This document shows positions 1 through 64,000 of a stretch of 64,000 bases of DNA, piece by piece. Origin of the DNA: a virus; IMG/VR virus record IMGVR_UViG_3300021962_000023, positions 32,001-96,000 of that record, one strand, 5' to 3'. Below the pieces are notes generated by a model. The model did not search any database, had not been told where the DNA came from, and saw only the letters and a program-made list of their open reading frames with translations. Each line of letters begins with the position of its first letter. Within the stretch, counting starts at the first letter, position 1. The position numbers and the translations under genes are program-made.

Positions 1-2047
1 TCAATACACCATTGTTACCAACTTGGTTTGAAATGAATACATATGGAGGTCTACCAGTGAAGATACCCGTACCACCTCTAACTTGCGTTTTTCTATCACC
101 AAATACATCGTGATTAAATCCGAAACGAGGTTCAAAAAGTGTTTGTGTTTTTGGTAACACACCTGTATTAAATCTCAATCCACCTGCGAATGTCATTGCT
201 GATACCGCTGGATTTTCTAATGCAGTTTGTTCGAATGAAATAACTGCCGCTCTTAAACCAAAAGTAAACTTTAAGTTTTCAGTTGCTTGGAATTCATCTT
301 GTCCGTAAACATCCAATCTATCAGTTTTCAATGTTTGCATTGGGTCAACTGCTCCTGGTAATGCCGAATAACGGAATTGGAAACGAGCTGGAACTAATGT
401 AGAAGGTGCTCCACCATTTGCTAATGATTGATTAGCTGCTGTGTAGAAATCATTTAAACTATTGAAGATATAAACACCATTAGATGCTGGGAAGAATAAG
501 TTATTAGATTGATACTTCTCATAGTTGAAACCAAATGTTAAAGTGTGTTTGTCTGCATACTTTGTTAAGTTGTTTGTAATATGGAAAGTATTGTAATCTA
601 ACTTATTTCCTGGAGTGAATGGGTCAAAACCCACTGATGTAAGAGTTGTTGCACCATCTTTAATATCAATCGTTGGGAACATTTGAGAACGATACGCTCT
701 ATCCTCAATCTGCTTGTCATATCCAACGATTAAGTTATTATGTAATGTGTTTGATAATTTAGAGTTCAATTCCAATACATAAGAACGAGTGTTATCCATA
801 ATAATGTAACCACTATTTTGGAAACTCATTGCTAATGCCGAAGTTGTTCTATTACCAAATCCTGCAGATGTAGAGTTTGAAATATTAATCTCTGCATCAG
901 AATCATGTTGTACATAACGAGCCGTTAATTTATGCTTATCATTGATGTTCCAATCCATACGAATCAAAAACTTCTTTGATGTATTTGCGTTGGAATATCC
1001 TTCAAACGGACCCGTTGTGTAGTTAAACTTATCTTGCATAAATTTAGATAAGTCCGATAATTGTGTATAAGTTGGTCTACTAACTTGCGAACCTGTCAAT
1101 GGAGAACCTGTTGAAATCCAAGTTGTACCTGGTTCAGTTTTCTCAATTTGTTCGTAGTTACCAAAGATGAATAATTTGTTCTTAATGATTGGTGCACCTA
1201 AACGGAAACCTTGTACCTTCTCATCAAATTTGGATGCCGTTACTTTAGTTCCTCTAGCGTTATCACCTACATATGTAGAACTATTATTTCTTTGTGTTTG
1301 ATATACAGAACCTTCAATTTCGTTTGTACCACTTCGTGTTACTGCATTGATACCTGCGCCAGTAAACCCACTCTGACGAATATCAAAAGGTGCAATATTA
1401 ACCTGAAGTTGCTCAATCGCATCTAAAGAGATTGCCGATGCTCCCGTTCTACCACCTGCCTGTGCAGATGAACCTAAACCGAATCCATTATTGAATTGAG
1501 AACCATCAATTGTAAAATTGTTCAAACGAGAATCTTGTGCTCCGAAAGAGTTTCCGTTTCCGTTTGGATTGTATTTAGTAATACCATCGATTGTTCTTGC
1601 TCCCGTAATTGGAATGTTTTGTAAATCTCTACGAGTAAATTGTTGAGATGCACCTGTTCTTTCTCTCGATATAATATTGTTTCGAGTAGAAACTACAACA
1701 ACCTCTTTTAAGGTTTTGTTCTCATCAACTAATAAGAAATTCACATTTGATGTAATACCTAATTGAGTATTAACATCTGTAACTTCCTCTTTCTTCGTAC
1801 CAACAAATGTTGCTTGAATTGTGTAAGGTCCTCCTACTCTAACAGCAGGTAACACATAACTACCCAACTTATTGGTAGATGTAGAATACTTCGTACCAGT
1901 TGGAGTGTGTACTGCTTGGATTGTTGCTCCAACCAACACTTCGTTTTTCTCATTCTTTACAACACCTGAAATTGAGGAAGTGGTTACTTGTCCAAATCCT
2001 ACAAAAGCAGATACTGAAAGGAGAAGCGATAAAATCACTTTTTTCAT
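1..2047 (-). CDS. TonB-dependent outer-membrane receptor, Oar-like (carboxypeptidase-regulatory-like domain, plug, beta-barrel); 3' end beyond window; missing from ORF track
   Basis: Translated by hand from ATG 2047: MKKVILSLLLSVSAFVGFG|QVTTSSISGVV (signal peptide followed by Gln), NNFTIDGSQFNNGFGL, ISLDAIEQLQVNIAPFDIRQSGFTGAGINAVTRSGTN (plug motif). The same frame at the window edge reads FTGRPPYVFISNQVGNNGVL. Confidence 0.93.
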   Translation of the reverse strand, partial: MKKVILSLLLSVSAFVGFGQVTTSSISGVVKNEKNEVLVGATIQAVHTPTGTKYSTSTNKLGSYVLPAVRVGGPYTIQATFVGTKKEEVTDVNTQLGITSNVNFLLVDENKTLKEVVVVSTRNNIISRERTGASQQFTRRDLQNIPITGARTIDGITKYNPNGNGNSFGAQDSRLNNFTIDGSQFNNGFGLGSSAQAGGRTGASAISLDAIEQLQVNIAPFDIRQSGFTGAGINAVTRSGTNEIEGSVYQTQRNNSSTYVGDNARGTKVTASKFDEKVQGFRLGAPIIKNKLFIFGNYEQIEKTEPGTTWISTGSPLTGSQVSRPTYTQLSDLSKFMQDKFNYTTGPFEGYSNANTSKKFLIRMDWNINDKHKLTARYVQHDSDAEINISNSTSAGFGNRTTSALAMSFQNSGYIIMDNTRSYVLELNSKLSNTLHNNLIVGYDKQIEDRAYRSQMFPTIDIKDGATTLTSVGFDPFTPGNKLDYNTFHITNNLTKYADKHTLTFGFNYEKYQSNNLFFPASNGVYIFNSLNDFYTAANQSLANGGAPSTLVPARFQFRYSALPGAVDPMQTLKTDRLDVYGQDEFQATENLKFTFGLRAAVISFEQTALENPAVSAMTFAGGLRFNTGVLPKTQTLFEPRFGFNHDVFGDRKTQVRGGTGIFTGRPPYVFISNQVGNNGVL

Positions 2048-2090
2048 ACTTGTTTTGTTTTTGTTAAAAAATTGTTTTAATTGTTAAAAT

Positions 2091-2118
2091 AAAAAAGGGG
2101 TACACTTTCATGTACCCC
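2091..2118 (-). terminator. Intrinsic terminator after the Hc1-like gene
   Basis: Perfect 8-bp stem GGGGTACA/TGTACCCC with a 6-nt loop, followed by U6 on the minus strand. Confidence 0.8.
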
Positions 2119-2128
2119 ACTGGGTTTA

Positions 2129-2299
2129 CTACTTCGATTCCTCAACAGATGCCTGTCTATAATCCGTAACTAATTTTTTTAAGTCACCGATTGCCGTTCG
2201 AGCGTTCTTTTGAGATACTTTTGTTGTCTTGTTGTGTTCTTCCACAAATGTGTTCCATAATTTACTCATCTGTTCGAACAATTCTTGCTTTTTAGCCAT
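2129..2299 (-). CDS. Histone H1-like nucleoid protein Hc1 family, Bacteroidota type, 56 aa; missing from ORF track
   Basis: MAKKQELFEQMSKLWNTFVEEHNKTTKVSQKNARTAIGDLKKLVTDYRQASVEESK resembles the small Bacteroidota Hc1 pattern (..RARK...LEK..KEFRKASVEASK). Has its own promoter and terminator. Confidence 0.7.
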   Translation of the reverse strand: MAKKQELFEQMSKLWNTFVEEHNKTTKVSQKNARTAIGDLKKLVTDYRQASVEESK

Positions 2300-2319
2300 A
2301 ATTTAAAATTTTAATTAAA

Positions 2320-2351
2320 CAAATATAAGGAAACTTTTTTACATTTCCAAA
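2320..2351 (-). promoter_or_regulatory. Bacteroidota sigma-A-type promoter (-33/-7)
   Basis: TTTG-N20-TATATTTG on the minus strand, upstream of ATG 2299. Confidence 0.8.
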
Positions 2352-2552
2352 TTATCTTCCTCTTCTTCTACGAAGTTCCATTTCTTTTAGATAGTGAGCC
2401 TTCCAATGGTATTCAACTGAAATAGGTCCATTTTGAAACTTATTCAAATCGTATTTCCATACACATCTTGAATCTTCATCTTCGAATACATATTCAAATT
2501 TTTTCCGATTTTCCGGTTTACTATTGTTTTCTTTAGTTACTTTTAGTGCCAT
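2352..2552 (-). CDS. Hypothetical protein, 66 aa
   Basis: ORF on the coding strand, directly downstream of a sigma-A-type promoter. Confidence 0.6.
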   Translation of the reverse strand: MALKVTKENNSKPENRKKFEYVFEDEDSRCVWKYDLNKFQNGPISVEYHWKAHYLKEMELRRRRGR

Positions 2553-2558
2553 ATTTTA

Positions 2559-2590
2559 CAAATATACAAAAAATATTTATATTTGCCAAG
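2559..2590 (-). promoter_or_regulatory. Bacteroidota sigma-A-type promoter
   Basis: CTTG-N20-TATATTTG on the minus strand. Confidence 0.75.
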
Positions 2591-3605
2591 TCCTTAACCC
2601 AAATTTATTAAAAGTAAATGGCTGATTGTATCCAATTTTTAATTTATCCAATTCTTTTATTACTTCATATTTTGTATTATTCGGGCAATAAAAGAAAATA
2701 AACCCACCACCACCTGCTCCACTTATTTTACCACCGGTAGCCCCATGTTTAAGTGCGGTATTGTATAATTTTTGAATTTCTGATGTTGTTATTCCACTAG
2801 CTAATTGAGTTTTTTGTTTGAATCCGTAATCCAATACCTCACCCAACTCTTCTATCTTTCCTCTAATTAAACAATCCTTTATAAGTTTTGCTTGTTCTAC
2901 CAATCCATGCAGAGATAGTAACGATGTCTTATTATCCTCTTCGATTTTCTTAACTTGTTCTTCCAATACATCCGAGCTCTTTCGGGTGAAATTTGTAAAA
3001 TAAAGAACGATATTGTTTTCCAATTCATCTTGTACTTTATCTTTTATACGAAGTGGATTAACTATCACATCATCTCCCTTAAACTCCATATAATTCCATC
3101 CACCAAATGCGGCAGCATATTGGTCTTGCTTTCCACCATTCTCTTTCAATTCATTTCTTTCGATTTGAACTGCCATATCAGCAATATCATATTCTCCTAA
3201 AGGTAAATTGAATAATTCCATATAAACACCTATAATCGAAACTATAAGAGTTGATGATGTTCCCAGTCCACTACCCGTTGGTACATCTTGATATGAAACT
3301 ATATCACAACCAAATGGTTCTATTTTAAATCGTTTACAAATGTGATTATGAGTTGCTTTAAAGAGTTTTAATCCATATGAACAATCTAACTCACTACTGA
3401 AATCGTGCTCTTCAAATTCATCCTTATTTACCCACTTAAATGTAATTTTAGTATCATCTCTTAATTCTAAAGATGTGTGTGTAAATAAACGAATAGTTGT
3501 ATTGATTACTGCTCCAGTATGATTTTTTGTATAAGATGGCATATCAGTACCACCACCACCAAAACTAATCCTGAACGGAACTTTGCTCCTGTAAATTTTC
3601 TTCAT
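2577..3605 (-). CDS. hddA: GHMP kinase, D-glycero-alpha-D-manno-heptose-7-phosphate kinase-like
   Basis: SKVPFRISFGGGGTD, DVPTGSGLGTSS, GGKQDQYAAAFGG, GGKISGAGGGGF. Likely start is MKKIY at 3605. Confidence 0.85.
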   Translation of the reverse strand: MKKIYRSKVPFRISFGGGGTDMPSYTKNHTGAVINTTIRLFTHTSLELRDDTKITFKWVNKDEFEEHDFSSELDCSYGLKLFKATHNHICKRFKIEPFGCDIVSYQDVPTGSGLGTSSTLIVSIIGVYMELFNLPLGEYDIADMAVQIERNELKENGGKQDQYAAAFGGWNYMEFKGDDVIVNPLRIKDKVQDELENNIVLYFTNFTRKSSDVLEEQVKKIEEDNKTSLLSLHGLVEQAKLIKDCLIRGKIEELGEVLDYGFKQKTQLASGITTSEIQKLYNTALKHGATGGKISGAGGGGFIFFYCPNNTKYEVIKELDKLKIGYNQPFTFNKFGLRTWQI

Positions 3606-4158
3606 CCTCTGGGTTTCCATTTTCTGCATACCAATTTTTTACATTTCGTTCTCCAACTAATAAGAAGAAGCAATTATAACACAATGCTCTAATGTTTTCT
3701 AATTTTCTATTATTAAGATTACCATCTAAAAAATCAATCAATAGTGGCATTTTTCCATCAGTAACTCTTTCTTCGCTGAATCCACAACTTGAACATACTT
3801 TTGGTAGGTATCCACTATCAAACAATTTGTTTTTGAATTTGAATAGAGGATATTTTAAATGCTTTCCTGCAATTAAATCATCGATGTGATATTTTTTGTT
3901 TTTGATTTTTTTGGCTCTCTCAATACCAATACCATATGGATTTTTTAAATCTTCAAAAATACCATAAAGTTTAGCATATTTCTTATAAGTGTTATAAGAG
4001 ATACCCAATGTTCGGGCTGCTTCGAATGCTGAACGTGATTTTTCTTGTGCCGCTTTTATTTGTGATTCTAATATAGGTTTGGCACCCAACCCTCTTTTTG
4101 TAATTCTACTTGTTTCTTCAATGTTTGGGAAGAATCCTTCCACTTCTTCGTTTTCCAT
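3565..4158 (-). CDS. HTH plus catalytically degenerate HNH/zinc-finger protein
   Basis: N-terminal SAFEAARTLGISYNTYKKYAKLYG (HTH-like). C-terminal CxxC..LLIDFLDGNLNN..ENIRALCYNCF, with both canonical His replaced by Phe. Confidence 0.7.
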   Translation of the reverse strand: MENEEVEGFFPNIEETSRITKRGLGAKPILESQIKAAQEKSRSAFEAARTLGISYNTYKKYAKLYGIFEDLKNPYGIGIERAKKIKNKKYHIDDLIAGKHLKYPLFKFKNKLFDSGYLPKVCSSCGFSEERVTDGKMPLLIDFLDGNLNNRKLENIRALCYNCFFLLVGERNVKNWYAENGNPEDEENLQEQSSVQD

Positions 4159-4191
4159 ACTAATAACTATTTGATTATACTAATAAGTATA

Positions 4192-4989
4192 TCAAATTAT
4201 TTTTATAGAACCATTTTTGGAAATAAATTTATTTGAAATTAGATATTTTAAAACAATATTTGCTATTTGTATATTACCATTTATACCGGCATGCCCATCT
4301 ATTTTAATCTTTAATTCATCGTTAATTGTCAAATTATTAATAGTGAACCATCTAGCCATCTGAACATTATCAAAATTAACAAAATTAAAATCGTGTTTCA
4401 AATTATTTGTTTGTAAAAATTCTTCAAAAAAAGTATTATCGATTAATATTACATTTGCATTTTTATATTTTAAAAAATACATCAATCCTAAAAAATTATT
4501 CATACTTTTTTTATATTCAAAATCAGTATTTATAAAATTATAAAAATACGATTCTAATTCTTTGTGAATTTTTTTTAAATCACCAATATCATATCCGGCT
4601 GCCACATCTGTCATATCGGTAGTGGGTTCTTTTATAGTTCCCCAAGTAACATTCATCAACCTATCCAATTGATTACAATATACTTCTTCTCTCCACATTG
4701 GTGGTAATTCTAATATAAAAAGAGTTTCGGAAATTGTTGATTGGTTATCATAGACATATTGATATGTTTTTCTAATTAATCTATTCATAGAGCCGCCCGA
4801 TGTGGCTTCATTATGAACACTCATTGATAATTCTTTACCTAATATATTTGGATATGCATATTGAATATAATCATCATCCAATTTGATTCCCAATATTTCT
4901 GAATATTTTTTTCTGATATATTCAAAATTAAGTCCACCTGCTCCGGTAAAACTACATCCATTTGCATATATTTTTCTAAAATAATTCAT
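4192..4989 (-). CDS. SGNH/GDSL-hydrolase-like protein
   Basis: ANGCSFT block I, NEATSGGSMNRLIRK, C-terminal DGHAG. Confidence 0.6.
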   Translation of the reverse strand: MNYFRKIYANGCSFTGAGGLNFEYIRKKYSEILGIKLDDDYIQYAYPNILGKELSMSVHNEATSGGSMNRLIRKTYQYVYDNQSTISETLFILELPPMWREEVYCNQLDRLMNVTWGTIKEPTTDMTDVAAGYDIGDLKKIHKELESYFYNFINTDFEYKKSMNNFLGLMYFLKYKNANVILIDNTFFEEFLQTNNLKHDFNFVNFDNVQMARWFTINNLTINDELKIKIDGHAGINGNIQIANIVLKYLISNKFISKNGSIKII

Positions 4990-5375
4990 TAAATTAAAAC
5001 TTTGATTAATTTAGAAAAAGTAGAATCAATATTATCGGATGTATCCAAGTCTATAAAAAATTCAGTAGGTGGTTCGTAATCAGTTACGACTCTATCGGTT
5101 CTCATTTTTTTAGTATGACAATATATTTCCTGAACTTTACATTCCGATTTAAATTTTTCTCTAAAAGTTCTATTTGGAAAAATATAAGTAATGACCACAT
5201 CGATACCACAACTATCTAAATACCGTGCAACATCTAATGGATTATCGGTTTGTCCCTCATCTATGTGAAACACCGATTTTCTCCAATTTTTTTTATCAGT
5301 TTGTAACCAAAATTGTAATTTTTTACCCAAAGTGGTTTTACCACTACCCGGCTGACCTGTAAAAAGGTATATCAT
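4989..5375 (-). CDS. Shortened adenylylsulfate-kinase (CysC)-like P-loop kinase
   Basis: FTGQPGSGKTT Walker A and YEPPT..LDTS C-terminal motif; the central DGDxxR region is shortened. Confidence 0.6.
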   Translation of the reverse strand: MIYLFTGQPGSGKTTLGKKLQFWLQTDKKNWRKSVFHIDEGQTDNPLDVARYLDSCGIDVVITYIFPNRTFREKFKSECKVQEIYCHTKKMRTDRVVTDYEPPTEFFIDLDTSDNIDSTFSKLIKVLI

Positions 5376-5378
5376 AAC

Positions 5379-6224
5379 TTATTTGTTTTTTAATGCAAAT
5401 TGTGCTGCTTTAAATGCTGGTTTATCTTTTTCGTATCCTAATGCTGTTTTTATTTTAATCATTTTACCCGTTTCTGGGTTTTTAATTTTCTTATCCAAAT
5501 CCTTTGGTAATAGAGATTTTAAACTCATATCATTACCTTTTACCGATTTTGGTTTAGTTACTTCCTTATCTTTTTGTTTAGAGGTTGTATCATTTTTTTG
5601 TTTAGGTGGATTTGGTATACCATGCTGAACATGTCTTACTTTCAATGATACTTCTGGATATTTTTTAGAAAGAGCTTTTACTGCTGAAATGTTTTTGTGA
5701 GAATCATCTATAAAAAACACATCGTTTACTCCACTTTTGATTTTACTTTCAATCCAATCAGCTTTCTTTTGTGGGTCAGAATCAGCTAATGCTACTACAT
5801 ATAATTTATCTAATCCTATATCAGATAAATAATCTTTGATTGGTTTATATGCGGCTCTAGCTGTTAATATTACGATTTCCGAACCACCTACTCTTACTAT
5901 ATTTTTAAGTAATCTTGTAACACCCTTAATCTCTTGTGGTTGTTTTACTTTTTCAAAATCAGAAAAATCAAATTGGTCACCTTCTTTTGGTTCATATATT
6001 GCATATTCGCCAGGTGTTAATGTTGATTTCTTACCATCTTTATGAGTAATGTATATGTTTGATTTTGTTTTAACTAATGTATCATCAAAATCAAATATTC
6101 TTAATTTCTTTTCACCAGCTTCTTGCAATGAGTTGAATGCAAAAGCGTTCATATTGGAATATACTTTTCCAAATTCTACTTTCATTCCATTCCACATTCC
6201 TGATGTTGCTGATTTTGAAAACAT
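5379..6224 (-). CDS. HAD-superfamily phosphatase with basic C-terminal KIKNPETG module; putative virion-internal protein
   Basis: IFDFDDTLVKT (DxDxT), ILTAR, K, FFIDDSHKN motifs; N-terminal leader ending in SLQE. Confidence 0.7.
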   Translation of the reverse strand: MFSKSATSGMWNGMKVEFGKVYSNMNAFAFNSLQEAGEKKLRIFDFDDTLVKTKSNIYITHKDGKKSTLTPGEYAIYEPKEGDQFDFSDFEKVKQPQEIKGVTRLLKNIVRVGGSEIVILTARAAYKPIKDYLSDIGLDKLYVVALADSDPQKKADWIESKIKSGVNDVFFIDDSHKNISAVKALSKKYPEVSLKVRHVQHGIPNPPKQKNDTTSKQKDKEVTKPKSVKGNDMSLKSLLPKDLDKKIKNPETGKMIKIKTALGYEKDKPAFKAAQFALKNK

Positions 6225-7045
6225 TATTCTTCTATTATTTCTATTTTAATTTTAGGAACATATCCATCTGGTAATTGTGAATTTATTCCTTTAAATTCTT
6301 TAACCTTATCTTTAAAGTAAGTAATTTGTAATATTTTATCAGTCAAATTCATTACTGTTTGAGATGATGTGGACATTTCAGCCGTATCTCTTTTCATATT
6401 CAGTTGTGGTCTTTTTGGAAAAAACTCTTTTCTCATAGCTTGTGCTATTTCTTTCCAATCCTCCACTTTATCAACTGATTTTTCTGCTGATATTTTTCTC
6501 ATTTGAGATGAAAGGTATTTCTCGCCATGCGTATATCCTGCATCGGTAAACATATGTCCGTGATTTGTTCTAACTACTGCTGATTCGGTATTTTGTATTT
6601 GGATATCCGGTTTGTGCTTTGATGTAGTTTCAATACTAACCATATGTTTCGGAGATGATATAAATGTATGTCCTTTTAAAGATAATCCACTTTTCCCCTT
6701 ATATGTTATTGCCGCTTTTATTGCTTGTTTTAATGTTGGTTGTTTGATGATGTTTCTCATTTTATCACCATCTGGTCCGGGCTTACCACCTTTTTTTACA
6801 ATTTTATGTTCTGCCTCATCGTGTCCTACTAATAGAGCGGAATTCACAACACCAATACCATTTTCATTTAACCCCTCACTCCAATCGGTTATAGTATCGT
6901 GTAAATATGCTACTTCAATTCCATCCATTACAGTATGTATAATTTCTAAAGTTGGTTGATATGCCCTATCTCTATTTTTTGCTAAGATAAATTTATCATT
7001 AATTTCTTTAGATACAATAATACATTCTTGTAGAATCTTAGCCAT
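6224..7045 (-). CDS. Ntn-hydrolase (C45/NRDE-like) with a 7-aa N-terminal extension before the putative nucleophile Cys
   Basis: MAKILQE-CIIV..ILAKNRDR, WSEGLNENGIGVVNSAL, VRTNHG. Confidence 0.65.
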   Translation of the reverse strand: MAKILQECIIVSKEINDKFILAKNRDRAYQPTLEIIHTVMDGIEVAYLHDTITDWSEGLNENGIGVVNSALLVGHDEAEHKIVKKGGKPGPDGDKMRNIIKQPTLKQAIKAAITYKGKSGLSLKGHTFISSPKHMVSIETTSKHKPDIQIQNTESAVVRTNHGHMFTDAGYTHGEKYLSSQMRKISAEKSVDKVEDWKEIAQAMRKEFFPKRPQLNMKRDTAEMSTSSQTVMNLTDKILQITYFKDKVKEFKGINSQLPDGYVPKIKIEIIEE

Positions 7046-7355
7046 TTAATGTTTGTTTCTTTGATACTTTCGTTTTCTTATTAAGTTCTTCGTTTTCTCT
7101 GGTAAGATATTCTACTTTAACAGTTAATGCGGCTACTTCCTTTGTTAAGGATAATACCATATTACGAAGTTCATCCTTTTCTTTTGCGGCGGATTCTAAT
7201 AATGCTTCTAATTTTGCAATTCTATCTTTACAATCATGCCTAATGAAATCTTCATCTCTCTCTTTAGCCATTGCTCTCTTTTCGTAATATCTCCAAGCAC
7301 CAGTTCCGCCTAATACTGTTACTAGCGTTATTAAAACTGTATACAAATTATCCAT
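7038..7355 (-). CDS. Single-TM membrane-anchored coiled-coil protein (possibly holin-like)
   Basis: Hydrophobic N-terminal LYTVLITLVTVLGGTGAW followed by a heptad-rich C-terminus. Confidence 0.5.
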   Translation of the reverse strand: MDNLYTVLITLVTVLGGTGAWRYYEKRAMAKERDEDFIRHDCKDRIAKLEALLESAAKEKDELRNMVLSLTKEVAALTVKVEYLTRENEELNKKTKVSKKQTLNG

Positions 7356-7360
7356 TGATT

Positions 7361-7885
7361 TTATTTTTTATTTATTTCTTTACCAGCTTTAACTGCATCT
7401 TTATATGCTTGAGAATTTTTAGGTGAAGGTTTTTCACCTCTAGCTCTCTTAGCTCTGATATTTGCCCACAATCCAGGTCCTTCCTCTTTTACAGGTTCCT
7501 TTTCACCATCATCGCCATCCATTGCATCATGTACCGAATTTAATTGGTCTACTGCTAATGTGATTTGTGAATACATCCAAGAGTCTAAAGTTTGTCCTTC
7601 TTGCATTCTTTTTGCAATCATACCAGCGTAATCTCCAATTCTTTCGAGTTGTCCCATTGTCATTTCGTTCAAACCTGATAGAGTTTCTTCTGGTGAAGAT
7701 TCATCACCTTCTTGCATTTTATGCTTCAACAATTCTGTCATTTTGTTGAATATTTGCTCTCCTCCATTTTTCCCTAAACGATACGCACCGCCTAACTTCT
7801 CATACACCTTAATCTTATTGGACATTGGCATATTTTTTTCATTTACTGCTTTCCAAGCTTTAGGATTGGTTACTTCAAATTTCAT
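7361..7885 (-). CDS. Putative head-internal modular protein with several xxE processing sites
   Basis: Modules separated by AVNE, KMQE, GLNE, RMQE and PVKE; basic C-terminal GLWANIRAKRARGEKP; late motif upstream. Confidence 0.45.
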   Translation of the reverse strand: MKFEVTNPKAWKAVNEKNMPMSNKIKVYEKLGGAYRLGKNGGEQIFNKMTELLKHKMQEGDESSPEETLSGLNEMTMGQLERIGDYAGMIAKRMQEGQTLDSWMYSQITLAVDQLNSVHDAMDGDDGEKEPVKEEGPGLWANIRAKRARGEKPSPKNSQAYKDAVKAGKEINKK

Positions 7886-8562
7886 ATTATTTTTTTAATT
7901 TCTTTGTATTCATTTAATACTATTACATCATATAAATATTGAAAAAAAAATAGATGGCCAGTTTTATTTAAATGCTTATCATAATTATTTACCCAATATT
8001 CTGGAGTTTTTTCTATAATGTTAGCCATTAAACTATAATTGTTTCTGAATTTGATTATATTTTTATCAAATTTCAATACCAATGATTGTTGAAATTCTGC
8101 AAAAGCATTTGGTTCTGTTTTATAGGATAGTTCGGTATCCAAAGACCATATATAAAATTTTATATTTCGTTGTTTTAAATATTCACATATAAATGAATAT
8201 TTTATAATATCCTGTCTTATATACTCATCCATATCCAATACCTTTCTACTGAAGAATTGAAAATCCAATTCATCAAATCTTTCATCGTATTCTAAATGTA
8301 TAGTTGTATTTTTAAAATGGTCTAGCAATCTATTATAAAATCCAATTTCCAATATAACAATATCATCCGATTGAATACATTCGTACTCTTTAAAAAATTT
8401 GTTGATTATTTCACCATTACATGCTCCTACCAATGAATGATTTATCAACCCCATTCCTAATTTTTTAGAAAGTAATTGAGGCCAACTATCTTCTATTTTA
8501 ACCGAATCATTTGTTGTGAAATGAGTTGAAAATGAATCACCAAAAACAATCAAATTATTCAT
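7882..8562 (-). CDS. SGNH/GDSL-hydrolase-like protein
   Basis: VFGDSFS, NHSLVGACNGEI, DKHLNKTGH. Confidence 0.6.
   Translation of the reverse strand: MNNLIVFGDSFSTHFTTNDSVKIEDSWPQLLSKKLGMGLINHSLVGACNGEIINKFFKEYECIQSDDIVILEIGFYNRLLDHFKNTTIHLEYDERFDELDFQFFSRKVLDMDEYIRQDIIKYSFICEYLKQRNIKFYIWSLDTELSYKTEPNAFAEFQQSLVLKFDKNIIKFRNNYSLMANIIEKTPEYWVNNYDKHLNKTGHLFFFQYLYDVIVLNEYKEIKKII
7931..7939 (-). promoter_or_regulatory. Putative late promoter motif ATATTTATA
   Basis: One of eight exact copies, each 18-46 nt upstream of a start codon. Confidence 0.55.
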
Positions 8563-8563
8563 T

Positions 8564-9463
8564 TTAATTTATCTTATTTAATTCTTCTTGAAAGTGTGAA
8601 TAAGCAATTTGTTTAAATTCCTCTTTTCTATCAATTCTTTTTACCAAAGAATCGTAGTGTTTTCTATTTCTATAAATATAATTCTCACAAACTACATGAT
8701 TTTTTAATTTAAATTGATAAATTGCTTCACCCTTTTCATTTAGTTTTTGAATACCCCACATCAAAAATGTATCATCTGGTCCATATGCTCCCATAGATTC
8801 TGGTAGAGGAATTCTATCTAATAGAGATTTAGATAATAATGTAAACCAACCTGCTCCAAATTTTGTAGTAGGTTGACCTGGTACCATATTAAATACACTT
8901 TCTATACCAACTTCACCATATTCACCCGCATCTACAAATGGATTATTTGTTTTACAATAATCTAATGGTTTATCTAAAAATTTTTCATTAACTAAGCAAT
9001 CCCAAGTTGTATCCCAATATTTAACAATTTCAGGTGTTATAAAATATTTATCCGATATCTTTTCTTCTTCAATTGCATGAATTGCGTTTTCCATATAAAA
9101 CAAAATTCTTTCATCAAAACAAATATCAGTATCCAACCAAATAAAATGAGTTGCATCGGCACATTCTAAATGTGCATATCGTTTACATTGAAATGCTCCA
9201 ATAATCTCATCTCTAATTTGAAATGTAGATTTACCAGCCCATTCTGTTAATGATTTTAAAGAATTAAATCTATCAATAAAGAATTGTTTATCCACTTTAG
9301 AATTTTCCCAATCAAATAAATAATCCGATACTGAAAAAGAAATATAAAATTCATAATTGGCCCCATCTACATATTTTGATGTTTTATTTAAATCAACCAA
9401 TACTCTTTCCAAATCATCCAGCTCATGTGGCATTACGAATGATGTAATAACTATTTTTTTCAT
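8564..9463 (-). CDS. Glycosyltransferase-like protein, GT-A fold
   Basis: HFIWLDTDI (DxD), YGPDDTF; located in the glycan cluster. Confidence 0.6.
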   Translation of the reverse strand: MKKIVITSFVMPHELDDLERVLVDLNKTSKYVDGANYEFYISFSVSDYLFDWENSKVDKQFFIDRFNSLKSLTEWAGKSTFQIRDEIIGAFQCKRYAHLECADATHFIWLDTDICFDERILFYMENAIHAIEEEKISDKYFITPEIVKYWDTTWDCLVNEKFLDKPLDYCKTNNPFVDAGEYGEVGIESVFNMVPGQPTTKFGAGWFTLLSKSLLDRIPLPESMGAYGPDDTFLMWGIQKLNEKGEAIYQFKLKNHVVCENYIYRNRKHYDSLVKRIDRKEEFKQIAYSHFQEELNKIN

Positions 9464-10251
9464 TTGTATTTATTTTCTATTAACTTTTTAAGTTCTTCAT
9501 TTCTATCATATTGATGAACTAATGTGTACAATTCTCCAATATCCGTTTTAACATCATTTCCTTCTATCGTTGGTAATTTTTCAGTATATGGCAATGTATC
9601 ACCATTTTTTAATGTTAAATGCAATTGAGCAGCAAACCCCTCTTGTTGTTTTACAAATTGAACCTTATCTTTAAATTGATTCAAATGAATAAGAATATTA
9701 TATGCCGCCTGGTCTGCTAATTGTTCTGGATTAGAAGTAGTCAAACTCCATCTATAAATGTCAATAAATAAATCTCTTATAGCATCTCTCTTACCAACAA
9801 TGGTTCCAGCGCAATGTATTTCTTCATGTTGTAACCACTCCCATTCCATAGGAAATGATGTACCTGCATTTAATCTTGCCCAAGCCTCATCTCCAAATTT
9901 TAAAGATTCACTAAATGCAAGAATATCTTTATTCATATGGTTATTCAACCATTCAGTTGGGTCTTTTTGAAATACAATATCTTTTACATCTACCCAAATA
10001 ACTACATCAGTTTCATATTGATGTAGGACCTGATACATATCTCTAAATCTTTGTAAAATGATATGTTGTTGTGGTTCTGATTGTATTAATAACCATCCTT
10101 TATTCGTAAGATAATCGATTGTATCTTGTGTAATCTCATACACCAACATCAATTTATCTCCACTAAACCCACTTTGCTCTATTGATTCAACAAATGGTTT
10201 AATTTGTTCTACTCCATATTTGGTTATACAACCTACTATCGTATATTTCAT
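9460..10251 (-). CDS. Glycosyltransferase-like protein, GT-A fold
   Basis: RF..Y, VIWVDVKDIVFQKDP, DQAAYN, VHQYDR. Likely start is MKYTIV at 10251. Confidence 0.6.
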   Translation of the reverse strand: MKYTIVGCITKYGVEQIKPFVESIEQSGFSGDKLMLVYEITQDTIDYLTNKGWLLIQSEPQQHIILQRFRDMYQVLHQYETDVVIWVDVKDIVFQKDPTEWLNNHMNKDILAFSESLKFGDEAWARLNAGTSFPMEWEWLQHEEIHCAGTIVGKRDAIRDLFIDIYRWSLTTSNPEQLADQAAYNILIHLNQFKDKVQFVKQQEGFAAQLHLTLKNGDTLPYTEKLPTIEGNDVKTDIGELYTLVHQYDRNEELKKLIENKYK

Positions 10252-10991
10252 CGTTTTCCGTATTTTTGCCAATCATTATGCATAAACAAACCTTCACCAT
10301 GTGCTACTCCGTAGTTTTGTTGAACCCACCATTTACCAATGTTTCCTTCCAATGCAATACCATCTCCTGCAAATTGATTCACAATATCTAAATAAAATTG
10401 TTTTTTATATAAACAAGGGTTGTTTGTCCAATTACCATATCGAGAATTAGTCAAAAAGTATTCTCCAAATTGTCCAATATGTTCTGGAAAAGATTCTTTA
10501 GGATTACACCAATGAACTGAATCTAAAAGATGTGGCGATGTTGCTCCTATTTCCTCATCGTAATAAGTTAATTCATTTCCTTGATGTCTGAATGAGAAAT
10601 GTGGAAACCCTGGATTCTTTCTATGTCTATATCTAACCACATCTACACTACCATCTAATAATTCTAATCCAGATGATAATCTATCATATGCAGTTTCTTT
10701 ATTTTCAATTAAATTCCAATCGTGTTCTAAAACTAATACATTATCGGTTTGTGAATTTTCAGTTAATTTGATAAATGCTTTACCAATACCAATGTTGCTA
10801 GTTTCGCCAATAAAATCTAATCCAAAGTGTTTAGCTATTTCATAATCTTGCATACTAAACTCCTGAAATAAAATGGTAACATCGTTTGTAATATCAAACA
10901 ATCCGTTTTCATAATAAGTTGTCAATGTATCTACCAATACTTGCCCACTATTCCAAGCTAATATTCCAATACTAATTGGTAATTTTTGCAT
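10248..10991 (-). CDS. GT2-like glycosyltransferase
   Basis: ISIGILAWNS, NIGIGKA, VLVLEHDW, WTNNPCLY. Confidence 0.6.
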   Translation of the reverse strand: MQKLPISIGILAWNSGQVLVDTLTTYYENGLFDITNDVTILFQEFSMQDYEIAKHFGLDFIGETSNIGIGKAFIKLTENSQTDNVLVLEHDWNLIENKETAYDRLSSGLELLDGSVDVVRYRHRKNPGFPHFSFRHQGNELTYYDEEIGATSPHLLDSVHWCNPKESFPEHIGQFGEYFLTNSRYGNWTNNPCLYKKQFYLDIVNQFAGDGIALEGNIGKWWVQQNYGVAHGEGLFMHNDWQKYGKR

Positions 10992-11619
10992 TTCTTAAAT
11001 AATTTATAAAGTTATTGTAATCTTCTTTCTTTATTTCATCCCAAATAGGTTCATCGGAAGTTGTACTCATTTCAGTATCAACTTTAAAATTACGCAATAC
11101 TGCTTTTGACGATGGGTTTACATCTTTTATAAAATTATCCCCATACCATATTTTTATATTGTTTGGAATTTCTATCCAATTCGTTCTATTCAACATAATA
11201 AAACAACCCCACCCCCAATCATTTACACCAGGCTGCCATACATCTAAATAAGGTCCTCTTTCTTCATCGATATTCCCCCTATAATTTCCTTCCCCCATTC
11301 CGATAATCCCATATTGATTTAATATATCATTTGTAATTAAACCAAAAATATTTGGGTCAAAATTTATATCATCGTTTAATAATGCTATGGATTCATTCTT
11401 AGCTAATTCAATTCCCAAATTCCATGCAGGATTTACATAAATGTTTTTACCAAATGAAACATGTCTAACTTTTTCTACTTTTCCATCCAATACATCTGTC
11501 AATTGATTATTTATTACAATAATCTCATCTACATATTCACACTCATTTAAATCTGAAAGTAGTTTTTTTGTTCTGTTTGATTTCCAAAGTGTTGGAATTA
11601 CTATTGAGAATTTGCCCAT
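10972..11619 (-). CDS. GT2 glycosyltransferase
   Basis: FSIVIPTLW, IIVINN, NIYVNPAWN.G, ALLNDDI, WYGDNF. Confidence 0.8.
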   Translation of the reverse strand: MGKFSIVIPTLWKSNRTKKLLSDLNECEYVDEIIVINNQLTDVLDGKVEKVRHVSFGKNIYVNPAWNLGIELAKNESIALLNDDINFDPNIFGLITNDILNQYGIIGMGEGNYRGNIDEERGPYLDVWQPGVNDWGWGCFIMLNRTNWIEIPNNIKIWYGDNFIKDVNPSSKAVLRNFKVDTEMSTTSDEPIWDEIKKEDYNNFINYLRNAKITN

Positions 11620-12194
11620 TGTAAGAATTGTTCTGGTGATATAATATTTAACATTCTCCACTTATTCATAGAATAGTGATAATATGATTTATAGTTATCG
11701 GTTGTTTCGTATGGGATATTTGTTCCCCTACGAATGATTCCACAGCCGTAATCAGTATCAACTACTTTAATATCTAAAACAATACTTTCAACTCTCAACT
11801 CCGCAATTGCTTTCCACACATCACCAGTCCATTCTCCACCATGGTCATCTCTTTCTTGCATCTTTTCAGTTGTTGGTAAACAATCGTGACAAACAATAGT
11901 TCCATTATCTGATAAATGGTTTAAGGAATTTTCAATATCCTTTAATACTTGGTCTGAATGATGTAATCCATCTATAAAGATTATATCAAATTTTGCATTT
12001 TCATCTATTGATTCAAAATATTCATCTGATGTTCCAACGAATGTAACCTCCCCTCGTGGAAATGGGTCAATCGATACTTTACATTCCGTATTTATTAAAT
12101 CAAAATTGGATGATGGGTCTTGCGTTCCAACTTCTAAATAAGATTTATATCCATATTTTTGGATTAAACTATTGATTATATCTGTTCTTTTCAT
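11601..12194 (-). CDS. Class I SAM-dependent methyltransferase (Methyltransf_24-like)
   Basis: YLEVG, SIDP, FDIIFIDGLH, GTIVCHD. Confidence 0.85.
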   Translation of the reverse strand: MKRTDIINSLIQKYGYKSYLEVGTQDPSSNFDLINTECKVSIDPFPRGEVTFVGTSDEYFESIDENAKFDIIFIDGLHHSDQVLKDIENSLNHLSDNGTIVCHDCLPTTEKMQERDDHGGEWTGDVWKAIAELRVESIVLDIKVVDTDYGCGIIRRGTNIPYETTDNYKSYYHYSMNKWRMLNIISPEQFLQWANSQ

Positions 12195-12712
12195 TATATA
12201 TTATTTAATCTTTCTAAATCATTTGAACAAAGTATATCAGAAATTTCATCTATTTTACTTTCTTCCATATCCCACCATTTTAATTCTAAAAGTTTATTAA
12301 TAACTTCATCACTAAATCTTTTACGAATTTGTTTAGCAGGATTTCCACCTACTATTGTATATGGTGGAACATCTTTTGTTACCACACTATATGCAGCGAT
12401 AACTGCCCCATCACCAATTTTAACACCACTCATAATAACTGCATTTGTTGCAATCCATACATCATTACCAATTGTTACATCTCCCTTTGTTGCAGGATGT
12501 CCGTGGTCTCGTTTTACTTTTGGGAATAAAGATTCTTTTATATGGCCAAATGGATATGTAGTAAACCAATCTATTCTATGATTTGCTCCTAAAAATACAG
12601 TAACACCTTCTGCTATTGAGCAAAATTTACCAATTCGTAAAGTTTTACCTTCACCTCCATGTATAATTTTTATACCATCATGTCCGTAAGTATTACTTCC
12701 TACTTCTTTCAT
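12194..12712 (-). CDS. CatB/Vat-like hexapeptide-repeat O-acetyltransferase (probably acting on sugars)
   Basis: IGKFCSIA, NH..W.TTYPF, VTIGNDVWIA, IGDGAVIAA.SVVTKDVPPY.IVGGNPAK.IRKRF. Confidence 0.85.
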   Translation of the reverse strand: MKEVGSNTYGHDGIKIIHGGEGKTLRIGKFCSIAEGVTVFLGANHRIDWFTTYPFGHIKESLFPKVKRDHGHPATKGDVTIGNDVWIATNAVIMSGVKIGDGAVIAAYSVVTKDVPPYTIVGGNPAKQIRKRFSDEVINKLLELKWWDMEESKIDEISDILCSNDLERLNNI

Positions 12713-13565
12713 ATGCCGATATTAATTTATCTACTAACTGAATTTGTGTATAATTGTGCAACACTTTCATCATACCATTGTGTGCGATTCTTTCCCTCTC
12801 CTCTTCGTTTTCATTGTAGTAGTTCATCTTTTCTATACAATCAAACATTTCATCGTAGTACACAATATCCTCTCCATCTATGAACATTTCAGAAAGACCT
12901 GTTGATTCATCTAATCTATCGGTTAGAACCATCTTACCGCAAGCCATTCCTTCAAATATTCTACGAGTGATTTCTTTCCATCTACTATTCTGAATAACCA
13001 TTAAACCGGTATTCAAAAACTCCGTATGTTCTTTAGCTCCTAATCCATTGCGATTGCCAACTGCTCCTTCTGCCCAATGTGTTAAGTAATCTAAAAATGA
13101 AGAATTACCAATACCTCTCGTTGTAACTGCTACATGCTTTGGTTCTAAATTCATAGGAAATTGAACTTGTGTATCTGCGAAGTGATTTATCCACTCAGCA
13201 TTTATACCCATACTTTTGTATGCTTCCGCACATTGTTTATCCGGTGTAATTGTGAAATGAAATCTATTTGCTTTTGGTGAATTTCTTTCAAAGTTTTGTG
13301 GGTCATCTCCACTTTCTTGTATCCAAAATGAATTTGGTTTTAAATCTTTATTTAGATAAGGAGAATCAAATCTACCCCAATCTAAAAACATAATAATTGT
13401 AGGTTCTTTAGGTCCTTCTACGAATTGTTTAAGTAATCCATCACCATCTGCAATAGAAACTATATCAGTTTCCCAACCTCTTTCTTTGAATTCATTGAGA
13501 ATAGCTAATGGCATACACCATTCTTCTCCTTTGTAATCAAATATAAATGTTATACTATTTTGCAT
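12693..13565 (-). CDS. Glycosyltransferase, Glyco_trans_1_2/CgeB-like
   Basis: RIFEGMACGKMVLTD, F.DGEDIVYYD, ERERIA.NG..KVL..YT. Confidence 0.75.
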   Translation of the reverse strand: MQNSITFIFDYKGEEWCMPLAILNEFKERGWETDIVSIADGDGLLKQFVEGPKEPTIIMFLDWGRFDSPYLNKDLKPNSFWIQESGDDPQNFERNSPKANRFHFTITPDKQCAEAYKSMGINAEWINHFADTQVQFPMNLEPKHVAVTTRGIGNSSFLDYLTHWAEGAVGNRNGLGAKEHTEFLNTGLMVIQNSRWKEITRRIFEGMACGKMVLTDRLDESTGLSEMFIDGEDIVYYDEMFDCIEKMNYYNENEEERERIAHNGMMKVLHNYTQIQLVDKLISAYERSRK

Positions 13566-14187
13566 AATCTTCTCTTTTAAAATTTATAGAATAATTATCC
13601 TGCGGTTCTACATCATATGGAGAATATGGTTTCCAATTTTTACCAGATTGAACAAATTTTATTTCAGCATTAAATCTATTCTTCTTCATACCGATTGTAT
13701 CAATTGTTCTGGCATAATCACCTCTCATCCACCAAAAATTACCTGAATAAAAGAATCCATAGAAAAGTATTCCATATGTATTAAATTCGGTTTTTTCAAA
13801 TAATCTAAATACATCATATACTTTTTCAATATTAAAATAATTCATAACATGTCTCCATGTTATTATATTTTGATATTTTTCATCATTTTGTTTAGATGCG
13901 CCTTTAGTATGAAGATACAAAATATAATCGGAATCTCCAAATTTTTCTTTATCTTTTTCTAATAAATCCAATGTAACAAATTCATGCCCCATTGCCCTAA
14001 TATCTCTTATCAATCGTTTGTCTAAGATATCCAATACATTGGAAATAGATTTATTTTCATCGGCTATTGAAATTCCAATATTCAATCTATATGGAAAATC
14101 AAAATGCGTTTTGATAAGATTTAATTGCTCATCTATTATAGATTCAACACCATCCACTGCGTATATGTGATAATATATGTGAACCAT
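13555..14187 (-). CDS. Hypothetical protein of a phage glycosyltransferase-like family
   Basis: YILYLHTKG, WR..M.Y, FYSGNFWW, RFNAE.F. Confidence 0.5.
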   Translation of the reverse strand: MVHIYYHIYAVDGVESIIDEQLNLIKTHFDFPYRLNIGISIADENKSISNVLDILDKRLIRDIRAMGHEFVTLDLLEKDKEKFGDSDYILYLHTKGASKQNDEKYQNIITWRHVMNYFNIEKVYDVFRLFEKTEFNTYGILFYGFFYSGNFWWMRGDYARTIDTIGMKKNRFNAEIKFVQSGKNWKPYSPYDVEPQDNYSINFKREDYAK

Positions 14188-14810
14188 TATAAAGTATCGT
14201 AGTAGTTATTCTGACGCTCTTGTCTTTCGATTGTTTTTGGATGTATAATACAATATATTTCATCCATAGGAAAATTAGTATATGATTCAAATCCTACGAT
14301 TCTTTCATGTACTTTACCACTCCATCCTATTTTATCAGAATTTTTATAGATACGAGTTTGAACATCAGGAAAGTTTACCCATCCTTTTTCATTCACATTC
14401 CAACCCCATTTTTGAATATGTGATTGTGTTAATCCTTCAACGGTATTAATACGAGGAACTACAATCATATCTTTATCGATATTTGCATCTAATAAAGCTT
14501 CCATATTTACAATCAAATCCGGTGTTAAATATTCATCAGCATCTAACTGAAATATCCACTCACCTTTACATTGTGAGTTTAATAAGTTCTTCCATTGTGC
14601 AAAATCATTATCGAATTCAGATTCAATTAATGTAATGTGGTCTGCGTTCGCTTGTAATTCTAAATACTCTAATAATTCGATAGGTGCTTTGGGTGTATCC
14701 AATAGAACTACGATTTCAGAATTTTCTTCTTTGTAGTTTAATAACTGATTAACCAAACGAATGGTTTCATCGACTTCATTACAAGCCGTTATTGCGTAAC
14801 TTAATTTCAT
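14187..14810 (-). CDS. GT2 glycosyltransferase
   Basis: LSYAITACNE, DFAQWKN, GEWIFQLDADE, PD.Q.RI. Confidence 0.8.
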   Translation of the reverse strand: MKLSYAITACNEVDETIRLVNQLLNYKEENSEIVVLLDTPKAPIELLEYLELQANADHITLIESEFDNDFAQWKNLLNSQCKGEWIFQLDADEYLTPDLIVNMEALLDANIDKDMIVVPRINTVEGLTQSHIQKWGWNVNEKGWVNFPDVQTRIYKNSDKIGWSGKVHERIVGFESYTNFPMDEIYCIIHPKTIERQERQNNYYDTL

Positions 14811-15642
14811 TTAAATATTCTTTTAATTGGTCTTTTGGTTGCCATCCCAATCTATTTAAGGCATCATCATTAATTCTAATAGTTTCTCTATAATTACCTT
14901 TTACATCATCTACATATCTAATTGGATGCGGTGCGAACCAACTAGCTACTTCATTTAAAGAGTAATTGTGACCCGTTCCTAATTCCCAAGCATCTTCATG
15001 CTTTTCATTACTTTCTGCGATTCTGATTAATCCATCTACAATATCATCAATATGTGTAAAATCTCTCCTTTGCTTACCATCTCCGTGAATTAGAATAGGA
15101 GTACCATTTTTTACAGCTGCCCTCCATAATCCAATTACAGCCGCCATATGAGAGTCTACCAACTCACCGGGCCCATAAACATTATAAAACCTAACTATCT
15201 CCGCATTTAACCCATATACCCCTTTAAACATCTTTATCCACTCCTCTCCCATATGTTTACTCATTGCATAGGGTGATAACATTGGATTGTGATGACGAGA
15301 TGATGAACCTGCGTAAATTAATTTAGATTTATTGTGGTATGCGTATTCAACAACCTGTTTTGTACCATCCACATTTACTGAAAATGTTAGCGTTGGATTT
15401 TTAAATGATGGTTGAATTCTACTTAATGCTCCCAAATGAAAAATATAATCATATGGTGTATTTTTAATATTATCCATTGCTCTAATATCTCCACCCAAAA
15501 ATTTTACATATGGGGAAACTTTAGCTTCAGAACCAATTGATAAATTATCAATTACATGAACTTCATAACCTCTTTTAAGTAATTCAGCTGAAAGAGCATA
15601 TCCAACAAATCCAGCTCCACCCGTAACCAATACTTTTTTCAT
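14779..15642 (-). CDS. NAD-dependent epimerase/dehydratase
   Basis: VLVTGGAGFVG, YxxxK (YAMSK), RFYNVYGP, GDGKQRRDFTHIDD. Confidence 0.92.
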   Translation of the reverse strand: MKKVLVTGGAGFVGYALSAELLKRGYEVHVIDNLSIGSEAKVSPYVKFLGGDIRAMDNIKNTPYDYIFHLGALSRIQPSFKNPTLTFSVNVDGTKQVVEYAYHNKSKLIYAGSSSRHHNPMLSPYAMSKHMGEEWIKMFKGVYGLNAEIVRFYNVYGPGELVDSHMAAVIGLWRAAVKNGTPILIHGDGKQRRDFTHIDDIVDGLIRIAESNEKHEDAWELGTGHNYSLNEVASWFAPHPIRYVDDVKGNYRETIRINDDALNRLGWQPKDQLKEYLNEIKLRNNGL

Positions 15643-15878
15643 TAATCTTCTTTTTCCTTTTTTATAACTTCATCAGCACCACCGGTTGTATATGGTGGTC
15701 TATATGTTGAATTAGTATAATTCCAATTAGAAGTAATTGGTGATTCGAGAATTAATGTTTTATCCTCTACTTCTGCTAATTTATCTTTTAGTATATCCCA
15801 TTGCTTTGGGGTAATATTGAATTCATGCACTCCTTCTGAAAATCCTCTTAACCAAAGGACAAATTCTTTTGATGTCAT
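15642..15878 (-). CDS. Hypothetical protein
   Basis: ORF abutting its neighbours on the coding strand. Confidence 0.55.
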   Translation of the reverse strand: MTSKEFVLWLRGFSEGVHEFNITPKQWDILKDKLAEVEDKTLILESPITSNWNYTNSTYRPPYTTGGADEVIKKEKED

Positions 15879-15880
15879 AA

Positions 15881-16354
15881 CTATTTATTTTTTAATTGTG
15901 ATTTCACATCTATATTATGTATAATTACTTTTTTTGGAGTAAGTTCATTTACATCCATATTTAATTCTACAACATTTCCCAATCCACTTAACTTATATGT
16001 TCTATATGAATCATTTGTTATAATTGGTACTTTACTAACTACTTTTTCATAAAATGCCTTAGCTCCACCTTTCATTTGCAATGATTCTTCTTCTTCATTT
16101 ACAAATTTACCAAAAAACTTTTTTATTAAATCAGGTCTAACATTTGATACTTTTACAGCATGTACTACATCTTTTATTTTAGATACAAATAGTGTGAATA
16201 TAATGGGAGCATCTGATTCTGTATATTTACCCTTAGTACCATCCACATATTCATACTCTTTGATTAAATAAAATCGGCTTCTAACCATATTAGTAGGAAC
16301 AATTTTATTTTTACCATCGATGTATCTACGATATATGGGATTATAGCTGCTCAT
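15881..16354 (-). CDS. Hypothetical protein (weak resemblance to T4 gp2 DNA end protector)
   Basis: FY..Y..PIIF..YRTY pattern; assignment uncertain. Confidence 0.35.
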   Translation of the reverse strand: MSSYNPIYRRYIDGKNKIVPTNMVRSRFYLIKEYEYVDGTKGKYTESDAPIIFTLFVSKIKDVVHAVKVSNVRPDLIKKFFGKFVNEEEESLQMKGGAKAFYEKVVSKVPIITNDSYRTYKLSGLGNVVELNMDVNELTPKKVIIHNIDVKSQLKNK

Positions 16355-17622
16355 TATTTATTTAACATTTTCAATTTAGGTAACTGAAGTTGTTGAAACT
16401 TTGGTTGTACTTTAGTATAAATACCATACTGATTTAAAATAATATTAAATCCTTCGGTCATTTTTTCTAAACTAAAATTCTGTCTATTGTGTTTTGCTAA
16501 TTTAGTTGAATCAGGCAAATACTTACTATAATTTTTATAAACATCTTTGATTATCGGCAATGCTTTTGAAACATTTACATTAAACCATTGTGATTCTTTT
16601 AGTAAGAATTGGTCAGCTGCCGATTCGTGTACATTTTTCAATTCACCTTCCAACAACACTGCTCCACTTTTTAAGAAATCCAAATGCCCACTCCAATTAG
16701 ATACAATTACAGGCTTACCTGTCAAACTGAATTCCAATAGTGGTCTACCAAATCCTTCACCTTTTGTAAAGTTTAACATAGCTTTTACTTTTGGATGTTC
16801 GTATAATCCGTTCATTTGAGATGGAGTTAAATCACCATGCAATAAATAAACCGGAACTTGTCCATAATCTTTACCCAATACCTCTCTAATTTTCTTAATA
16901 GTGTTTTCTCTATCAATTACACTAAATCCTGCTGAAGATGTTTTTAAAATTAATGCGGGTTTAACCTTTTCTTTTTTGAATGCAGTTGCAAATGTTTTAA
17001 TCATCATTCCCACATTCTTTCTATCTTCACCCAAATCACCTCTCAACCAGTGTCCTACAAATAGAAATGCGAAATCTTCTTTAATTGTATCCAATTCAGA
17101 AATACTTGCAACTACTTCAGTTCCAAAATCATTTTCATCAAATCCTTCAAAAAGAACTTCAACTGGTTTTTGTATTTTATGTTGTCCAATTAATTGACCT
17201 GTTTTTTTATCTTGCTCATTATAAACAGTTTTAACTAAACTATCTTTTGAATGCTCGGATGGAACAATAATTAAATCCATTCTATTACATCCGTGAATCC
17301 AATCTAATGCGCAATGTGTAGTTTCAATTGCGGCTGTTATACCAATGTTATAGAATCCCAATGGCTGAAATTCGTTTGGTACAGTAACCTGAATATAGAT
17401 ATCCGGCTTAGTTTCTATTTTTGGAATAATATTATCCACTACCCATTTATGAAATTCGTTATCATAATTCAATGCATCCATTGGAGTCATACCCCATCGT
17501 GTACTGATAACTTTAATATCAAATTTATCTAATTTATAAAGAGAATGTAATAAATCTCTCGCGTGGTCACCATATCCACTTCTTGTTGCTACCGGTGCCT
17601 GAAATACTAATGTTGGTTTCAT
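16354..17622 (-). CDS. GT4-type (GT-B) glycosyltransferase
   Basis: SGYG..AR, FLFVG.W, RKNVG, TKGEGFGRPLLEFSLTGKPVI. Confidence 0.85.
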   Translation of the reverse strand: MKPTLVFQAPVATRSGYGDHARDLLHSLYKLDKFDIKVISTRWGMTPMDALNYDNEFHKWVVDNIIPKIETKPDIYIQVTVPNEFQPLGFYNIGITAAIETTHCALDWIHGCNRMDLIIVPSEHSKDSLVKTVYNEQDKKTGQLIGQHKIQKPVEVLFEGFDENDFGTEVVASISELDTIKEDFAFLFVGHWLRGDLGEDRKNVGMMIKTFATAFKKEKVKPALILKTSSAGFSVIDRENTIKKIREVLGKDYGQVPVYLLHGDLTPSQMNGLYEHPKVKAMLNFTKGEGFGRPLLEFSLTGKPVIVSNWSGHLDFLKSGAVLLEGELKNVHESAADQFLLKESQWFNVNVSKALPIIKDVYKNYSKYLPDSTKLAKHNRQNFSLEKMTEGFNIILNQYGIYTKVQPKFQQLQLPKLKMLNK

Positions 17623-17623
17623 A

Positions 17624-19006
17624 CTATAACTCTATTAACTTAAATTTTTGTTTTGGTTTCCAATTTGTAAATGCCCCTTCCATTCCCTCAACTAATGCCT
17701 CACACATCGCTTCTTTACTCAATCCTCCTTCTGCTAAGAAATGATTTCTACCTTTTAATCCTGCAGATTTTCGTTCTTCTCTTCCAACTCTATACCAATC
17801 CATAATCAATGGTGATACATCTTCAAAATCAACTCTATCATCAAAGATATATGGAGTAGGAACTGAACCCGTTGTTGAACGAACTGGCCAAATTGGTTTA
17901 ACCCAATCTCCCCAAACTACACCTGCTTTTTTATGTCTATCGTGTAATGACCCAATTTCCACATAATCTTCTGCGGTTAATAATTTACCCGTACCTTTAT
18001 CTCTGAATCCACATTGGTCTTGTAATCCACCAGTCACATTTACAATGATAGGTGTTCCCGCCATTACCGATTCTGCGGTTGCTAATCCAAACCCTTCATT
18101 GGAAGCAATATTAATTGTAACATCAGCTATATTATAGAAATAATTTAATTGTTCTTCTGTATATTTGTTTGGTGCAAATATCACATTTGTTTCTGGTAAA
18201 CAACATTCTGCAATAGTTCTCGGTAAATCTGTCCCATGCTCTTGAACCGGTTCGGTGTGCATCAATAAACATACTTTATCTCTATCTTCGGGAGCCAATG
18301 CTTCTACAAACTTATCAAATGCTAATATAACATCAATTGGTTGTTTTCTACGAATGTTTCTATTATTCCAATAAAGAACAAATTCATACTCTTTATCGCC
18401 AAATATAGATTGTTTAAATTCTTTTGGAACTTCTACTGGTTTATACAAATCCGAATTGATACCATGTGGTACATAGCTCACTTGCCAATCAGCCGGTTTA
18501 GTCCAATGTTTTTCTTTATCCCAACTCCAAACTCGTTTAGTAATACCATAAGTTTGTTTTGAAATAGTTCCAATCCAATCACAACTTTCGTAATAATCTC
18601 TATTGTATTTTGGGTCTGGCAAATCATCCCAAATATGATAAAAGAAAAGAGGAACTGATTGTCTAACTTCATGCTCCATTTCATATAACCAAATCCAATA
18701 TCTTGGGTCTGTAAAGTGTAAGATTGCATCCGGCTTTTCCATCATCAATAATTGACGAATGATATCGGCATTACCATACCCATCGGATGGATATATTTTT
18801 ACTTCAGCATCCTTTACCCCAGTTTGCTCTCTTACGCTATCATTCAAATCTAAAATTTTCCCAGCTTCAGGGTGTTTAATTGCTGCACCTAATTGTACCC
18901 AATCGTATCTATCAACAGTTCCCATAACTAATTGTTTGGAAACATTGGCAATACCACTTGTCATTCTTAGGTCATCGGAAAGTAAGAGAATTTTCTTTTT
19001 TGCCAT
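17624..19006 (-). CDS. GT4-type (GT-B) glycosyltransferase
   Basis: NRNIRRKQ, ASNEGFGLATAESVMAGTPII. Confidence 0.85.
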   Translation of the reverse strand: MAKKKILLLSDDLRMTSGIANVSKQLVMGTVDRYDWVQLGAAIKHPEAGKILDLNDSVREQTGVKDAEVKIYPSDGYGNADIIRQLLMMEKPDAILHFTDPRYWIWLYEMEHEVRQSVPLFFYHIWDDLPDPKYNRDYYESCDWIGTISKQTYGITKRVWSWDKEKHWTKPADWQVSYVPHGINSDLYKPVEVPKEFKQSIFGDKEYEFVLYWNNRNIRRKQPIDVILAFDKFVEALAPEDRDKVCLLMHTEPVQEHGTDLPRTIAECCLPETNVIFAPNKYTEEQLNYFYNIADVTINIASNEGFGLATAESVMAGTPIIVNVTGGLQDQCGFRDKGTGKLLTAEDYVEIGSLHDRHKKAGVVWGDWVKPIWPVRSTTGSVPTPYIFDDRVDFEDVSPLIMDWYRVGREERKSAGLKGRNHFLAEGGLSKEAMCEALVEGMEGAFTNWKPKQKFKLIEL

Positions 19007-19021
19007 AACTTTTTTTGTTTC

Positions 19022-19219
19022 TTAAAATTGTGAACCACTTACTTGTAGTATAGTGTATTCGTTTAATTGTTTTCTAAATTTTTCATTTTTAGTGTAAAGG
19101 TCTAAACTTCTATTAACGAGTTTTTGAAAATTAATACCACCTTGTATTGCGGATATTTTAAAATCTTCATCGTATAACTTTTGTATAACCTTAACAGTTG
19201 TTAATTTTAAATCTGCCAT
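19022..19219 (-). CDS. Small ribbon-helix-helix-like DNA-binding protein
   Basis: LTTVKV alternating strand followed by two helices (NFQKLVNRSLDLY). Start MAD at 19219. Confidence 0.45.
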   Translation of the reverse strand: MADLKLTTVKVIQKLYDEDFKISAIQGGINFQKLVNRSLDLYTKNEKFRKQLNEYTILQVSGSQF

Positions 19220-19260
19220 AGTTAATTTGTATTTATATATATACATATATATAGATAAAA

Positions 19261-20124
19261 TTATTTTCCATCACAAATTCCTCGTTGCTTAAATTCACAC
19301 CAATCGCATAACTTTGATGGCTTCTTAGGATAATCAATATCCATTCTATAATTACCAGCTTCATCAAACACCGAATCAACAAATGCTAAAAATCCATTCC
19401 AAGCTTTATTAACCGATGGTTTGCCGCTTGCAGGTACATGTCTACTGATACGTGGGATTGTGTAATCTTCTACCTCAGCTACTTTTCGTTTTAAGATGAT
19501 AAATTCTACCTCAATCATATCTTGTGATATGTTTAACATTTCGGCATAAAACTTCTTATACAAAAGTATTTGTGAATTTTTAACGGGGTCTGATTTCTGA
19601 TATTTACTCCAACCTTTTGTAGATGTTTTGAAATCGGTAATACGATATCTACCTGTCTTTTTATTTCTGACAATGAAATCGATGAATCCTAAGAAGTTTA
19701 CATTCTCTGCAATCTTAGTATTAATTGGTTGTTCGATAGCAACTAACTCATCATCTTTTAATGAGAAAAAGTTATTGAAGTTTTTTGGCTTTTGAAAATA
19801 ATCTAATATAAGATTACCATCTTCCAAAAATTCTACCATCTCTTCTTTTGTGGAAATGTGTGTTTTGTATTCTTCGAATTCCTTTAGATAAATGTCTTTC
19901 ATTTTTACTTTCAACATATCTTTAAGATTCATCATCTTATCGGCTTGTGATTTCGAAATGCGAAGGCATTTATCCAAGTATTCTTGTAGTGTTTCGTGCA
20001 TTGCCGAACCAAATACTGAATGTATATTTGATGTTGATTCGGATAACTTATCAATATAACTTAATTTATATTGTTGTGGACAACTACTCCACATACTATA
20101 TTGAGAAAATGAAACTCTTGCCAT
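19261..20124 (-). CDS. PD-(D/E)XK nuclease, RecB/Cas4-like, with four Cys
   Basis: SQY..W..CP, EQ.I, GFIDFI, ITDFKTS, Q..LY, LCDWCEF..IC. Confidence 0.85.
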   Translation of the reverse strand: MARVSFSQYSMWSSCPQQYKLSYIDKLSESTSNIHSVFGSAMHETLQEYLDKCLRISKSQADKMMNLKDMLKVKMKDIYLKEFEEYKTHISTKEEMVEFLEDGNLILDYFQKPKNFNNFFSLKDDELVAIEQPINTKIAENVNFLGFIDFIVRNKKTGRYRITDFKTSTKGWSKYQKSDPVKNSQILLYKKFYAEMLNISQDMIEVEFIILKRKVAEVEDYTIPRISRHVPASGKPSVNKAWNGFLAFVDSVFDEAGNYRMDIDYPKKPSKLCDWCEFKQRGICDGK

Positions 20125-20141
20125 ATTATTTGTTTATAATA

Positions 20142-20173
20142 CAAATATACAACTTTTATTTCATTATTCCAAA
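20142..20173 (-). promoter_or_regulatory. Bacteroidota sigma-A-type promoter
   Basis: TTTG-N20-TATATTTG upstream of the nuclease gene. Confidence 0.8.
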
Positions 20174-21409
20174 TTAAATGATTGGATTTTTTCTGGTATC
20201 TTCATTAATAATATCATCTATAAATGAAAGTTTTTCAGGTAAAAATGTATCATTAAATATCATACCATGTGTAGTATGGGCTACTAAATATTTTTTAGAA
20301 TTAACTCTATCCCAACTTGTAACTTTAGCACTTTTAAGATAGTTGATGTATTTTTCTAAATATTCTTTTAGTTTAACAGACTGAATATTATTAATTTTAT
20401 CTTCATATAAACTTATTAACTTCGTTCTATGTTCATCAAAATTAACAGGGTTGTACCACCAAGGAAAACGAACATAGTGAAAATTAATTAACTCATGTGA
20501 TTCATTTAATTCTTCTAAAAAATCAAAAAAATCATAAGCGTTTAATAAAGAAGCAGTATATTGGAAATCATATGTGATATTTTTATATTGAGTCATAGCC
20601 CATTTTAGTACCATCATATTTTTCTTAAATACTTTTGTATCAAATCCGGTTCTAACATATTCACCAACTTCACCTAATCCATCTATTGATATTGAAAAAT
20701 GTACTTTTCTAAAATCTTTCAAATATTCAAATATAGTTTTTCCTTTATATTTTAAAATACTGAAGTTTGTATTATACATTAAGGATATATCTTTCTTATT
20801 CTTTAATGAATCTAATAATTTAAAATGCTCCTCCAATACAAAAGGCTCACCACCGGCAAAATATAATACTTCTATATTTTTCATAGATTCCTCATTTAAT
20901 TTGAAATCTACTTTACTTAAAGATTCTACTTTCTCTTCACCAAATGCAAGAACTCCCATATTTGTTTTATAGAAATCCTCTTTCTCTTCTTGCCATTTAG
21001 TTGAATAAGAGTCATTGCAAGTTCTACATTTAAAATTACAAATATTAGATGGTCTTAAATCCAATGATACAAATTCCGTAGCTACTGTACCATCGAATTT
21101 TTCATCACTAATATATTTTTTATCAATATCATTCAATCTCGCGCTATGATGTTCATTCCATCTAATTCTGGATGATTTAATATCTTGCTTTTCTAAATCG
21201 TAACAAGCACTACAATAATCGTTTTGTACACCATTTACCATATCCAATCGAAGTTTTTTATATTCTTCTGAATTGAATGCATCTTCTATCGAAGTTCCCT
21301 TTAAATTAATATCGGTAAATGCCTTTTGTGAATCACAACATGGTTTTGCTGTTCCATCCATATACCCATTTAGGTGTATAAAAGGTAATATACAAAAACT
21401 CTTATTCAT
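20174..21409 (-). CDS. Radical SAM protein with N-terminal twitch-like Cys domain
   Basis: CILPF..PCC..CSACY, LDLRPSNICNFKCRTC (CxxxCxxC), FAGGEPF, YNTN, SIDG..EYVR. Confidence 0.88.
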   Translation of the reverse strand: MNKSFCILPFIHLNGYMDGTAKPCCDSQKAFTDINLKGTSIEDAFNSEEYKKLRLDMVNGVQNDYCSACYDLEKQDIKSSRIRWNEHHSARLNDIDKKYISDEKFDGTVATEFVSLDLRPSNICNFKCRTCNDSYSTKWQEEKEDFYKTNMGVLAFGEEKVESLSKVDFKLNEESMKNIEVLYFAGGEPFVLEEHFKLLDSLKNKKDISLMYNTNFSILKYKGKTIFEYLKDFRKVHFSISIDGLGEVGEYVRTGFDTKVFKKNMMVLKWAMTQYKNITYDFQYTASLLNAYDFFDFLEELNESHELINFHYVRFPWWYNPVNFDEHRTKLISLYEDKINNIQSVKLKEYLEKYINYLKSAKVTSWDRVNSKKYLVAHTTHGMIFNDTFLPEKLSFIDDIINEDTRKNPII

Positions 21410-21861
21410 TATATCTTTAATTTTAATTTTGTAATTTGCTTTTTATCAGTACCATACTTTTCAGAAATATATTTAATATTTTCTCTACCCTCTCTAGTAG
21501 AATACAATATATCTAAATATTCTATTGCTTGGGTTTCTGAACAATCATATTCTTTTTTAATAAGTTCTATTATAAACGATTCATACTTTTCAGCCGATTT
21601 TCCTTTCATATACTTTAGAAAGTATCTGCCTTTTGGAATTGCATTAATATATAACTTATACATATCCTTTGGCTCAAGTGTTTGAGTCAAAGGTAGTATA
21701 GTTGCAATCAATTCAACCCAATCTGGATTCATCGAAAGGAATCGATTAATCATAAAGTTGCTCCAAGACTTCTTATCCTCTTCTGATAGATTATCAAAAT
21801 ACTTTGGGTCTTGTTCGTTTGTAATAGCCTTAATGTGGTCAAATAAACTTTTACCAGCCAT
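21409..21861 (-). CDS. Clamp loader small subunit, T4 gp62-like
   Basis: LFD..KAI..W..FMINRFLS..KGRYF.KY.K..A.EYL; lies in the clamp/clamp-loader block. Confidence 0.7.
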   Translation of the reverse strand: MAGKSLFDHIKAITNEQDPKYFDNLSEEDKKSWSNFMINRFLSMNPDWVELIATILPLTQTLEPKDMYKLYINAIPKGRYFLKYMKGKSAEKYESFIIELIKKEYDCSETQAIEYLDILYSTREGRENIKYISEKYGTDKKQITKLKLKI

Positions 21862-21862
21862 A

Positions 21863-22108
21863 TTAATTAATTAATGGGTTTGCTTTTTTTTGTAATTCGG
21901 GTGGTAACAATTCTTGCAAAGCTTCTCCACAAGCCGTACATAAATACATTTCAATTGGTATAATTGTATCTTGCGATTGTCCGGTCATTATTTTACTTAA
22001 TTTCTTAAATCTAACACCTGGCATAAATACTTTACCACCACATTCACATACCATATCTCTTGCATCATTTAGGTTAATACCTAATGGCAATCCGTTTTGT
22101 CCTTCCAT
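21863..22108 (-). CDS. Small zinc-ribbon-like protein
   Basis: CECG and CTACG cysteine pairs. Confidence 0.55.
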   Translation of the reverse strand: MEGQNGLPLGINLNDARDMVCECGGKVFMPGVRFKKLSKIMTGQSQDTIIPIEMYLCTACGEALQELLPPELQKKANPLIN

Positions 22109-23055
22109 TATCGTATAATGTTTATAATTTGAATTAATAATGATGCGAATATAATTTCCTTATCGACAACCAATGCATCTTTGGATTGAGCTTCAGCAAT
22201 TGCTAAAATGATATTTGCTGTGTTGCCACCTGCGTAATCATCAACCTTATCATAAAGATATGTATACATTTCGGTATAATCGTTCATTTGATTATCCAAC
22301 ACCATTTGTCTTGTTTTTAAATATAGATTTCTTTTATCATCAGAACCTTTTAATGCATCGACCAATTTTGTTTTAAAATCGGATTCAATCATAATAGCTT
22401 TATCCACTTTCAATTCGCCTTTATTGGATTGAAGTTGGCAAGTATTTAATATTCTACGAATATCTGGGTAATAAGAACTTACAATTTCCGCAACATTCTT
22501 AATATCATATGTAATCTTTTCAGTATCTAATATCTTACTAACCTGAATTGCTACATCCTTTTTAGTTGGAGGTGTGATTGCAAATGATTGACATCTACTT
22601 TGAATCGGGTCAATAATCTTTTCAATGTAATTACAAGTCAAAATGAATCTACAATGTTTACTGAATGTTTCCATTAAGTTACGAAGAATTGCTTGTGCAT
22701 TTGGAGTCATATAATCAAACTCATCCAAAATCACAACTTTGAATCCTGCGAATCCAACCGATGATGCGAAGTTCTTTACTTTATTACGAACTGTATCCAC
22801 ATTGTTCTCATCCGATGCGTTGATAATCATATGGTCACATTTGATTGTGTTTACGATTAACTTTGCTAATGTGGTTTTACCCGTACCTGCTTTACCATAA
22901 AGTAGTAAGTGAGGAATATCGTTGTTATCCAAATATTGTTGGATAGTTTCTTTGATGGTTTCATTACCAACATAATCTGCAAGTGTTTGTGGGCGATATT
23001 TTTCTACCCATAAACTATGCTCTCTTTTATTAATATCGTTTGCGAAAAAACTCAT
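22108..23055 (-). CDS. Clamp loader AAA+ subunit, T4 gp44/RFC-like
   Basis: LWVEKYRP, GKAGTGKTT, INASDE, ILDEFD, SRC. Confidence 0.95.
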   Translation of the reverse strand: MSFFANDINKREHSLWVEKYRPQTLADYVGNETIKETIQQYLDNNDIPHLLLYGKAGTGKTTLAKLIVNTIKCDHMIINASDENNVDTVRNKVKNFASSVGFAGFKVVILDEFDYMTPNAQAILRNLMETFSKHCRFILTCNYIEKIIDPIQSRCQSFAITPPTKKDVAIQVSKILDTEKITYDIKNVAEIVSSYYPDIRRILNTCQLQSNKGELKVDKAIMIESDFKTKLVDALKGSDDKRNLYLKTRQMVLDNQMNDYTEMYTYLYDKVDDYAGGNTANIILAIAEAQSKDALVVDKEIIFASLLIQIINIIR

Positions 23056-23999
23056 AACATTATTTTTTTTAATTCATTTAAAATGTGGCCGTTATGTATC
23101 ATATCTTCAAGCCTTTTTAAATTGTTTGATTTAATATTTCTTTCTTTTAATTCAATTGTATTCAAATCCGAAATTTCCTTAACAATTTTACTTTCATATG
23201 AAGTGTATCCAATTATATCAAATCCATCTTTTTCCAATTCGGATTTTATTCTATGCTGTAAAATATGAATGGTTGGTATACCCAATGATTCCATAATAAA
23301 TCCTTTCAATATTTTATCAGAACAAAAGAATGCAATAGCATCCGTATTAGATGATTCAAAACTTAAAAACATCTCACAATCCATAAAATTAAAAAATTGT
23401 ACAGACCATTGCTTATAACTATCAGTTATATTAGGTCCTATTAATAATTTAAATGTTTCTGAATTTTTTTGTTCTATAATTTTAAATATATCTACATAGT
23501 TTGATTTTCTAATTTCTTTTAATAAAAAATCTCTATCATTTCTATAACCCTCTCTATGCCATACTCCACATTTGTATTTTTTATCACAAACTATTTTTTG
23601 AAATTCAAAAAGTTCTACTGCAAATAATACATAATAATACATCAAAGATAATGATACATTTAAATATGTGTTGGGATAATCCAATATTTGTCCTTGAGTA
23701 CCACCATCAATTGCGCTTGTAATTATTTTAAAATTATCATATTTTAAAAATTCTTTTCTATTTTCCAAATGAAATCCATCACCATGAATACATAAAAGAA
23801 ATACTTTGTAATTATTTTCTAATAAAAATAAAGCATCATTTGGTTGAAATTGTTTGGTTGAATAGATAAATCCATCGTAGTTTTTATAATCTATTTTACG
23901 AGGGGATACTCCCATAGTTACATGAAATGTTGCTGGAAATTTTATATATTCCAGCAACTTCATTTCAGTTAAAGCATTTTCGTGTACCCAAATATTCAT
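23052..23999 (-). CDS. Hypothetical protein, paralog-like to 33089..34129
   Basis: FCSDKILKG..P.I..L..DGF resembles FISEKT..PFI..L..MGF in the other gene. Confidence 0.5.
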   Translation of the reverse strand: MNIWVHENALTEMKLLEYIKFPATFHVTMGVSPRKIDYKNYDGFIYSTKQFQPNDALFLLENNYKVFLLCIHGDGFHLENRKEFLKYDNFKIITSAIDGGTQGQILDYPNTYLNVSLSLMYYYVLFAVELFEFQKIVCDKKYKCGVWHREGYRNDRDFLLKEIRKSNYVDIFKIIEQKNSETFKLLIGPNITDSYKQWSVQFFNFMDCEMFLSFESSNTDAIAFFCSDKILKGFIMESLGIPTIHILQHRIKSELEKDGFDIIGYTSYESKIVKEISDLNTIELKERNIKSNNLKRLEDMIHNGHILNELKKIML

Positions 24000-24002
24000 T
24001 AA

Positions 24003-24302
24003 TTAGTTTTTTACGAATACACCATTTACAGTCTTACCTGTTCTATCTTTGATTTCATTCCAAGCTGCTTCCAAACAATCAGCGGGTTCTAATCCCAATT
24101 GTTTAGCTAAAATGATAAGTGTTACAAATGAATCACCAATACCATCTTTGATTTCCTCATCTTTGGATTTCAATAATGCCCCAGCGGTTTCACCCACCTC
24201 TTCCAAAACTTTCAATAATTGTTTTGGTGCATTTTCTTTTTTTAGGATATCCTTATCCGATGCCCATTGGGACACATTTTCAATTAAATTATCAAATGTC
24301 AT
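24003..24302 (-). CDS. MazG-like NTP pyrophosphohydrolase
   Basis: KVLEEVGE..EIKDGIGD motif. Confidence 0.85.
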   Translation of the reverse strand: MTFDNLIENVSQWASDKDILKKENAPKQLLKVLEEVGETAGALLKSKDEEIKDGIGDSFVTLIILAKQLGLEPADCLEAAWNEIKDRTGKTVNGVFVKN

Positions 24303-24303
24303 A

Positions 24304-24576
24304 TTATTTTTCTTTTACTCTTTCTAATTTTGTTTCTTCTGAAATTGGTCTTGGGAATATTTTAAATTCCATACCATTTTGTTTAAAGTGCAATGCACGT
24401 CCTTCTATTGATTCAATTTGTAAAACCAATGGAGCACTATTGCTATCTTCATTTGAAAATGCAAATACAACAGGCTCATTGTTAAAAAATTGAAAACACC
24501 ATTCAGCATCTACAATTGGAGTTTGTTCTGTTGGTTGAATTTCTTCGTTTGGTGCGAATCCGTTATCTTCTATCAT
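24304..24576 (-). CDS. Hypothetical protein
   Basis: ORF within the operon. Confidence 0.55.
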   Translation of the reverse strand: MIEDNGFAPNEEIQPTEQTPIVDAEWCFQFFNNEPVVFAFSNEDSNSAPLVLQIESIEGRALHFKQNGMEFKIFPRPISEETKLERVKEK

Positions 24577-24583
24577 AAGTTTA

Positions 24584-25297
24584 TTAGTTTGAAATTTCTA
24601 CTAAATAGTATTTACAAGTAAACTCATCAATTTTGAATTCAACATGGGCTAAACCATCAGTAGATACTTTTAATTTAGCAGTAGTTGCTTCTTTATTAGC
24701 CGTTAAGATTTCTTTTAAATATTTCGCTGAGAATGAAATTGGTTTTACATCACCATCATATCCTTTAACTGCGGTAAATGTAACTCTATTTGTAGAGATT
24801 GATGAATAACCGATTGCCATTTTTAAATCACCACCTTCGGTAAATACAGTGAATGTATCGATATCAGATAATGCACCTTTTGCTTTGATAAATTTATCAA
24901 TCATATTCGATGCCATTTCAATACCAATACCAAATTCTGGCATTTGCTTTAAATCAGGAACAGATGGAATAACACCCAAATCTGCTAATTGATATGATGT
25001 TTCGGTTTCATCCGAAGATAATTTCAATACAGTAGCTTTATCACCAACTGAATCTACTTTTAGATTAATATCACTATCCAAAATACCCACCAAATTCTTT
25101 AATAAAGAAGTTGTGTAAATACCAATGTTAAATGGCGTTGATGTAAATCCATCAAAATCCACTTCTCCTAACATCGTTTTGTCATCCGAAATGAAACGAA
25201 CTGATAATTTGTTACCTTCAGCGTTCCATGCTACTGATTCGATTACTCCACCTAATGAATACTTTTGGATAAATCGTAAAAGATTGTTTTTGTTCAT
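24584..25297 (-). CDS. Sliding clamp, T4 gp45-like
   Basis: 237 aa with a clamp-like pattern (FNIGIY..LL, Y.LAD, KVSTDGLAHVEF..KYYLV); adjacent to PolB and the clamp loaders. Confidence 0.8.
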   Translation of the reverse strand: MNKNNLLRFIQKYSLGGVIESVAWNAEGNKLSVRFISDDKTMLGEVDFDGFTSTPFNIGIYTTSLLKNLVGILDSDINLKVDSVGDKATVLKLSSDETETSYQLADLGVIPSVPDLKQMPEFGIGIEMASNMIDKFIKAKGALSDIDTFTVFTEGGDLKMAIGYSSISTNRVTFTAVKGYDGDVKPISFSAKYLKEILTANKEATTAKLKVSTDGLAHVEFKIDEFTCKYYLVEISN

Positions 25298-25331
25298 AAC
25301 TTTTGTTTTTTAAATTTTAATTATTGTTCTA

Positions 25332-25363
25332 CAAATATACTACAAATTTTTGATAATACCAAG
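25332..25363 (-). promoter_or_regulatory. Bacteroidota sigma-A-type promoter
   Basis: CTTG-N20-TATATTTG upstream of the clamp gene. Confidence 0.78.
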
Positions 25364-26098
25364 TCTTTTTATATGATTATATAAATTTTCTGCATAATTT
25401 TTATTTTCTTCAGAAGTGGCATGTTGATGGGAGTCTGTATATTGTTTATATTCGCCATCAAACCTATTATCATCTGAATATTCTGTGTTTAAAAATACTC
25501 CATTCCAAATAAATGGTATTTCTTTCGATTTTAAATAGTATGTTATTAGTTGATGGTTCTTATACCAGTTTATATAATCATCTTCTATATTTGATAATTT
25601 TTCTAACATTTGGAATTCATTTATACCATCCGGATGTTCTTTATAATATCCCCACGGATTTAAAGCAAATGGTTCAACCCCACCATCCGATTTGTAGTAT
25701 TCTCGGCGTGATGGATAACTATACATTACTAATACCAAATCAGGCTTTACTTTATCTACGAATGTTAATATAGTTCTTGCTATATAATCATTACTCCTAC
25801 CACTATGTCCAAAATTCAAATCAACACCATTATTTACTAATTTGGAAAAATAATGAGGCCAAGTTTCATCATCATTTACACCAATTCCTTCTGTATGTGA
25901 ACACCCTACACTCATAACTTTGTATCCTTGTTTTAAAAAGGAATCTCCTCTAAATCCAAGTTCATTGTAAGTGTATGTATTTTTATTTGAATTATCGGAG
26001 CCTGAGCCTTGGAATCTTCTTCCTTTTCGTTCACTCAATTTCCATCGAAATGATGTAACATCAAATGTTATTGATTTCCAAAATTTTAATCCTTTCAT
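25340..26098 (-). CDS. SGNH-hydrolase-like protein inserted between PolB and the clamp
   Basis: YNELGFR, GCSHTEGIG, NFGHSGRSND.I.R, DSHQHAT. Confidence 0.65.
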   Translation of the reverse strand: MKGLKFWKSITFDVTSFRWKLSERKGRRFQGSGSDNSNKNTYTYNELGFRGDSFLKQGYKVMSVGCSHTEGIGVNDDETWPHYFSKLVNNGVDLNFGHSGRSNDYIARTILTFVDKVKPDLVLVMYSYPSRREYYKSDGGVEPFALNPWGYYKEHPDGINEFQMLEKLSNIEDDYINWYKNHQLITYYLKSKEIPFIWNGVFLNTEYSDDNRFDGEYKQYTDSHQHATSEENKNYAENLYNHIKRLGIIKNL

Positions 26099-26099
26099 A

Positions 26100-28661
26100 T
26101 TAAAAACTAAAAAACTTTTTAGCGGTTTGAGCTTCTACCGATGCTTTTTCCCATTTTAAGGCGTTGTAAAAATCATCAACTTTGTTTTCTAACTCTGCTT
26201 TATAAATCATATCCCTATCAACATATTGTTCTACGAAGTCCATAATTTCTTTAGGGTCATTATAATCTTTAAATGCCACAGTATCCAATCCTAATGGGTT
26301 CGTTTTAAGATATACCCACTTAACTTTATCACCATCTCTAATTGGTTCATTCTTAAATGGACAATTGAAAAACTTTAATAATCGATTGTAAGTGATACCA
26401 GCTTTAACATGCGCCGGAGTTCCTTTTTCAAATGTCGCAATTGCTTCACCACCATCTTTTCTCCAAGTTCCATTATCATATTTACTCAACTCTTTGATTG
26501 CTCCACCTTTGGCTATTTTATTAACTGGCAGATTAACCATATTGTTTTTGAATTCTAATAATTTCTTATCAACATATTCGTTATCTTTACCCATAAGAAT
26601 ATCTTTCAACATACCACTCATTTGGTCCTGAAATGCTTTGGGAAACGATGAACGAACTACATCTAATCCTTTTACATCCAACTTATCACATTTGATACCA
26701 TTCTTTAATACCATCCATTGTGCATATCGTTTCTTTGCTACCCAAAATCCTGCTTTACTGATATATTCTTTCTTAATCTCAAAACGATGTTTCTCTTTTG
26801 GAATAAAAAAGAATCGCTCTGCTAACATATCATAGAATGTATTTAAAAATGATTGAGTTTCTTCAGCGATTGTGTTTACTTCCGAAGCCATTCGTTGTTC
26901 ATCAAATTCTTTGTATTCTGGGTATCTATGTTTTACTAAAGGTTCTGCCATCATATAGATTGAATCCGTATCGATGTACACATTATAATCTTCTTTTGTA
27001 CCCAACTCCTTCCAATATTTGATATTAGCCATTTCAGCTGTTTTCTTAATAACTACTTGTCCTGTCAATGTTACAGCTTCAGCGTTATCCACATCATAGA
27101 ATCTAAATGCCGGTAATCCTAACACACCATACATTGAGTTCAAAAGAATCTTTTGTACTAACTGACGTTTAGCATAGAATTCGTATTTTTCGGTATCACC
27201 TGCTTCACCATACTTTTTCTCTAACTTTCTGAATTCCACACGCTTATCAAACCAGTTGTTAAGAATATCTGCAATTAGACCGGGTTTATCTTGTGTATAA
27301 AGAACTCCATTTGCCGCAACACCCAAATTACTATCCTTAATAACTTCCTTCAGTTCCTGAGTCGTATATTCGTAAGTATCACCATCTTTACCAACTAATT
27401 TATAAGTGGTATCCAATCCTTTAATATTGGCTTCCGCATCCCAATTCTCAATCTTACCAATTTTTGTTTCGGGACTGATATTTAGGGTCATAATGATTGA
27501 TGGATATAGAGATGTTAAGTCCAAGTCATAAATCCAATCGTACTTACCAACAATAGGTTCTTTTACATATGCTCCAATGAATTTCTCCTGATTGTTATCT
27601 TTCAATGCTTGCATTCGTTCCTTTCTATCTTTTGGTTTATTGGTTGCTACCAATCCCTTCGTTTTGAGATATCCCAAACAAGCTCCCTCTAACCACTTAG
27701 AGGAATAGATGTAATCTTCATACGGAACAAATCCAGCGTGACAAACGGCTCTACATAATTCAATAAATTGTAATTTTTCATCCATTGCTACAACCAACTC
27801 CACATCGACAATATTATACTCAATGAATTTTTCTAAATCGGTTTCGAATAAATCATCCAAACTTCCTTCATACTCTACCTTACCTCTACCTAACTCTTTG
27901 GTAGCAATGTAGTTCAATGTATAAGATGCTTCTAATGTATAAGTGTAGGTTTTGTATAGATTGATATAATCCAAAATACTTACACCACCAAAACTAAACT
28001 TCTCTCTATATGGTGACCAGAATGCTTCTCCGATACGAGATAATCTTTTAGCATGTCCTTCACCACATACATTCTTAATACGATTATACAAATACGGAAT
28101 ATCAAAGAAATCAATATTCCATCCCGTTAGAATAGTCGGGTCAACTTGTTGATAATAATTAAGAAATGCAAGTAACAAATTTTTCTCATTATCGAAGATG
28201 TGTACTTTAACCTCACGGCCGTTTTTACTAAAATTACTAGCATTATTTTTAACTTTTCTTTCTTTATCCAATACAAACACTTCATATTCTTTTGTAATAG
28301 AATCGTGTGCTGCTATTGCTGTGATTTCGTTTTGAGCTTCTCTTGTATTTGGTAGACCTGATATCATTTCTACCTCAATATCAAATGTTAATACAGTATG
28401 TCCTTTTGATGGTAAATCATTATCATAAATATCTACTAACACTCTCGTTGTTTCCGGCACATCCGATTCAAATAAATCTTCAGCATCTTCTTTTTCCCAC
28501 TTCGAAATACGAGTTAATTTATCGCCATACATTGATAAATGTTGACCATATGGGTCTTTTTTATAAGCATATTTTCTATATGGAAATGTCTGATACCCAT
28601 TTGTATCATCCCATAAATGAATTAAATTTTTTGCTCTTTCGTAATAGATATTTTGATACAT
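26100..28661 (-). CDS. Family B DNA polymerase, T4 gp43-like
   Basis: Exo DIEV, TGWN..FFDIPY, YN..DV; Pol DLTSLYPS, KILLNSMYG, YIDTDS. No intein. Confidence 0.97.
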   Translation of the reverse strand: MYQNIYYERAKNLIHLWDDTNGYQTFPYRKYAYKKDPYGQHLSMYGDKLTRISKWEKEDAEDLFESDVPETTRVLVDIYDNDLPSKGHTVLTFDIEVEMISGLPNTREAQNEITAIAAHDSITKEYEVFVLDKERKVKNNASNFSKNGREVKVHIFDNEKNLLLAFLNYYQQVDPTILTGWNIDFFDIPYLYNRIKNVCGEGHAKRLSRIGEAFWSPYREKFSFGGVSILDYINLYKTYTYTLEASYTLNYIATKELGRGKVEYEGSLDDLFETDLEKFIEYNIVDVELVVAMDEKLQFIELCRAVCHAGFVPYEDYIYSSKWLEGACLGYLKTKGLVATNKPKDRKERMQALKDNNQEKFIGAYVKEPIVGKYDWIYDLDLTSLYPSIIMTLNISPETKIGKIENWDAEANIKGLDTTYKLVGKDGDTYEYTTQELKEVIKDSNLGVAANGVLYTQDKPGLIADILNNWFDKRVEFRKLEKKYGEAGDTEKYEFYAKRQLVQKILLNSMYGVLGLPAFRFYDVDNAEAVTLTGQVVIKKTAEMANIKYWKELGTKEDYNVYIDTDSIYMMAEPLVKHRYPEYKEFDEQRMASEVNTIAEETQSFLNTFYDMLAERFFFIPKEKHRFEIKKEYISKAGFWVAKKRYAQWMVLKNGIKCDKLDVKGLDVVRSSFPKAFQDQMSGMLKDILMGKDNEYVDKKLLEFKNNMVNLPVNKIAKGGAIKELSKYDNGTWRKDGGEAIATFEKGTPAHVKAGITYNRLLKFFNCPFKNEPIRDGDKVKWVYLKTNPLGLDTVAFKDYNDPKEIMDFVEQYVDRDMIYKAELENKVDDFYNALKWEKASVEAQTAKKFFSF

Positions 28662-28662
28662 A

Positions 28663-29775
28663 CTATGCTCTTAATTTTTCATTTAATAATTTAATCATCT
28701 TACCATCATTTAATGATAATTCTTTTGCTCTTTCTATACTCTTAATAGATTGCTCCAATCTGAATTCATTATTATCCAATAATTTATCCAATGTTTCAAA
28801 CAAATCTTTTTTGAATTTAAAGAACATCCCATCTGGCTCAATCTCTCTATAACAATCTGATTCCTGATATATCATAGGCGTTCCATTCATCATACAATCG
28901 GTTGCAGCAACACTCCATCCATAATTTGTTTGTCTCATTTGAACTCCAACGGTACAAGATTGTAACTTTTTATAGTAATCATGCTTAGTTACCTTCGTAT
29001 TATCAATCCAACTATGTTCCGGCTTACCATCCAATTGTGGCACCCATACAATAAAATCTTGTCGTTTTTCTCTATACTCTTCCATTAATTTAATAAAAGC
29101 AGGGTATCCTTTATATGCAGCTGCTCTATGATTAAATACAATGATGTTTTTCTTTGGTTGCGGAGTTTCTATTATTTTAGAATTATCTACTCCCAAATTC
29201 CACACTACAAAGATATCATTTAATTTTTGAATAAACAAATCATTGAACCATAATTTTGCTTCTTCCAATACTCTATTCTTTTGGTCTTGTGTATTTAAGA
29301 AACAAGTTTCCATTTGAGATACGCCCAATAATTCTATTGGCATCCATCTCCATTTATTTTTTCTATCTTCGGAGTTGCACGATTTCATTTCCCACCAATG
29401 CCCATACCCAATGATTTTAGTATCAAAATCATTTTTATATCTACCTACTTGCGGCCAATCTGGTAAATGTGAATAGATTACATCATAATTTAATGTTTCC
29501 ATTAATCTATTCATATCCGGTGGATATGTTCTCATTTTAATCATATCACCTGAAAATGGTATGATGTGTTGTTTCACATTTATCAAATTCAACTTTTTAA
29601 CTGGCTGCGGTAGTATGATATTCCAAAAGAATTCACCCTCCGATTCCAATCCTTTGATGTGATTGTATATAACATCTACAAAGGAATCTTTTTCAATATT
29701 ACCAGAGTTAGTGATATTTGGTATTACTAATACTTTTCTGGCTTTATTGTAATCTATTGTTTCCCAAAATGTCAT
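28663..29775 (-). CDS. GT-B glycosyltransferase, candidate DNA-modifying enzyme
   Basis: YDVIYSHLP, IVFNHR..YKG, WSVAATDCMMNGTP (GT4-like EA.x.G.P position); directly upstream of PolB. Confidence 0.65.
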   Translation of the reverse strand: MTFWETIDYNKARKVLVIPNITNSGNIEKDSFVDVIYNHIKGLESEGEFFWNIILPQPVKKLNLINVKQHIIPFSGDMIKMRTYPPDMNRLMETLNYDVIYSHLPDWPQVGRYKNDFDTKIIGYGHWWEMKSCNSEDRKNKWRWMPIELLGVSQMETCFLNTQDQKNRVLEEAKLWFNDLFIQKLNDIFVVWNLGVDNSKIIETPQPKKNIIVFNHRAAAYKGYPAFIKLMEEYREKRQDFIVWVPQLDGKPEHSWIDNTKVTKHDYYKKLQSCTVGVQMRQTNYGWSVAATDCMMNGTPMIYQESDCYREIEPDGMFFKFKKDLFETLDKLLDNNEFRLEQSIKSIERAKELSLNDGKMIKLLNEKLRA

Positions 29776-29776
29776 A

Positions 29777-31003
29777 TTATCTCCCCACTTCTTTTAAGTA
29801 ACTTTCTTTCATTTGTTCCCAAGTCATTCCAATAGCATCTACATAAAATAGAACTTCCGGTTTGATTTTACCATCTTCAAACAATTTTTCATATCGTTTG
29901 ATTGCTTTATCTTTCCACCATTTTACAGTGTATTCATTTCCATCGGCAAATTTCTTTTTAAGAACTAAATCTTTTTCTTCGATTTTAGAACAAAGGAACT
30001 CATTACCATTCTCATACATTTGTGCAAAATATACACCTCTTTGGAATCCATGGTCATAAGCGTTACCTTTGATACCCAACTCTTTGAAAATCGCCTGAAT
30101 AATCTTTTGTTTGATTCCACTTACAGGTCCGTTTCTATCGTAACCCATATTAGCACCATTTCGTTCTCTCTCATCCATAATGTGCATTTTATACCATTCT
30201 GAACGATTTTCTTTTAACCATTGATGCCATGGGTCATATACCTTATCATCCGGCTTTGTAGAAATCTTACCTTTGGATTCTCCCAATGTTTTGAAATGAG
30301 GAATACCATTATATTGTGAGTGGATACCATATAAAGATGTTGTACCAACTCCAATCAATGGGTTATTGTATTTCTTTTGCCAGTAATCTCTAATTTCAGG
30401 TGCGGTTGCCAATGCTGCAATTAACTTACCACCCAAAAAATTGTAACCAAATGGTTGTGTTGATACAATAGTAGTTGCAATAGTGGTACAATTCAATTTA
30501 CCATTCTGAAACTTATCTTCCTTTTGCCATCCAATGTAATTATCTCTAACTCCTAATGATGTAATATCCGAACCTAAACAAATCTGCCCTAATATCTTAC
30601 CACTTGTTCTATCTTTTACATAGCACTTTACATTACGACCTGGGTTAGCTTGGAATTCCATTGTATGAATTAATCTACGGATTTCAGTCCATCTAGTAGA
30701 TTCTTTTGGATTATCATCTACAATATCGACATAAGGGTCTATTGATTGAATTTCCGCAATAGTTAATTCCTTATTCATTATGTCCGTAGGTTTCCACAAC
30801 GAATCGTAGTGAGATTGTAATACAGGTAATTTTTTCATATTACCAATTAAATCTTCATTCCACTCCATCCATTTTTTGTATAGAGTTTGTTCTTCAACTG
30901 ACATTTCTTTAAGATAATCTAAGTTCTCAATAAACTTCTTTTTCATCTCATCGTAGTCAAATACCTCTGTGTTGGTTTGTTCACCTGTATCCCAAAATTT
31001 CAT
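29777..31003 (-). CDS. DUF4338/DruA-like protein
   Basis: NPGRN..YV.D..SGKILG.I.LGSD...RD.YIGW, STQPFGYNFLGGKL.A.L, TTSLYG..SQYN. Confidence 0.8.
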   Translation of the reverse strand: MKFWDTGEQTNTEVFDYDEMKKKFIENLDYLKEMSVEEQTLYKKWMEWNEDLIGNMKKLPVLQSHYDSLWKPTDIMNKELTIAEIQSIDPYVDIVDDNPKESTRWTEIRRLIHTMEFQANPGRNVKCYVKDRTSGKILGQICLGSDITSLGVRDNYIGWQKEDKFQNGKLNCTTIATTIVSTQPFGYNFLGGKLIAALATAPEIRDYWQKKYNNPLIGVGTTSLYGIHSQYNGIPHFKTLGESKGKISTKPDDKVYDPWHQWLKENRSEWYKMHIMDERERNGANMGYDRNGPVSGIKQKIIQAIFKELGIKGNAYDHGFQRGVYFAQMYENGNEFLCSKIEEKDLVLKKKFADGNEYTVKWWKDKAIKRYEKLFEDGKIKPEVLFYVDAIGMTWEQMKESYLKEVGR

Positions 31004-31029
31004 ATTTTAGATTTTATTATTATGTTTTA

Positions 31030-31061
31030 CAAATATACGAAAAATTATTAGTATTACCAAA
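31030..31061 (-). promoter_or_regulatory. Bacteroidota sigma-A-type promoter for the DUF4338-GT-PolB unit
   Basis: TTTG-N20-TATATTTG. Confidence 0.8.
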
Positions 31062-31857
31062 ATTTAACGGATATTTCTGAATCTGGTTCAATTGTAGTAT
31101 GGTGCTGAACACCTTTATTATATTCTCTAGCATTTTTAGGATAAGGCCTAACTTCGTGTTTTAACCTCTTAATCAAATCTTTCTTCTCCTTTTTATCTGC
31201 TCCTATGATTTGTATGTATCTATGCTTTGGTGGTTCTTCTCTTCTCCAAAATTCTTTGTAACCATCTTTACCGATTTCTCTACGAAGATGTTCTAAATTA
31301 CCACTACCCCATTTGGTAAACACAGTCCTACTATGAATCCATTTAAATGGGTCATTTGATAGAGAGATACCATAATTTGGCATTAGGGCAATATCAGTAT
31401 TTAACCCCTGATAAATCCAATTGGTTGCTTGATAAATTCCTCCCAAATGTTCTTGTCCGTTATCTGCATAGGAAATAAGTACTTTGATATTCTTATCATT
31501 TTCTCTGAACCATTTGAATGATTGTCCTAATGCATATGATTCTATATTTGAACCATATCCATCATCACAATATAAACGAGTCAATTCCAAAATATTATCT
31601 TTGGTCAATCCCTCACATACCGATGTAGATGCTCTCGCACCTACGGGAAATCCATAAACCATACATCCAATTAGAATCTCATCATCACCAATTACATTTT
31701 GATTATCAGTTTTGTAAAATATACCCAATGCATATCTACAAGCAGTCCAAGCGTGAGTATAGTGTTTTTTAACAATAATCTCTTTGGCTACATTACTATT
31801 GATTTCTCTTATGGATACTTTACTCGTATCACAATATAACTTATTAACTTCTTTCAA
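31054..31857 (-). CDS. Mom-family GNAT DNA-modification protein, paralog 1
   Basis: KKHY, GCMVYG.P, LELTRL, ES..L..S, ISYAD..H.G.IYQATNWIY.G. Confidence 0.85.
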   Translation of the reverse strand: MKEVNKLYCDTSKVSIREINSNVAKEIIVKKHYTHAWTACRYALGIFYKTDNQNVIGDDEILIGCMVYGFPVGARASTSVCEGLTKDNILELTRLYCDDGYGSNIESYALGQSFKWFRENDKNIKVLISYADNGQEHLGGIYQATNWIYQGLNTDIALMPNYGISLSNDPFKWIHSRTVFTKWGSGNLEHLRREIGKDGYKEFWRREEPPKHRYIQIIGADKKEKKDLIKRLKHEVRPYPKNAREYNKGVQHHTTIEPDSEISVKFW

Positions 31858-32605
31858 TTGGTTCTAATTTATGTATTTCTTCAATAAATTCCTCTTTTGC
31901 TTTTGGATATGGTAACGATGGATACTTTAAAGATTTTAATAACTTCTTTTTTTCCCTACCACTCAAAAGTATATAAACATATCGATGCTTTCTCGGTTCT
32001 TTTTTAATCCAAAATGGTACGGATACCATTGTTTGGATTATCTTTGGGTCATTAGTACCATATCTTACAAAAGATGTTCTACTATGATGCCATTCATCAT
32101 CTTCCTTCCACTTAAAACTCCAACTATCATTTGGTCTGATTCGATTTCCCTGATATATCCAATTTGTTGCTTGATATACAGTTCCTAAATGACCTGCTTT
32201 TGGGTCTGAATACGATACTAATGCTTTGATATGTGATGCGTTTTCTCTCAACCATTCAAATGATTTACCAACAAACCAACTTTCAATATTACTACCATAT
32301 CCATCAAATACAAATAAACGGGTTAGTTCTAAAACCTCCGTTCTATCTAATAGTTCCGAAATGGATGCGCCGGAATGTCTACCAACCGGGTCACCATAAC
32401 AAGCTACTCCAATAAGTTTTTCGTTTACTCCACCAAAGAATTTGTGTTCATCGTTTGAAACATGAAACAAACCAATAGCATAAGATACCTTCGTCCATAT
32501 ACCACTATAATGGTTATTGACGATGATATCTTTTGCTACATTTTTATTTATTGCTCTTACGATTAATTTAGAAATATCACAATATAACTTATTAGGTTCT
32601 TTCAT
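31844..32605 (-). CDS. Mom-family GNAT DNA-modification protein, paralog 2
   Basis: NNHY, GVACYGDP, LELTRL, VSYSDPKAGHLGTVYQATNWIYQG, KHRY. Confidence 0.85.
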   Translation of the reverse strand: MKEPNKLYCDISKLIVRAINKNVAKDIIVNNHYSGIWTKVSYAIGLFHVSNDEHKFFGGVNEKLIGVACYGDPVGRHSGASISELLDRTEVLELTRLFVFDGYGSNIESWFVGKSFEWLRENASHIKALVSYSDPKAGHLGTVYQATNWIYQGNRIRPNDSWSFKWKEDDEWHHSRTSFVRYGTNDPKIIQTMVSVPFWIKKEPRKHRYVYILLSGREKKKLLKSLKYPSLPYPKAKEEFIEEIHKLEPIERS

Positions 32606-32789
32606 AAGGCCACTTTATCATGTGTGTCCACGTTTGGTTTGTAACTATTTTTTTAATGTTAGCAGGGGATACTTTATAGTTCCTAGCAATAACATTTATA
32701 TTCCTATGACCTATTTTGTATAGTTCTCTGATTTGCAATATCTGCTCTTCAGTCAATTTGTGCATTGGATGCGATTCTCCTCTTAACAT
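32592..32789 (-). CDS. Stand-alone HTH domain of the kind found at HNH homing-endonuclease C-termini
   Basis: RGESHP..KLTEEQI..IR..IARNYKVS..I..I..W.H; no nuclease domain. Confidence 0.65.
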   Translation of the reverse strand: MLRGESHPMHKLTEEQILQIRELYKIGHRNINVIARNYKVSPANIKKIVTNQTWTHMIKWPYERT

Positions 32790-32831
32790 ATGTCTAATAT
32801 AACCAATTTTTTTGATAATCACAAATTTATT

Positions 32832-33095
32832 TTACTTTAAATGTTCATTTAATGCATTTACATAGGTTAATTTCGAAGATGCTCCGGTGAATCTATCCAC
32901 TTCTTTTCCATCTTTTTCGATAATTACCGTAGGTACGGAACGGATTCCGTATTTTGTAGCTTCATCGTATGCCACATCAACATCATAATCTTCAAATATT
33001 ACATTTGAAAATTGAGTCTTTACTTCGTTCATAACCGGAGCTAGTGCTCTACAAGGTCCGCACCATGCTGCGGAGAATTTTTTAACTGTTACCAT
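32832..33095 (-). CDS. trxA: Thioredoxin
   Basis: WCGPC, IRSVPT. Confidence 0.95.
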   Translation of the reverse strand: MVTVKKFSAAWCGPCRALAPVMNEVKTQFSNVIFEDYDVDVAYDEATKYGIRSVPTVIIEKDGKEVDRFTGASSKLTYVNALNEHLK

Positions 33096-34129
33096 TCTTT
33101 TAAATTTTTAGTTCGTTCTATTGATGTTAAATAATGTAAATTCATCATTTTAATTTCATTTGGGAATATAGTTTTGAAATTTTCATTCATTTGTTTTGCA
33201 TGATAGAATATTGATTTTCTATTATGTTCGTAATTATCTATACATTTCTCCCACATTGTATAAATTTCTTCTTTAGATTTTTTTGATAAATCTAAAATTA
33301 TTTCTTGTATCCTATCCATTCGTTCCGAATCAGGCAAATCATCATAACTTTCATCTATAATATCAGAAAATGTTCTGAATCCCATTTTTTGTAAATTTCT
33401 CAAAGTATGTCTTTGCCCTATTACAATAAATGGTCTAGGAAATGCCAATGCTCTAAATGTTTTTTCAGATATAAAAGTATATGGTATTGATAATATTTCA
33501 GAAGAATATTTAGATTCATTCAATATATTAATAGCACTATTTTTATATATTTCAGTTAATTCATTATGGTTTGCATGCGTTGATTGATTGTAATTTTCTT
33601 CAAAATTACGCTCATTATTCCATAAAAATGAGTAATATGATATGCTTTTTAAATCATTAGAATCAAAAAATGTTTTGAATTGTATTTTATGTTCTTTACT
33701 CGTTCTATTTAATGTTAAAAAATGTTTTTCAAAATTCATATCCAATGGAAAAGGATATTCTCCTGAATTAAAGTATTCTGCTGGTGTTACAAAATTTAAA
33801 TGAAATGGATAATAATAAAAATTAAATTGAAAAAATCCCAATAAACTTTCATATTCTTTACTTCTATTTTCATATAGAATGTGAAATTTTTTAGTATTAA
33901 TTTTCTTCTCTAAAAAAAATTCATGTATTCTATATAAATGTAATATAGATGTTTGTGTAAGCGGTTCTCCACGTTCACAATATATTAGTTTATATTCTCT
34001 ATAATTTGCTTCATAAAACTCCAACAATTCATCAATTTCTTTGTTTGAAAAAAATATAAGAATTGGTCGATTTATTAACAATGTTTTAGATATATCATCT
34101 ATTACAATATATTCTTTAAAATTATTCAT
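33089..34129 (-). CDS. Hypothetical protein (phage family, possibly glycan-related)
   Basis: FLTLNR, FISEKT, PFIVIG..L..MGFRTF..IDESYD. Confidence 0.5.
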   Translation of the reverse strand: MNNFKEYIVIDDISKTLLINRPILIFFSNKEIDELLEFYEANYREYKLIYCERGEPLTQTSILHLYRIHEFFLEKKINTKKFHILYENRSKEYESLLGFFQFNFYYYPFHLNFVTPAEYFNSGEYPFPLDMNFEKHFLTLNRTSKEHKIQFKTFFDSNDLKSISYYSFLWNNERNFEENYNQSTHANHNELTEIYKNSAINILNESKYSSEILSIPYTFISEKTFRALAFPRPFIVIGQRHTLRNLQKMGFRTFSDIIDESYDDLPDSERMDRIQEIILDLSKKSKEEIYTMWEKCIDNYEHNRKSIFYHAKQMNENFKTIFPNEIKMMNLHYLTSIERTKNLKEW

Positions 34130-34139
34130 TTCATTTATT

Positions 34140-35921
34140 TTAACCTTCGCAACTCACACAAGTTTCATCCATTGCTCTTGCTGCTATATCACCTCTCAAT
34201 ACTGATTCGGTTCTCATATAGTACAAAGTCTTAACTCCTTGCTTCCATGCTTCCATATGAATTTGGTTAATCCACTTTGGTTCTGCTGTTGCAGGGAATG
34301 CTAAGTTTAGAGAAACTGATTGGTCAATGTATTGTTGTCTTACACCGGCTTGTCTTACTAAATCCAATTGATTAATTTCCTTAAATGTTTTGAATACATC
34401 TTTAACTGAACTACATCTATGTGCTCTCTCGTCAATTGATACTTCTTTACATTCAATTAGTTTACCATCCGAAAAACACCAATCATCTAAGAAATCTAAA
34501 TCTTGTACCGAACCACCATCTGCAAGGATTTTATCCCATACTTCCTTAGTGTTCTTACCAATTTTCTTAAATACTCTTTCCAATTCAGGGTTCTTTCTAA
34601 TGAAAGTTCCTTTTGATGTTTGTTCGGTAAATACATTGGCTGCCCAAGGTTCAATACCACTACTTACATTACCACTCAACTTAGAGTTTGAAACAGTTGG
34701 TGCTACTGCTCTTAGGTGTGTGTTTCTAAATCCACTTTCTTTACACCACAATGGTTCACCATATTCAGATGCTAAATCTCTACTTGCTCTTTCGGATTCA
34801 ATCTTCATTTGAGAGAAAATCTTACGAGTTTCAAATTGAGCTTGCAATCCTTCAAATGGTAATCCTTTTTGTTGTAAGTAAGTGTGCCATCCTAATACAC
34901 CTAACCCCAATGCTCTACCTCTTTCTGCAGAACGAACCGAATTCTCAAATCCCTTCATATTCTTTGCTCTCTGAATGAACTCTTCTAATACACCATCTAA
35001 AAAGATAGTAGCAGTGTATACTAAATCAGTATCTTTCCACTCATCGTATTTTGCTAAATTTAAAGAACTTAAACAACAAACAAATGAGTGTTGTTCATCG
35101 GTATGTAAAACGATTTCAGAACAAATGTTAGTCATATGTACTTTTAATCCGTTCTTCTTATACATTTCAGGGTTTTGTTTGTTTACATTACCCTTATACA
35201 TAATGTAAGGTTCGCCAGTTGCTTTACGCTTCTGAAGTAACTTACCCCATTTTCTACGAGCTTCCGAATCACCTTCCTCAACTTTCTTCATAAATCTATC
35301 ACTAACTACAACGCATTGATGTAAGTTAAGTGATTGGCGATTTACATCTCCCTTTGGTTCTCTGATTTCTAAAAAATCTTCGAAATCCTTATGTTCGATT
35401 TTAATGTTTACCGATGCTGCCCCTCTACGAACACTACCCTGATTGGTTGCAAGTATCGTAGAATCGTAGATTTTAGCAAATGGTACAATACCATCACTCG
35501 TTCCATTGCCGGTGATTTTAGAACCTGCGGGTCGTATCATATTGATTCCAATACCAACACCACCACCATGCTTTGCTAACAACATCAATTCTAAGTTCTT
35601 AGAACCAATTTCATAAACACTATCACCCACATCGATACCGAAGCAAGAGATTGGTAAACCTCTATCAGTACCTGTGTTTGATAATACAGGCGTTGCTAAA
35701 CACAACCATCCCTTCCAAATGTAATCAAAGAATTTTGTTGCTAATTGCGGTTTATCCAATCTTTTAGCAACTGCCGTAGCAACTCTCCAATATGCATCCT
35801 TTGGCTTTTCGCCAGCTTGTAAATAAGTTTTCGATATAGTTTTTACATATATCTCATTATTTCCCCACGATGGGAAATCAACATCGACTTCCCATCCGTA
35901 TTCTTCTCCGAAATTTTTCAT
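34140..35921 (-). CDS. nrdA: Ribonucleotide reductase class I alpha subunit, short form without ATP cone
   Basis: ATPVLSN, PISCF, NICSEI (NxCxE), RALGLG, APT.S.S, KTLYY, C-terminal CVSCEG. Confidence 0.96.
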   Translation of the reverse strand: MKNFGEEYGWEVDVDFPSWGNNEIYVKTISKTYLQAGEKPKDAYWRVATAVAKRLDKPQLATKFFDYIWKGWLCLATPVLSNTGTDRGLPISCFGIDVGDSVYEIGSKNLELMLLAKHGGGVGIGINMIRPAGSKITGNGTSDGIVPFAKIYDSTILATNQGSVRRGAASVNIKIEHKDFEDFLEIREPKGDVNRQSLNLHQCVVVSDRFMKKVEEGDSEARRKWGKLLQKRKATGEPYIMYKGNVNKQNPEMYKKNGLKVHMTNICSEIVLHTDEQHSFVCCLSSLNLAKYDEWKDTDLVYTATIFLDGVLEEFIQRAKNMKGFENSVRSAERGRALGLGVLGWHTYLQQKGLPFEGLQAQFETRKIFSQMKIESERASRDLASEYGEPLWCKESGFRNTHLRAVAPTVSNSKLSGNVSSGIEPWAANVFTEQTSKGTFIRKNPELERVFKKIGKNTKEVWDKILADGGSVQDLDFLDDWCFSDGKLIECKEVSIDERAHRCSSVKDVFKTFKEINQLDLVRQAGVRQQYIDQSVSLNLAFPATAEPKWINQIHMEAWKQGVKTLYYMRTESVLRGDIAARAMDETCVSCEG

Positions 35922-35931
35922 AAATTATAAT

Positions 35932-36945
35932 TTAAAATATATCATCCCAATTTTCACCTTCTCCTGCTTTTGAGTAATCCGTTGGTCTCATTGCAAAGAA
36001 ATCGGTATGTGTAACTCCTCCTGTAAGATGATAAAACCAATCCAATTCAGATGCTTTCTTCTCATCAAATTCAAAGTAATCATCTCCTCCTGGTATTGGA
36101 TTGTAACCTAATTCTGCTAACTTTTCATTAACTCTCTTTGTAATGAATTCTTTTAGGTCATCTTTTTTAAGATTCTCCAAATCACCCATTTCGAAAATCT
36201 TATCAATGAATTTGTGTTCCAAATCTCTAATTATTTCAGCTGCTTTGTAGATATCCTCTTTTGCTTCTTCTAACAATTCAGGAAACTCTTCACACATATG
36301 TCTGAATAATTGTACTCCCATCTTTGAGTGTAGTGATTCATCCCTTACACTCCATTTCATTTGTTGTCCAATTCCTTTTAATAGGTTTCTCATTTGAAAT
36401 GAATACAATACAGCGAATGATGAATACAATGCAACTCCTTCAGCGAATGCTGAAAAGATTGCAAGTGAACGAGCTACTTCCTTTCTAGCAATTGGATTTG
36501 TATCCAAATCTTTTGGAGTCCAATCTGCGGTTGTATTTGTTAATAACTCAAATCTCTCTTTCATTGCTTCATCGTGTAAGAATCCTTCAAAGTCATCTAA
36601 CCCCAATGTTTCATTTAAGTATGAATATGCAATTGAGTGAATTGTTTCTTGTGAACCGAATGCCATTGCCATCTGTCTAATCTCATGCTTTGGAAACCAT
36701 TTGGTAACCATACCAGTCCAATAATCAGAAACGGCACATTCAGTTTGAGCAAATCCTAAAAGAATATTACCTACTAAATGCTTTTCTTCTTTTGTTAAAT
36801 TTTCATTCCAATCTTTGACATCCCCTTGCATTGGTATTTCAGTATGTAACCAAAACGCCTGCATTTGTTTCAGCCAACCCTCATTATAATAATCCGGATA
36901 TTCAAAGGGTTTAAAAGGAATTCTTTCTGTAAATAATTTGCTCAT
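35932..36945 (-). CDS. nrdB: Ribonucleotide reductase class I beta subunit
   Basis: W...E, ETIH..AY, EG..L.SSF, RDESLH, DFF..R.TDY. Confidence 0.96.
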   Translation of the reverse strand: MSKLFTERIPFKPFEYPDYYNEGWLKQMQAFWLHTEIPMQGDVKDWNENLTKEEKHLVGNILLGFAQTECAVSDYWTGMVTKWFPKHEIRQMAMAFGSQETIHSIAYSYLNETLGLDDFEGFLHDEAMKERFELLTNTTADWTPKDLDTNPIARKEVARSLAIFSAFAEGVALYSSFAVLYSFQMRNLLKGIGQQMKWSVRDESLHSKMGVQLFRHMCEEFPELLEEAKEDIYKAAEIIRDLEHKFIDKIFEMGDLENLKKDDLKEFITKRVNEKLAELGYNPIPGGDDYFEFDEKKASELDWFYHLTGGVTHTDFFAMRPTDYSKAGEGENWDDIF

Positions 36946-37032
36946 ATTTTTATTTTGTTTATGTTTGAAGTGTAGGTATAACTATGTTCCGAATTTATAA
37001 ATTTTCCTTTTTCTTTAGAAAATTTTATACAA

Positions 37033-38388
37033 TTATCCCATATTTTCAACATACTTTTTGTGTAATAATTTCTTCTCTAAATTCTCTCCGTTTTTAGAGT
37101 CTTTGGTTGCATTCATACCATCTTGCGATGTTGCTGCAAATACATCCATCACCCCATGGAATGTATCAATCTTAGCTGGAAAAGTCATTCCATCAGGTCC
37201 AAATCGATTTTTAACGATGTGAATACGACCTGTATTTGATAACTTATCCTTAGTTTTTCTACTAACACTCATAATAAAGTCGGCAGTTTGAACTTTCTTA
37301 TACGAATCTCCAACCGAATCCGCTTGAATAACTTCATGCTCAATAGCCGCTCTATTGGTCTGTGTTGCTGTCCAAATTGGAATACCGGCTTCTCCACTTA
37401 AACCTCTAAGTTCTTCGTAGATTCCACCTAATTCAGCGTATAAACCATCTCTACCACTGCCACTTTTTAATAAATCGGCGTAATCGATGATGATTAAATC
37501 TGGTGCAAATCCAATTTGTTTTAACTTTTCAATATGAGCTGCAAGAGTTTTAGAAGATGCGAACTGTGGTGGATAGTACTTAATACGAACTCTGCCCGGC
37601 GTACCTTTAATCTTTCTGATAATCTCATCCTTTCGTTCTTTATGTTCTGATGTTTGGATTCCAGTCAAAATTGTAGTATATCTTTGTCCTACATAACTTT
37701 CGGATAATTCCAAAGAGTAGTGTAAAACATTTTTACCTTTTTGTAATGCCGAACATGCTATCTTTGATAAGAACCAACTCTTACCAATACCAGATGGTGC
37801 CATTACAACTCCTAATTCACCTGGTCCTAAACCACCATCCATTAATTCATCAATAACTTCCCATCCCGTTGATACTGAATTTCGTTTGACATCTTCCATA
37901 ATGAGTTCAAACTCATCAATGTAATCCAAACCCAAATCAGATTCTACACCAACTTTGGATGCTGCCATCATTGTTTCTATAATCCTATCGTAATTACCTG
38001 CTTTAAGTAAATCTACGGATTTTAGAAGAGCATCTTTAACTTTTTGATTTTTAGCGAATGTAAGATATTCTTTCTTAACATAAGGTAAATCATTTGATTC
38101 AATTTGTAGATAAACATGTTTTAATTGTTCAACTACGGTTTGCTTTAATGCCTTATCTTCAATACTTCCAACTTTGATTTTGAACACTTCCATAGTTGGA
38201 ACTGCACGGAATTCGTTGAAGTAATTTTGTACCTCATCTACAATCCATTGGTTTGCTTGTGATTCAAAAAATGCCGGTTTAGTGATTTCGTTTACCTGTT
38301 CAAGAAACTTAACATCCGTTATAAGTGAAGCAACAACTTTTGATTGATACGATTGTCCATATTTTACCAATGTATCTACTGCTTCCAT
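37033..38388 (-). CDS. Replicative helicase, DnaB/T4 gp41-like
   Basis: APSGIGKS, YSLEL, IIDYAD, WTATQTNR, K.RFG. Confidence 0.93.
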   Translation of the reverse strand: MEAVDTLVKYGQSYQSKVVASLITDVKFLEQVNEITKPAFFESQANQWIVDEVQNYFNEFRAVPTMEVFKIKVGSIEDKALKQTVVEQLKHVYLQIESNDLPYVKKEYLTFAKNQKVKDALLKSVDLLKAGNYDRIIETMMAASKVGVESDLGLDYIDEFELIMEDVKRNSVSTGWEVIDELMDGGLGPGELGVVMAPSGIGKSWFLSKIACSALQKGKNVLHYSLELSESYVGQRYTTILTGIQTSEHKERKDEIIRKIKGTPGRVRIKYYPPQFASSKTLAAHIEKLKQIGFAPDLIIIDYADLLKSGSGRDGLYAELGGIYEELRGLSGEAGIPIWTATQTNRAAIEHEVIQADSVGDSYKKVQTADFIMSVSRKTKDKLSNTGRIHIVKNRFGPDGMTFPAKIDTFHGVMDVFAATSQDGMNATKDSKNGENLEKKLLHKKYVENMG

Positions 38389-38627
38389 TATGCTTCAGCG
38401 TTTTGTTTTCTTAATTGTTTTTTAGATTTAACCGTTTCTACTTGGTCGGTTGCTTGGTCGGTAGCTTGGTCGTTCTTTGGTTTACGAATTGCTGCTTTCC
38501 ATTCTGACTTTGGACAGAATGCCCATACTTTGGTACTTACTTTTGTATCTGCTTCCGAATCTGTTACTCTACGGATTGTACCTAGTTTGTTGTCTTTTGT
38601 TTCTTTTACTACTTTAATACACTTCAT
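38388..38627 (-). CDS. Hypothetical protein with DQAT repeats
   Basis: ORF coupled to the helicase start. Confidence 0.6.
   Translation of the reverse strand: MKCIKVVKETKDNKLGTIRRVTDSEADTKVSTKVWAFCPKSEWKAAIRKPKNDQATDQATDQVETVKSKKQLRKQNAEA
38442..38472. repeat. Short 12-nt tandem repeat (about 2.6 copies)
   Basis: TTGGTCGGTTGC-TTGGTCGGTAGC-TTGGTCG, encoding DQAT DQAT DQ. Confidence 0.8.
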
Positions 38628-38655
38628 ACTTTTTGTCCATGTTTAATTTAAAAAA

Positions 38656-38961
38656 TTATTTTACTACCATTAAGATTTCCGATTCTCTTAATAAGATGTA
38701 TTTGTTACCACCTACTTTGATTTCTTGTCCTTGGTGATATGGTGGAAGAATCACTTCATCGCCTACTTCAACACTCATTGGAATTAATGTTCCACTTTGT
38801 GTATAAATGCCAGGTCCTACTGATTCTACTTTTGCTCTTTTGATATCTTCACTTCGAACTGAATCGGGAATAATGATACCACCTGCTGTTTGTGTAACTT
38901 CTGGTTCTAACTCTGATAGAAGAACTCTATCTCCTAAAGGTTTTGCTAATCTGTCTGCCAT
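38656..38961 (-). CDS. groES: Co-chaperonin GroES
   Basis: KPLGDRVL, TAGGIIIP, V..VGPG, V.VGD.V, LRESEI. Confidence 0.95.
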   Translation of the reverse strand: MADRLAKPLGDRVLLSELEPEVTQTAGGIIIPDSVRSEDIKRAKVESVGPGIYTQSGTLIPMSVEVGDEVILPPYHQGQEIKVGGNKYILLRESEILMVVK

Positions 38962-38965
38962 TTGT

Positions 38966-40033
38966 TTAAAATTTTGCTATGTGAGAGAATGTGGATTGTA
39001 ACCAGTCCGTAACATTTGGAAATGAATCCAATACACGCGTTTTCAATCCGATTTTTAAAAATTCTTGCTTACTGAATTTATCCGTTGGTTCGTTGTATCT
39101 ATCCATAATTTTCATACGAAGATTACCACTAAATGTTGGTTCAGATAATTGCATCAATTTACGATTTCTTTTTAAGATTTCCAAATTATTCTCAAATAAA
39201 TCGTGAGCTTTTGTTTTCTTTGGTTGCTCTTTGATATATTCTAATAAAGATTCGGTAGTTTGTACTTCCTCTTCTGCTAATATTGGAAATGATTTAATAA
39301 TCGTTTTCAGTCCTAAACCAGTAATACCTTCTACATTATCCGATTTATCACCATCAATCATTCTGAAATTGATAAAATTATGTGGGTGAATACCAAATTC
39401 TTCTTTAACTTCATCAATATTGTAAACTTTCTTTTTAGATGGTGAATATACACTCACATCCTTGTTTACCAATTGTAAGAAGTCCTTATCGGTACTCATT
39501 ATAATAACTTTCTCATTTTCTTGCTTCAATTGAGTAGCAATATATGCAATAACATCATCGGCTTCAATTCCATCATAAATCATAATGGAAACGGGTAGAG
39601 CTGAAAGTAACTCACCTAATCCAACCATTTGGCGTTTCATAGATGCGCTTTCTTCTTCAGGATTCATTTCAACCGAAGCGGCACGATTCAATCTCATTTT
39701 GATTTTGTTCTTACCTCTTTCGGATTTGTAACCCGAATATATATCCTTTCTGCTTTGTGAACCCCCTTTACCATCGAAAACTACGACTACTCTTGTAGGG
39801 TTTAATGTACGGATGGCGTAGCCGATACTTTTTAAAGTACCGACTATTCCTCCAATGTGGTCACCATTATCATTAAGATTTGGTGCAGTTGACCAGGAAC
39901 GAATGAATGTGTTTAATCCATCAATTACTAAAGTTTTTGAATTACGATGTAAATCGCCAAAACCTTTGTGTTCCTCATCTATTTGTTTTAGTATATCTAA
40001 ATACTTTTTGTTAATCTGACTCATTGCCTTCAT
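38966..40033 (-). CDS. 5'-3' exonuclease/FEN, T4 RNase H-like
   Basis: IDGLN.F.R, VFDGKG, YK..R, EADDVIA, STDKDF.Q, GDKSDN..G..G.G.K. Confidence 0.92.
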   Translation of the reverse strand: MKAMSQINKKYLDILKQIDEEHKGFGDLHRNSKTLVIDGLNTFIRSWSTAPNLNDNGDHIGGIVGTLKSIGYAIRTLNPTRVVVVFDGKGGSQSRKDIYSGYKSERGKNKIKMRLNRAASVEMNPEEESASMKRQMVGLGELLSALPVSIMIYDGIEADDVIAYIATQLKQENEKVIIMSTDKDFLQLVNKDVSVYSPSKKKVYNIDEVKEEFGIHPHNFINFRMIDGDKSDNVEGITGLGLKTIIKSFPILAEEEVQTTESLLEYIKEQPKKTKAHDLFENNLEILKRNRKLMQLSEPTFSGNLRMKIMDRYNEPTDKFSKQEFLKIGLKTRVLDSFPNVTDWLQSTFSHIAKF

Positions 40034-41114
40034 CCGTTGTTATTTCAACTTCCTCTGATGCTGATGTTTTGTATTGTAATATAGTTGCTTCACAAATCCT
40101 ACGATAGATTTGGTCTTTCAATTCTTCGTTTTCTAGCATTTTTGCGAAATCTTTGGATTGAAACTTCATAATCTCTCCGGTATCGATATCAGTATATTCG
40201 TACCAAGCACCTGCTTGCTTTACTAATTTACCATCTTTCATAACCGATAACCAACCTCCGTAGTTATCAATACCTCTATCAAAGAAGATATCGAAATCTG
40301 CGTGTCGTAATGGTGGTCCCATACGATTCTTAATAACCTGGCAACGAACTTTAATACCTACGATTTTATCTCCGGCTTTAAGTTGTCCCATATTCTTCAA
40401 ACGAACTCTAACAGAAGCATGGAATGCTAATGCTTTACCACCCGATGTTGTCCAAGGGTCACCAAACATTGCGTTCATCTTTTGTCTTAATTGGTTTGTG
40501 AAGATTAAAGCGATGGATTGTCTACCAATCATATTGGTAATCTTTCTCATTGCCTTACTGATGATAATTGCTTTATCAGTTGCGTAACCATCTTTATCAT
40601 AATCAGCTTCCAACTCTTTTTTAGTTGATGCGGCTGCTACTGAATCGACTACGATTGTAACTAATCTATCCTTATCGCCTTTACGAACCTGCTCAATAAT
40701 TGTTTCACATGCTTCGAAGATACCTTCAACGGTATCAACTGAAACATATAGGAGTTTTGAGATATCTACTCCAATTGCTTCCAAAAATTCTCTACTAACT
40801 GCGGTTTCGGTATCAATCAATACTGCAACACCACCTTTTCGTTGTGTTTCAGCAAGGAGATGGGCGGAGAGCAAAGATTTTCCACTTTGCTCTAAACCCG
40901 TAATCTCACTAATACGTCCTACTGGCAATCCACCATAAGGTCGGTTTGATATTGCTACATCCAACATTGCGTTACCCGTAGATAACCAATCTTTAACATT
41001 TGTAGGGGCATCGCCTCCTTCATCTGTCAGGAAGTATGCAATCTTACCATCCTTATTTTGTTTGTTTAGAGAATCGGCAAGTAAACCTGCTAAATCTTCT
41101 TCTCTTTTTGCCAT
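40011..41114 (-). CDS. recA: RecA/UvsX recombinase
   Basis: GGLPVGRISEITGLEQSGKS, IDTE, VVDSVAA, FTNQLR, GG.AL.F.AS.R. Confidence 0.95.
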   Translation of the reverse strand: MAKREEDLAGLLADSLNKQNKDGKIAYFLTDEGGDAPTNVKDWLSTGNAMLDVAISNRPYGGLPVGRISEITGLEQSGKSLLSAHLLAETQRKGGVAVLIDTETAVSREFLEAIGVDISKLLYVSVDTVEGIFEACETIIEQVRKGDKDRLVTIVVDSVAAASTKKELEADYDKDGYATDKAIIISKAMRKITNMIGRQSIALIFTNQLRQKMNAMFGDPWTTSGGKALAFHASVRVRLKNMGQLKAGDKIVGIKVRCQVIKNRMGPPLRHADFDIFFDRGIDNYGGWLSVMKDGKLVKQAGAWYEYTDIDTGEIMKFQSKDFAKMLENEELKDQIYRRICEATILQYKTSASEEVEITTDEGNESD

Positions 41115-41129
41115 TGTAACTTTTTAATT

Positions 41130-41984
41130 TTAGTTGTTGAATAAATCATCAAATGCCGATGCTACATCATCTTTTGGTGCTGCTGCTTTAGGAGCTTCTG
41201 CTTTTGGAGCCGGAGTTTCCCAAGGCAAGTCACCGAATTCTTGTGTACCACCCAAATCTGCCGATGGTTGTGTTGGTGTTGGTTTTGGTGCTTCCAATGC
41301 CTCATTTACAGGGTTACCTGCGCCGTTAGCGTTTGCTGTTGGGTTTAACCAATTTTCTAATACACCTTTTAATTCATCATAAGATAATTCCTGATATAAT
41401 TCAGTAATTTCTTTTTGTCCATCTAACAATTGTTGAACCTGTGTCGCATCATCTAAGATTTTAGAAGTTGCCGGCTTAACTCTGATTGTAGTTGTTGGAT
41501 AAGCCGCATTTGATTCTTCAGCTGATACTACTTCTAATACGATATCTCTACCAGTAATTGGGTCAGTAATATCTCCGTAATCAGGGTCAGCGATGTATCC
41601 TAAGATGTCCTGATAAACAGTCTTACCAAATCCCCAAAATTTAACACCTTCATTTTCCTTACCACGAACGATAACTGGTGCAAATGTTCTTAACTTTGGC
41701 TCCATCTTCTTACCTGCTTTCCAATCATCAGTATCACCTGTTCGTTTAAGTTTTTCTGCAAACTCTACGATTGGGTCAGGTCTACCAAATGACATTGGAG
41801 ATAAATAAGTTTTGTTGTTAATATTGTAGTGAAAATACAATTCAATAAAAGGATTATCTTTGTTGAATTTGTAAGGTACTAAACGGATTTGAGATTTTCC
41901 GTTTGCCGGTTTCCAGATTGAATCCGACTTTTTTGTGTTGTTTTGAAGAGAGCTAAATCTCTTTAGTGCTAATGAAATGTCCAT
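41130..41984 (-). CDS. Single-stranded DNA-binding protein, T4 gp32-like
   Basis: WKP..G..IRL.P..PF, DPI.E, V.F..FGK, D.D..D...G.D, acidic tail AFDDLFNN. Confidence 0.85.
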   Translation of the reverse strand: MDISLALKRFSSLQNNTKKSDSIWKPANGKSQIRLVPYKFNKDNPFIELYFHYNINNKTYLSPMSFGRPDPIVEFAEKLKRTGDTDDWKAGKKMEPKLRTFAPVIVRGKENEGVKFWGFGKTVYQDILGYIADPDYGDITDPITGRDIVLEVVSAEESNAAYPTTTIRVKPATSKILDDATQVQQLLDGQKEITELYQELSYDELKGVLENWLNPTANANGAGNPVNEALEAPKPTPTQPSADLGGTQEFGDLPWETPAPKAEAPKAAAPKDDVASAFDDLFNN

Positions 41985-42083
41985 TGCTTTTTTGTTTTAA
42001 AGTTTATAAAAATTGTTTAAGTTTTAAGGTTTTATATCGATACTTACCTATATCTAAATATAACCTTTTCGTCTTTTGTTACA

Positions 42084-42115
42084 CAAATATACGAAGTTTT
42101 TTTGGATTTTCCAAA
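42084..42115 (-). promoter_or_regulatory. Bacteroidota sigma-A-type promoter for the SSB gene
   Basis: TTTG-N20-TATATTTG, giving a leader of about 90 nt. Confidence 0.8.
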
Positions 42116-42484
42116 TTATTTTGCCCATTTGTTTCTAGTCACCAATTGTGAGATAACCGAATAAACTGCAAGGTCTTGATAGGTATCTTCAATCGATTCT
42201 CCTACCTCATCTGGCTGACCTAATACTACTAATTGTTTTAATCTTTGGATTTTATCATTTTTTCTGAACCATAATCCACTTAATGATAACTTAACATCTT
42301 CTTTGGTTTGAAGTGCCGTTCCTACCGAAATGTTACCAGGTCCGTAGTTTCGTTGTTTCTTACAAAATGTAACATACATTTCGTCTAAAATGTTTTTGAA
42401 CTCATCCGTCATTTCAGGATATGTTTCTTCGCAATATGAGATTGCGGATACATTTTCAATTGTTGAACCTTTTTCTTTTTCCAT
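42116..42484 (-). CDS. DUF1599 / nucleotide-modification-associated domain 1-like protein
   Basis: KKQ.NYG, R..DKI.RL..L, ES.EDT..DL..Y. Confidence 0.75.
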   Translation of the reverse strand: MEKEKGSTIENVSAISYCEETYPEMTDEFKNILDEMYVTFCKKQRNYGPGNISVGTALQTKEDVKLSLSGLWFRKNDKIQRLKQLVVLGQPDEVGESIEDTYQDLAVYSVISQLVTRNKWAK

Positions 42485-42487
42485 AAC

Positions 42488-42613
42488 TTATTTTTTTAAA
42501 TTCCACTTTTTATTTAAATACTCATAATACTCCTTGTGCTTCCTACCATTGTATAGAAAATACACCAAATGGATATCAATCCAAAATTCGATTTTTTTCA
42601 GTAACTTTTTCAT
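42488..42613 (-). CDS. Small hypothetical protein, 41 aa; missing from ORF track
   Basis: MKKLLKKIEFWIDIHLVYFLYNGRKHKEYYEYLNKKWNLKK fills the gap and overlaps the end of the upstream gene. Confidence 0.55.
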   Translation of the reverse strand: MKKLLKKIEFWIDIHLVYFLYNGRKHKEYYEYLNKKWNLKK

Positions 42614-42917
42614 TTGATTTATTTATTTTTTGTTTAAGTTTCATAGCTAAAGCGCACACTTCATACTCCTCATATTCAACGAGAGTTTTTACATTTTCAT
42701 CCAATAAATCTAAAAATTCTTTACTGTCAATTGCAAGTGTAATTACAATCATACCTCGTACAATGATACGAGCAAAATCGACTTTGTTTTTTTTATTACG
42801 AATTCCAAATTCAATACCTTTAATGATAGCAGTGGATATTTCCATACGATGTGTTTCGAAAATATCCGATGGGTCATTTGCTTGTATTTCGATAGGTTTG
42901 AATCTATTTCTTTTCAT
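42576..42917 (-). CDS. Hypothetical protein
   Basis: ORF directly after a promoter; C-terminal EEYEVCA helix. Confidence 0.6.
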   Translation of the reverse strand: MKRNRFKPIEIQANDPSDIFETHRMEISTAIIKGIEFGIRNKKNKVDFARIIVRGMIVITLAIDSKEFLDLLDENVKTLVEYEEYEVCALAMKLKQKINKSNEKVTEKNRILD

Positions 42918-42921
42918 ATTA

Positions 42922-42953
42922 CAAATATATGAAAAATAAATTAGAATTCCAAA
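42922..42953 (-). promoter_or_regulatory. Bacteroidota sigma-A-type promoter
   Basis: TTTG-N20-TATATTTG. Confidence 0.78.
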
Positions 42954-43348
42954 TCATTAGTATTAAAACTTTTGAAAACTTTTGTAGGGATTTTTTTGTA
43001 ACCTATGTTAGATGTAGTGATTATGCAATTTCTGAATTCATCCCAATCAATCATATATGAATTATCCAACATACCACCTGTTTTTGATTTAACTACTTCG
43101 TTTAAAGCGTTAATGGTATATATGGTATTTGATTGTTTTTTTCTATGTACCAAAATAGTTTTCCATTCTGATGGAATAGCAGATGAACCTTTACCCACAT
43201 TAAATGTAATAAAGGCTTCTTCAGGTTTTATTTTGCTTTCTAAAATGAAAACATTTGGATTTGTTAAAGTATAGTTTGTTAATACAAAACTAACCGATTT
43301 ATCTAACTCTTCCTTTGTCGTAAATAGGCAAAGTAATTGTGTATTCAT
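42941..43348 (-). CDS. Conserved-looking hypothetical phage protein
   Basis: TQLLCLF..HRKKQSNTIYTINALN. Confidence 0.6.
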   Translation of the reverse strand: MNTQLLCLFTTKEELDKSVSFVLTNYTLTNPNVFILESKIKPEEAFITFNVGKGSSAIPSEWKTILVHRKKQSNTIYTINALNEVVKSKTGGMLDNSYMIDWDEFRNCIITTSNIGYKKIPTKVFKSFNTNDLEF

Positions 43349-45399
43349 TATGCTTGATTTATTTTATTGTCTATTTCTTTACAAGCCATCTGAAATTCTT
43401 TTGATGGTAAACATTCTAAAGAAACAGCCCCATTATATCCAACTCCCTTTTCTCTCATTTGAATATTAGCTATTTTTAATGGTTTTGCATTATTACCCTT
43501 TGCTGAATATGTTAATGATGCCACACCATTTGTAACTTTAATACTTAAAAATTCTTTTATATTATCCCACTTATCAGTTCCAAACATTTCTTGCATATGT
43601 TTTTGTGTGATATACATACTATCAATTTGCATTGTTTCAACCCCCTCAACCATTGTTTTAACAGGAATTGCTTCTTGCAATTTTCTCAATAACATACCTT
43701 GGAAATCTTTATTAGTTGCCATTTTTTTAGCAGCTTCTTGCATAAATCCATATGTTATTTCTTTGTGAGATTCTAACCAATCGGTTTTACCAGAATATGC
43801 TCCTAACATTTTATGATAAACCATTACTGCTTTTTTGAAATCCTTTGCACCTCCACCAATATTTTTTGCAAAATCTTCCATATCCATTTGTTTAACACTA
43901 TTTAGATATGATTGAACTCTTAATGCCAATTGAGCTTCATTTTTATCCATAGCTAATGGGTCATTTTTCTTACGGCTTGTACAATCTTCAATTACCTTAT
44001 TAAAATCTTTCTTTGGTATTTCTCTAATCAATCCAAATCCTCTTTGTGCACTTTCTAATTGTGCATCTTGCAACTCTTTATTTTTAATAGGTGCCTTTGA
44101 TAATGCGATTTTAGAATATTCTCTTAATTCTGCATCTTCATTTTTACCAAAACGAGGGTCTTTTGCATCTTTCATATTCTGCAAATCATTAGCTCTACTC
44201 TCTTTTTCCGGTCCTAATGTATAGAACCAGTTTTTAGCTTCACCTAAACCTGCATTTAATAAAAATATTTCCCAATTCTTTTTACAACTGATTTCAATGT
44301 TTTCAATTTGCCCTTTTATTTTAACTTGTGCATTAATATCAGTTGAATCACCTTTATCATCGTAATTTGCACCCAATGCTTCTTGTTGTTGTCTAACATC
44401 CCAAGTCATACCTGTAACTTCCCAATTTCCATCACCATATTGTCTGTTCATATTTTTAATGAACGCATCATGTGCACCTGAAAATTCTTTAATCCAAGTT
44501 TTATCTAATATAGGAGTTCCACCTGCTTTTTCAATTGCATCAGCGTTTTGTACTAATGAATCTATAAATTGATTTCTCAATTGAATACCTTTTGGCGTAT
44601 TTGGAAACGAATATACCGCTTGTAATGCCAACTCGTTAGCTTGTGCTGAAATTTTACCTGCGCCATATTGGTCGGTAATCATACTAATAGGTGGTTCGAA
44701 ATCACCTTGCTTAGACATTTTTAAAATACTTTTTAAAGCATCATATCCAGCTGGTGGTAATTTACTTCTCAACATTGCATCCGATTCTTTTGGATATTCA
44801 TATTTTGTAGTAATACCTTGTGGATATGTTTTCTTAAAATTAGAAAGAGCCTTTTCAGTTGAAACGCCTGATGGTGGTAATGCTTTTAATCTATTTGCTG
44901 CTCTTTTTTGGTCAACTGTTTTAGAACCTCTAGTACCATATTTTTGTTTTGGTGGAGCAACTACTACACCTTTTTTAACATCTACCTCTTTTGATGTAGA
45001 TTGTTTTTTCTTCTCAGCTCCACTCAATCCAATATCAGCTTTTGGTGCAATATTTTGTTTTCCTACATTTGGTTGTGATGGAGTTTCTTTTGGTATCGTA
45101 CCACCATTTTTCTGCTTTGCTTTAGCTATTTCGGCAGGTGTTGGTTTAGTATGATATGTCGGGTCCATCTTCTTAACCACATAGATGTTTCCTGATTTTT
45201 TATTTTTAACTACATCATCTTCATTCAAATACGAAAAATACACTCTAGCTCTTTGTGCAAGATGTGCAGCATCCGATATACCATTCTCTCTTAAAATATC
45301 GATTAAATGATTAACATGAGATTCTTTGTTTAAATCGGGTATTCCCCCATCTACTCTATAACTTAACTCGTCTAATATTTCTTTGAAATTCGGAATCAT
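43348..45399 (-). CDS. Large hypothetical protein, putative head-internal
   Basis: N-terminal module ending in YLNE, then VVKNKKSGN and a low-complexity linker; downstream of a late motif. Confidence 0.5.
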   Translation of the reverse strand: MIPNFKEILDELSYRVDGGIPDLNKESHVNHLIDILRENGISDAAHLAQRARVYFSYLNEDDVVKNKKSGNIYVVKKMDPTYHTKPTPAEIAKAKQKNGGTIPKETPSQPNVGKQNIAPKADIGLSGAEKKKQSTSKEVDVKKGVVVAPPKQKYGTRGSKTVDQKRAANRLKALPPSGVSTEKALSNFKKTYPQGITTKYEYPKESDAMLRSKLPPAGYDALKSILKMSKQGDFEPPISMITDQYGAGKISAQANELALQAVYSFPNTPKGIQLRNQFIDSLVQNADAIEKAGGTPILDKTWIKEFSGAHDAFIKNMNRQYGDGNWEVTGMTWDVRQQQEALGANYDDKGDSTDINAQVKIKGQIENIEISCKKNWEIFLLNAGLGEAKNWFYTLGPEKESRANDLQNMKDAKDPRFGKNEDAELREYSKIALSKAPIKNKELQDAQLESAQRGFGLIREIPKKDFNKVIEDCTSRKKNDPLAMDKNEAQLALRVQSYLNSVKQMDMEDFAKNIGGGAKDFKKAVMVYHKMLGAYSGKTDWLESHKEITYGFMQEAAKKMATNKDFQGMLLRKLQEAIPVKTMVEGVETMQIDSMYITQKHMQEMFGTDKWDNIKEFLSIKVTNGVASLTYSAKGNNAKPLKIANIQMREKGVGYNGAVSLECLPSKEFQMACKEIDNKINQA

Positions 45400-45407
45400 T
45401 ATTTTAT

Positions 45408-45869
45408 TTATCTTTTTGATGCGTAAATTTTTGTAGATTTAGTTTTAACTGCATCATGCGGTCTAAATACTTGGAATCGTGTACCATCTTTAAAAACTAT
45501 ATTTCCACCATGTGGGCTGGTACGAGTATATACACCACTATCTCCCTTACTTAATCTGTTTGCAAGTTCTTCGGCCTCTTTATCTACAAATCCGTGTCTA
45601 TCTTTAACTTCTAAACCTTGTGAAAGAGAGTTAGATACCATTGATACATCTACTTGCTTATCTGCTTTTATATCAGTTATAGATTTATCAGCACCTCCAC
45701 CAAAAACGGATGTTCCTTTAACTTTGGCAGCTTGGCCAGCAGTTGTTGTTTTACCAGCTATCGTAACTTTGGTATCCGGTCTTAATTGGTGTTGTTTATG
45801 ATATGCATCAAATGCGTCCTGATTTCTAAAATCAATTTCTTTTAAGGGGATTAGGTTTACTAATTTCAT
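45408..45869 (-). CDS. Putative head-internal protein with MKLVNLIPLKE leader
   Basis: Short leader ending in LxE; late motif upstream. Confidence 0.45.
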   Translation of the reverse strand: MKLVNLIPLKEIDFRNQDAFDAYHKQHQLRPDTKVTIAGKTTTAGQAAKVKGTSVFGGGADKSITDIKADKQVDVSMVSNSLSQGLEVKDRHGFVDKEAEELANRLSKGDSGVYTRTSPHGGNIVFKDGTRFQVFRPHDAVKTKSTKIYASKR

Positions 45870-45902
45870 ATTTTACGTGTTTATTCCTATATAATTATAT
45901 GA

Positions 45903-45911
45903 TATAAATAT
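45903..45911 (-). promoter_or_regulatory. Putative late promoter motif ATATTTATA
   Basis: Exact copy 34 nt upstream of ATG 45869. Confidence 0.55.
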
Positions 45912-45917
45912 AAATTT

Positions 45918-47186
45918 TTAATCTATTCCAACTAAATTATCGTAATTAGTTCCCTCTTCCACTTTGACAGGGAATCCACCCACCTCCATAATCGACTTTA
46001 CTTCACTCAAAACCCAATCCCTTTCAACAGGATGTGTATCTATAAGAAACGCATCGTAGGTGTACAAAATCATTTTACTCATCTTACCATTCAGTAAATC
46101 TAACACCTTCTCAATCTTCATATAGTTCACTTCAGTTTCCAACGCCTGTAACAAATAGTTGAATACCTTTTGTTCAGTCGCTCCTTCGATTTTTGAGAAA
46201 TGAATTTCCCTCTTATAAAGAGGAGTCGTTAAACGACCGGAAATTACGAACTTTTGGTACAATCCCCTTATATACTTTTCTACTTCCGCAAAGAAAGGTA
46301 TTCTTCTTGCGTTATCATCTAACCCCCCATACAAATATGTGAAGGTTATCTTCTTCGCAGTTTCATAATCACATCCATATAAGTCGGCAAGGTGTTGGTG
46401 AGCGGTAACCCCTTTAGGAAATTCGTATCCAACCAATTTGGCAATCAATCGTATGTGATAAGACTCGTAATCGAATTGTAAGAGAGTACCATTTGGATTT
46501 CTACTAACGAAGCACCCCCTACTCCCATCCGATTTGTTTAAGGCAGAGTAGTTAATGTTTAAGTGTCTATTGGAAGGTCTACCCGTTGTTGTGTATGGAT
46601 TGTATTGTGTGTACACCAATCCTCTTTTGATGTAATCTTTGGAAAGGCTAAAACTATCAATAAATTTTTCTTCTTCGACTTTCACCCCAGCCCCCTCCAG
46701 CCTCCCAAGTGTTCGGATAGCTGATGAATATGTGATTGATGATTGGGTAATCGTATTTGTTACAGGCATTGCTTTTAACACCTCATACCACTTCATTAGA
46801 GGAATACAATCATTCAACTCTTTATAATCGATTCTATACCCCTTATACACCGATTCAGCGAACTCATTGAATATGAATGGTTTACCATATTGTTCAAAGT
46901 ATATCCATTCGTAATCAAGTCCTTTTGTTGCTACATATCTATTTCCTAATACAATTGTATTTTCTGAAACTAATGTATCAATTGGAAATTTCTCAATCTT
47001 TTTTGCATCTATATGATTGATATTGATTATACCATCATTTCCATCGTTCAATCTATAATAGATAAACGATATACGATTCATAAATGGATGTGCTTTGTGG
47101 GAACTCCATACGGGTACTATCAAATCAATTGTTGGATTTGATTTGACAAAAAAATGTAGGGCAGATTTAGTTTCTATTAAATTCAT
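45918..47186 (-). CDS. Divergent family A DNA polymerase domain
   Basis: TTGRPS, motif A FDYESYHIR, motif B AKKITFTYLYG, FNY.LQA.E, motif C LYTYDAF. Confidence 0.8.
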   Translation of the reverse strand: MNLIETKSALHFFVKSNPTIDLIVPVWSSHKAHPFMNRISFIYYRLNDGNDGIININHIDAKKIEKFPIDTLVSENTIVLGNRYVATKGLDYEWIYFEQYGKPFIFNEFAESVYKGYRIDYKELNDCIPLMKWYEVLKAMPVTNTITQSSITYSSAIRTLGRLEGAGVKVEEEKFIDSFSLSKDYIKRGLVYTQYNPYTTTGRPSNRHLNINYSALNKSDGSRGCFVSRNPNGTLLQFDYESYHIRLIAKLVGYEFPKGVTAHQHLADLYGCDYETAKKITFTYLYGGLDDNARRIPFFAEVEKYIRGLYQKFVISGRLTTPLYKREIHFSKIEGATEQKVFNYLLQALETEVNYMKIEKVLDLLNGKMSKMILYTYDAFLIDTHPVERDWVLSEVKSIMEVGGFPVKVEEGTNYDNLVGID

Positions 47187-47192
47187 ACCCTA

Positions 47193-47224
47193 CAAATATA
47201 CAAAAAATATTTTAATTATCCAAA
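47193..47224 (-). promoter_or_regulatory. Bacteroidota sigma-A-type promoter for the PolA-like gene
   Basis: TTTG-N20-TATATTTG. Confidence 0.8.
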
Positions 47225-48001
47225 TTACTCTCCCCAATGTTTTTTACGAAGTTCGTACATATCGATTGCTTCTCTCTTCATTTGGTTACCTGGATGGAAA
47301 TATGCTCCTTTTTTTAAATACCCACCTAAGAAGTTTCTTCTCATTCTATTAGGGTCTCTATTTGGTTCTGAACCGTGTACTACATGGGAGTGTAATAATG
47401 CTACCTGTCCTTTTTTCAAATAACCCTCTACCTTACGGAAATCATGTCCTTCTGGCATTACACAACTTTTACCTCTTTCACTTCTCCAGTTATCAGTATT
47501 TGTTGCTTTTCTTTCTTCGTTATCTTCAATTGGTAAAACTGGTAATCTATGTGAACCTTCATAGTTCCATACTGCTCCGTTTTCAGGGTCGTGATTATCT
47601 AATGCTAATGCGGTATTGATAATCTCATTGTGTCCACATCCTGTGTAAAATGCGTTTTGATGTTGGTCTCTTCCTAATTCACCTTTTGGTTTGTAATATC
47701 CCCAAGTTTGTAAACCAACAACTTCTCCTTCCATTAAGAATTCAGCTGCTTCCATAATTTTTGGATGTGCAAATAATTTTTCAATTAAAGCAGATTCTCT
47801 ATGTGGATACATAATAGGTTCGAACTCTTGCCATTTGCCAGGTTCTCTTTCATTACGCTCTACACGTAATCTATCTAATTCTACATTGATTTCATCCACT
47901 TCAGTTTCAGTAAGTAATTCTAAAACAGTGAATCCACGATATCTCCAATCAAATGACATTTGTTGAAGTTCTTCCGTTGTAAGATGTTTGTATTGTGCCA
48001 T
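47225..48001 (-). CDS. PhyH-family Fe(II)/2-oxoglutarate dioxygenase
   Basis: GF.V, KP.G, HQN, ALD...ENGA....GSH, H..VVHGS.PN...R.R. Confidence 0.88.
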   Translation of the reverse strand: MAQYKHLTTEELQQMSFDWRYRGFTVLELLTETEVDEINVELDRLRVERNEREPGKWQEFEPIMYPHRESALIEKLFAHPKIMEAAEFLMEGEVVGLQTWGYYKPKGELGRDQHQNAFYTGCGHNEIINTALALDNHDPENGAVWNYEGSHRLPVLPIEDNEERKATNTDNWRSERGKSCVMPEGHDFRKVEGYLKKGQVALLHSHVVHGSEPNRDPNRMRRNFLGGYLKKGAYFHPGNQMKREAIDMYELRKKHWGE

Positions 48002-48018
48002 AACTTATTTAGTTTATA

Positions 48019-48027
48019 TATAAATAT
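48019..48027 (-). promoter_or_regulatory. Putative late promoter motif inside a (TA)n inverted repeat
   Basis: ATATTTATA 18 nt upstream of ATG 48001. Confidence 0.5.
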
Positions 48028-48072
48028 ATATAAGATTTTTTATCAAAAAGAATAAAATCTAAATGATTTTTA

Positions 48073-48447
48073 TCATTTGTAAAATTGTAAAAGATTAGGT
48101 AAATATAATCCTATATTGTTTAGTTTACTACTTACCAATCTAATAGATGCGGTATTGGATGATTGTACACTTATATCCGATATATTTCCATTTGAATCAT
48201 ATACAGTACTCAAAGGACCTTTGATTCTCCACTTCATATCTTCTACTTTCCAAAATGGCGATTCATTTAATTCGGAATATACTTCTCTATCTACTTCGTA
48301 AATATGTCCATAGATATCATTTGCTTTTTGAGCAAAATATCTTCTAATGTAACCAGATTCATAATCGCTATCAGTTGGGGATGGTACGATTGTTTTTGGA
48401 ATCTCTATTTTAAATAAATCTAAATTATTAGCAATATCTTTATACAT
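48073..48447 (-). CDS. Hypothetical protein, baseplate-associated
   Basis: Position at the end of the baseplate block; P.PT..DY..G.I.RYF. Confidence 0.5.
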   Translation of the reverse strand: MYKDIANNLDLFKIEIPKTIVPSPTDSDYESGYIRRYFAQKANDIYGHIYEVDREVYSELNESPFWKVEDMKWRIKGPLSTVYDSNGNISDISVQSSNTASIRLVSSKLNNIGLYLPNLLQFYK

Positions 48448-48451
48448 ATTT

Positions 48452-50761
48452 TTAATTTTTTGGAGTTATTCTAAATTGTGCTTCCAATGTAGTTATCCAA
48501 CCATCATTTGAAATACTATGTTTAACATTTGTAATCTGAAATACACCGATTTGATTATATATTTCAGGCACACCATTAATTCTAAAATATTCACCACAAC
48601 TGAATCCACCCATACCATCTATTCCAATTGTAACTTCAATTGGACTCAATGTACTTTTGGCATCGGATTGAGGAGCTTTTACATATTTTTTAATTAAATC
48701 AACATCGGTAAATATTAATGGTTTAATATCTCCTTTTCCTTTTTTAAATTTTATAGATTTTTGAGCAATTATATCGGTATAATTTTTTGGCTCATTTGGT
48801 TCGGGTTCTTTATCATCCTTTGGAACAACTTCCTTTTTAGCAGCTTCATTGTAATTCTTCTCCAATGCTTTTAAATCTATTACATTGATAGAAAAAAATC
48901 CATCAGCATTACTCATTAATGAATTATCAAACTCTTGATAAACTTCCGGTGGTAGAGGTATTTCCGGTAACTTCTTATCCGTATCTTTTAATTTTTTTAA
49001 AGCATTTGTTAAAAATCTCTGAGCGTTGAATACAGTTCTACCGGCAACTAAATTACTCATTTCAAAATTAAAACTAAAATTTCTTACATTTGATTCTAAT
49101 GAATTAATTTTAAATTTATAAATGCCAGTTTCTTCAATTGGTTTATCATGTGTAGATGTCCAATCAATTACCGATGCAGTTGTTCCTTCTTCGTAAGAAC
49201 TATTGGTAAGTCTAAATTTACCCAAAGATGCACCATTTATACTATTCAATATTGCTACTAAAAAATCTTTTCTACTATAAGATGCTTTCCAAGCTTGTAC
49301 TATTATTTTATAATTTACAAAAATATTTAAAGCATTTCCACAAGTACTACCATCATCCAATGTTGGATTTATTATACCATCGCTATCTAATGAATTTTTA
49401 ATTTTCTTACCCTCATTTAAAGAATACCCATTTATAGAACCATCTATTGTTTCTTTTGCTATTTGAATATTATCTTGCTCTTTATCCCCCTTTATAGGTG
49501 CTCTGAATTTAACCATTTCCTTATTTGGAAATATGACATCAGTATTAGTTGATATTATGTTTTTATGAGAACGAATTGGAATATATTCTTTCATAGAACC
49601 ATCAACATTATATTGTGGTATGTTGAATTTAAAAGTATCTTCGGCATATCCACCATTATCTCCCAAAGAATAATTCATTAATTTTTTTAAAATAAATCTA
49701 AGAGTAACATATGAATCAGTTGATGCAACTTCATCAGCTTTAGTTTCATTTACTTTACCCCAATTAAAAAATTCAGATTCTACTTCTTCTTTTGTTACTT
49801 TACTTTTAAATTGTTTAGCTTCTAAATTTAAATCAGCTGACATTTGAGATAACCATTGCTGCCAATGTGGTGTATTTACTTTTGCTTGAGTTGCTATATT
49901 TGATTTATCATTACCAATATTAATTGGAATTGCTAATGACATTTGATTTCCTTGAGAAACTTCCAAATTAACAGTATATGTACCATCGGCATCAATTCCA
50001 AATGAGTAATCAGTCACCTTGCCGGCAACCATATCATATGAACCCAATGATTTTTCAACATGCTTTTGAAATAATTTTAAAGATGTTGTGTTGAATCTAT
50101 AATAATTTGAAAATTTTTCTACAAAATCATTATAGTTTGTTTTATCAAATAATTGACCGGATACATATGCTGAATTTGAATATGCATCCTTTGGTTTTTT
50201 ATTACCTCTGTATATATCCAATGTATTATCACCATACTCTACTAATATGTTCATACCAGGTTTACAAAAAAACAATTCAAACATTTCAAATTGCTTTAAT
50301 GAAAAACATCTAACATTTACTTTTGCTGTTTTTAATGTATTGTTAGCACCATCGGTGTCAATTTCAATAGATTCTATAATTGGTGTAGAAATTCTTCTAT
50401 TAGTTTCACCGATAATTTTTATAGGTGTGCCTTTAAAATCTATACCAACTATTGTTTCATTTTGTTGATAAGTAAGTGCTTCGGAATTTATATCATTCTT
50501 AATTATACATCCCCAATAATCACTACTATTTGTTGAATTATCCGATATTATATCTTCAAATTTTCTAGCCTTAGCATTCGGGTCAGTACTCTTCATACCA
50601 CTAACACTAACAACCTTTGCACCAGATGTTAATGTAGCCCAAGGCATTTTTAAATAATTATTAATTGGATTAGTATTCTCACCTACTAAGTAAGATGCTT
50701 CCCTATCTTCCAATACATTCTTAACCCAATCTTTAAGTGGAGCCAAATATGGAAATCCCAT
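48452..50761 (-). CDS. Baseplate hub-like structural protein
   Basis: P.I.S..I, K.A.V...CFS..Q, C-terminal G..G...GE.FR....P..Y..GVFQI..V.H.I....W.T. Confidence 0.6.
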   Translation of the reverse strand: MGFPYLAPLKDWVKNVLEDREASYLVGENTNPINNYLKMPWATLTSGAKVVSVSGMKSTDPNAKARKFEDIISDNSTNSSDYWGCIIKNDINSEALTYQQNETIVGIDFKGTPIKIIGETNRRISTPIIESIEIDTDGANNTLKTAKVNVRCFSLKQFEMFELFFCKPGMNILVEYGDNTLDIYRGNKKPKDAYSNSAYVSGQLFDKTNYNDFVEKFSNYYRFNTTSLKLFQKHVEKSLGSYDMVAGKVTDYSFGIDADGTYTVNLEVSQGNQMSLAIPINIGNDKSNIATQAKVNTPHWQQWLSQMSADLNLEAKQFKSKVTKEEVESEFFNWGKVNETKADEVASTDSYVTLRFILKKLMNYSLGDNGGYAEDTFKFNIPQYNVDGSMKEYIPIRSHKNIISTNTDVIFPNKEMVKFRAPIKGDKEQDNIQIAKETIDGSINGYSLNEGKKIKNSLDSDGIINPTLDDGSTCGNALNIFVNYKIIVQAWKASYSRKDFLVAILNSINGASLGKFRLTNSSYEEGTTASVIDWTSTHDKPIEETGIYKFKINSLESNVRNFSFNFEMSNLVAGRTVFNAQRFLTNALKKLKDTDKKLPEIPLPPEVYQEFDNSLMSNADGFFSINVIDLKALEKNYNEAAKKEVVPKDDKEPEPNEPKNYTDIIAQKSIKFKKGKGDIKPLIFTDVDLIKKYVKAPQSDAKSTLSPIEVTIGIDGMGGFSCGEYFRINGVPEIYNQIGVFQITNVKHSISNDGWITTLEAQFRITPKN

Positions 50762-50764
50762 AAC

Positions 50765-51067
50765 TTATTTATTTATTTTTCTTAAATCATTTAATATTTT
50801 ATTCGTATCGGATGGTATTCTCATTTGTTTACCAGCTTCAACATAAAATGTAGCATCATTTATATTATTAGCGGTTGCTATAACCCACCACATTGATTGG
50901 TCACCATAATATTTATGTGCTAATAAATCTAATCTATCCCCAGCTTCAGAAATAATATATAAATCCTTATCATTTGGTTTAATAATAGGATATATTGTAG
51001 ATTCTAAATATTCTTTCTTAGTTTCGTTTGTTTTTAATACTTCACTGTATGTGTATCTACTCGCCAT
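50765..51067 (-). CDS. LysM-like baseplate wedge protein
   Basis: GDRLDLLA.KYYGD...WWVIA.AN, G.Q.RIP. Confidence 0.8.
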   Translation of the reverse strand: MASRYTYSEVLKTNETKKEYLESTIYPIIKPNDKDLYIISEAGDRLDLLAHKYYGDQSMWWVIATANNINDATFYVEAGKQMRIPSDTNKILNDLRKINK

Positions 51068-51076
51068 AATTTAAGT

Positions 51077-52660
51077 TTATTTAGGTTCTTCAGCCGATGA
51101 GTTTTCATCCGGAATTTGGGGTTCTTCTTCAAAGGCAAATTTAGTCTGAGCTTCAATAATACTTTGTTGTATTTGTTTAGCTAATTTATTTCTATCACGC
51201 TCTACTTCTGCTTTTGCTGATATCGTATAATTATCATACCCATCAAAATTATATCTAATAACTTTAGTACCGGTATTAACCGCACTATCATCAACCATAT
51301 GTCTTTCAATAATTTTCATACCAAAACTAACATTTATAACTGTTGGGTATAGTCTATTATTAAATTCAGCGGCGCTTGATTGATTAGGGTCAGTACTTGC
51401 CCAAGATGTATTATCATCAATTGAAAATGATAAAGAATCAATTGCACCTAATACATTCTTATATAATTGACCAATTGTTAATTCTATTAAATTTGGAGAA
51501 TATGCTAATGCCGTTGATTCATTTTTATATTTTATATCAGAAATTTCATTATAAGGGAATGCCAATTCTTTTAAAGAATTTAAATTGGAAATCATTCTGT
51601 ACTTTGTTATTTCATCTAAATAATATAATTTAAATTCAAATTTTAAACTTCTATCAACTCCACCATAACGTCTTATTTTATATGGAGAGCCTACATATTT
51701 AAATTCAGACCATTCAGGTGCTATATCTTCATTTAACCCACTAATTGATGCTGGAAATACTAATGAATATTGCTTACCATATGGTTTTATTTTGATATAA
51801 GTTTGTCCTAATTTTGTATTAGCTTTTATTGCTTTTTCAAAATCGGAATCATTATCAAAATCACCATTACTTAACAATATAGTATTGAATTTATCTAAGC
51901 TAATGTATTCATCGGATTTTCTCTCAATTATTTTAGTAGGTGTTTGCCCTGTATAATTTGTAAAATAATCCGAATTTTTTTGTTTGTTACTATAAAGTTT
52001 ACCTGCTAAATTTTTATCGTTAGAAGGTGGTTGTGATTTTTGTCCTTTTTTTCTTTTTTTAGTTACTAATCCCGTAACAGCTTTACCAACGGCTTTTTTA
52101 GCTGCTCCAATACCTGCGCCAATGGCTTTACCAGCCATTTGATTCATATCACCTTTCAACACACCCGAAAGTGCATTTGGTCCCATTGGAACTTTACTTA
52201 TAAAATAATCCTTATTAGCTTCAACTGCATATCTTTCAGCAGAATGGTCGCCAACCGATGTGGGCAATGTACCTTTTGTAACGGGAGAACCTGATTTACT
52301 TTCGAATATAGTATCAGAAGGTCTATTAGCCGACCCACCTAATAAAGAACCTAAGTTTAATAATGGTGGTTTTGCTCCTGGTTTATTAGGGTCATCATTA
52401 TATTTGGCAGATGTGGTTGCTAAACTTCTCGGAGGGTCTACTGTACCTTTAAGAGATATTCTAGGTGTTTCAGTACCATACAACAATGGAGGAGTTACTA
52501 ATTTTTTATAGAAAGTAATTCTTGGTCCGTTTGGATTCAATTCCGCTTGAATAAAATCCATCGCACCACCGATTATTCCTTTATCCTTATGTCCTCCGTT
52601 CCAAGTGGTGACATCTTTATCACCATTTGCTTTTTTAAATAAATCTAAGATTGTTGGCAT
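51077..52660 (-). CDS. Baseplate / tail-tube initiator-like protein
   Basis: C-terminal VFPA.I....E...PEW...Y.G.P...Y..V.RSL.F.F. Confidence 0.6.
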   Translation of the reverse strand: MPTILDLFKKANGDKDVTTWNGGHKDKGIIGGAMDFIQAELNPNGPRITFYKKLVTPPLLYGTETPRISLKGTVDPPRSLATTSAKYNDDPNKPGAKPPLLNLGSLLGGSANRPSDTIFESKSGSPVTKGTLPTSVGDHSAERYAVEANKDYFISKVPMGPNALSGVLKGDMNQMAGKAIGAGIGAAKKAVGKAVTGLVTKKRKKGQKSQPPSNDKNLAGKLYSNKQKNSDYFTNYTGQTPTKIIERKSDEYISLDKFNTILLSNGDFDNDSDFEKAIKANTKLGQTYIKIKPYGKQYSLVFPASISGLNEDIAPEWSEFKYVGSPYKIRRYGGVDRSLKFEFKLYYLDEITKYRMISNLNSLKELAFPYNEISDIKYKNESTALAYSPNLIELTIGQLYKNVLGAIDSLSFSIDDNTSWASTDPNQSSAAEFNNRLYPTVINVSFGMKIIERHMVDDSAVNTGTKVIRYNFDGYDNYTISAKAEVERDRNKLAKQIQQSIIEAQTKFAFEEEPQIPDENSSAEEPK

Positions 52661-52680
52661 TGATAGTATATTCTATTTAC

Positions 52681-52689
52681 TATAAATAT
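52681..52689 (-). promoter_or_regulatory. Putative late promoter motif ATATTTATA
   Basis: Exact copy 21 nt upstream of ATG 52660. Confidence 0.55.
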
Positions 52690-52709
52690 CCTTTAAGAAA
52701 ATTTATGGA

Positions 52710-55586
52710 TTATTTCTTAGGTGTAGCACCTTCGGTATTCCCTTTGTATTTATTATAAGATGCTGATATATGTTTACCATCCAATGATAATACAACTGCC
52801 TTCTCTTGTCCAGTATAAGTTGCTATGGTTAATGCTTCAATTGTTTTTGTCAATTTTACCATTGCCGTTGTATTGGCATTTAAAGTTTGTAATTCTTTAG
52901 TAGTATTTGCAGTATTCTCCATTGTTTTATGGGTTCTATCAACTACTCTTTCTAAATTACCACTCATATAGGTAAGTTTGGCTTGCAACCACTTATCCAT
53001 TTCAGTTATAATTGATGCATTTCCAGGAGTAGATGCTTTTACTGCCGTTGGAGTTACCGGCGGTATTTGAGTTGCAACACTTGCAGCAGGTGTTGCTTTT
53101 TTAGCCTGCGCTTCTGCTTTTATTTGGTCGGAATCTTTTCCAAGTAATCCAAATGTTAAACCACTTAATACACTACTACCGGCATTCATAAATTTCTGAC
53201 CAGTACTTGCGTTTTCATCTGCTGTAAATCCTTGGAATCCATCATAAAGTCCTTTGGCAATCATCAATGGTGCCGCTACTTTACCCAATAATCCACCTGC
53301 TTTGCCTAATATACCACCACCTGCTTTGCCCAAAAATCCACCGGCTTTACTTAAAAGTCCACCACCTCCGCCACCCATTGCTCCGGCTGCTTTTGGTAAA
53401 AGTTTATTTGTAAGTAATCCACCAGCCAATCCACCACCAAGTGTTAATGCGTTTTCTCCAACACTTCTTTCTACACCCAATTGTTTTTCTTGCGCTTTTA
53501 GAGCTTGCATTTGAGGACTATTAAGTAATGCTTCCTCAATAAGAGTATTCAATTGAGCTTGTTTTGCTTGTTGGTCTGCTAATGAATTTTGATATGCAGT
53601 ATAACCAGGTGAATTTAAATAAGCTTCAGTAATTTTTTGAGATAACTTTGCATCTATAATAGCTTGGTCAGCTGAAATAATAGCTTGCTGAGATGCCAAT
53701 GTTTGTTGTGCAGATTGAGTTCTACTTAAAAACGATTGGTTACCAGCTTTTACATTTCCTGCCGTAGCACTAACTGATGTTCCTGTATTTTGGTTTATTT
53801 TAGATAGGGTTGTCAAATCCATACCTGTGGCTTGTTGCAACATTTGTTGTTGGAACATATCCATATTAGCAGGGTCTAATCCTTGAGCCTTTAATGCGTT
53901 TACCGCACCAGCCGTATCTCCACTTGCAAATTTAGCTCTTACTTCGGAAAGGTCTACATTCTTACCTAACATAGCTGATAACTGCATTTCGGATTTGATA
54001 CTATCTTTATAGTTCAAAACCATACCTTGTCCAGCTTTTGCTATATCATTGAAACTAACACCCATTGATTTAGCAAATATAACTTGTTTAGATAATGCAG
54101 ATGCACTTTTGATTTGGTAACCTAACATATCTTTAGATGCGGTTGCCATTTCTTCCATAACACCACCTAAATTAACATTAGCTTGTGCAGCCATTGCTCT
54201 CAAACCTTCTTGCATATTGAGTGCACTTGTGGCAGTTAAGCCATCCATTCTCATATATGCTTCATTGATTGATGCTATATTTTCGGCAGATTGACCCGTT
54301 CTACTTTGTAAAACTGCCATATCAGAACCTACTTTACCAGTTGGCATTTTACCAGTCGCATCTGCTGCGGCTGTCATTGAACTAGCGATTTGGTCTGCCC
54401 CAATACCTGCCAATTGTAATTGTCCGGCTGCATATGCTACACTTCCAATTGAATTACCAAATAAACCTGTTTTAGATGCAGCCTGAAATTCAGCGGCATT
54501 AGATTTCATAGTAGCACTGAACTGATTTGCTGCTCTTTGAGCTGCAAAATTTCGTTCAATTCCCAATCTATTTAATTCATTCTCATTATCAATTTGAGAT
54601 TGAGAAAGTTCTAATCCAATTTTTTGTGATATGAAACCTCTTTCGTTATTTATTTTTACAAGCTCTTTGGCTCCATCGATTATATTTTGTTGTTTATCAA
54701 AATATGTTTCGGCGGCAACTTGCATCGGTGCTCCAAAATAATTCATTGCTAACGCACCGGCTGCGGCTCCCAATGCTACCAATCCCGCTCTAAGTCCGGG
54801 CATATCTTTGTTAGCCATATTTTTGAATACATCGGACATCTGACCTGCCAATGGTATTCCGGAACTACCAAATGTATCCAATGATTGATTCAATGATTCT
54901 AATCTATCTGCACTTCTTTGAGCAGATGCATTAAATTCATCCATCTCTTGCTTTGCAGCAGTTATCATTTTTAATAATTCTCTACCCGATTCAGTTGAGT
55001 CATCTATTTTTGATACCAATGTATCAAAATTTTCATATGAATCTTTTACCATATCATTGAATTGTGATTGGGTCATTTTACCTCTCATCAATTCTTTACT
55101 AGCATTTGCAATAGAAACATTCATTCCCTTATATGCTCTACTAGCTTCTATAACATTATCTACCTGTTGTTCGGATAAATCGTTGGAGTTTTGCAAAACA
55201 TTTGAAATGCTTTGCATTGTATTTTTTGCTGAATCTAATTTGGTAGAAAAAACATCATATAATTTGTTAGTTTTACCAATTTGGCTTCCAATACTTGTTA
55301 AGGTATCATCTATATCATCGAAGTTTTCTAATGTTCTTTTAATGTTTTTATTAGAATCCTCAATTTCATCATTTAATTTTTCATACGATTTAAAAGCACT
55401 ATTTATCTTATCTTGTAAATTTTTCATACTTCCGTATGTTTTTTCAAGATATTTTAAAGTATCCTCATCAATTTTTAAACCTTTGGATTTGGCTTCATTG
55501 ATTTGCTTCCACTTATCAGCCATTTGATTAAGCTCATTGAACTGATTTGCGTTATTCTGCCCCTCGCTTCGTATGTTTTTAGCCAT
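52710..55586 (-). CDS. Tape measure protein
   Basis: 958 aa, helical and Ala/Gln-rich, with a Gly-rich hydrophobic segment; lies between the chaperone and baseplate genes. Confidence 0.85.
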   Translation of the reverse strand: MAKNIRSEGQNNANQFNELNQMADKWKQINEAKSKGLKIDEDTLKYLEKTYGSMKNLQDKINSAFKSYEKLNDEIEDSNKNIKRTLENFDDIDDTLTSIGSQIGKTNKLYDVFSTKLDSAKNTMQSISNVLQNSNDLSEQQVDNVIEASRAYKGMNVSIANASKELMRGKMTQSQFNDMVKDSYENFDTLVSKIDDSTESGRELLKMITAAKQEMDEFNASAQRSADRLESLNQSLDTFGSSGIPLAGQMSDVFKNMANKDMPGLRAGLVALGAAAGALAMNYFGAPMQVAAETYFDKQQNIIDGAKELVKINNERGFISQKIGLELSQSQIDNENELNRLGIERNFAAQRAANQFSATMKSNAAEFQAASKTGLFGNSIGSVAYAAGQLQLAGIGADQIASSMTAAADATGKMPTGKVGSDMAVLQSRTGQSAENIASINEAYMRMDGLTATSALNMQEGLRAMAAQANVNLGGVMEEMATASKDMLGYQIKSASALSKQVIFAKSMGVSFNDIAKAGQGMVLNYKDSIKSEMQLSAMLGKNVDLSEVRAKFASGDTAGAVNALKAQGLDPANMDMFQQQMLQQATGMDLTTLSKINQNTGTSVSATAGNVKAGNQSFLSRTQSAQQTLASQQAIISADQAIIDAKLSQKITEAYLNSPGYTAYQNSLADQQAKQAQLNTLIEEALLNSPQMQALKAQEKQLGVERSVGENALTLGGGLAGGLLTNKLLPKAAGAMGGGGGGLLSKAGGFLGKAGGGILGKAGGLLGKVAAPLMIAKGLYDGFQGFTADENASTGQKFMNAGSSVLSGLTFGLLGKDSDQIKAEAQAKKATPAASVATQIPPVTPTAVKASTPGNASIITEMDKWLQAKLTYMSGNLERVVDRTHKTMENTANTTKELQTLNANTTAMVKLTKTIEALTIATYTGQEKAVVLSLDGKHISASYNKYKGNTEGATPKK

Positions 55587-55597
55587 TTATTAAGTGG

Positions 55598-55852
55598 TTA
55601 TTTTATACCATATTTTTTAGTAAATGCATCAATGTGGCTAGAATCTAAACCCAACTTATCCATAGCAGCTTTTTGTACTCTTACACTATTAGATAACGAT
55701 TTATCATAATCAGACCATATATTAGCCAATTCCGGGTCAGCTTTTCTTAATTTTTGAAGCCATTCACTTTCATTCCCATCAGCTTTTGCTTTAAAAAAAC
55801 TTTTGAAAAAGTCCATTAAACCCGATTCTCTTACCAATATTCTTTTAGACAT
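55598..55852 (-). CDS. Hypothetical protein with MSKRILVRE leader
   Basis: Late motif upstream. Confidence 0.55.
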   Translation of the reverse strand: MSKRILVRESGLMDFFKSFFKAKADGNESEWLQKLRKADPELANIWSDYDKSLSNSVRVQKAAMDKLGLDSSHIDAFTKKYGIK

Positions 55853-55875
55853 GATTGTTTATATTATAATACTAT

Positions 55876-55884
55876 TATAAATAT
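55876..55884 (-). promoter_or_regulatory. Putative late promoter motif ATATTTATA
   Basis: Exact copy 24 nt upstream of ATG 55852. Confidence 0.55.
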
Positions 55885-56144
55885 CATCTTCTTCTCGTTT
55901 TAGAAGAATTATTTGATGATTTAGCTTTTTCGATGGTTTCATTTTCTTCTTCTTTTGTTTTAAGAAGTTCTCTCCAATAAAAATCTCTTAATTTTATAGG
56001 CATAAAATATAAGTCATGCCAATTAAAACCACCATTGGCAAAGTAAATCATTTGAAAAATTTTCTGATGTAAAACTACTGAATAGTTAGTCGGCAGGGTA
56101 AAAAAAGTCAACCCCAAACGGGATTCGGAGAGCCTCCTTCTCAC
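55884..56144 (-). CDS. Tail assembly chaperone C-terminal extension (T part of a G/GT-type frameshift product)
   Basis: No convincing own start; overlaps the end of the chaperone in the +1 frame; GF.W.DLY.MP..LR.FY pattern. Confidence 0.6.
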   Translation of the reverse strand: MRRRLSESRLGLTFFTLPTNYSVVLHQKIFQMIYFANGGFNWHDLYFMPIKLRDFYWRELLKTKEEENETIEKAKSSNNSSKTRRR

Positions 56145-56895
56145 CGGTCAATGGAGATTCATAATCAAATGTTAAATCCAAATCAGGTGTCATTGATGCC
56201 ATATGTTTTCTCAATGCTTTTGAATCACCTGCTAATAATCTATTTGATACGAAGTTACTAATACTACCCAAATCTCTATTCCCATCTATCTCCACAATAA
56301 TACGTCTATATCTTGCTGTGATTTCATTACCTTGCTTTAAAGTCTTTTCACTTGCTTCAATATCTTTATTAATAGCAAGTTCATCAGTATGGGTTAATAA
56401 TTTAAATTTAATTTGAGATTTTGAAATAGGTAAAGTGAAATCGTATTCATTTTTTCTATTAAACAATGATTCATCAATTTCTTTAATTTTTATTTTAGAT
56501 AAATCAACAATAGTTTCGGTTGGTTCACCGGTTTCAGGGTCTGTAATTGTTACCGAATATTCTGGTCCAAATGCCAATATTCTCGATGAAATCAAAATAG
56601 CATTTTTATCTCCAATAAGTAAATCACCTATATTAACTCCCGGCTCAACTACAACCGATTCTAATAATTTGTCCAAATGGATACCTTTTTTAATCAAATT
56701 AGATGAAGTCAAAATATCTTCTTCTTTGGCAGTCATTAATTTAATTGTGATTTCTCCTTTGGATAATGGAGATGATTCCGGGTAACATAAACCTTTTGAT
56801 GGTAAACTAATAACCTCTGTTGGAAATGGATATGTTCTTTGTGTAGATTGTACACCCAATCCTCTTGTAACTTGTTGTTCTAATTGTTGTTCCAT
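56086..56895 (-). CDS. Tail assembly chaperone / T4 gp26-like baseplate hub assembly protein
   Basis: EVI.LPSKG..Y, MTAKEEDIL, D...GDKNAIL...RI..G..Y, FFYP C-terminus. Start MEQQ at 56895. Confidence 0.75.
   Translation of the reverse strand: MEQQLEQQVTRGLGVQSTQRTYPFPTEVISLPSKGLCYPESSPLSKGEITIKLMTAKEEDILTSSNLIKKGIHLDKLLESVVVEPGVNIGDLLIGDKNAILISSRILAFGPEYSVTITDPETGEPTETIVDLSKIKIKEIDESLFNRKNEYDFTLPISKSQIKFKLLTHTDELAINKDIEASEKTLKQGNEITARYRRIIVEIDGNRDLGSISNFVSNRLLAGDSKALRKHMASMTPDLDLTFDYESPLTGEKEALRIPFGVDFFYPAD
56100..56106 (-). promoter_or_regulatory. Candidate programmed frameshift site (U7 run)
   Basis: GAC UUU UUU UAC; a +1 or -2 shift enters the downstream ORF. Confidence 0.55.
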
Positions 56896-56931
56896 AAATA
56901 ATAACTTAATGTTTATATATAAGTATATATA

Positions 56932-56970
56932 AAACAAAAAAGCAGTGAGGAATCCCCCACTGCTTTGTTT
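56932..56970. terminator. Intrinsic terminator, possibly bidirectional
   Basis: AAAGCAGTG/CACTGCTTT stem with A- and T-tracts on both sides. Confidence 0.8.
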
Positions 56971-56986
56971 TTAACATTATGAAAAA

Positions 56987-57205
56987 TTAAAACTCACATT
57001 CTTCTTCCATATACTGCTTACGCTGTACCAACTCCCATTTAGCTCTCTCATACATCTCATCGGAAATCAACATTCTCTCAAAGAAAATATCCATATTCAA
57101 CTCATGGGGAGGAATTCCCAAATGAAGAGCTCTACTCTCCACAAAATCACAATACTCATTAACACTCATACCACGCACATCGATTAAATTATTCATATCT
57201 CTCAT
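56987..57205 (-). CDS. Small hypothetical protein with its own promoter
   Basis: Bounded by a promoter upstream and a terminator downstream. Confidence 0.6.
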   Translation of the reverse strand: MRDMNNLIDVRGMSVNEYCDFVESRALHLGIPPHELNMDIFFERMLISDEMYERAKWELVQRKQYMEEECEF

Positions 57206-57210
57206 TTTTT

Positions 57211-57252
57211 ATTACATAGTAAAGGTACACAATTAGAAGCAAAAAGTCAAGC
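57211..57252 (-). promoter_or_regulatory. Second-class (putatively early) promoter GCTTGACTTTT..TACCTTTACTATGTAAT
   Basis: Shares an identical 17-mer and 11-mer with 57582..57623 at the same spacing. Confidence 0.7.
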
Positions 57253-57258
57253 TTTTTC

Positions 57259-57555
57259 TTAATTATTTTTCAAAATATATTCAGCTTCTTCTGCCCAACT
57301 TTCGTTCACTAAATGCCAGTAACAAACATTAAGGTCAATAATATCGTAACCACTATCGTTAGGGTTGACGGTAACTACTCCCTTTTTAACCAAAGAACTC
57401 AAAGCACCTCTGATAATTTTAGTAGAAACACCAGTACATGCACTAATATCATTTACATCCACATCGGAGAAACCAGGTTCAGCGTATAAACAATCGGTGA
57501 AAGCAGTTAAGGTTTTTGATTCTAATTCGGTCAAATTTAATTCTGAAATGTTCAT
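57259..57555 (-). CDS. Winged-helix DNA-binding protein
   Basis: VDVNDISACTGVSTKIIRGALSSLVKKGVV (wHTH pattern). Confidence 0.65.
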   Translation of the reverse strand: MNISELNLTELESKTLTAFTDCLYAEPGFSDVDVNDISACTGVSTKIIRGALSSLVKKGVVTVNPNDSGYDIIDLNVCYWHLVNESWAEEAEYILKNN

Positions 57556-57581
57556 ATCTTTATGTTTTATGTTTAACTCTT

Positions 57582-57623
57582 ATTACATAGTAAAGGTAAT
57601 ACATTTCACGTCAAAAGTCAAGC
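57582..57623 (-). promoter_or_regulatory. Second-class (putatively early) promoter
   Basis: CTTG-N20-TACCTTTA; duplicate of 57211..57252. Confidence 0.7.
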
Positions 57624-57670
57624 CTTTTGTAAAATATTTTTGAAATTTATAATCATTCTAAATAAGACAT

Positions 57671-57700
57671 AAAAAAAGGGATGTATTTCTACACCCCCTT
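57671..57700 (-). terminator. Intrinsic terminator after the tail tube gene
   Basis: GGGGTGTA-GAAA-TACATCCC followed by U7 on the minus strand. Confidence 0.85.
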
Positions 57701-57728
57701 TAATGATTTTAAGTTTTACAATTAGAGA

Positions 57729-58217
57729 TTAGTACTCAAGGATTGCGTAATCATATGTTAAAGTTAATTCAATCGATAATGGGTCATTTGAAGCCCAATC
57801 CAACTCACCGAAGTTTGCTGAAGAAATGAATGCTCCTTTCAAAGTCCATTGTTCTACTTTATCACCAACCGGTCCTAATAGATAGAATGTGATATCTTTC
57901 TTATAAAAAGCTGCATATCCATCTCTACCAGTGATTGATTCATGTGATTGACGAACCCACTCCATAACTTGCTGTGCACCTGATGGTACAATTGGGTCAT
58001 AAAGAGAGATAGTTACATCATCCCATGTAGATTTTCCCTTAATCTTTCTTTTTACATTGATGTGGTCTAACTCAACTACTTCCGATGTGAAAGTTGGTCT
58101 ATTAGCTGTTTTTATCATATATGATTCTATACCATCGATTTCCATAATAAATCGGTTTCCCAATTTTGGTTCGAAGTTTGTATAAAACATTTTGTCGAAT
58201 TCTAATACTTCTGGCAT
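57729..58217 (-). CDS. Tail tube protein, T4 gp19-like
   Basis: NRF.M.I, RP.F, GK..W..V.I.LYD, W.L.GAF...NFG.LDW. Confidence 0.92.
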   Translation of the reverse strand: MPEVLEFDKMFYTNFEPKLGNRFIMEIDGIESYMIKTANRPTFTSEVVELDHINVKRKIKGKSTWDDVTISLYDPIVPSGAQQVMEWVRQSHESITGRDGYAAFYKKDITFYLLGPVGDKVEQWTLKGAFISSANFGELDWASNDPLSIELTLTYDYAILEY

Positions 58218-58243
58218 TTTATTCTCTATTTAGTTGTTTCTAT

Positions 58244-58252
58244 TATAAATAT
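58244..58252 (-). promoter_or_regulatory. Putative late promoter motif ATATTTATA
   Basis: Exact copy 27 nt upstream of the tube gene. Confidence 0.55.
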
Positions 58253-58264
58253 TTGTTTTTCAAA

Positions 58265-60499
58265 TTATCCGTTAAAACTTGCACCAGTTGGTAAGATGTT
58301 GAAATCGATTTGGATGAATTCAGCTGTCTTAGTTGGTTGTAAGTAGATAGCCCCTTTCATAATGTTTCTATCAATTACATCCGGTGTGTTGTTCGTATCA
58401 TCCATCACAACTCTAAATGCGTATAAACCTTGTCTTTGTTGGATTGATTCCAAATAAGGGTTTACAATATTTAAGAATCTATTTCTAGTAGTTGATGTGT
58501 TTTGTTCGAACACTAAATATCTCGAAGTAGAAGCGATGTATTTTCTAACAGTTAATAATAATCTTCTTACATTAATTCTATCCAATGCAGATGGTTTATC
58601 TTGTAATGTTTTTTGTCCGAACACTACGATACCTTGTCCTGGGAACTGAACGATTGGGTTTACCTTTCCTTCATATAATGTATCTTTCTCTGATTGAGTT
58701 AATCTATTCAATACACTAACTGCTCCTGTCAATCCACCTCTATTTAAACCGGCTGGTGCGAACCATTCTGCTGCTACTCTATCGTTAGAAGCGAATACGC
58801 CAGGTAATAATACTGATGGTGGAACTGAAATTAATTTGTTTGTATTTGTATCAATAGTTTTAATCCAAGGATAGTAAGTTGCTGCCATATTTGAATCCAC
58901 TGCATCAGATTGAGTAGTAGCTTGTGCAATTGAATCACCTGCCGCTGTTTGGTCCATAATGTAGAAACAATCATTTCTAGCTTCAACCATATCTAAAACC
59001 GAAGTTGCTACTGAAGAGTGTAATCTTCTAATAACACCTGGAGTTACTACCATATTGATATCATATTCATCAGCGTTTGATAATGCCGCTATATGTTTAG
59101 CGTATGCTACTGAACCACTTGCGGTTGCTGATGATAAATCGAAACCTTGTGAGTTTCCAGCACTCATATCAGAACCTTTGTTAATTGCTGTTGCTGGATT
59201 CATACCATCGAATCCTTCTTGGAATCCTACTAAGAATTGTGCCAAAGAAGAACCTACTGATAATGTACCACCATTAGATGCATCCAATCCAAATACTGAA
59301 TTAGAACCTACACCTGCTCCTACTGGAATTGGTTTTAAGTAGATTGAGTTATCAGTATTACCATCTAAATCAATACCACCATATTGTGTTGCGGATGCAG
59401 TCACAAATGTTACCGATGGAATTAATGCCCCAACACCTGCTGATGCGGAAACTGGCAAAGTATATGCAGCATGTCCAAACGGTACTGCTTGTACCGGTGC
59501 CGATGTATTTAAGTTTGCAATTCTAACATATTTAGAATTATTAACCCAATCACCTGTTTCGGTAATTTTGCCTTCTGAATTGATAGTTAATTTTCTATCA
59601 CCAATTACTCTACTAATAAAGTTAGGAGAATTAGGGTCTAAATTAACATTTGAATATGTTTCTAATACTGTTTTCTTTTTATTTGTATCATTGAAATCTC
59701 TAACAACCACAGTGAATACGCCATAATCAGTTCCATTTACAGAACCGGCTGCTTTAATATTTGTAATACCAATTTTAACTTTAGTATTTGCCGCATTTCC
59801 TGCGCCTAAAGTTTCGAATTGGAATAAGCTATATCTATCACCACTAATTGTTTGTGATTTAATCATTGGTGTTAATGCTTCTTGTGCATCGAATGTAAAG
59901 TCTTGGTTACCTAATATAGATAAAGATGCGGTTGCATTTGAATCAAATGTGATATTAGTATTTTTAAAGAAACCATATGCATATGGATATTTTGCACCCA
60001 ATGCAGATGTTCCAAATACTGCTTCAATATCATTTGTATCTGCTACATCTAATGATGCTGATAAGTTTAGACCTGTGCCTCTTAATACAAAATCACCTTG
60101 TCCACTCAATGAAGCAGTTAATTGTGCATTTGCAAAACCTGCATTTGCCGCAGTTGATGTATTAAAAAGTATACCTAATGATGCTGATACTGAACCAGAA
60201 GTTGCTGTTAATAATAAAGGAGCTGTTTCGGTATATCCACCAACACCAGCTACTCTACAAATTGTAGCACTTCCTGCTTCTCTTAAATACGATTGTACTG
60301 CTAAAGGAGTGTAATAAGTGTCATCAACTGCTCCAAAAAGAGTTTGAAATTCTGCTTGAGAATTTACAATTGTTGGAACTAATGGGCCTTCTTTAAAAGG
60401 ACCAATAAATGCTGCACCGATTTCAGCTACACCTTGTTGTAAAAATGATAGGTCGTTTTCTTTTGTAAAAACACCCGGTGATACTATTTTCTCTGCCAT
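58265..60499 (-). CDS. Contractile tail sheath protein
   Basis: SPGVF..E.D, F.KGP, YYPW, WFAPAGLNRG, L...VNPI, G.KTL, DRINVRRL, FEQN, P.KTAEFI. Confidence 0.97.
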   Translation of the reverse strand: MAEKIVSPGVFTKENDLSFLQQGVAEIGAAFIGPFKEGPLVPTIVNSQAEFQTLFGAVDDTYYTPLAVQSYLREAGSATICRVAGVGGYTETAPLLLTATSGSVSASLGILFNTSTAANAGFANAQLTASLSGQGDFVLRGTGLNLSASLDVADTNDIEAVFGTSALGAKYPYAYGFFKNTNITFDSNATASLSILGNQDFTFDAQEALTPMIKSQTISGDRYSLFQFETLGAGNAANTKVKIGITNIKAAGSVNGTDYGVFTVVVRDFNDTNKKKTVLETYSNVNLDPNSPNFISRVIGDRKLTINSEGKITETGDWVNNSKYVRIANLNTSAPVQAVPFGHAAYTLPVSASAGVGALIPSVTFVTASATQYGGIDLDGNTDNSIYLKPIPVGAGVGSNSVFGLDASNGGTLSVGSSLAQFLVGFQEGFDGMNPATAINKGSDMSAGNSQGFDLSSATASGSVAYAKHIAALSNADEYDINMVVTPGVIRRLHSSVATSVLDMVEARNDCFYIMDQTAAGDSIAQATTQSDAVDSNMAATYYPWIKTIDTNTNKLISVPPSVLLPGVFASNDRVAAEWFAPAGLNRGGLTGAVSVLNRLTQSEKDTLYEGKVNPIVQFPGQGIVVFGQKTLQDKPSALDRINVRRLLLTVRKYIASTSRYLVFEQNTSTTRNRFLNIVNPYLESIQQRQGLYAFRVVMDDTNNTPDVIDRNIMKGAIYLQPTKTAEFIQIDFNILPTGASFNG

Positions 60500-60537
60500 T
60501 GTATATGCTTAATTTTAAAAATTTATAATAATCTTAG

Positions 60538-60546
60538 TATAAATAT
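60538..60546 (-). promoter_or_regulatory. Putative late promoter motif ATATTTATA
   Basis: Exact copy 39 nt upstream of the sheath gene. Confidence 0.55.
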
Positions 60547-60569
60547 AAAAAATATTTTCAAAACAACAC

Positions 60570-62294
60570 TTACGGTCTATATGTTGGTTGGAAATAATCG
60601 TATATTTGTCCTATTTTAGTCGAATCTAATTGTGTATTGTAAAATAATACAGGTCCCAATTGTCCATTGAAGTAATAATTGTTATCACCATATCCACCAC
60701 CGATTTGAATTAGTGCAGATGTGGTGTAATCTTTTGAACCATTTGATACAGTTCCTCTTGATGTTTTATCGGTATATGCAACATTAGTACCATTCAATGC
60801 CGCCGTATACGAAATCATATACCAAGTATTTAATGATAAACTAAATGTGTTACTATTAAATTGTACAGTCGTACCATCATGTATAAAATAAGTACCACTA
60901 CCATTTGAATTTAAATAAACTGCAATTTCTCTCGGTGATGCTCCATTATTATGTTTACCAAAAATTTGATAATATCCACTAGCAGGATGTGATGTAAATC
61001 TAACCCAAGCTACTACTGAATATGCTGATGTATTAAATTGAGTATATCCACCATTAATGTTCGTTGTACCATCTTTGTACCAAAATTTATTAGTAGATAA
61101 TGACCAATATTTATCAATTCTAGTTGCACCATTGTTATATGTAGGATTACCACCACTTATACCGGCTGCATTACTTACAGCCGCAGGTCTAACACCTGTA
61201 CCATATCCACTTAAATCTAACCAGTCCGATGTATCAACTCCGGATGTAGATGCCGCTTTTGATGGGTCTAAATACATTCTTAAACCAGCCGATGGAATGA
61301 AAGGCTGTGCGGTTGTTCCCTTATTGTGCGAAATCAAACCATTTGAAATATACACGTCGGCATTTTCAACATTCACAGTTACAATTTCAACATCTTCAAT
61401 GACAACTTCTATATTTGTTACATCTATTTCAGTTTCATCTTCCATTACCAATTTATCACCAGGTAATATATCTCCTATATTTTTGAATTTGTATTTTTCA
61501 ATCTCATTATCCCAAACATAAAGAGGATGGGTTTCGGTTGCTTTAATCAATCCATTATTAATAGAGTAATATCCTTCCGCAAAATTAAATGTTACATCCT
61601 TTACAGTTACATTTTGTGCAGAACCCGATAAAATGGATGTATGATAGAATCTCCAATCAACTTGGTCGGATTCAGGGTCTTGAGTTTCATCAGGCAATCC
61701 TGCTGGCACCCATGCTTTAATCGTATCACCCACATTCAAATCTTCAACATTTACCGATGTACCATCTTCTAATTGAATTTGTGTACCAAATAGTAAACAA
61801 AAATCAGGTTGGTTAATTGTATTATAAACATCCACTGCGTATAATACTTTTGTAGATGGTGTATTGTAATTTGTTGCCGCAGTGTTATATCCATCAGCAT
61901 ATGCCATAGTTAAAGTAGCAGATGCTTCCGAATAATTTGATGCATTAATTGCTGCCGGAGTAATTGGAAATACGGATGGTCCACTAGATAATGTTTGTGA
62001 ACCTACTGAAAAATTTGCATTATTAAATGAACAAGTAAAATTGTTTGCTACACCTTGCACTTTAGAATAGAACAATGAACCTGTTGTTGAAAATGAAAAT
62101 TGTGCATTTTCCGTAGTACTTTCTACGATGTATGTATATGTTGGTAAACTTATACTAATTGCATCAGCTGCGAATCCAATCATAGAACTATTTGATGCTC
62201 CACCGGATAAACCACCCAATGAAACTGCCCCAGCTCTAACTGAACCACTTACTGCTCTATATAAGTTACCTAATGATAAATTTGTTCTTGCCAT
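60570..62294 (-). CDS. Tail-associated protein: Ser/Thr-rich N-domain, Hint domain, LamG/concanavalin-A-like domain
   Basis: F-CL.GT.I...V.VEDL.VGD, AT.THP, V..V.V...Y..NG..SHN-K; C-terminal W..I..T, IG, FNG..G.V.FYN..L. Confidence 0.85.
   Translation of the reverse strand: MARTNLSLGNLYRAVSGSVRAGAVSLGGLSGGASNSSMIGFAADAISISLPTYTYIVESTTENAQFSFSTTGSLFYSKVQGVANNFTCSFNNANFSVGSQTLSSGPSVFPITPAAINASNYSEASATLTMAYADGYNTAATNYNTPSTKVLYAVDVYNTINQPDFCLLFGTQIQLEDGTSVNVEDLNVGDTIKAWVPAGLPDETQDPESDQVDWRFYHTSILSGSAQNVTVKDVTFNFAEGYYSINNGLIKATETHPLYVWDNEIEKYKFKNIGDILPGDKLVMEDETEIDVTNIEVVIEDVEIVTVNVENADVYISNGLISHNKGTTAQPFIPSAGLRMYLDPSKAASTSGVDTSDWLDLSGYGTGVRPAAVSNAAGISGGNPTYNNGATRIDKYWSLSTNKFWYKDGTTNINGGYTQFNTSAYSVVAWVRFTSHPASGYYQIFGKHNNGASPREIAVYLNSNGSGTYFIHDGTTVQFNSNTFSLSLNTWYMISYTAALNGTNVAYTDKTSRGTVSNGSKDYTTSALIQIGGGYGDNNYYFNGQLGPVLFYNTQLDSTKIGQIYDYFQPTYRP
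61323..61799 (-). other. Hint (intein-like/BIL) domain, residues 166-324
   Basis: Starts with Cys, contains the TxxH block, ends His-Asn; the +1 residue is Lys; no endonuclease insert. Confidence 0.85.
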
Positions 62295-62304
62295 TTGTTA
62301 AGTA

Positions 62305-63303
62305 TTATTCTCCGTTATAAATATCTAAAAGTTTTTCTTTCCACACATCTTTATTTTCGAAGTGGTCTATCATCCAATTTTTAAGTTTTTCGAATTCCTT
62401 TTTACGGGTTTCGTAATCATCCTTACAAATCGTTTGGTAGGTTTTCTTAAATGATTCCGCATCACTAGCTTTGTATTTGTAGTCAAGTGGAACATACCAA
62501 TTCTCATGTAGTATGGGAAGCTTTCCGAAATCAACTGCCTCAAATATTCCGTATCCGAAGGGTTCGTGCTGAAAGCAAGAATGAGAGATTCCCCAATCAA
62601 GTCCATAGAACCTTTCTTTAAATTTGTAATCAAATTTGTAAACTTTGGCTTTTTCGAATTTGAAACCATACTTCTTTTTGTAGTATTTGTTAAATGTTTC
62701 TGAATTAGTTGAAATATATCCACCCAACCCATCCATATATTCTACATTTTTTCTACCTTCAACTCTTGCCGCATATCCAATTTGTGTGGATTTCGAAAGT
62801 TCGTTGTTTTGTATAAATTCGTAGTTATTTGGAATGTGATGTAAGTTTTCCGTTTTATATGGAAAATGATATAATCCTACCCAAACTTTATGTTTAATTT
62901 TATCTATTAATTCAGATTCATATTCCCAATTACCATACCAATGTAGGTATTCATCTTTTTGCATTTGTGCCATCAAAGACACTTTTGTTAAATTATGGAA
63001 AACAATTGAATCAATTTTTTCCAAATTTTGATGAATAGCTCTGGTTGGAGTATAATGACCATGTAGTATGTGTATCCTTCTAGCACCATCTAATATTTTT
63101 ATTATTTCATCTTCCGATGTTTCCCAAATATGTTCAATATCGATTGGAAATTCTTCGTAGTTTTGGGGTTTATGTCTATGGAAAAGAAGAAGTGGCTTCA
63201 CTTCTAAATGAGGTGCCACTTCTTTTATCCAATTAGTTACCCATATATCAGCACCGCTGTTGAACCAAGGGCCTCCAGCGGTGGTGTAGTAAACATCATA
63301 CAT
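62305..63303 (-). CDS. GT-B/GT4-like glycosyltransferase within the tail genes
   Basis: GYAAR...RKN, HEPFGYGIFEAVD.G.LPI. Confidence 0.65.
   Translation of the reverse strand: MYDVYYTTAGGPWFNSGADIWVTNWIKEVAPHLEVKPLLLFHRHKPQNYEEFPIDIEHIWETSEDEIIKILDGARRIHILHGHYTPTRAIHQNLEKIDSIVFHNLTKVSLMAQMQKDEYLHWYGNWEYESELIDKIKHKVWVGLYHFPYKTENLHHIPNNYEFIQNNELSKSTQIGYAARVEGRKNVEYMDGLGGYISTNSETFNKYYKKKYGFKFEKAKVYKFDYKFKERFYGLDWGISHSCFQHEPFGYGIFEAVDFGKLPILHENWYVPLDYKYKASDAESFKKTYQTICKDDYETRKKEFEKLKNWMIDHFENKDVWKEKLLDIYNGE
62316..62324 (-). promoter_or_regulatory. Putative late promoter motif ATATTTATA
   Basis: Exact copy 22 nt upstream of the Hint-LamG gene. Confidence 0.55.
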
Positions 63304-63306
63304 TAA

Positions 63307-64000
63307 TTATAAACCTTTTGATTCTTTTAACTTTTCGATTTCTAATGTTAAAGAATGAATTTGCGTTTGTTGTTCTTTAATACCTTCAATTAATAATGCT
63401 ACTAATTTATCGTATTTAACTGCTTTATATCCTGTTTCTCTAGTTGTTACCAATTGTGGTAATATTGCTTCAATTTCTTGTGCAATTACTCCCACATCAT
63501 TTCCTTCGAATCCGTGATACTCTTTCATATCCTCTTTCCAATCATAAGTGTTACCGCTAATTTTAGAAATTTTTTCTAAAGCGTTTGGAATTGGAGTAAT
63601 ATTTTCTTTAAAGTTTCTATCCGAAGTTGAATATGCAACGATATCACCACTTGCATCAATTCTACCAGCAGTTGCCGATGCTGCCATTCCAACTCCTAAT
63701 GAGTTAAATTGAACATTTGATGAAGTTGCTACCGACTGTCCGATTGCAATTGTTGCGTTTGAACCTTCGGCCGGTGTGTGAGTTATAGTAACCCCAGTTC
63801 CTGCGGTTAAATCACTCATATAGTTACCGGTCGTATCCGTACCCAATGCTACCGAATTTGCAGCTATTGTAGTTGCGAACGAAACATTGGCTAAATTAGT
63901 AATAGTTCCCGTACCAGTCACATCGCCTGTTAAAGTGATTGAGATATCAGTTCCTTCTAAATTACTTAATCTAGTTAATGCAGAAGAACTGAATGCTTCT
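63307..64000 (-). CDS. Tail fibre with C-terminal peptidase S74 intramolecular chaperone; 5' end beyond window
   Basis: Frame is open to the window edge (..LTRLSNLEGTDISITLTGDVTG..); GDIVAYSTSD..KENI, Y.W, GVIAQE...P.LV, V.Y.KLVALLIE.IKE. Confidence 0.9.
   Translation of the reverse strand, partial: EAFSSSALTRLSNLEGTDISITLTGDVTGTGTITNLANVSFATTIAANSVALGTDTTGNYMSDLTAGTGVTITHTPAEGSNATIAIGQSVATSSNVQFNSLGVGMAASATAGRIDASGDIVAYSTSDRNFKENITPIPNALEKISKISGNTYDWKEDMKEYHGFEGNDVGVIAQEIEAILPQLVTTRETGYKAVKYDKLVALLIEGIKEQQTQIHSLTLEIEKLKESKGL

Follow-up and report, generated by a model that had tools for sequence, protein, structure and literature searches.

We found that a gene at the left edge of a 64,000-nucleotide stretch of phage DNA (the window, C1:32001-96000 of a 198,534-bp virus record) encodes an Oar-type TonB-dependent transporter. 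We consider it somewhat better than even (probability about 0.55) that this is a genuine, functional accessory gene of host origin, the product of which imports a nutrient, probably phosphorus, across the outer membrane. The carrier is an uncultured freshwater (lake) T4-like jumbo phage, and its host is probably a Sediminibacterium-type member of the Chitinophagaceae.

Within the window, ORF calling yields a minus-strand frame of 682 amino acids, running from an ATG at position 2047 to the window edge. In the whole record, the gene occupies C1:30778-34047, extending 1,223 nt past the left edge of the window to a stop codon at C1:30778, and the full ORF comprises 1089 amino acids without a frameshift. 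The original prediction of a phage-encoded receptor of at least 682 residues with an intact signal peptide therefore holds for the complete protein, on the evidence of the ORF, its Pfam domains and inspection of the N-terminus. Neither a frameshift or stop just past the window nor a chimeric junction into a host chromosome was present when the record was searched for them: beyond the transporter gene lie about 30 kb of co-oriented, GATC-free phage genes, the first of which encodes GroEL. A T4-type Gp23 capsid gene in the record identifies the phage as T4-like. Of the 225 ORFs called, 210 are on the same strand as the transporter gene. Known phages gave no match at the nucleotide level, and among the INPHARED isolate phages there was no relative beyond a 6-kb faecal contig at 32% identity. 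The features discussed below are collected in Table 1.

Table 1. Positions in the window of the transporter gene, its encoded domains and its upstream elements.
Feature	Window position	Strand	Evidence or remark
Oar-type TonB-dependent transporter gene, first 682 codons	1..2047	-	ORF, Pfam, AF2, Foldseek
Putative signal peptide, residues 1-20 (MKKVILSLLLSVSAFVGFGQ)	1988..2047	-	Sequence inspection; low-confidence N-terminal helix in model
CarboxypepD_reg N-terminal extension, residues 25-106	1730..1975	-	Pfam PF13620, E 6.7e-15
TonB box L-K-E-V-V-V-V, residues 113-119, in disordered linker	1691..1711	-	Conserved in phage and host copies
Plug domain, residues about 125-240	1328..1675	-	Lowest dN/dS; structural alignment to plugged TonB-dependent transporters
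Beta-barrel, first part, residues 241-682	2..1327	-	Pfam, AF2, Foldseek
Leader, 43 nt, A/T-rich, between hairpin and ATG	2048..2090	-	Holds TTAAC..AAAAC..TTAAC
Intrinsic-terminator-like hairpin (2097-2118) and T-run (2091-2096)	2091..2118	-	Directly upstream of transporter gene
Hc1-like (histone H1-like) gene, 56 aa	2129..2299	-	PF07432, 23.7 bits, just over cut-off
Bacteroidota sigma-A-type promoter TTTG-N20-TATATTTG	2320..2351	-	Ahead of Hc1-like gene

On inspection, the N-terminus of the protein resembles a Sec signal peptide: MKK is followed by a hydrophobic core and GFGQ, a layout common to all homologues. The CarboxypepD_reg domain that comes next is the N-terminal extension (PF13620/PF13715) that defines the Oar subclass of TonB-dependent transporters (PMC6434023). 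Residues 110-124, which include the TonB box, have pLDDT values below 50 in the AF2 model, as expected of such a motif. The Pfam Plug family (PF07715) gave no match to the transporter at E <= 0.01. The barrel was recognized as OMP_b-brl_4 (PF25183) at residues 236-1020 with an E value of 3.6e-55, and it runs on outside the window to a conserved C-terminal beta-signal, RYIFGK; F1087 is invariant in 47 sequences. The AF2 model of the transporter (pLDDT 86.7, pTM 0.82) shows the barrel fold at high confidence, and its best Foldseek matches are all plugged TonB-dependent transporters: FusA (4zgv, E 2e-33), to which it aligns over its full length in 1063 columns, YddB (6ofr), PirA and PfeA. Searches of PHROGs, of NCBIfam with its SusC model included, and of PDB sequences returned no match for the transporter. 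There is no SusD-family neighbour in the phage locus or in the loci of host orthologues, which sets the protein apart from the SusC/RagA type. The CarboxypepD_reg domain, the Oar-type barrel and the missing SusD partner together bear out the earlier description of the protein as Oar-like.

The same domain order, consisting of a signal peptide, a CarboxypepD_reg domain, a plug with a TonB box and a large barrel, is found in Oar of Myxococcus xanthus, a protein needed for the protease PopC to be secreted (PMC6434023). It is this domain order that links the phage protein to Oar, and the phage case offers no pointer to export.

The gene has resided in phage genomes for a long time. GATC is absent from the entire phage genome, where about 560-700 sites would be expected, and from the transporter gene, where 11-14 would be expected; host orthologues contain 6-14 sites each. 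Phage and host orthologues are separated by a dS of about 1.5. Diversification among the phage copies has proceeded under purifying selection: within their clades, dN/dS is 0.07-0.13, compared with 0.08-0.12 in the host clades. Long residence, and the strand and GATC depletion shared with the neighbouring genes, had been anticipated from the window and are corroborated genome-wide. Base composition is uninformative as a sign of recent transfer, given that host and phage copies are nearly equal in GC and GC3. Within the protein, constraint is strongest in the plug (dN/dS 0.043 in phage pairs and 0.019 in host pairs). The non-strand regions of the barrel evolve at the same rate in phages (0.134) as in hosts (0.135), and the loops therefore show no sign of an arms race. 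The proteins of phages and hosts differ by about 25% overall, and both the signal peptide and the N-domain have diverged between them. Conservation of the plug and TonB box would also suit a protein that replaces the receptor.

The transporter gene is present in at least 96 IMG/VR contigs, spread over five or more genomic contexts; a related capsid gene is found in 502 contigs. The carriers include complete phages of 274-321 kb, and the same synteny recurs in independent assemblies, among them complete genomes with terminal repeats. The gene is missing from a complete colinear relative (G010), as is the Hc1-like gene, so the transporter gene is a dispensable accessory cassette. Bounded by terminator-like hairpins on both sides, present or absent among relatives and derived from a host, it is a moron or auxiliary metabolic gene. 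No conserved partner gene adjoins it across the five contexts. The phylogeny against host families that had been proposed as a check places the phage copies among orthologues from Chitinophagaceae, and the orthologous group as a whole follows taxonomy. A single origin of all phage copies is rejected by the AU test (p = 0.0003) owing to the copy type L011; once this type is left out, a single phage clade is not rejected (p = 0.22). The closest cellular orthologues, from Sediminibacterium-type Chitinophagaceae (for example DBOB01000022.1 and JAOASM010000031.1), match the phage protein in length and architecture at 74-76% identity. Unlike the GATC-free phage copy, they retain their GATC sites; their neighbours encode an FAD oxidoreductase, a PIN protein and a TrmB-like protein, and they have no upstream hairpin.

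The region upstream of the gene distinguishes phage copies from cellular ones. The hairpin consists of GGGGTACA-TGAAAG-TGTACCCC, then TTTTTT, in agreement with the terminator assigned to this position from the window. This architecture is present in 36 of 45 distinct phage upstream regions as opposed to 5 of 70 cellular ones, the stem taking many different sequences, and the hairpin and A/T-rich leader accompany the transporter gene in almost every phage context. The leader of this phage carries a degenerate form of the host Pho-box-like repeat. Its motif ATTTTTTAACAA is found almost nowhere else in the genome; with only two genomic occurrences, the leader motif ATTTTTTAAC was rejected as a general phage promoter. 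The 43-nt leader contains no member of the three promoter-like motif classes that can be defined in the phage, and in this phage there is, as had been noted, no such promoter between the terminator and the ATG. The only recognizable promoter upstream of the transporter gene is the sigma-A-type element ahead of the Hc1-like gene, and promoters of this class also precede GroEL and at least 9 other phage genes. The Hc1-like gene adjoins the transporter gene in 11 phage loci and in no cellular locus, and the two genes have been gained or lost together in this lineage. These observations fit a co-mobile unit of a promoter-bearing Hc1-like gene and the transporter gene, in which the hairpin would be passed by read-through or act by attenuation.

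Each of five host genomes contains one match to the transporter at 59-75% identity, the next paralogue being at 32-40%. Judged from these identities, the group is one clean orthologous group of orphan Bacteroidota transporters. It includes Fjoh_3841 of Flavobacterium johnsoniae (P0318; UniProt A5FD66, GenBank ABQ06852.1), which is 60% identical to the phage protein over its full length. The equivalence of P0318 and Fjoh_3841 follows from the neighbours of the F. johnsoniae locus and an identical mass of 119.95 kDa; synteny with F. tructae did not help, the context there being different. Fjoh_3841 is induced about 200-fold, and by phosphate depletion only (Lidbury et al. 2020, PMC8115612, Table 1). 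It shares PF13620, the Oar-type barrel and the orphan status (no SusD or lipoprotein partner) with the phage gene, but its gene is on the chromosome, preceded by a Pho-box-like repeat and a sigma-A promoter, where the phage copy has the hairpin, the A/T-rich leader and the degenerate box.

The repeat, TTAAC-N6-TTAAY, is associated with the cellular orthologues more widely. It was found upstream of 9 of 13 genes from Flavobacteriaceae, 4 of 12 from the Sediminibacterium type and 6 of 24 other orthologues, compared with 0.1-0.4 expected by chance. In a Flavobacterium genome, the strict box is located 37-53 nt upstream of genes for an OprP-like porin, a PhoU-like protein, a sensor kinase and a paralogous Oar-like transporter. 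A literature search found no published Pho-box consensus for Bacteroidota; from the company it keeps, the repeat is presumably a Pho box, and TTAACA-N5-TTAAC emerges as a by-product as a candidate Pho box for Flavobacteriia. Among phage copies, an intact Pho-box-like repeat is found in 2 of 61 (L058 and L017), and L011 has a triple TTAAC-N6 repeat about 200 nt upstream. Behind the phosphate link stand a single omics study, made on an orthologue at 60% identity, and this putative, unpublished box. No phosphatase, lipoprotein lid or PUL that might point to the substrate is near the gene in phage or host contexts, and the host neighbours are housekeeping genes only. The phage genome also contains no PhoH or PstS.

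The induction of Fjoh_3841 by phosphate depletion and the Pho-box-like repeats of cellular members make phosphate-starvation uptake the most likely function of the transporter. We infer the following course of events in an infected cell, including expression of the gene, outer-membrane localization of its product, the nature of the substrate and the benefit to the phage. The transporter would be exported by the Sec system of the host, inserted by BAM via the C-terminal beta-signal and energized by TonB-ExbBD via the TonB box. It would depend on the host for all of these because the phage encodes none of them; TonB (TonB_C) and ExbB, in particular, were not found in its genome. Once in place, it may open or sustain the outer-membrane uptake route of the phosphate-starvation kit, with a substrate that probably contains phosphorus, and the extra uptake could feed replication of a 200-kb genome. 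In most phage copies, the host Pho box appears to have been swapped for the hairpin, T-run and A/T-rich leader. This replacement suggests that expression is no longer tied to phosphate sensing by the host.

TonB-dependent transporters are common phage receptors, and the gene could instead serve superinfection exclusion or receptor remodelling: a phage variant would replace, mask or dilute the host receptor, or act as a decoy on debris or vesicles. This presumes that the host orthologue is an abundant surface protein and the receptor for this phage or its competitors. Such a role has been proposed for phage outer-membrane proteins (bioRxiv 10.64898/2026.10.24.761521); the difference of about 25% between phage and host proteins and the divergence of the signal peptide and N-domain would suit it, as would the accessory nature of a gene that moves between contexts like many exclusion morons. 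However, the plug (dN/dS 0.043), TonB box and beta-signal are preserved with the same strictness as in hosts, something a passive decoy would not require, and the non-strand barrel evolves no faster in phages than in hosts. A newly made barrel would also be unable to clear pre-existing host receptors within one infection cycle. We therefore regard exclusion as unlikely. Import and exclusion, the two roles suggested in the original prediction, are the two serious candidates. The evidence favours import over exclusion because of the strong conservation of the plug and TonB box, the unaccelerated evolution of the loops and the place of the orthologue in a phosphate-starvation regulon.

Two further explanations fare worse. 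Oar-like export, in which the transporter would carry a protein of the phage or host out through the outer membrane, would fit the domain architecture, and proteins are the substrates of its best structural matches, FusA and YddB. Yet no conserved partner gene lies beside the transporter in the five contexts, Pho regulation of the orthologous group in bacteria points to scavenging, and secretion via an Oar-type transporter has been documented for one system only; we consider export improbable. Finally, the gene might be an artefact or passenger, whether through chimeric assembly, host contamination or recent capture of a decaying gene. Its GC content is slightly above that of its neighbours (0.359, the mean over ORFs being 0.313), and window positions 1-2000 show a weaker GC skew. 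This GC value corresponds, however, to a z-score of 1.2, ranking 17th of 127 ORFs. Chimera and contamination are rejected on this composition, on GATC counts that are those of the phage and unlike those of host copies, and on the synteny of independent assemblies. With an intact ORF and a dN/dS of about 0.1, an artefact or passenger of any kind is highly improbable.

TonB-dependent receptors of phages are already known in the literature but have been catalogued only recently. A SusC-type receptor was reported in the huge phage Mar_Mega_1 (PMC9723777), and a 22-stranded receptor of Lak phages was described with a catalogue of 1,603 phage outer-membrane proteins (bioRxiv 10.64898/2026.10.24.761521). 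Like the protein described here, these are complete plug-and-barrel transporters of large Bacteroidota phages, and they have been read as uptake genes or as means of receptor remodelling (PMC9723777; bioRxiv 10.64898/2026.10.24.761521). The sole structural match among viral proteins in BFVD is that of Mar_Mega_1 (E 1e-29), but it is about 10% identical to our protein and SusC-type rather than Oar-type. The catalogue applied a 200-kb cut-off, and our T4-like phage, at 198 kb, falls just under it. The host group, freshwater Chitinophagaceae, also differs, and unlike the Mar_Mega_1 and Lak receptors, the transporter described here has a bacterial orthologue tied to a phosphate-starvation regulon.

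A functional parallel may be found in cyanophages. Their pstS and phoA genes serve phosphate acquisition under host PhoB control and often keep pho boxes, and their products work in the periplasm or at the level of the inner membrane. The logic would be the same, in that an uptake gene of the host Pho regulon relieves phosphorus limitation of genome replication. In contrast to the cyanophage genes, the transporter would act at the outer membrane, and most of its copies lack the box. More tentatively than we propose import itself, we suggest that an abundant group of freshwater T4-like jumbo phages captured a host Pho-regulon transporter at least twice, uncoupled it from PhoB and mobilized it as a hairpin-leader-gene cassette, forcing starvation-type phosphorus uptake whatever the phosphate status of the host. 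If true, this would place a phosphorus-acquisition gene at the outer membrane instead of in the periplasm.

Phage outer-membrane barrels have only just been catalogued, and this one has a bacterial counterpart, Fjoh_3841, that can be named, belongs to a tractable model and has a known condition of induction, which makes the choice between uptake and exclusion directly testable. The transporter family is abundant among viral contigs, and if the gene raises phosphorus uptake, it would have a bearing on nutrient cycling in lakes.

The original prediction had described a receptor of at least 682 residues. Read through the flanking sequence of the 198,534-bp IMG/VR record, which CheckV rates complete, the frame is uninterrupted to its stop and encodes a complete 1089-residue protein (P0002). 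The two hazards that the prediction had named for itself, a frameshift or stop just beyond the window and a chimeric junction into host chromosome, are both absent. Beyond the transporter come genes for GroEL, a cytidylyltransferase-like protein, a cupin, a ferredoxin, a GH19 endolysin and ThyX, followed by some 30 kb of other genes in the same orientation. On the upstream side are genes for an Hc1-like protein, a 66-aa protein (p66), a GHMP kinase and an HNH endonuclease, and the record contains a T4-type Gp23 capsid gene. The phage GroEL is 93% identical to its counterpart in G010, a complete colinear relative. The cytidylyltransferase-like protein resembles a heptose-1-phosphate adenylyltransferase by PHROGs, and together with the GHMP kinase, cupin and ferredoxin that flank the cassette it suggests sugar-nucleotide (heptose-type) metabolism.

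Coordinates of the transporter gene and its surroundings (C1, coordinates on the whole record; the window is C1:32001-96000)
Feature	Position	Strand	Remarks
Transporter frame	window 2-2047	minus	682 aa in window; runs on past the window edge to stop at C1:30778
Terminator-like hairpin, upstream side of transporter	window 2097-2118		T-run at window 2091-2096
Terminator-like hairpin, other side of transporter	C1:30730-30755
Hc1-like (histone H1-like) gene	window 2129-2299	minus	56 aa
Promoter of Hc1-like gene	window 2320-2351		TTTG-N20-TATATTTG, host-type
GroEL gene	C1:29045-30664	minus	just left of window; phrog_5725, 539 aa; own host-type promoter
Sigma-A-like motif before GroEL	C1:30665-30700
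GHMP kinase, cytidylyltransferase-like, cupin and 2x[4Fe-4S] ferredoxin genes	window 2577-3629; C1:27466-28567	minus (window 2577-3629)	flank the cassette

The protein has the features of a plugged outer-membrane transporter. Pfam places a CarboxypepD_reg domain at residues 25–106 and an Oar-type barrel (PF25183) at residues 236–1020; the TonB box LKEVVVV and the C-terminal beta-signal RYIFGK are conserved, with F1087 invariant. An AlphaFold2 model built from 47 homologues (mean pLDDT 86.7, pTM 0.82) is disordered only in the signal peptide and in linker residues 110–124, and the best PDB matches by Foldseek are all plugged TonB-dependent transporters: FusA (4zgv, E 2e-33), YddB (6ofr), PirA, PfeA and Cir. 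There is no SusD partner beside the gene and no NCBIfam/SusC signature in the protein, so that it is not a SusC but belongs to the Oar subclass as defined in PMC6434023, in line with the earlier proposal. Neither TonB nor ExbB was found in the phage genome, so the transporter must use those of the host.

The GATC depletion noted earlier for the gene and its neighbours extends to the entire 198.5-kb genome, which contains no GATC site where about 560–700 are expected. The transporter gene likewise has none (11–14 expected), against 6–14 in each of the twelve closest cellular orthologues. Among related phages (loci L005–L084), GATC avoidance is total in, for example, L005, L029 and L041, partial in L013 and L022, and lacking in L011, L035 and L037, and varies even among phages with a common gene order. 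The GC content of the gene (0.359) falls within the phage range (ORF mean 0.313, sd 0.039; z = 1.2) and also equals that of host copies; composition is therefore uninformative on the time of arrival. The dN/dS ratio is 0.07–0.13 inside phage clades versus 0.08–0.12 inside host clades, the plug is the most constrained region (0.043 in phages, 0.019 in hosts), and barrel strands and non-strand regions evolve alike in both. In phages, constraint is slightly looser only in the signal peptide and N-domain. Such a pattern marks a working transporter, not a decaying passenger or a passive surface decoy.

Relatives of the transporter at 70–97% identity occur in at least 96 IMG/VR contigs whose flanks have many genes in common with this phage; among the carriers examined are complete records of 321 kb and 274 kb, each with a Gp23 capsid gene. 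The gene occupies five or more distinct phage contexts and is absent from the 201,940-bp G010 (capsid 88% identical) and from four large partial contigs. G010 is colinear with this phage and reads GHMP kinase, 253-aa gene, p66, GroEL; here the order is GHMP kinase, p66, Hc1-like gene, transporter, GroEL. The Hc1-like gene, which adjoins the transporter in 11 phage loci but never in a cellular one, is missing from G010 together with it. The varied contexts, the absence from a colinear relative and this adjacency indicate that the transporter belongs to an accessory, mobile cassette. A 10-kb contig of a 'Cyanobium' MAG (L128, CAYNGR010000116.1), with p66, the Hc1-like gene, the transporter, subsequent phage genes and no GATC, is a mis-binned piece of a phage from this group.

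The closest cellular proteins (74–76% identical) come from Sediminibacterium-type Chitinophagaceae MAGs from lakes, followed by Flavobacteriaceae (55–62%), Saprospiraceae and Spirosomataceae, in an order that tracks taxonomy. Each host genome tested has one match at 59–75% identity, with the next paralogue at 32–40%, which defines a single orthologous group. In the tree, phage copies nest within the Sediminibacterium-type clade. An AU test rejects uniting all phage copies in one clade, and hence one origin (p = 0.0003). The cause is the L011 type, which is sister to one host clade; when it is left out, phage monophyly is not rejected (p = 0.22). At least two captures are thus implied. The transporters of L011, L012 and L017 (IMG/VR contigs of 14–23 kb) are sister to one Sediminibacterium clade; this lineage has retained GATC at its normal frequency as well as a triple TTAAC repeat like that of hosts, about 200 nt upstream, and looks like a separate, more recent capture. 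Other related jumbo phages (L074, L077–L079, L081, L083, L084; contigs up to 274 kb) carry a second Oar-like type, 38–39% identical to this one and likewise preceded by a hairpin and T-run; its sister in the tree is another Bacteroidota/Chitinophagaceae set, 37–38% identical to this transporter.

Three promoter-like motif classes could be defined in this genome. Class 1, the Bacteroidota sigma-A type TTTG-N18-22-TAnnTTTG, precedes GroEL, the Hc1-like gene and at least nine others; the form TTTGG-N19-21-TAtaTTTG occurs 19 times on the gene strand. Class 2, TATAYTTAT, has 23 copies, 16 of them upstream of ORFs. Class 3, ATATTTATA, is found 26 times on the gene strand. Of these sites, 19 are no more than 60 nt from the ORF they precede, and many are ahead of structural genes; the sequence is similar to a T4-type late promoter. 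None of the three classes occurs in the 43-nt spacer before the transporter ATG, which bears out the earlier reading of a terminator without a following promoter. A hairpin and T-run ending about 25–50 nt before the ATG characterize phage copies (36 of 45 distinct upstream regions versus 5 of 70 cellular ones), with stems of many different sequences. The A/T-rich leader TTATTTWWWAA follows the hairpin in 39 of 71 phage copies versus 0 of 69 cellular ones, and in 22 of the 71 the leader includes TATTTATA, the core of the late-like motif. Here, expression may come from read-through or attenuation from the Hc1-like promoter, from a weak late-type start inside the leader or from an unrecognised signal.

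A physiological context is offered by Flavobacterium johnsoniae. Its member of the orthologous group, P0318 (ABQ06852.1), has a mass of 119.95 kDa and is flanked by Meth_synt_2 and MesX on one side and by MFS and Peptidase_S41 on the other. Fjoh_3841 (A5FD66) has the same mass and lies near B12-independent methionine synthase Fjoh_3839, the 40.5-kDa protein Fjoh_3840 and peptidase S41 Fjoh_3843 (PMC8115612 supplement); the equal mass and neighbours identify P0318 as Fjoh_3841. This orphan transporter, carrying only pf13620 (Table 1, PMC8115612), is induced under phosphate depletion only, with a transcriptome log2 fold change of 7.69 and strong increases in the cellular proteome and exoproteome (PMC8115612). 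The phage protein is 60% identical to it over the full length.

Upstream of cellular orthologues we found a direct repeat, TTAAC-N6-TTAAY, with an 11-bp period. It precedes 9 of 13 Flavobacteriaceae, 4 of 12 Sediminibacterium-type and 6 of 24 other orthologues, versus 0.1–0.4 expected by chance, and in Flavobacteriaceae lies just upstream of the TAnnTTTG box, where a -33 element would be expected. The loci behind this candidate box are L098–L103, L114, L155, L165 and L167 (Flavobacterium), and L251–L264. The strict form TTAACA-N5-TTAAC has only nine sites in the F. laiguense genome, four of which lie 37–53 nt upstream of an OprP-like phosphate porin, a PhoU-like gene, a sensor kinase and a paralogous Oar-like transporter. 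Given these positions, it is very probably the Pho box of Flavobacteriia, for which a literature search found no published consensus. In F. laiguense the box precedes two Oar-like transporters in all. By pattern scan, 2 of 61 phage copies have an intact box and most have none. The box lies 27 nt before the ATG in L058 and about 200 nt upstream in L017, a distance similar to that of the triple TTAAC-N6 repeat in L011; this phage has only a degenerate TTAAC..AAAAC..TTAAC.

Phage TonB-dependent receptors as such are already on record. Phage Mar_Mega_1 has a 'SusC' (PMC9723777), the only viral structural match to this transporter in BFVD, and a catalogue of 1,603 huge-phage outer-membrane proteins includes a Lak-phage receptor and some proteins that adjoin phosphate-acquisition genes (bioRxiv 10.64898/2026.10.24.761521). 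New for this locus are the complete gene, evidence from GATC counts and from selection, the indel unit, the hairpin-leader cassette, an independent confirmation of the orthology to Fjoh_3841, and the Pho-box evidence.

Superinfection exclusion by receptor remodelling, as proposed for phage outer-membrane proteins (bioRxiv 10.64898/2026.10.24.761521), is a real alternative for the function of the transporter, but it leaves unexplained why plug and TonB box are so strictly conserved and why loop evolution is not accelerated. An export role like that of Oar is conceivable but unsupported. Weak points of the proposed phosphate link are that it is drawn from one orthologue at 60% identity and that PhoH and PstS, looked for in the phage, are absent. 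In the best-supported model, the phage carries an auxiliary importer that would derive from the host's phosphate-starvation kit, be controlled by the phage instead of PhoB, and depend on the host Sec, BAM and TonB systems.

What the first reader, a model, noticed from the sequence alone, without database searches (positions are those of the whole stretch)
28663..32605. Candidate new DNA-hypermodification cassette: two Mom-like GNATs, a DUF4338 protein and a glycosyltransferase directly upstream of PolB
Four consecutive, tightly packed genes precede the replicative polymerase. Mu Mom (GNAT fold) converts adenine to N6-(1-acetamido)adenine to block restriction, and T-even phages use GT-B enzymes to glycosylate bases. 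Two Mom paralogs, a DUF4338 protein and a GT together suggest a multi-step or multi-context modification, such as an acylated adenine further glycosylated or two sequence specificities. No hydroxymethylase or TET-like gene is seen in the window, so the GT acceptor is unexplained by the T4 hmC route. The DUF1599, MazG and PhyH genes in the window could contribute.
Basis: partly seen in the sequence, partly recalled or inferred. Interest (0 to 1): 0.82.

Follow-up and report, generated by a model that had tools for sequence, protein, structure and literature searches.

The report
Replisome-embedded Mom/DruA/glycosyltransferase DNA-modification island
An abundant uncultured freshwater T4-like phage carries, just upstream of its DNA polymerase gene, two Mom-type adenine-modifying enzymes, a third acyltransferase of the unexplained Druantia DruA family and an optional sugar transferase, which probably make a DNA decoration not yet described.

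Summary
Five tightly packed minus-strand genes run into PolB: a small HTH, MomA, MomB, a DruA/DUF4338 protein and a GT-B glycosyltransferase.

- **Mom paralogs.** Both keep seven of the nine Mu Mom residues that mutagenesis showed to matter, including R111 and S124. They differ most in the HTH-like insertion thought to contact DNA.
- **DruA-like protein.** It has a GNAT fold. Mu Mom ties for the best structural match, and relatives are fused to ParB_N or UDG domains.
- **GT.** It is a divergent GT4-type enzyme found only in viruses.
- **Phyletic pattern.** Six near-complete relatives (95-100% by CheckV, this genome included) hold all three families despite three gene orders. Two complete relatives lack all three and carry a different enzyme set in the same slot.
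- **Limits.** The GT is optional: it shows an exact one-gene indel and a paralog swap. Marine phages have DruA-like genes without Mom. A single multi-step pathway is therefore not shown.
- **Correction.** Mom chemistry is now known to be Gly-tRNA-dependent (PMC13219725).
- **Shared end peptide.** GT, DruA-like and MomB share a terminal aromatic peptide resembling PolB's conserved aromatic tail.

This scan already reported the same kind of locus on other DNA (e1-5697811, e1-5805493). No paper found describes it.

The parts
32592..32822 (-). 76-aa HTH protein that overlaps MomA by 14 nt. It precedes the Mom gene(s) in nearly all relatives that have them.
   Evidence: PF02796 HTH_7 at E 3.6e-5 (24.2 bits, cutoff 23.8) and a weak Mor-family hit at E 0.033. 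Position conserved.
31844..32605 (-). MomA, a Mom-family GNAT (253 aa). It is the accessory paralog, absent in some relatives.
   Evidence: PF25680 at E 2.4e-43. Hits PDB 8bv8 (Mu Mom) at E 2e-8. H58, Y59, R111, S124, D149, Y159 and W181 are kept.
31054..31857 (-). MomB, a Mom-family GNAT (267 aa). It is the paralog kept in genomes with a single Mom and ends in K-F-W.
   Evidence: PF25680 at E 5e-44. 45% identical to MomA. Catalytic residues kept. The C-terminal [FY]W is conserved in orthologs.
31057..31065 (-). Codons for the C-terminal K-F-W of MomB (terminal aromatic peptide).
29777..31003 (-). DruA/DUF4338-family GNAT-fold protein (408 aa). It has a disordered N-terminal M-K-F-W-D peptide.
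   Evidence: PF14236 at E 1e-19. PADLOC DruA1 at 5e-21. Model pLDDT 84.8. VIA-align: Mu Mom 8bv8 Z 8.9 over 172 aa, tied with AAC(6')-Ib.
30989..31003 (-). Codons for the N-terminal M-K-F-W-D of the DruA-like protein.
   Evidence: Residues 1-12 have pLDDT below 50.
28663..29775 (-). GT-B (GT4-like) glycosyltransferase (370 aa) with N-terminal M-T-F-W-E. It is an optional gene in the clade.
   Evidence: Model pLDDT 84.3. Foldseek MshA E 4e-12, TM 0.70; phage HY126 DNA GT 9ir0 E 3e-9. Virus-only clusters. Exact-ORF indel.
29761..29775 (-). Codons for the N-terminal M-T-F-W-E of the GT.
26100..28661 (-). Family-B replicative DNA polymerase (853 aa). Its C-terminus K-K-F-F-S-F is conserved as FF[SGAT]F in every relative checked.
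   Evidence: PF00136 and PF03104, PHROG 262 at E 1e-183. C-termini.
25340..26098 (-). 252-aa protein with a weak SGNH/GDSL-like hit and N-terminal M-K-G-L-K-F-W. It is also present in relatives that lack the island.
   Evidence: PF13472 at E 0.0025, below cutoff..
24584..25297 (-). Sliding clamp (gp45-like, 237 aa). In the other two gene orders the DruA-like gene lies directly after it.
   Evidence: PCNA_C at E 0.0025, weak. Position relative to PolB and the clamp loader.
24003..24302 (-). MazG-like pyrophosphatase (99 aa).
   Evidence: PF03819, 22.4 bits, cutoff 22.
32832..33095 (-). Thioredoxin. It is the upstream anchor of the variable slot.
   Evidence: PF00085 at E 2e-19. Also the anchor in relatives and in Mel-JY01.

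Best explanation
The block HTH-MomA-MomB-DruA-GT is a DNA-modification island in the variable slot between thioredoxin and PolB, and it is probably co-transcribed with the replisome genes.

**Best-supported part.** MomA and MomB are active Mom-type GNATs. They aminoacylate N6 of adenine in double-stranded phage DNA from a charged tRNA. By analogy with Mu, the donor is Gly-tRNAGly and the product is 6-NcmdA. The two paralogs have diverged mainly in the HTH-like insertion that is modelled to contact the major groove, so they most likely cover different sequence contexts.

**Inferred.** The DruA-family protein is a third GNAT that also works on DNA. It either modifies another base or context, or further acylates a Mom adduct.

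**Weakest step.** The GT4-type enzyme adds a sugar to DNA or to one of these adducts. It is an optional, exchangeable decoration.

**Also inferred.** GT, DruA-like and MomB carry a short terminal aromatic peptide like the PolB tail. I read this as a docking tag for a shared replisome partner, most plausibly the sliding clamp, which would couple modification to replication.
For: **1. Both Moms look active.**
- PF25680 at about 150 bits against a cutoff of 27.1.
- H58, Y59, R111, S124, D149, Y159 and W181 of Mu Mom are invariant in 15 phage sequences. The source paper shows each of these is needed for activity (PMC13219725).

**2. The paralogs have split roles.**
- In the insertion (Mu 170-212), MomA and MomB types are 25% identical to each other, against 61-77% within each type.
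- In the core the figures are 50% between types and 71-74% within.
- Copy number varies from 1 to 3. MomB is the copy that is kept.

**3. The DruA-like protein is a DNA-linked GNAT.**
- GNAT fold, with Mu Mom tied as top hit at Z 8.9 over 172 aa.
- The model shows a helical insertion at residues 253-316 between strands 238-248 and 317-328. By my reading of GNAT topology this is the beta6-beta7 position of Mom's essential insertion.
- Relatives are fused to ParB_N (P0129, P0130 over cutoff) or to UDG (P0148).
- The gene sits among replisome genes in three gene orders here. In cyanophage S-SM2 it sits between gp44 and gp62.

**4. Phyletic pattern.**
- G000, G001, G002, G005, G011 and G012 hold Mom, DruA-like and a GT of this family.
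- Complete genomes G008 and G009 (PolB 85-86% identical) hold none of the three.

**5. The slot is a DNA-modification hot spot.**
- Relatives hold N6_N4 methylases, GmrSD_N-like genes and an HATPase_c_3 gene there.
- G008 holds Asn-synthase-like, 2-hydroxyacid dehydrogenase and methylase-like genes instead.

**6. Terminal aromatic peptides.**
- Five of the ten flagged ORFs among 234 are five consecutive genes.
- The peptides are conserved in orthologs down to 46% PolB identity.
- They also occur on the alternative GT and on methylases in the slot.
Against: - No chemistry was measured, and the phage is uncultured.
- Mu residue R151, essential in Mu, is K/V/N in MomA types and G/E in MomB types. 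The dimer residue W48 is not kept. The donor or the mechanism may therefore differ.
- DruA and Mom profiles show no significant sequence relation: hhalign probability is below 1%. Mom only ties with an ordinary aminoglycoside acetyltransferase in the fold search.
- DruA-like genes occur without any Mom in S-SM2, Mosig and HTVC008M, so DruA does not need Mom.
- The GT is missing from eight loci anchored on PolB and Trx and is replaced by a 29%-identical paralog in others. It is also lost as an exact ORF in a relative's contig, so it is not essential to the rest.
- The GT fold is generic GT4. The genome has a large separate glycosylation cluster at 8.5-19 kb, so its acceptor may not be DNA.
- The presence/absence pattern could reflect one or a few indel events in related genomes.
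Confidence: 0.55

Rival explanations
1. The four genes are independent cargo in a hypervariable slot. The Moms make ordinary 6-NcmdA as in Mu. The DruA-like GNAT and the GT have unrelated jobs, for example acylating a protein, tRNA or metabolite, or glycosylating a virion protein or host glycan like the large sugar cluster elsewhere in the genome. They sit together only because this slot collects accessory genes.
For: - The GT is optional and swapped.
- DruA-like occurs without Mom in marine phages.
- In G001 the Moms lie about 18 kb from DruA-GT.
- The slot also holds unrelated genes in relatives.
- A large glycosylation cluster exists at 8.5-19 kb.
- The GT fold is generic GT4.
Against: - All three families are kept together through three different gene orders and are lost together in G008 and G009.
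- The GT is always next to either DruA-like or PolB.
- The shared terminal aromatic peptide links GT, DruA-like, MomB and PolB.
- DruA relatives are fused to ParB_N and UDG.
Confidence: 0.3
2. The DruA-like protein is an anti-defence decoy. It would be a phage copy of the Druantia type I DruA subunit that interferes with the host's Druantia complex and does not modify DNA.
For: - It matches the defence-system models: PF14236 at E 1e-19 and PADLOC DruA1 at 5e-21.
- It stands alone without DruB-E in the annotated neighbourhood.
Against: - GNAT-core residues are strongly conserved across 47 diverse relatives.
- The gene is embedded in replisome modules of distant T4-like phages.
- Fusions to ParB_N and UDG point to an enzyme acting on DNA.
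- No host is known, so nothing shows that the host carries Druantia I.
Confidence: 0.05
3. The terminal FW/FF peptides are not a protein docking tag. They would be a side effect of a nucleotide-level signal (for example AAATTTTGG at gene ends), or would bind some partner unrelated to replication.
For: - MomB's end and DruA's start both read AAATTTTGG.
Against: - Orthologs vary the codons and flanking residues but keep an aromatic pair: NYW, SFW, TFW and NFW in MomB, and S/N/T/Q/K at position 2 of the N-terminal M-x-F-W peptide.
- PolB keeps FF[SGAT]F at its extreme C-terminus in all clades checked. From my own knowledge, T4-type polymerases bind the clamp there.
Confidence: 0.1

Closest known systems
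Phage Mu Mom (PF25680; PDB 8bv8; Silva et al. 2026, PMC13219725)
   Same: - MomA and MomB are clear family members with the GNAT fold.
- H58, Y59, R111, S124, D149, Y159 and W181 are kept.
- The insertion corresponding to Mu 175-209 is present.
- The expected role is protection of phage DNA from restriction.
   Different: - Here there are two tandem paralogs (1-3 in relatives) in a lytic T4-like phage, inside the replication operon. Mu has a single late gene under Com/C control.
- R151 and W48 are not kept.
- The first ~30 residues of Mu Mom, including its basic 11-19 stretch, are missing.
- MomB has a C-terminal aromatic tail.
- The genes travel with a DruA-family GNAT and a GT.
DruA (DUF4338) of Druantia type I anti-phage systems (PF14236; PADLOC DruA1)
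   Same: - Same protein family by HMM.
- Aravind and colleagues call DUF4338 a GNAT domain (PMC10853773). The model here agrees.
   Different: - It is encoded by a phage, alone, without DruB-E, among PolB, clamp and clamp-loader genes.
- It carries an N-terminal FW peptide.
- The biochemical role of DruA itself is not known, so the comparison gives no mechanism.
Glycosylated pyrimidines of T-even and related phages (T4 hmC with AGT/BGT; RB69, DLP3 and HY126 5hoC arabinosylation, PMC13326640)
   Same: - A GT-B enzyme encoded beside replication genes.
- The HY126 DNA glycosyltransferase 9ir0 is among the fold matches (E 3e-9, TM 0.61).
- The GT gene is variable between close relatives, as in T-even phages.
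   Different: - No ThyA-family hydroxymethylase or hydroxylase is present in the genome, so the usual hydroxyl acceptor is missing.
- The GT is no closer to DNA GTs than to MshA, BshA or PimA.
DruA-like genes of marine T4-like cyano- and pelagiphages (for example S-SM2 SSM2_144, Mosig_00022, S-SCSM2R ORF152 annotated 'mom', PMC12801897)
   Same: - Homologous at 25-34% identity.
- Embedded in replication gene blocks.
   Different: - Those phages have no PF25680 Mom.
- They have no relative of this GT.
- Their DruA-like proteins lack the N-terminal FW peptide.

Membership tests
Mom (PF25680) | Profile match over the curated cutoff | tested here: met
   150.8 and 148.6 bits against a cutoff of 27.1. 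Both hit PHROG 1384. MomA hits PDB 8bv8 at E 2e-8.
Mom (PF25680) | Essential catalytic residues R111 and S124 | tested here: met
   Invariant in all 15 phage sequences aligned with Mu Mom.
Mom (PF25680) | Other residues whose mutation cuts activity (H58, Y59, D149, Y159, W181) | tested here: met
   All are invariant. The residue list comes from PMC13219725.
Mom (PF25680) | R151 (essential in Mu) and W48 (dimer contact) | tested here: not met
   At R151, MomA types have K/V/N and MomB types have G/E. At W48 the residues are N/S/D/A. The alignment around 151 may be imprecise.
Mom (PF25680) | HTH-like insertion at Mu residues 175-209 | tested here: met
   A segment of equal or greater length is present in the alignment and includes W181. 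No structure of these paralogs was predicted.
Mom (PF25680) | Uses Gly-tRNAGly and makes 6-NcmdA in dsDNA | not testable with these tools
   Needs biochemistry. The genome encodes tRNA-Gly(UCC) and tRNA-Gly(GCC) within a 23-tRNA array, which is not specific.
DruA / DUF4338 (PF14236) | Profile match over the cutoff | tested here: met
   71.4 bits against a cutoff of 27. PADLOC DruA1 at E 4.8e-21.
Druantia type I defence system | DruA encoded in an operon with DruB, DruC, DruD and the DruE helicase | tested here: not met
   The neighbours are Mom, GT, PolB, clamp, thioredoxin and RNR. The element is a phage genome. DruB-E were not searched genome-wide.
GT-B glycosyltransferase, GT4-like | Two-Rossmann-domain GT-B fold | tested here: met
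   Foldseek: MshA 3c4q E 4e-12, TM 0.70, with 500 PDB hits at E<=1e-3. An atlas GT4 cluster matches at TM 0.79.
GT-B glycosyltransferase, GT4-like | Sequence-profile membership (Glycos_transf_1 / Glyco_transf_4) | tested here: inconclusive
   22.8 and 16.3 bits, both below their cutoffs. No PDB sequence hit. No PHROG or NCBIfam hit.
T4-type hmC glucosylation system | dCMP hydroxymethylase or hydroxylase (ThyA family) that makes the acceptor base | tested here: not met
   PF00303 is absent from the complete 198.5-kb genome. The control genomes scored positive.
T4-type hmC glucosylation system | GT specifically related to T4 AGT or BGT | tested here: inconclusive
   Neither is among the top 50 PDB rows. 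A 'DNA alpha-glucosyltransferase' appears only at rank 24 of BFVD with TM 0.47.

The most novel reading that the evidence does not exclude
The island would be a replication-coupled assembly line for a new sugar-bearing adenine.
- The Mom paralogs (R151 replaced) load amino acids from charged tRNAs onto N6-adenine in different sequence contexts. At least one donor would carry a hydroxyl, or the carboxamide itself would serve as acceptor.
- The DruA-family GNAT caps or extends the adduct.
- The exchangeable GT glycosylates it.
- All of them ride on the sliding clamp through FW end-peptides.

This would also give the first biochemical role for the DruA family. It would imply that Druantia type I uses a Mom-like nucleic-acid acylation.
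Probability: 0.12. Interest if true: 0.9.

Novelty: new variant of a known kind. Interest (0 to 1): 0.64.

Why it matters
- Mom-type, tRNA-dependent DNA modification was explained only in 2026, and only for a single enzyme in Mu. Here it appears duplicated and diversified.
- It is permanently associated with two further enzyme families in a phage clade that holds this stretch in metagenomes of 15 studies of fresh, estuarine and coastal waters.
- The locus offers natural controls: close relatives that lack the whole island, and relatives that lack only the GT.
- It gives a concrete handle on DruA, whose function in Druantia type I is unknown.
- If the GT acts on DNA, there must be an acceptor other than hydroxymethyl- or hydroxy-pyrimidines. 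That would be a new class of glycosylated base.

Tried and rejected
- **Clamp docking.** Complex prediction of the clamp with DruA-like residues 1-66 gave no answer (score 0.08). It says nothing either way.
- **DruA against Mom by sequence.** hhalign found no significant relation with a shallow alignment (A1) or a broad one (A5). The link rests on fold only.
- **Isolate databases.** blastn of the cassette and tblastn of the GT against 50,697 phage records found no match.
- **Prokaryote genomes.** MomB has no relative there.
- **GT profile against PDB sequences.** 0 hits.
- **Promoter and terminator scans.** Counts equal the shuffled expectation, so no operon boundaries can be read from them.
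- **Foldseek of the DruA model against PDB.** No hit at E<=1e-3. Only the VIA-align wide search gave usable Z scores.
- **RNA-library contigs.** Contigs from a freshwater metatranscriptome (X15, mostly 95% identity or more) cover parts of DruA-like, MomA/HTH, PolB and the clamp. DNA carry-over cannot be excluded, so I do not count this as proof of expression. Uncovered parts mean nothing.
- **Phage tRNA-Gly genes.** I considered them a specific donor supply and rejected that here, because they are two members of a 23-tRNA array about 60 kb away.
- **First literature search.** It was badly phrased and returned nothing useful.

Full report
**What is there**

The window is bases 32001-96000 of a 198,534-bp IMG/VR virus record that CheckV rates complete. 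GC is about 31% and nearly all genes lie on the minus strand.

In the direction of transcription the region reads as follows:
- RNR large and small subunits
- a 346-aa unknown
- thioredoxin (32832-33095)
- a 76-aa HTH (32592-32822)
- MomA (31844-32605)
- MomB (31054-31857)
- a DruA/DUF4338 protein (29777-31003)
- a glycosyltransferase (28663-29775)
- PolB (26100-28661)
- a 252-aa protein
- the sliding clamp (24584-25297)
- MazG (24003-24302)
- clamp-loader subunits gp44 and gp62

Gaps are 1 nt on either side of the GT, and the HTH, MomA and MomB genes overlap by 14 nt. No terminator-like site lies on the coding strand inside the block. The consensus scans are no better than shuffles, so co-transcription is inferred from packing alone.

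The nearest isolate is Microcystis phage Mel-JY01, with PolB 49% identical. It has thioredoxin, two small unknowns and then PolB, with no such block.

**The two Moms**

Both hit PF25680 at about 150 bits against a cutoff of 27.1. They are 45% identical to each other.

Mom chemistry is now known. Mu Mom transfers glycine from Gly-tRNAGly to N6 of adenine in dsDNA, and the adduct rearranges to 6-NcmdA. R111, S124 and R151 are essential. H58, Y59, W48, D149, Y159 and W181 matter, and an HTH-like insertion at about residues 175-209 is required (PMC13219725).

I aligned Mu Mom with 15 sequences of this clade:
- H58, Y59, R111, S124, D149, Y159 and W181 are invariant.
- R151 is K/V/N in MomA types and G/E in MomB types.
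- W48 is not kept.

Divergence between the paralogs is concentrated in the insertion. There, MomA and MomB types are 25% identical, against 61-77% within each type. In the core the figures are 50% between types and 71-74% within.

Copy number is 1 to 3 in relatives. When only one copy is present it is the MomB type.

My reading is that both are active and have split by DNA context. Because R151 is replaced, the donor may not be identical to Mu's.

**The DruA-like protein**

It matches PF14236 (E 1e-19) and PADLOC DruA1 (5e-21). The AlphaFold model (pLDDT 84.8) has these parts:
- a disordered N-terminal peptide (residues 1-12)
- a helical N-domain
- a GNAT core with a helical insertion between strands 238-248 and 317-328, which by my reading of GNAT topology is the beta6-beta7 position of Mom's insertion

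In a search of 48,161 PDB representatives that does not depend on Foldseek, Mu Mom (8bv8) is the top row at Z 8.9 over 172 residues. It ties with AAC(6')-Ib. Profile-profile comparison with Mom is not significant. The relation is therefore at fold level only.

A profile search of 1.8 billion representatives found 1547 relatives. Some are fused to ParB_N, to a UDG-superfamily domain or to DUF3102. I read ParB_N and UDG as Rosetta-stone hints of a DNA substrate.

Homologs occur in T4-like pelagiphages and marine cyanophages. In S-SM2 the gene lies between the clamp-loader genes gp44 and gp62. Those phages have no PF25680 Mom.

One paper annotated such a cyanophage gene as 'mom' on structural grounds (PMC12801897). 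Aravind's group calls DUF4338 a GNAT (PMC10853773).

Following a lead from earlier notes of this scan, I confirmed one point. The only tRNA of pelagiphage HTVC008M is a tRNA-Gly with an ACC anticodon, 3.9 kb from its DruA-like gene. That is compatible with a Mom-like use of Gly-tRNA but is not a test of it.

**The glycosyltransferase**

Sequence profiles barely see it. There is no PHROG, NCBIfam or PDB-sequence hit.

The model (pLDDT 84.3) is a GT-B fold nearest to retaining GT4 enzymes such as MshA, BshA, PimA and PglA. The DNA arabinosyltransferase of phage HY126 (9ir0) is among many similar rows (PMC13326640). Its nearest clusters are virus-only 'hypothetical proteins'.

The genome has no ThyA-family enzyme, so the known hydroxyl acceptors are not made. 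What the sugar goes onto is unknown.

**Comparative genomics**

I retrieved loci by DruA, by GT and, to avoid ascertainment bias, by PolB. Three gene orders recur:
- **Order A:** Trx-HTH-MomA-MomB-DruA-GT-PolB-clamp, as in this window.
- **Order B:** Trx-HTH-Mom(s)-variable genes-GT-PolB-clamp-DruA, in relatives with PolB about 53-60% identical.
- **Order C:** PolB-clamp-DruA-GT, with the Moms about 18 kb away (PolB 71% identical; G001).

Among the 29 PolB-anchored close relatives that also include the thioredoxin anchor:
- 6 have the full order A.
- 8 lack the GT.
- 5 have a 29%-identical GT paralog upstream of DruA.
- 3 have only MomB.
- 7 have none of these genes.

Whole-record searches show that the complete genomes G008 (201,940 bp) and G009 (209,443 bp) lack Mom, DruA and this GT family altogether. 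G000, G001, G002, G005, G011 and G012 hold Mom, DruA-like and a GT of this family.

In G008 the slot holds different genes:
- an asparagine-synthase-like amidotransferase
- a 2-hydroxyacid dehydrogenase
- a weak PLP-enzyme match
- a 756-aa unknown
- two N6_N4-methylase-like proteins

In order-B relatives the variable genes include N6_N4 DNA methylases, GmrSD_N-like proteins and an HATPase_c_3 protein.

A contig of a close relative in an RNA library joins 28658 to 29773. This is an exact loss of the GT ORF.

Taken together, the slot is a hot spot for DNA-modification and conflict genes, and the three families are retained together through rearrangement. The GT is an optional, exchangeable member. 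The pattern is not independent across genomes, so it supports functional linkage but does not prove it.

**Terminal aromatic peptides**

The motifs are:
- GT and DruA-like begin M-x-F-W-D/E.
- MomB ends [FY]-W.
- PolB ends F-F-x-F.
- The 252-aa neighbour begins MKGLKFW.

Of 234 ORFs in the genome, ten match a loose terminal-aromatic pattern. Five of those ten are these five consecutive genes. By my arithmetic the chance is about (10/234)^5 times about 230 positions, which is roughly 3e-5.

The peptides are conserved in orthologs down to 46% PolB identity, with varied flanking residues. They also occur on the alternative GT, on methylases and on small ORFs in the slot. Marine DruA-like proteins lack them.

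From my own knowledge, T4-type polymerases bind the clamp through an aromatic C-terminal tail. Clamp-binding motifs at extreme N-termini are also known, for example in human DNA ligase I and E. coli Hda. Clamp docking is therefore my preferred reading. The single complex prediction gave no answer and counts for nothing.

**Occurrence**

Near-identical sequence is held by metagenomes labelled freshwater, estuary, aquatic and marine. Runs from 15 studies hold at least part of the stretch, and eight runs hold half or more of its sampled words. A metatranscriptome run (X15) carries contigs mostly 95% or more identical to parts of the block. This is not proof of transcription.

**Verdict**

This is very probably a DNA-modification island built around Mom-type enzymes. 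The proposed acyl-then-glycosyl pathway is only one possibility, and I rate it at about 0.12.

I rate the individual steps as follows:
- about 0.8 that the Moms modify adenine in phage DNA
- about 0.5 that the DruA-like protein acts on DNA
- about 0.35 that the GT does

I found no paper describing Mom, DruA and a GT together. This scan has already reported the same kind of locus on other genomes.

Noticed in passing
window 24584-31857 (termini of five consecutive genes): A terminal aromatic peptide occurs on five consecutive genes: N-terminal M-x-F-W-D/E, or C-terminal [FY]W or FFxF. The genes are the 252-aa protein, PolB, GT, DruA-like and MomB. The peptide is conserved in orthologs and also occurs on methylases and an alternative GT in relatives. 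It may be a clamp-docking tag.
   Followed up: partly
L195:822-9991 (complete relative G008): Relatives that lack the island carry a different enzyme set in the same Trx-PolB slot. It comprises an Asn-synthase-like amidotransferase, a 2-hydroxyacid dehydrogenase, a weak PLP-enzyme match, a 756-aa unknown and two N6_N4-methylase-like proteins. This may be an alternative DNA-modification cassette.
   Followed up: partly
L113:2901-8001, L134:4422-7971, L027:9329-10870, L136:3229-4749: Variable genes inside the island in relatives include N6_N4 DNA methylases (some ending in EFFG or DYW), GmrSD_N-like proteins below cutoff, and an HATPase_c_3 protein.
   Followed up: partly
window 8564-19006, 2577-3629, 5379-6224: A large sugar cluster holds several GT2 and GT1/GT4 enzymes, an NAD-dependent epimerase and a hexapeptide acyltransferase. 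A GHMP kinase and a HAD phosphatase lie nearby. Mel-JY01 has glycosyltransferases at a similar position. The target is unknown.
   Followed up: no
window 20174-21409: A radical SAM/SPASM protein (411 aa) lies between the PD-(D/E)XK nuclease and the clamp-loader genes.
   Followed up: no
genome G000:C1:128-9780 (outside the window): An array of 23 tRNA genes, including tRNA-Gly(UCC) and tRNA-Gly(GCC), plus a tmRNA gene.
   Followed up: no
L157:10992-11065 (Pelagibacter phage HTVC008M): The only tRNA of this phage is a tRNA-Gly read with an ACC anticodon. It lies 3.9 kb downstream of the phage's DruA-like gene.
   Followed up: partly
L069:6640-7251 (G002): A third, shorter Mom-family gene (203 aa, ending QQWFG) lies between PolB and the clamp in a relative.
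   Followed up: no
window 45918-47186: A 422-aa protein has only a sub-threshold family-A polymerase match (29.5 bits, cutoff 34.3), alongside an intact PolB.
   Followed up: no
window 42116-42484: A DUF1599 protein ('nucleotide modification associated domain 1', 25.1 bits, cutoff 25) lies next to the gp32 SSB gene.
   Followed up: no
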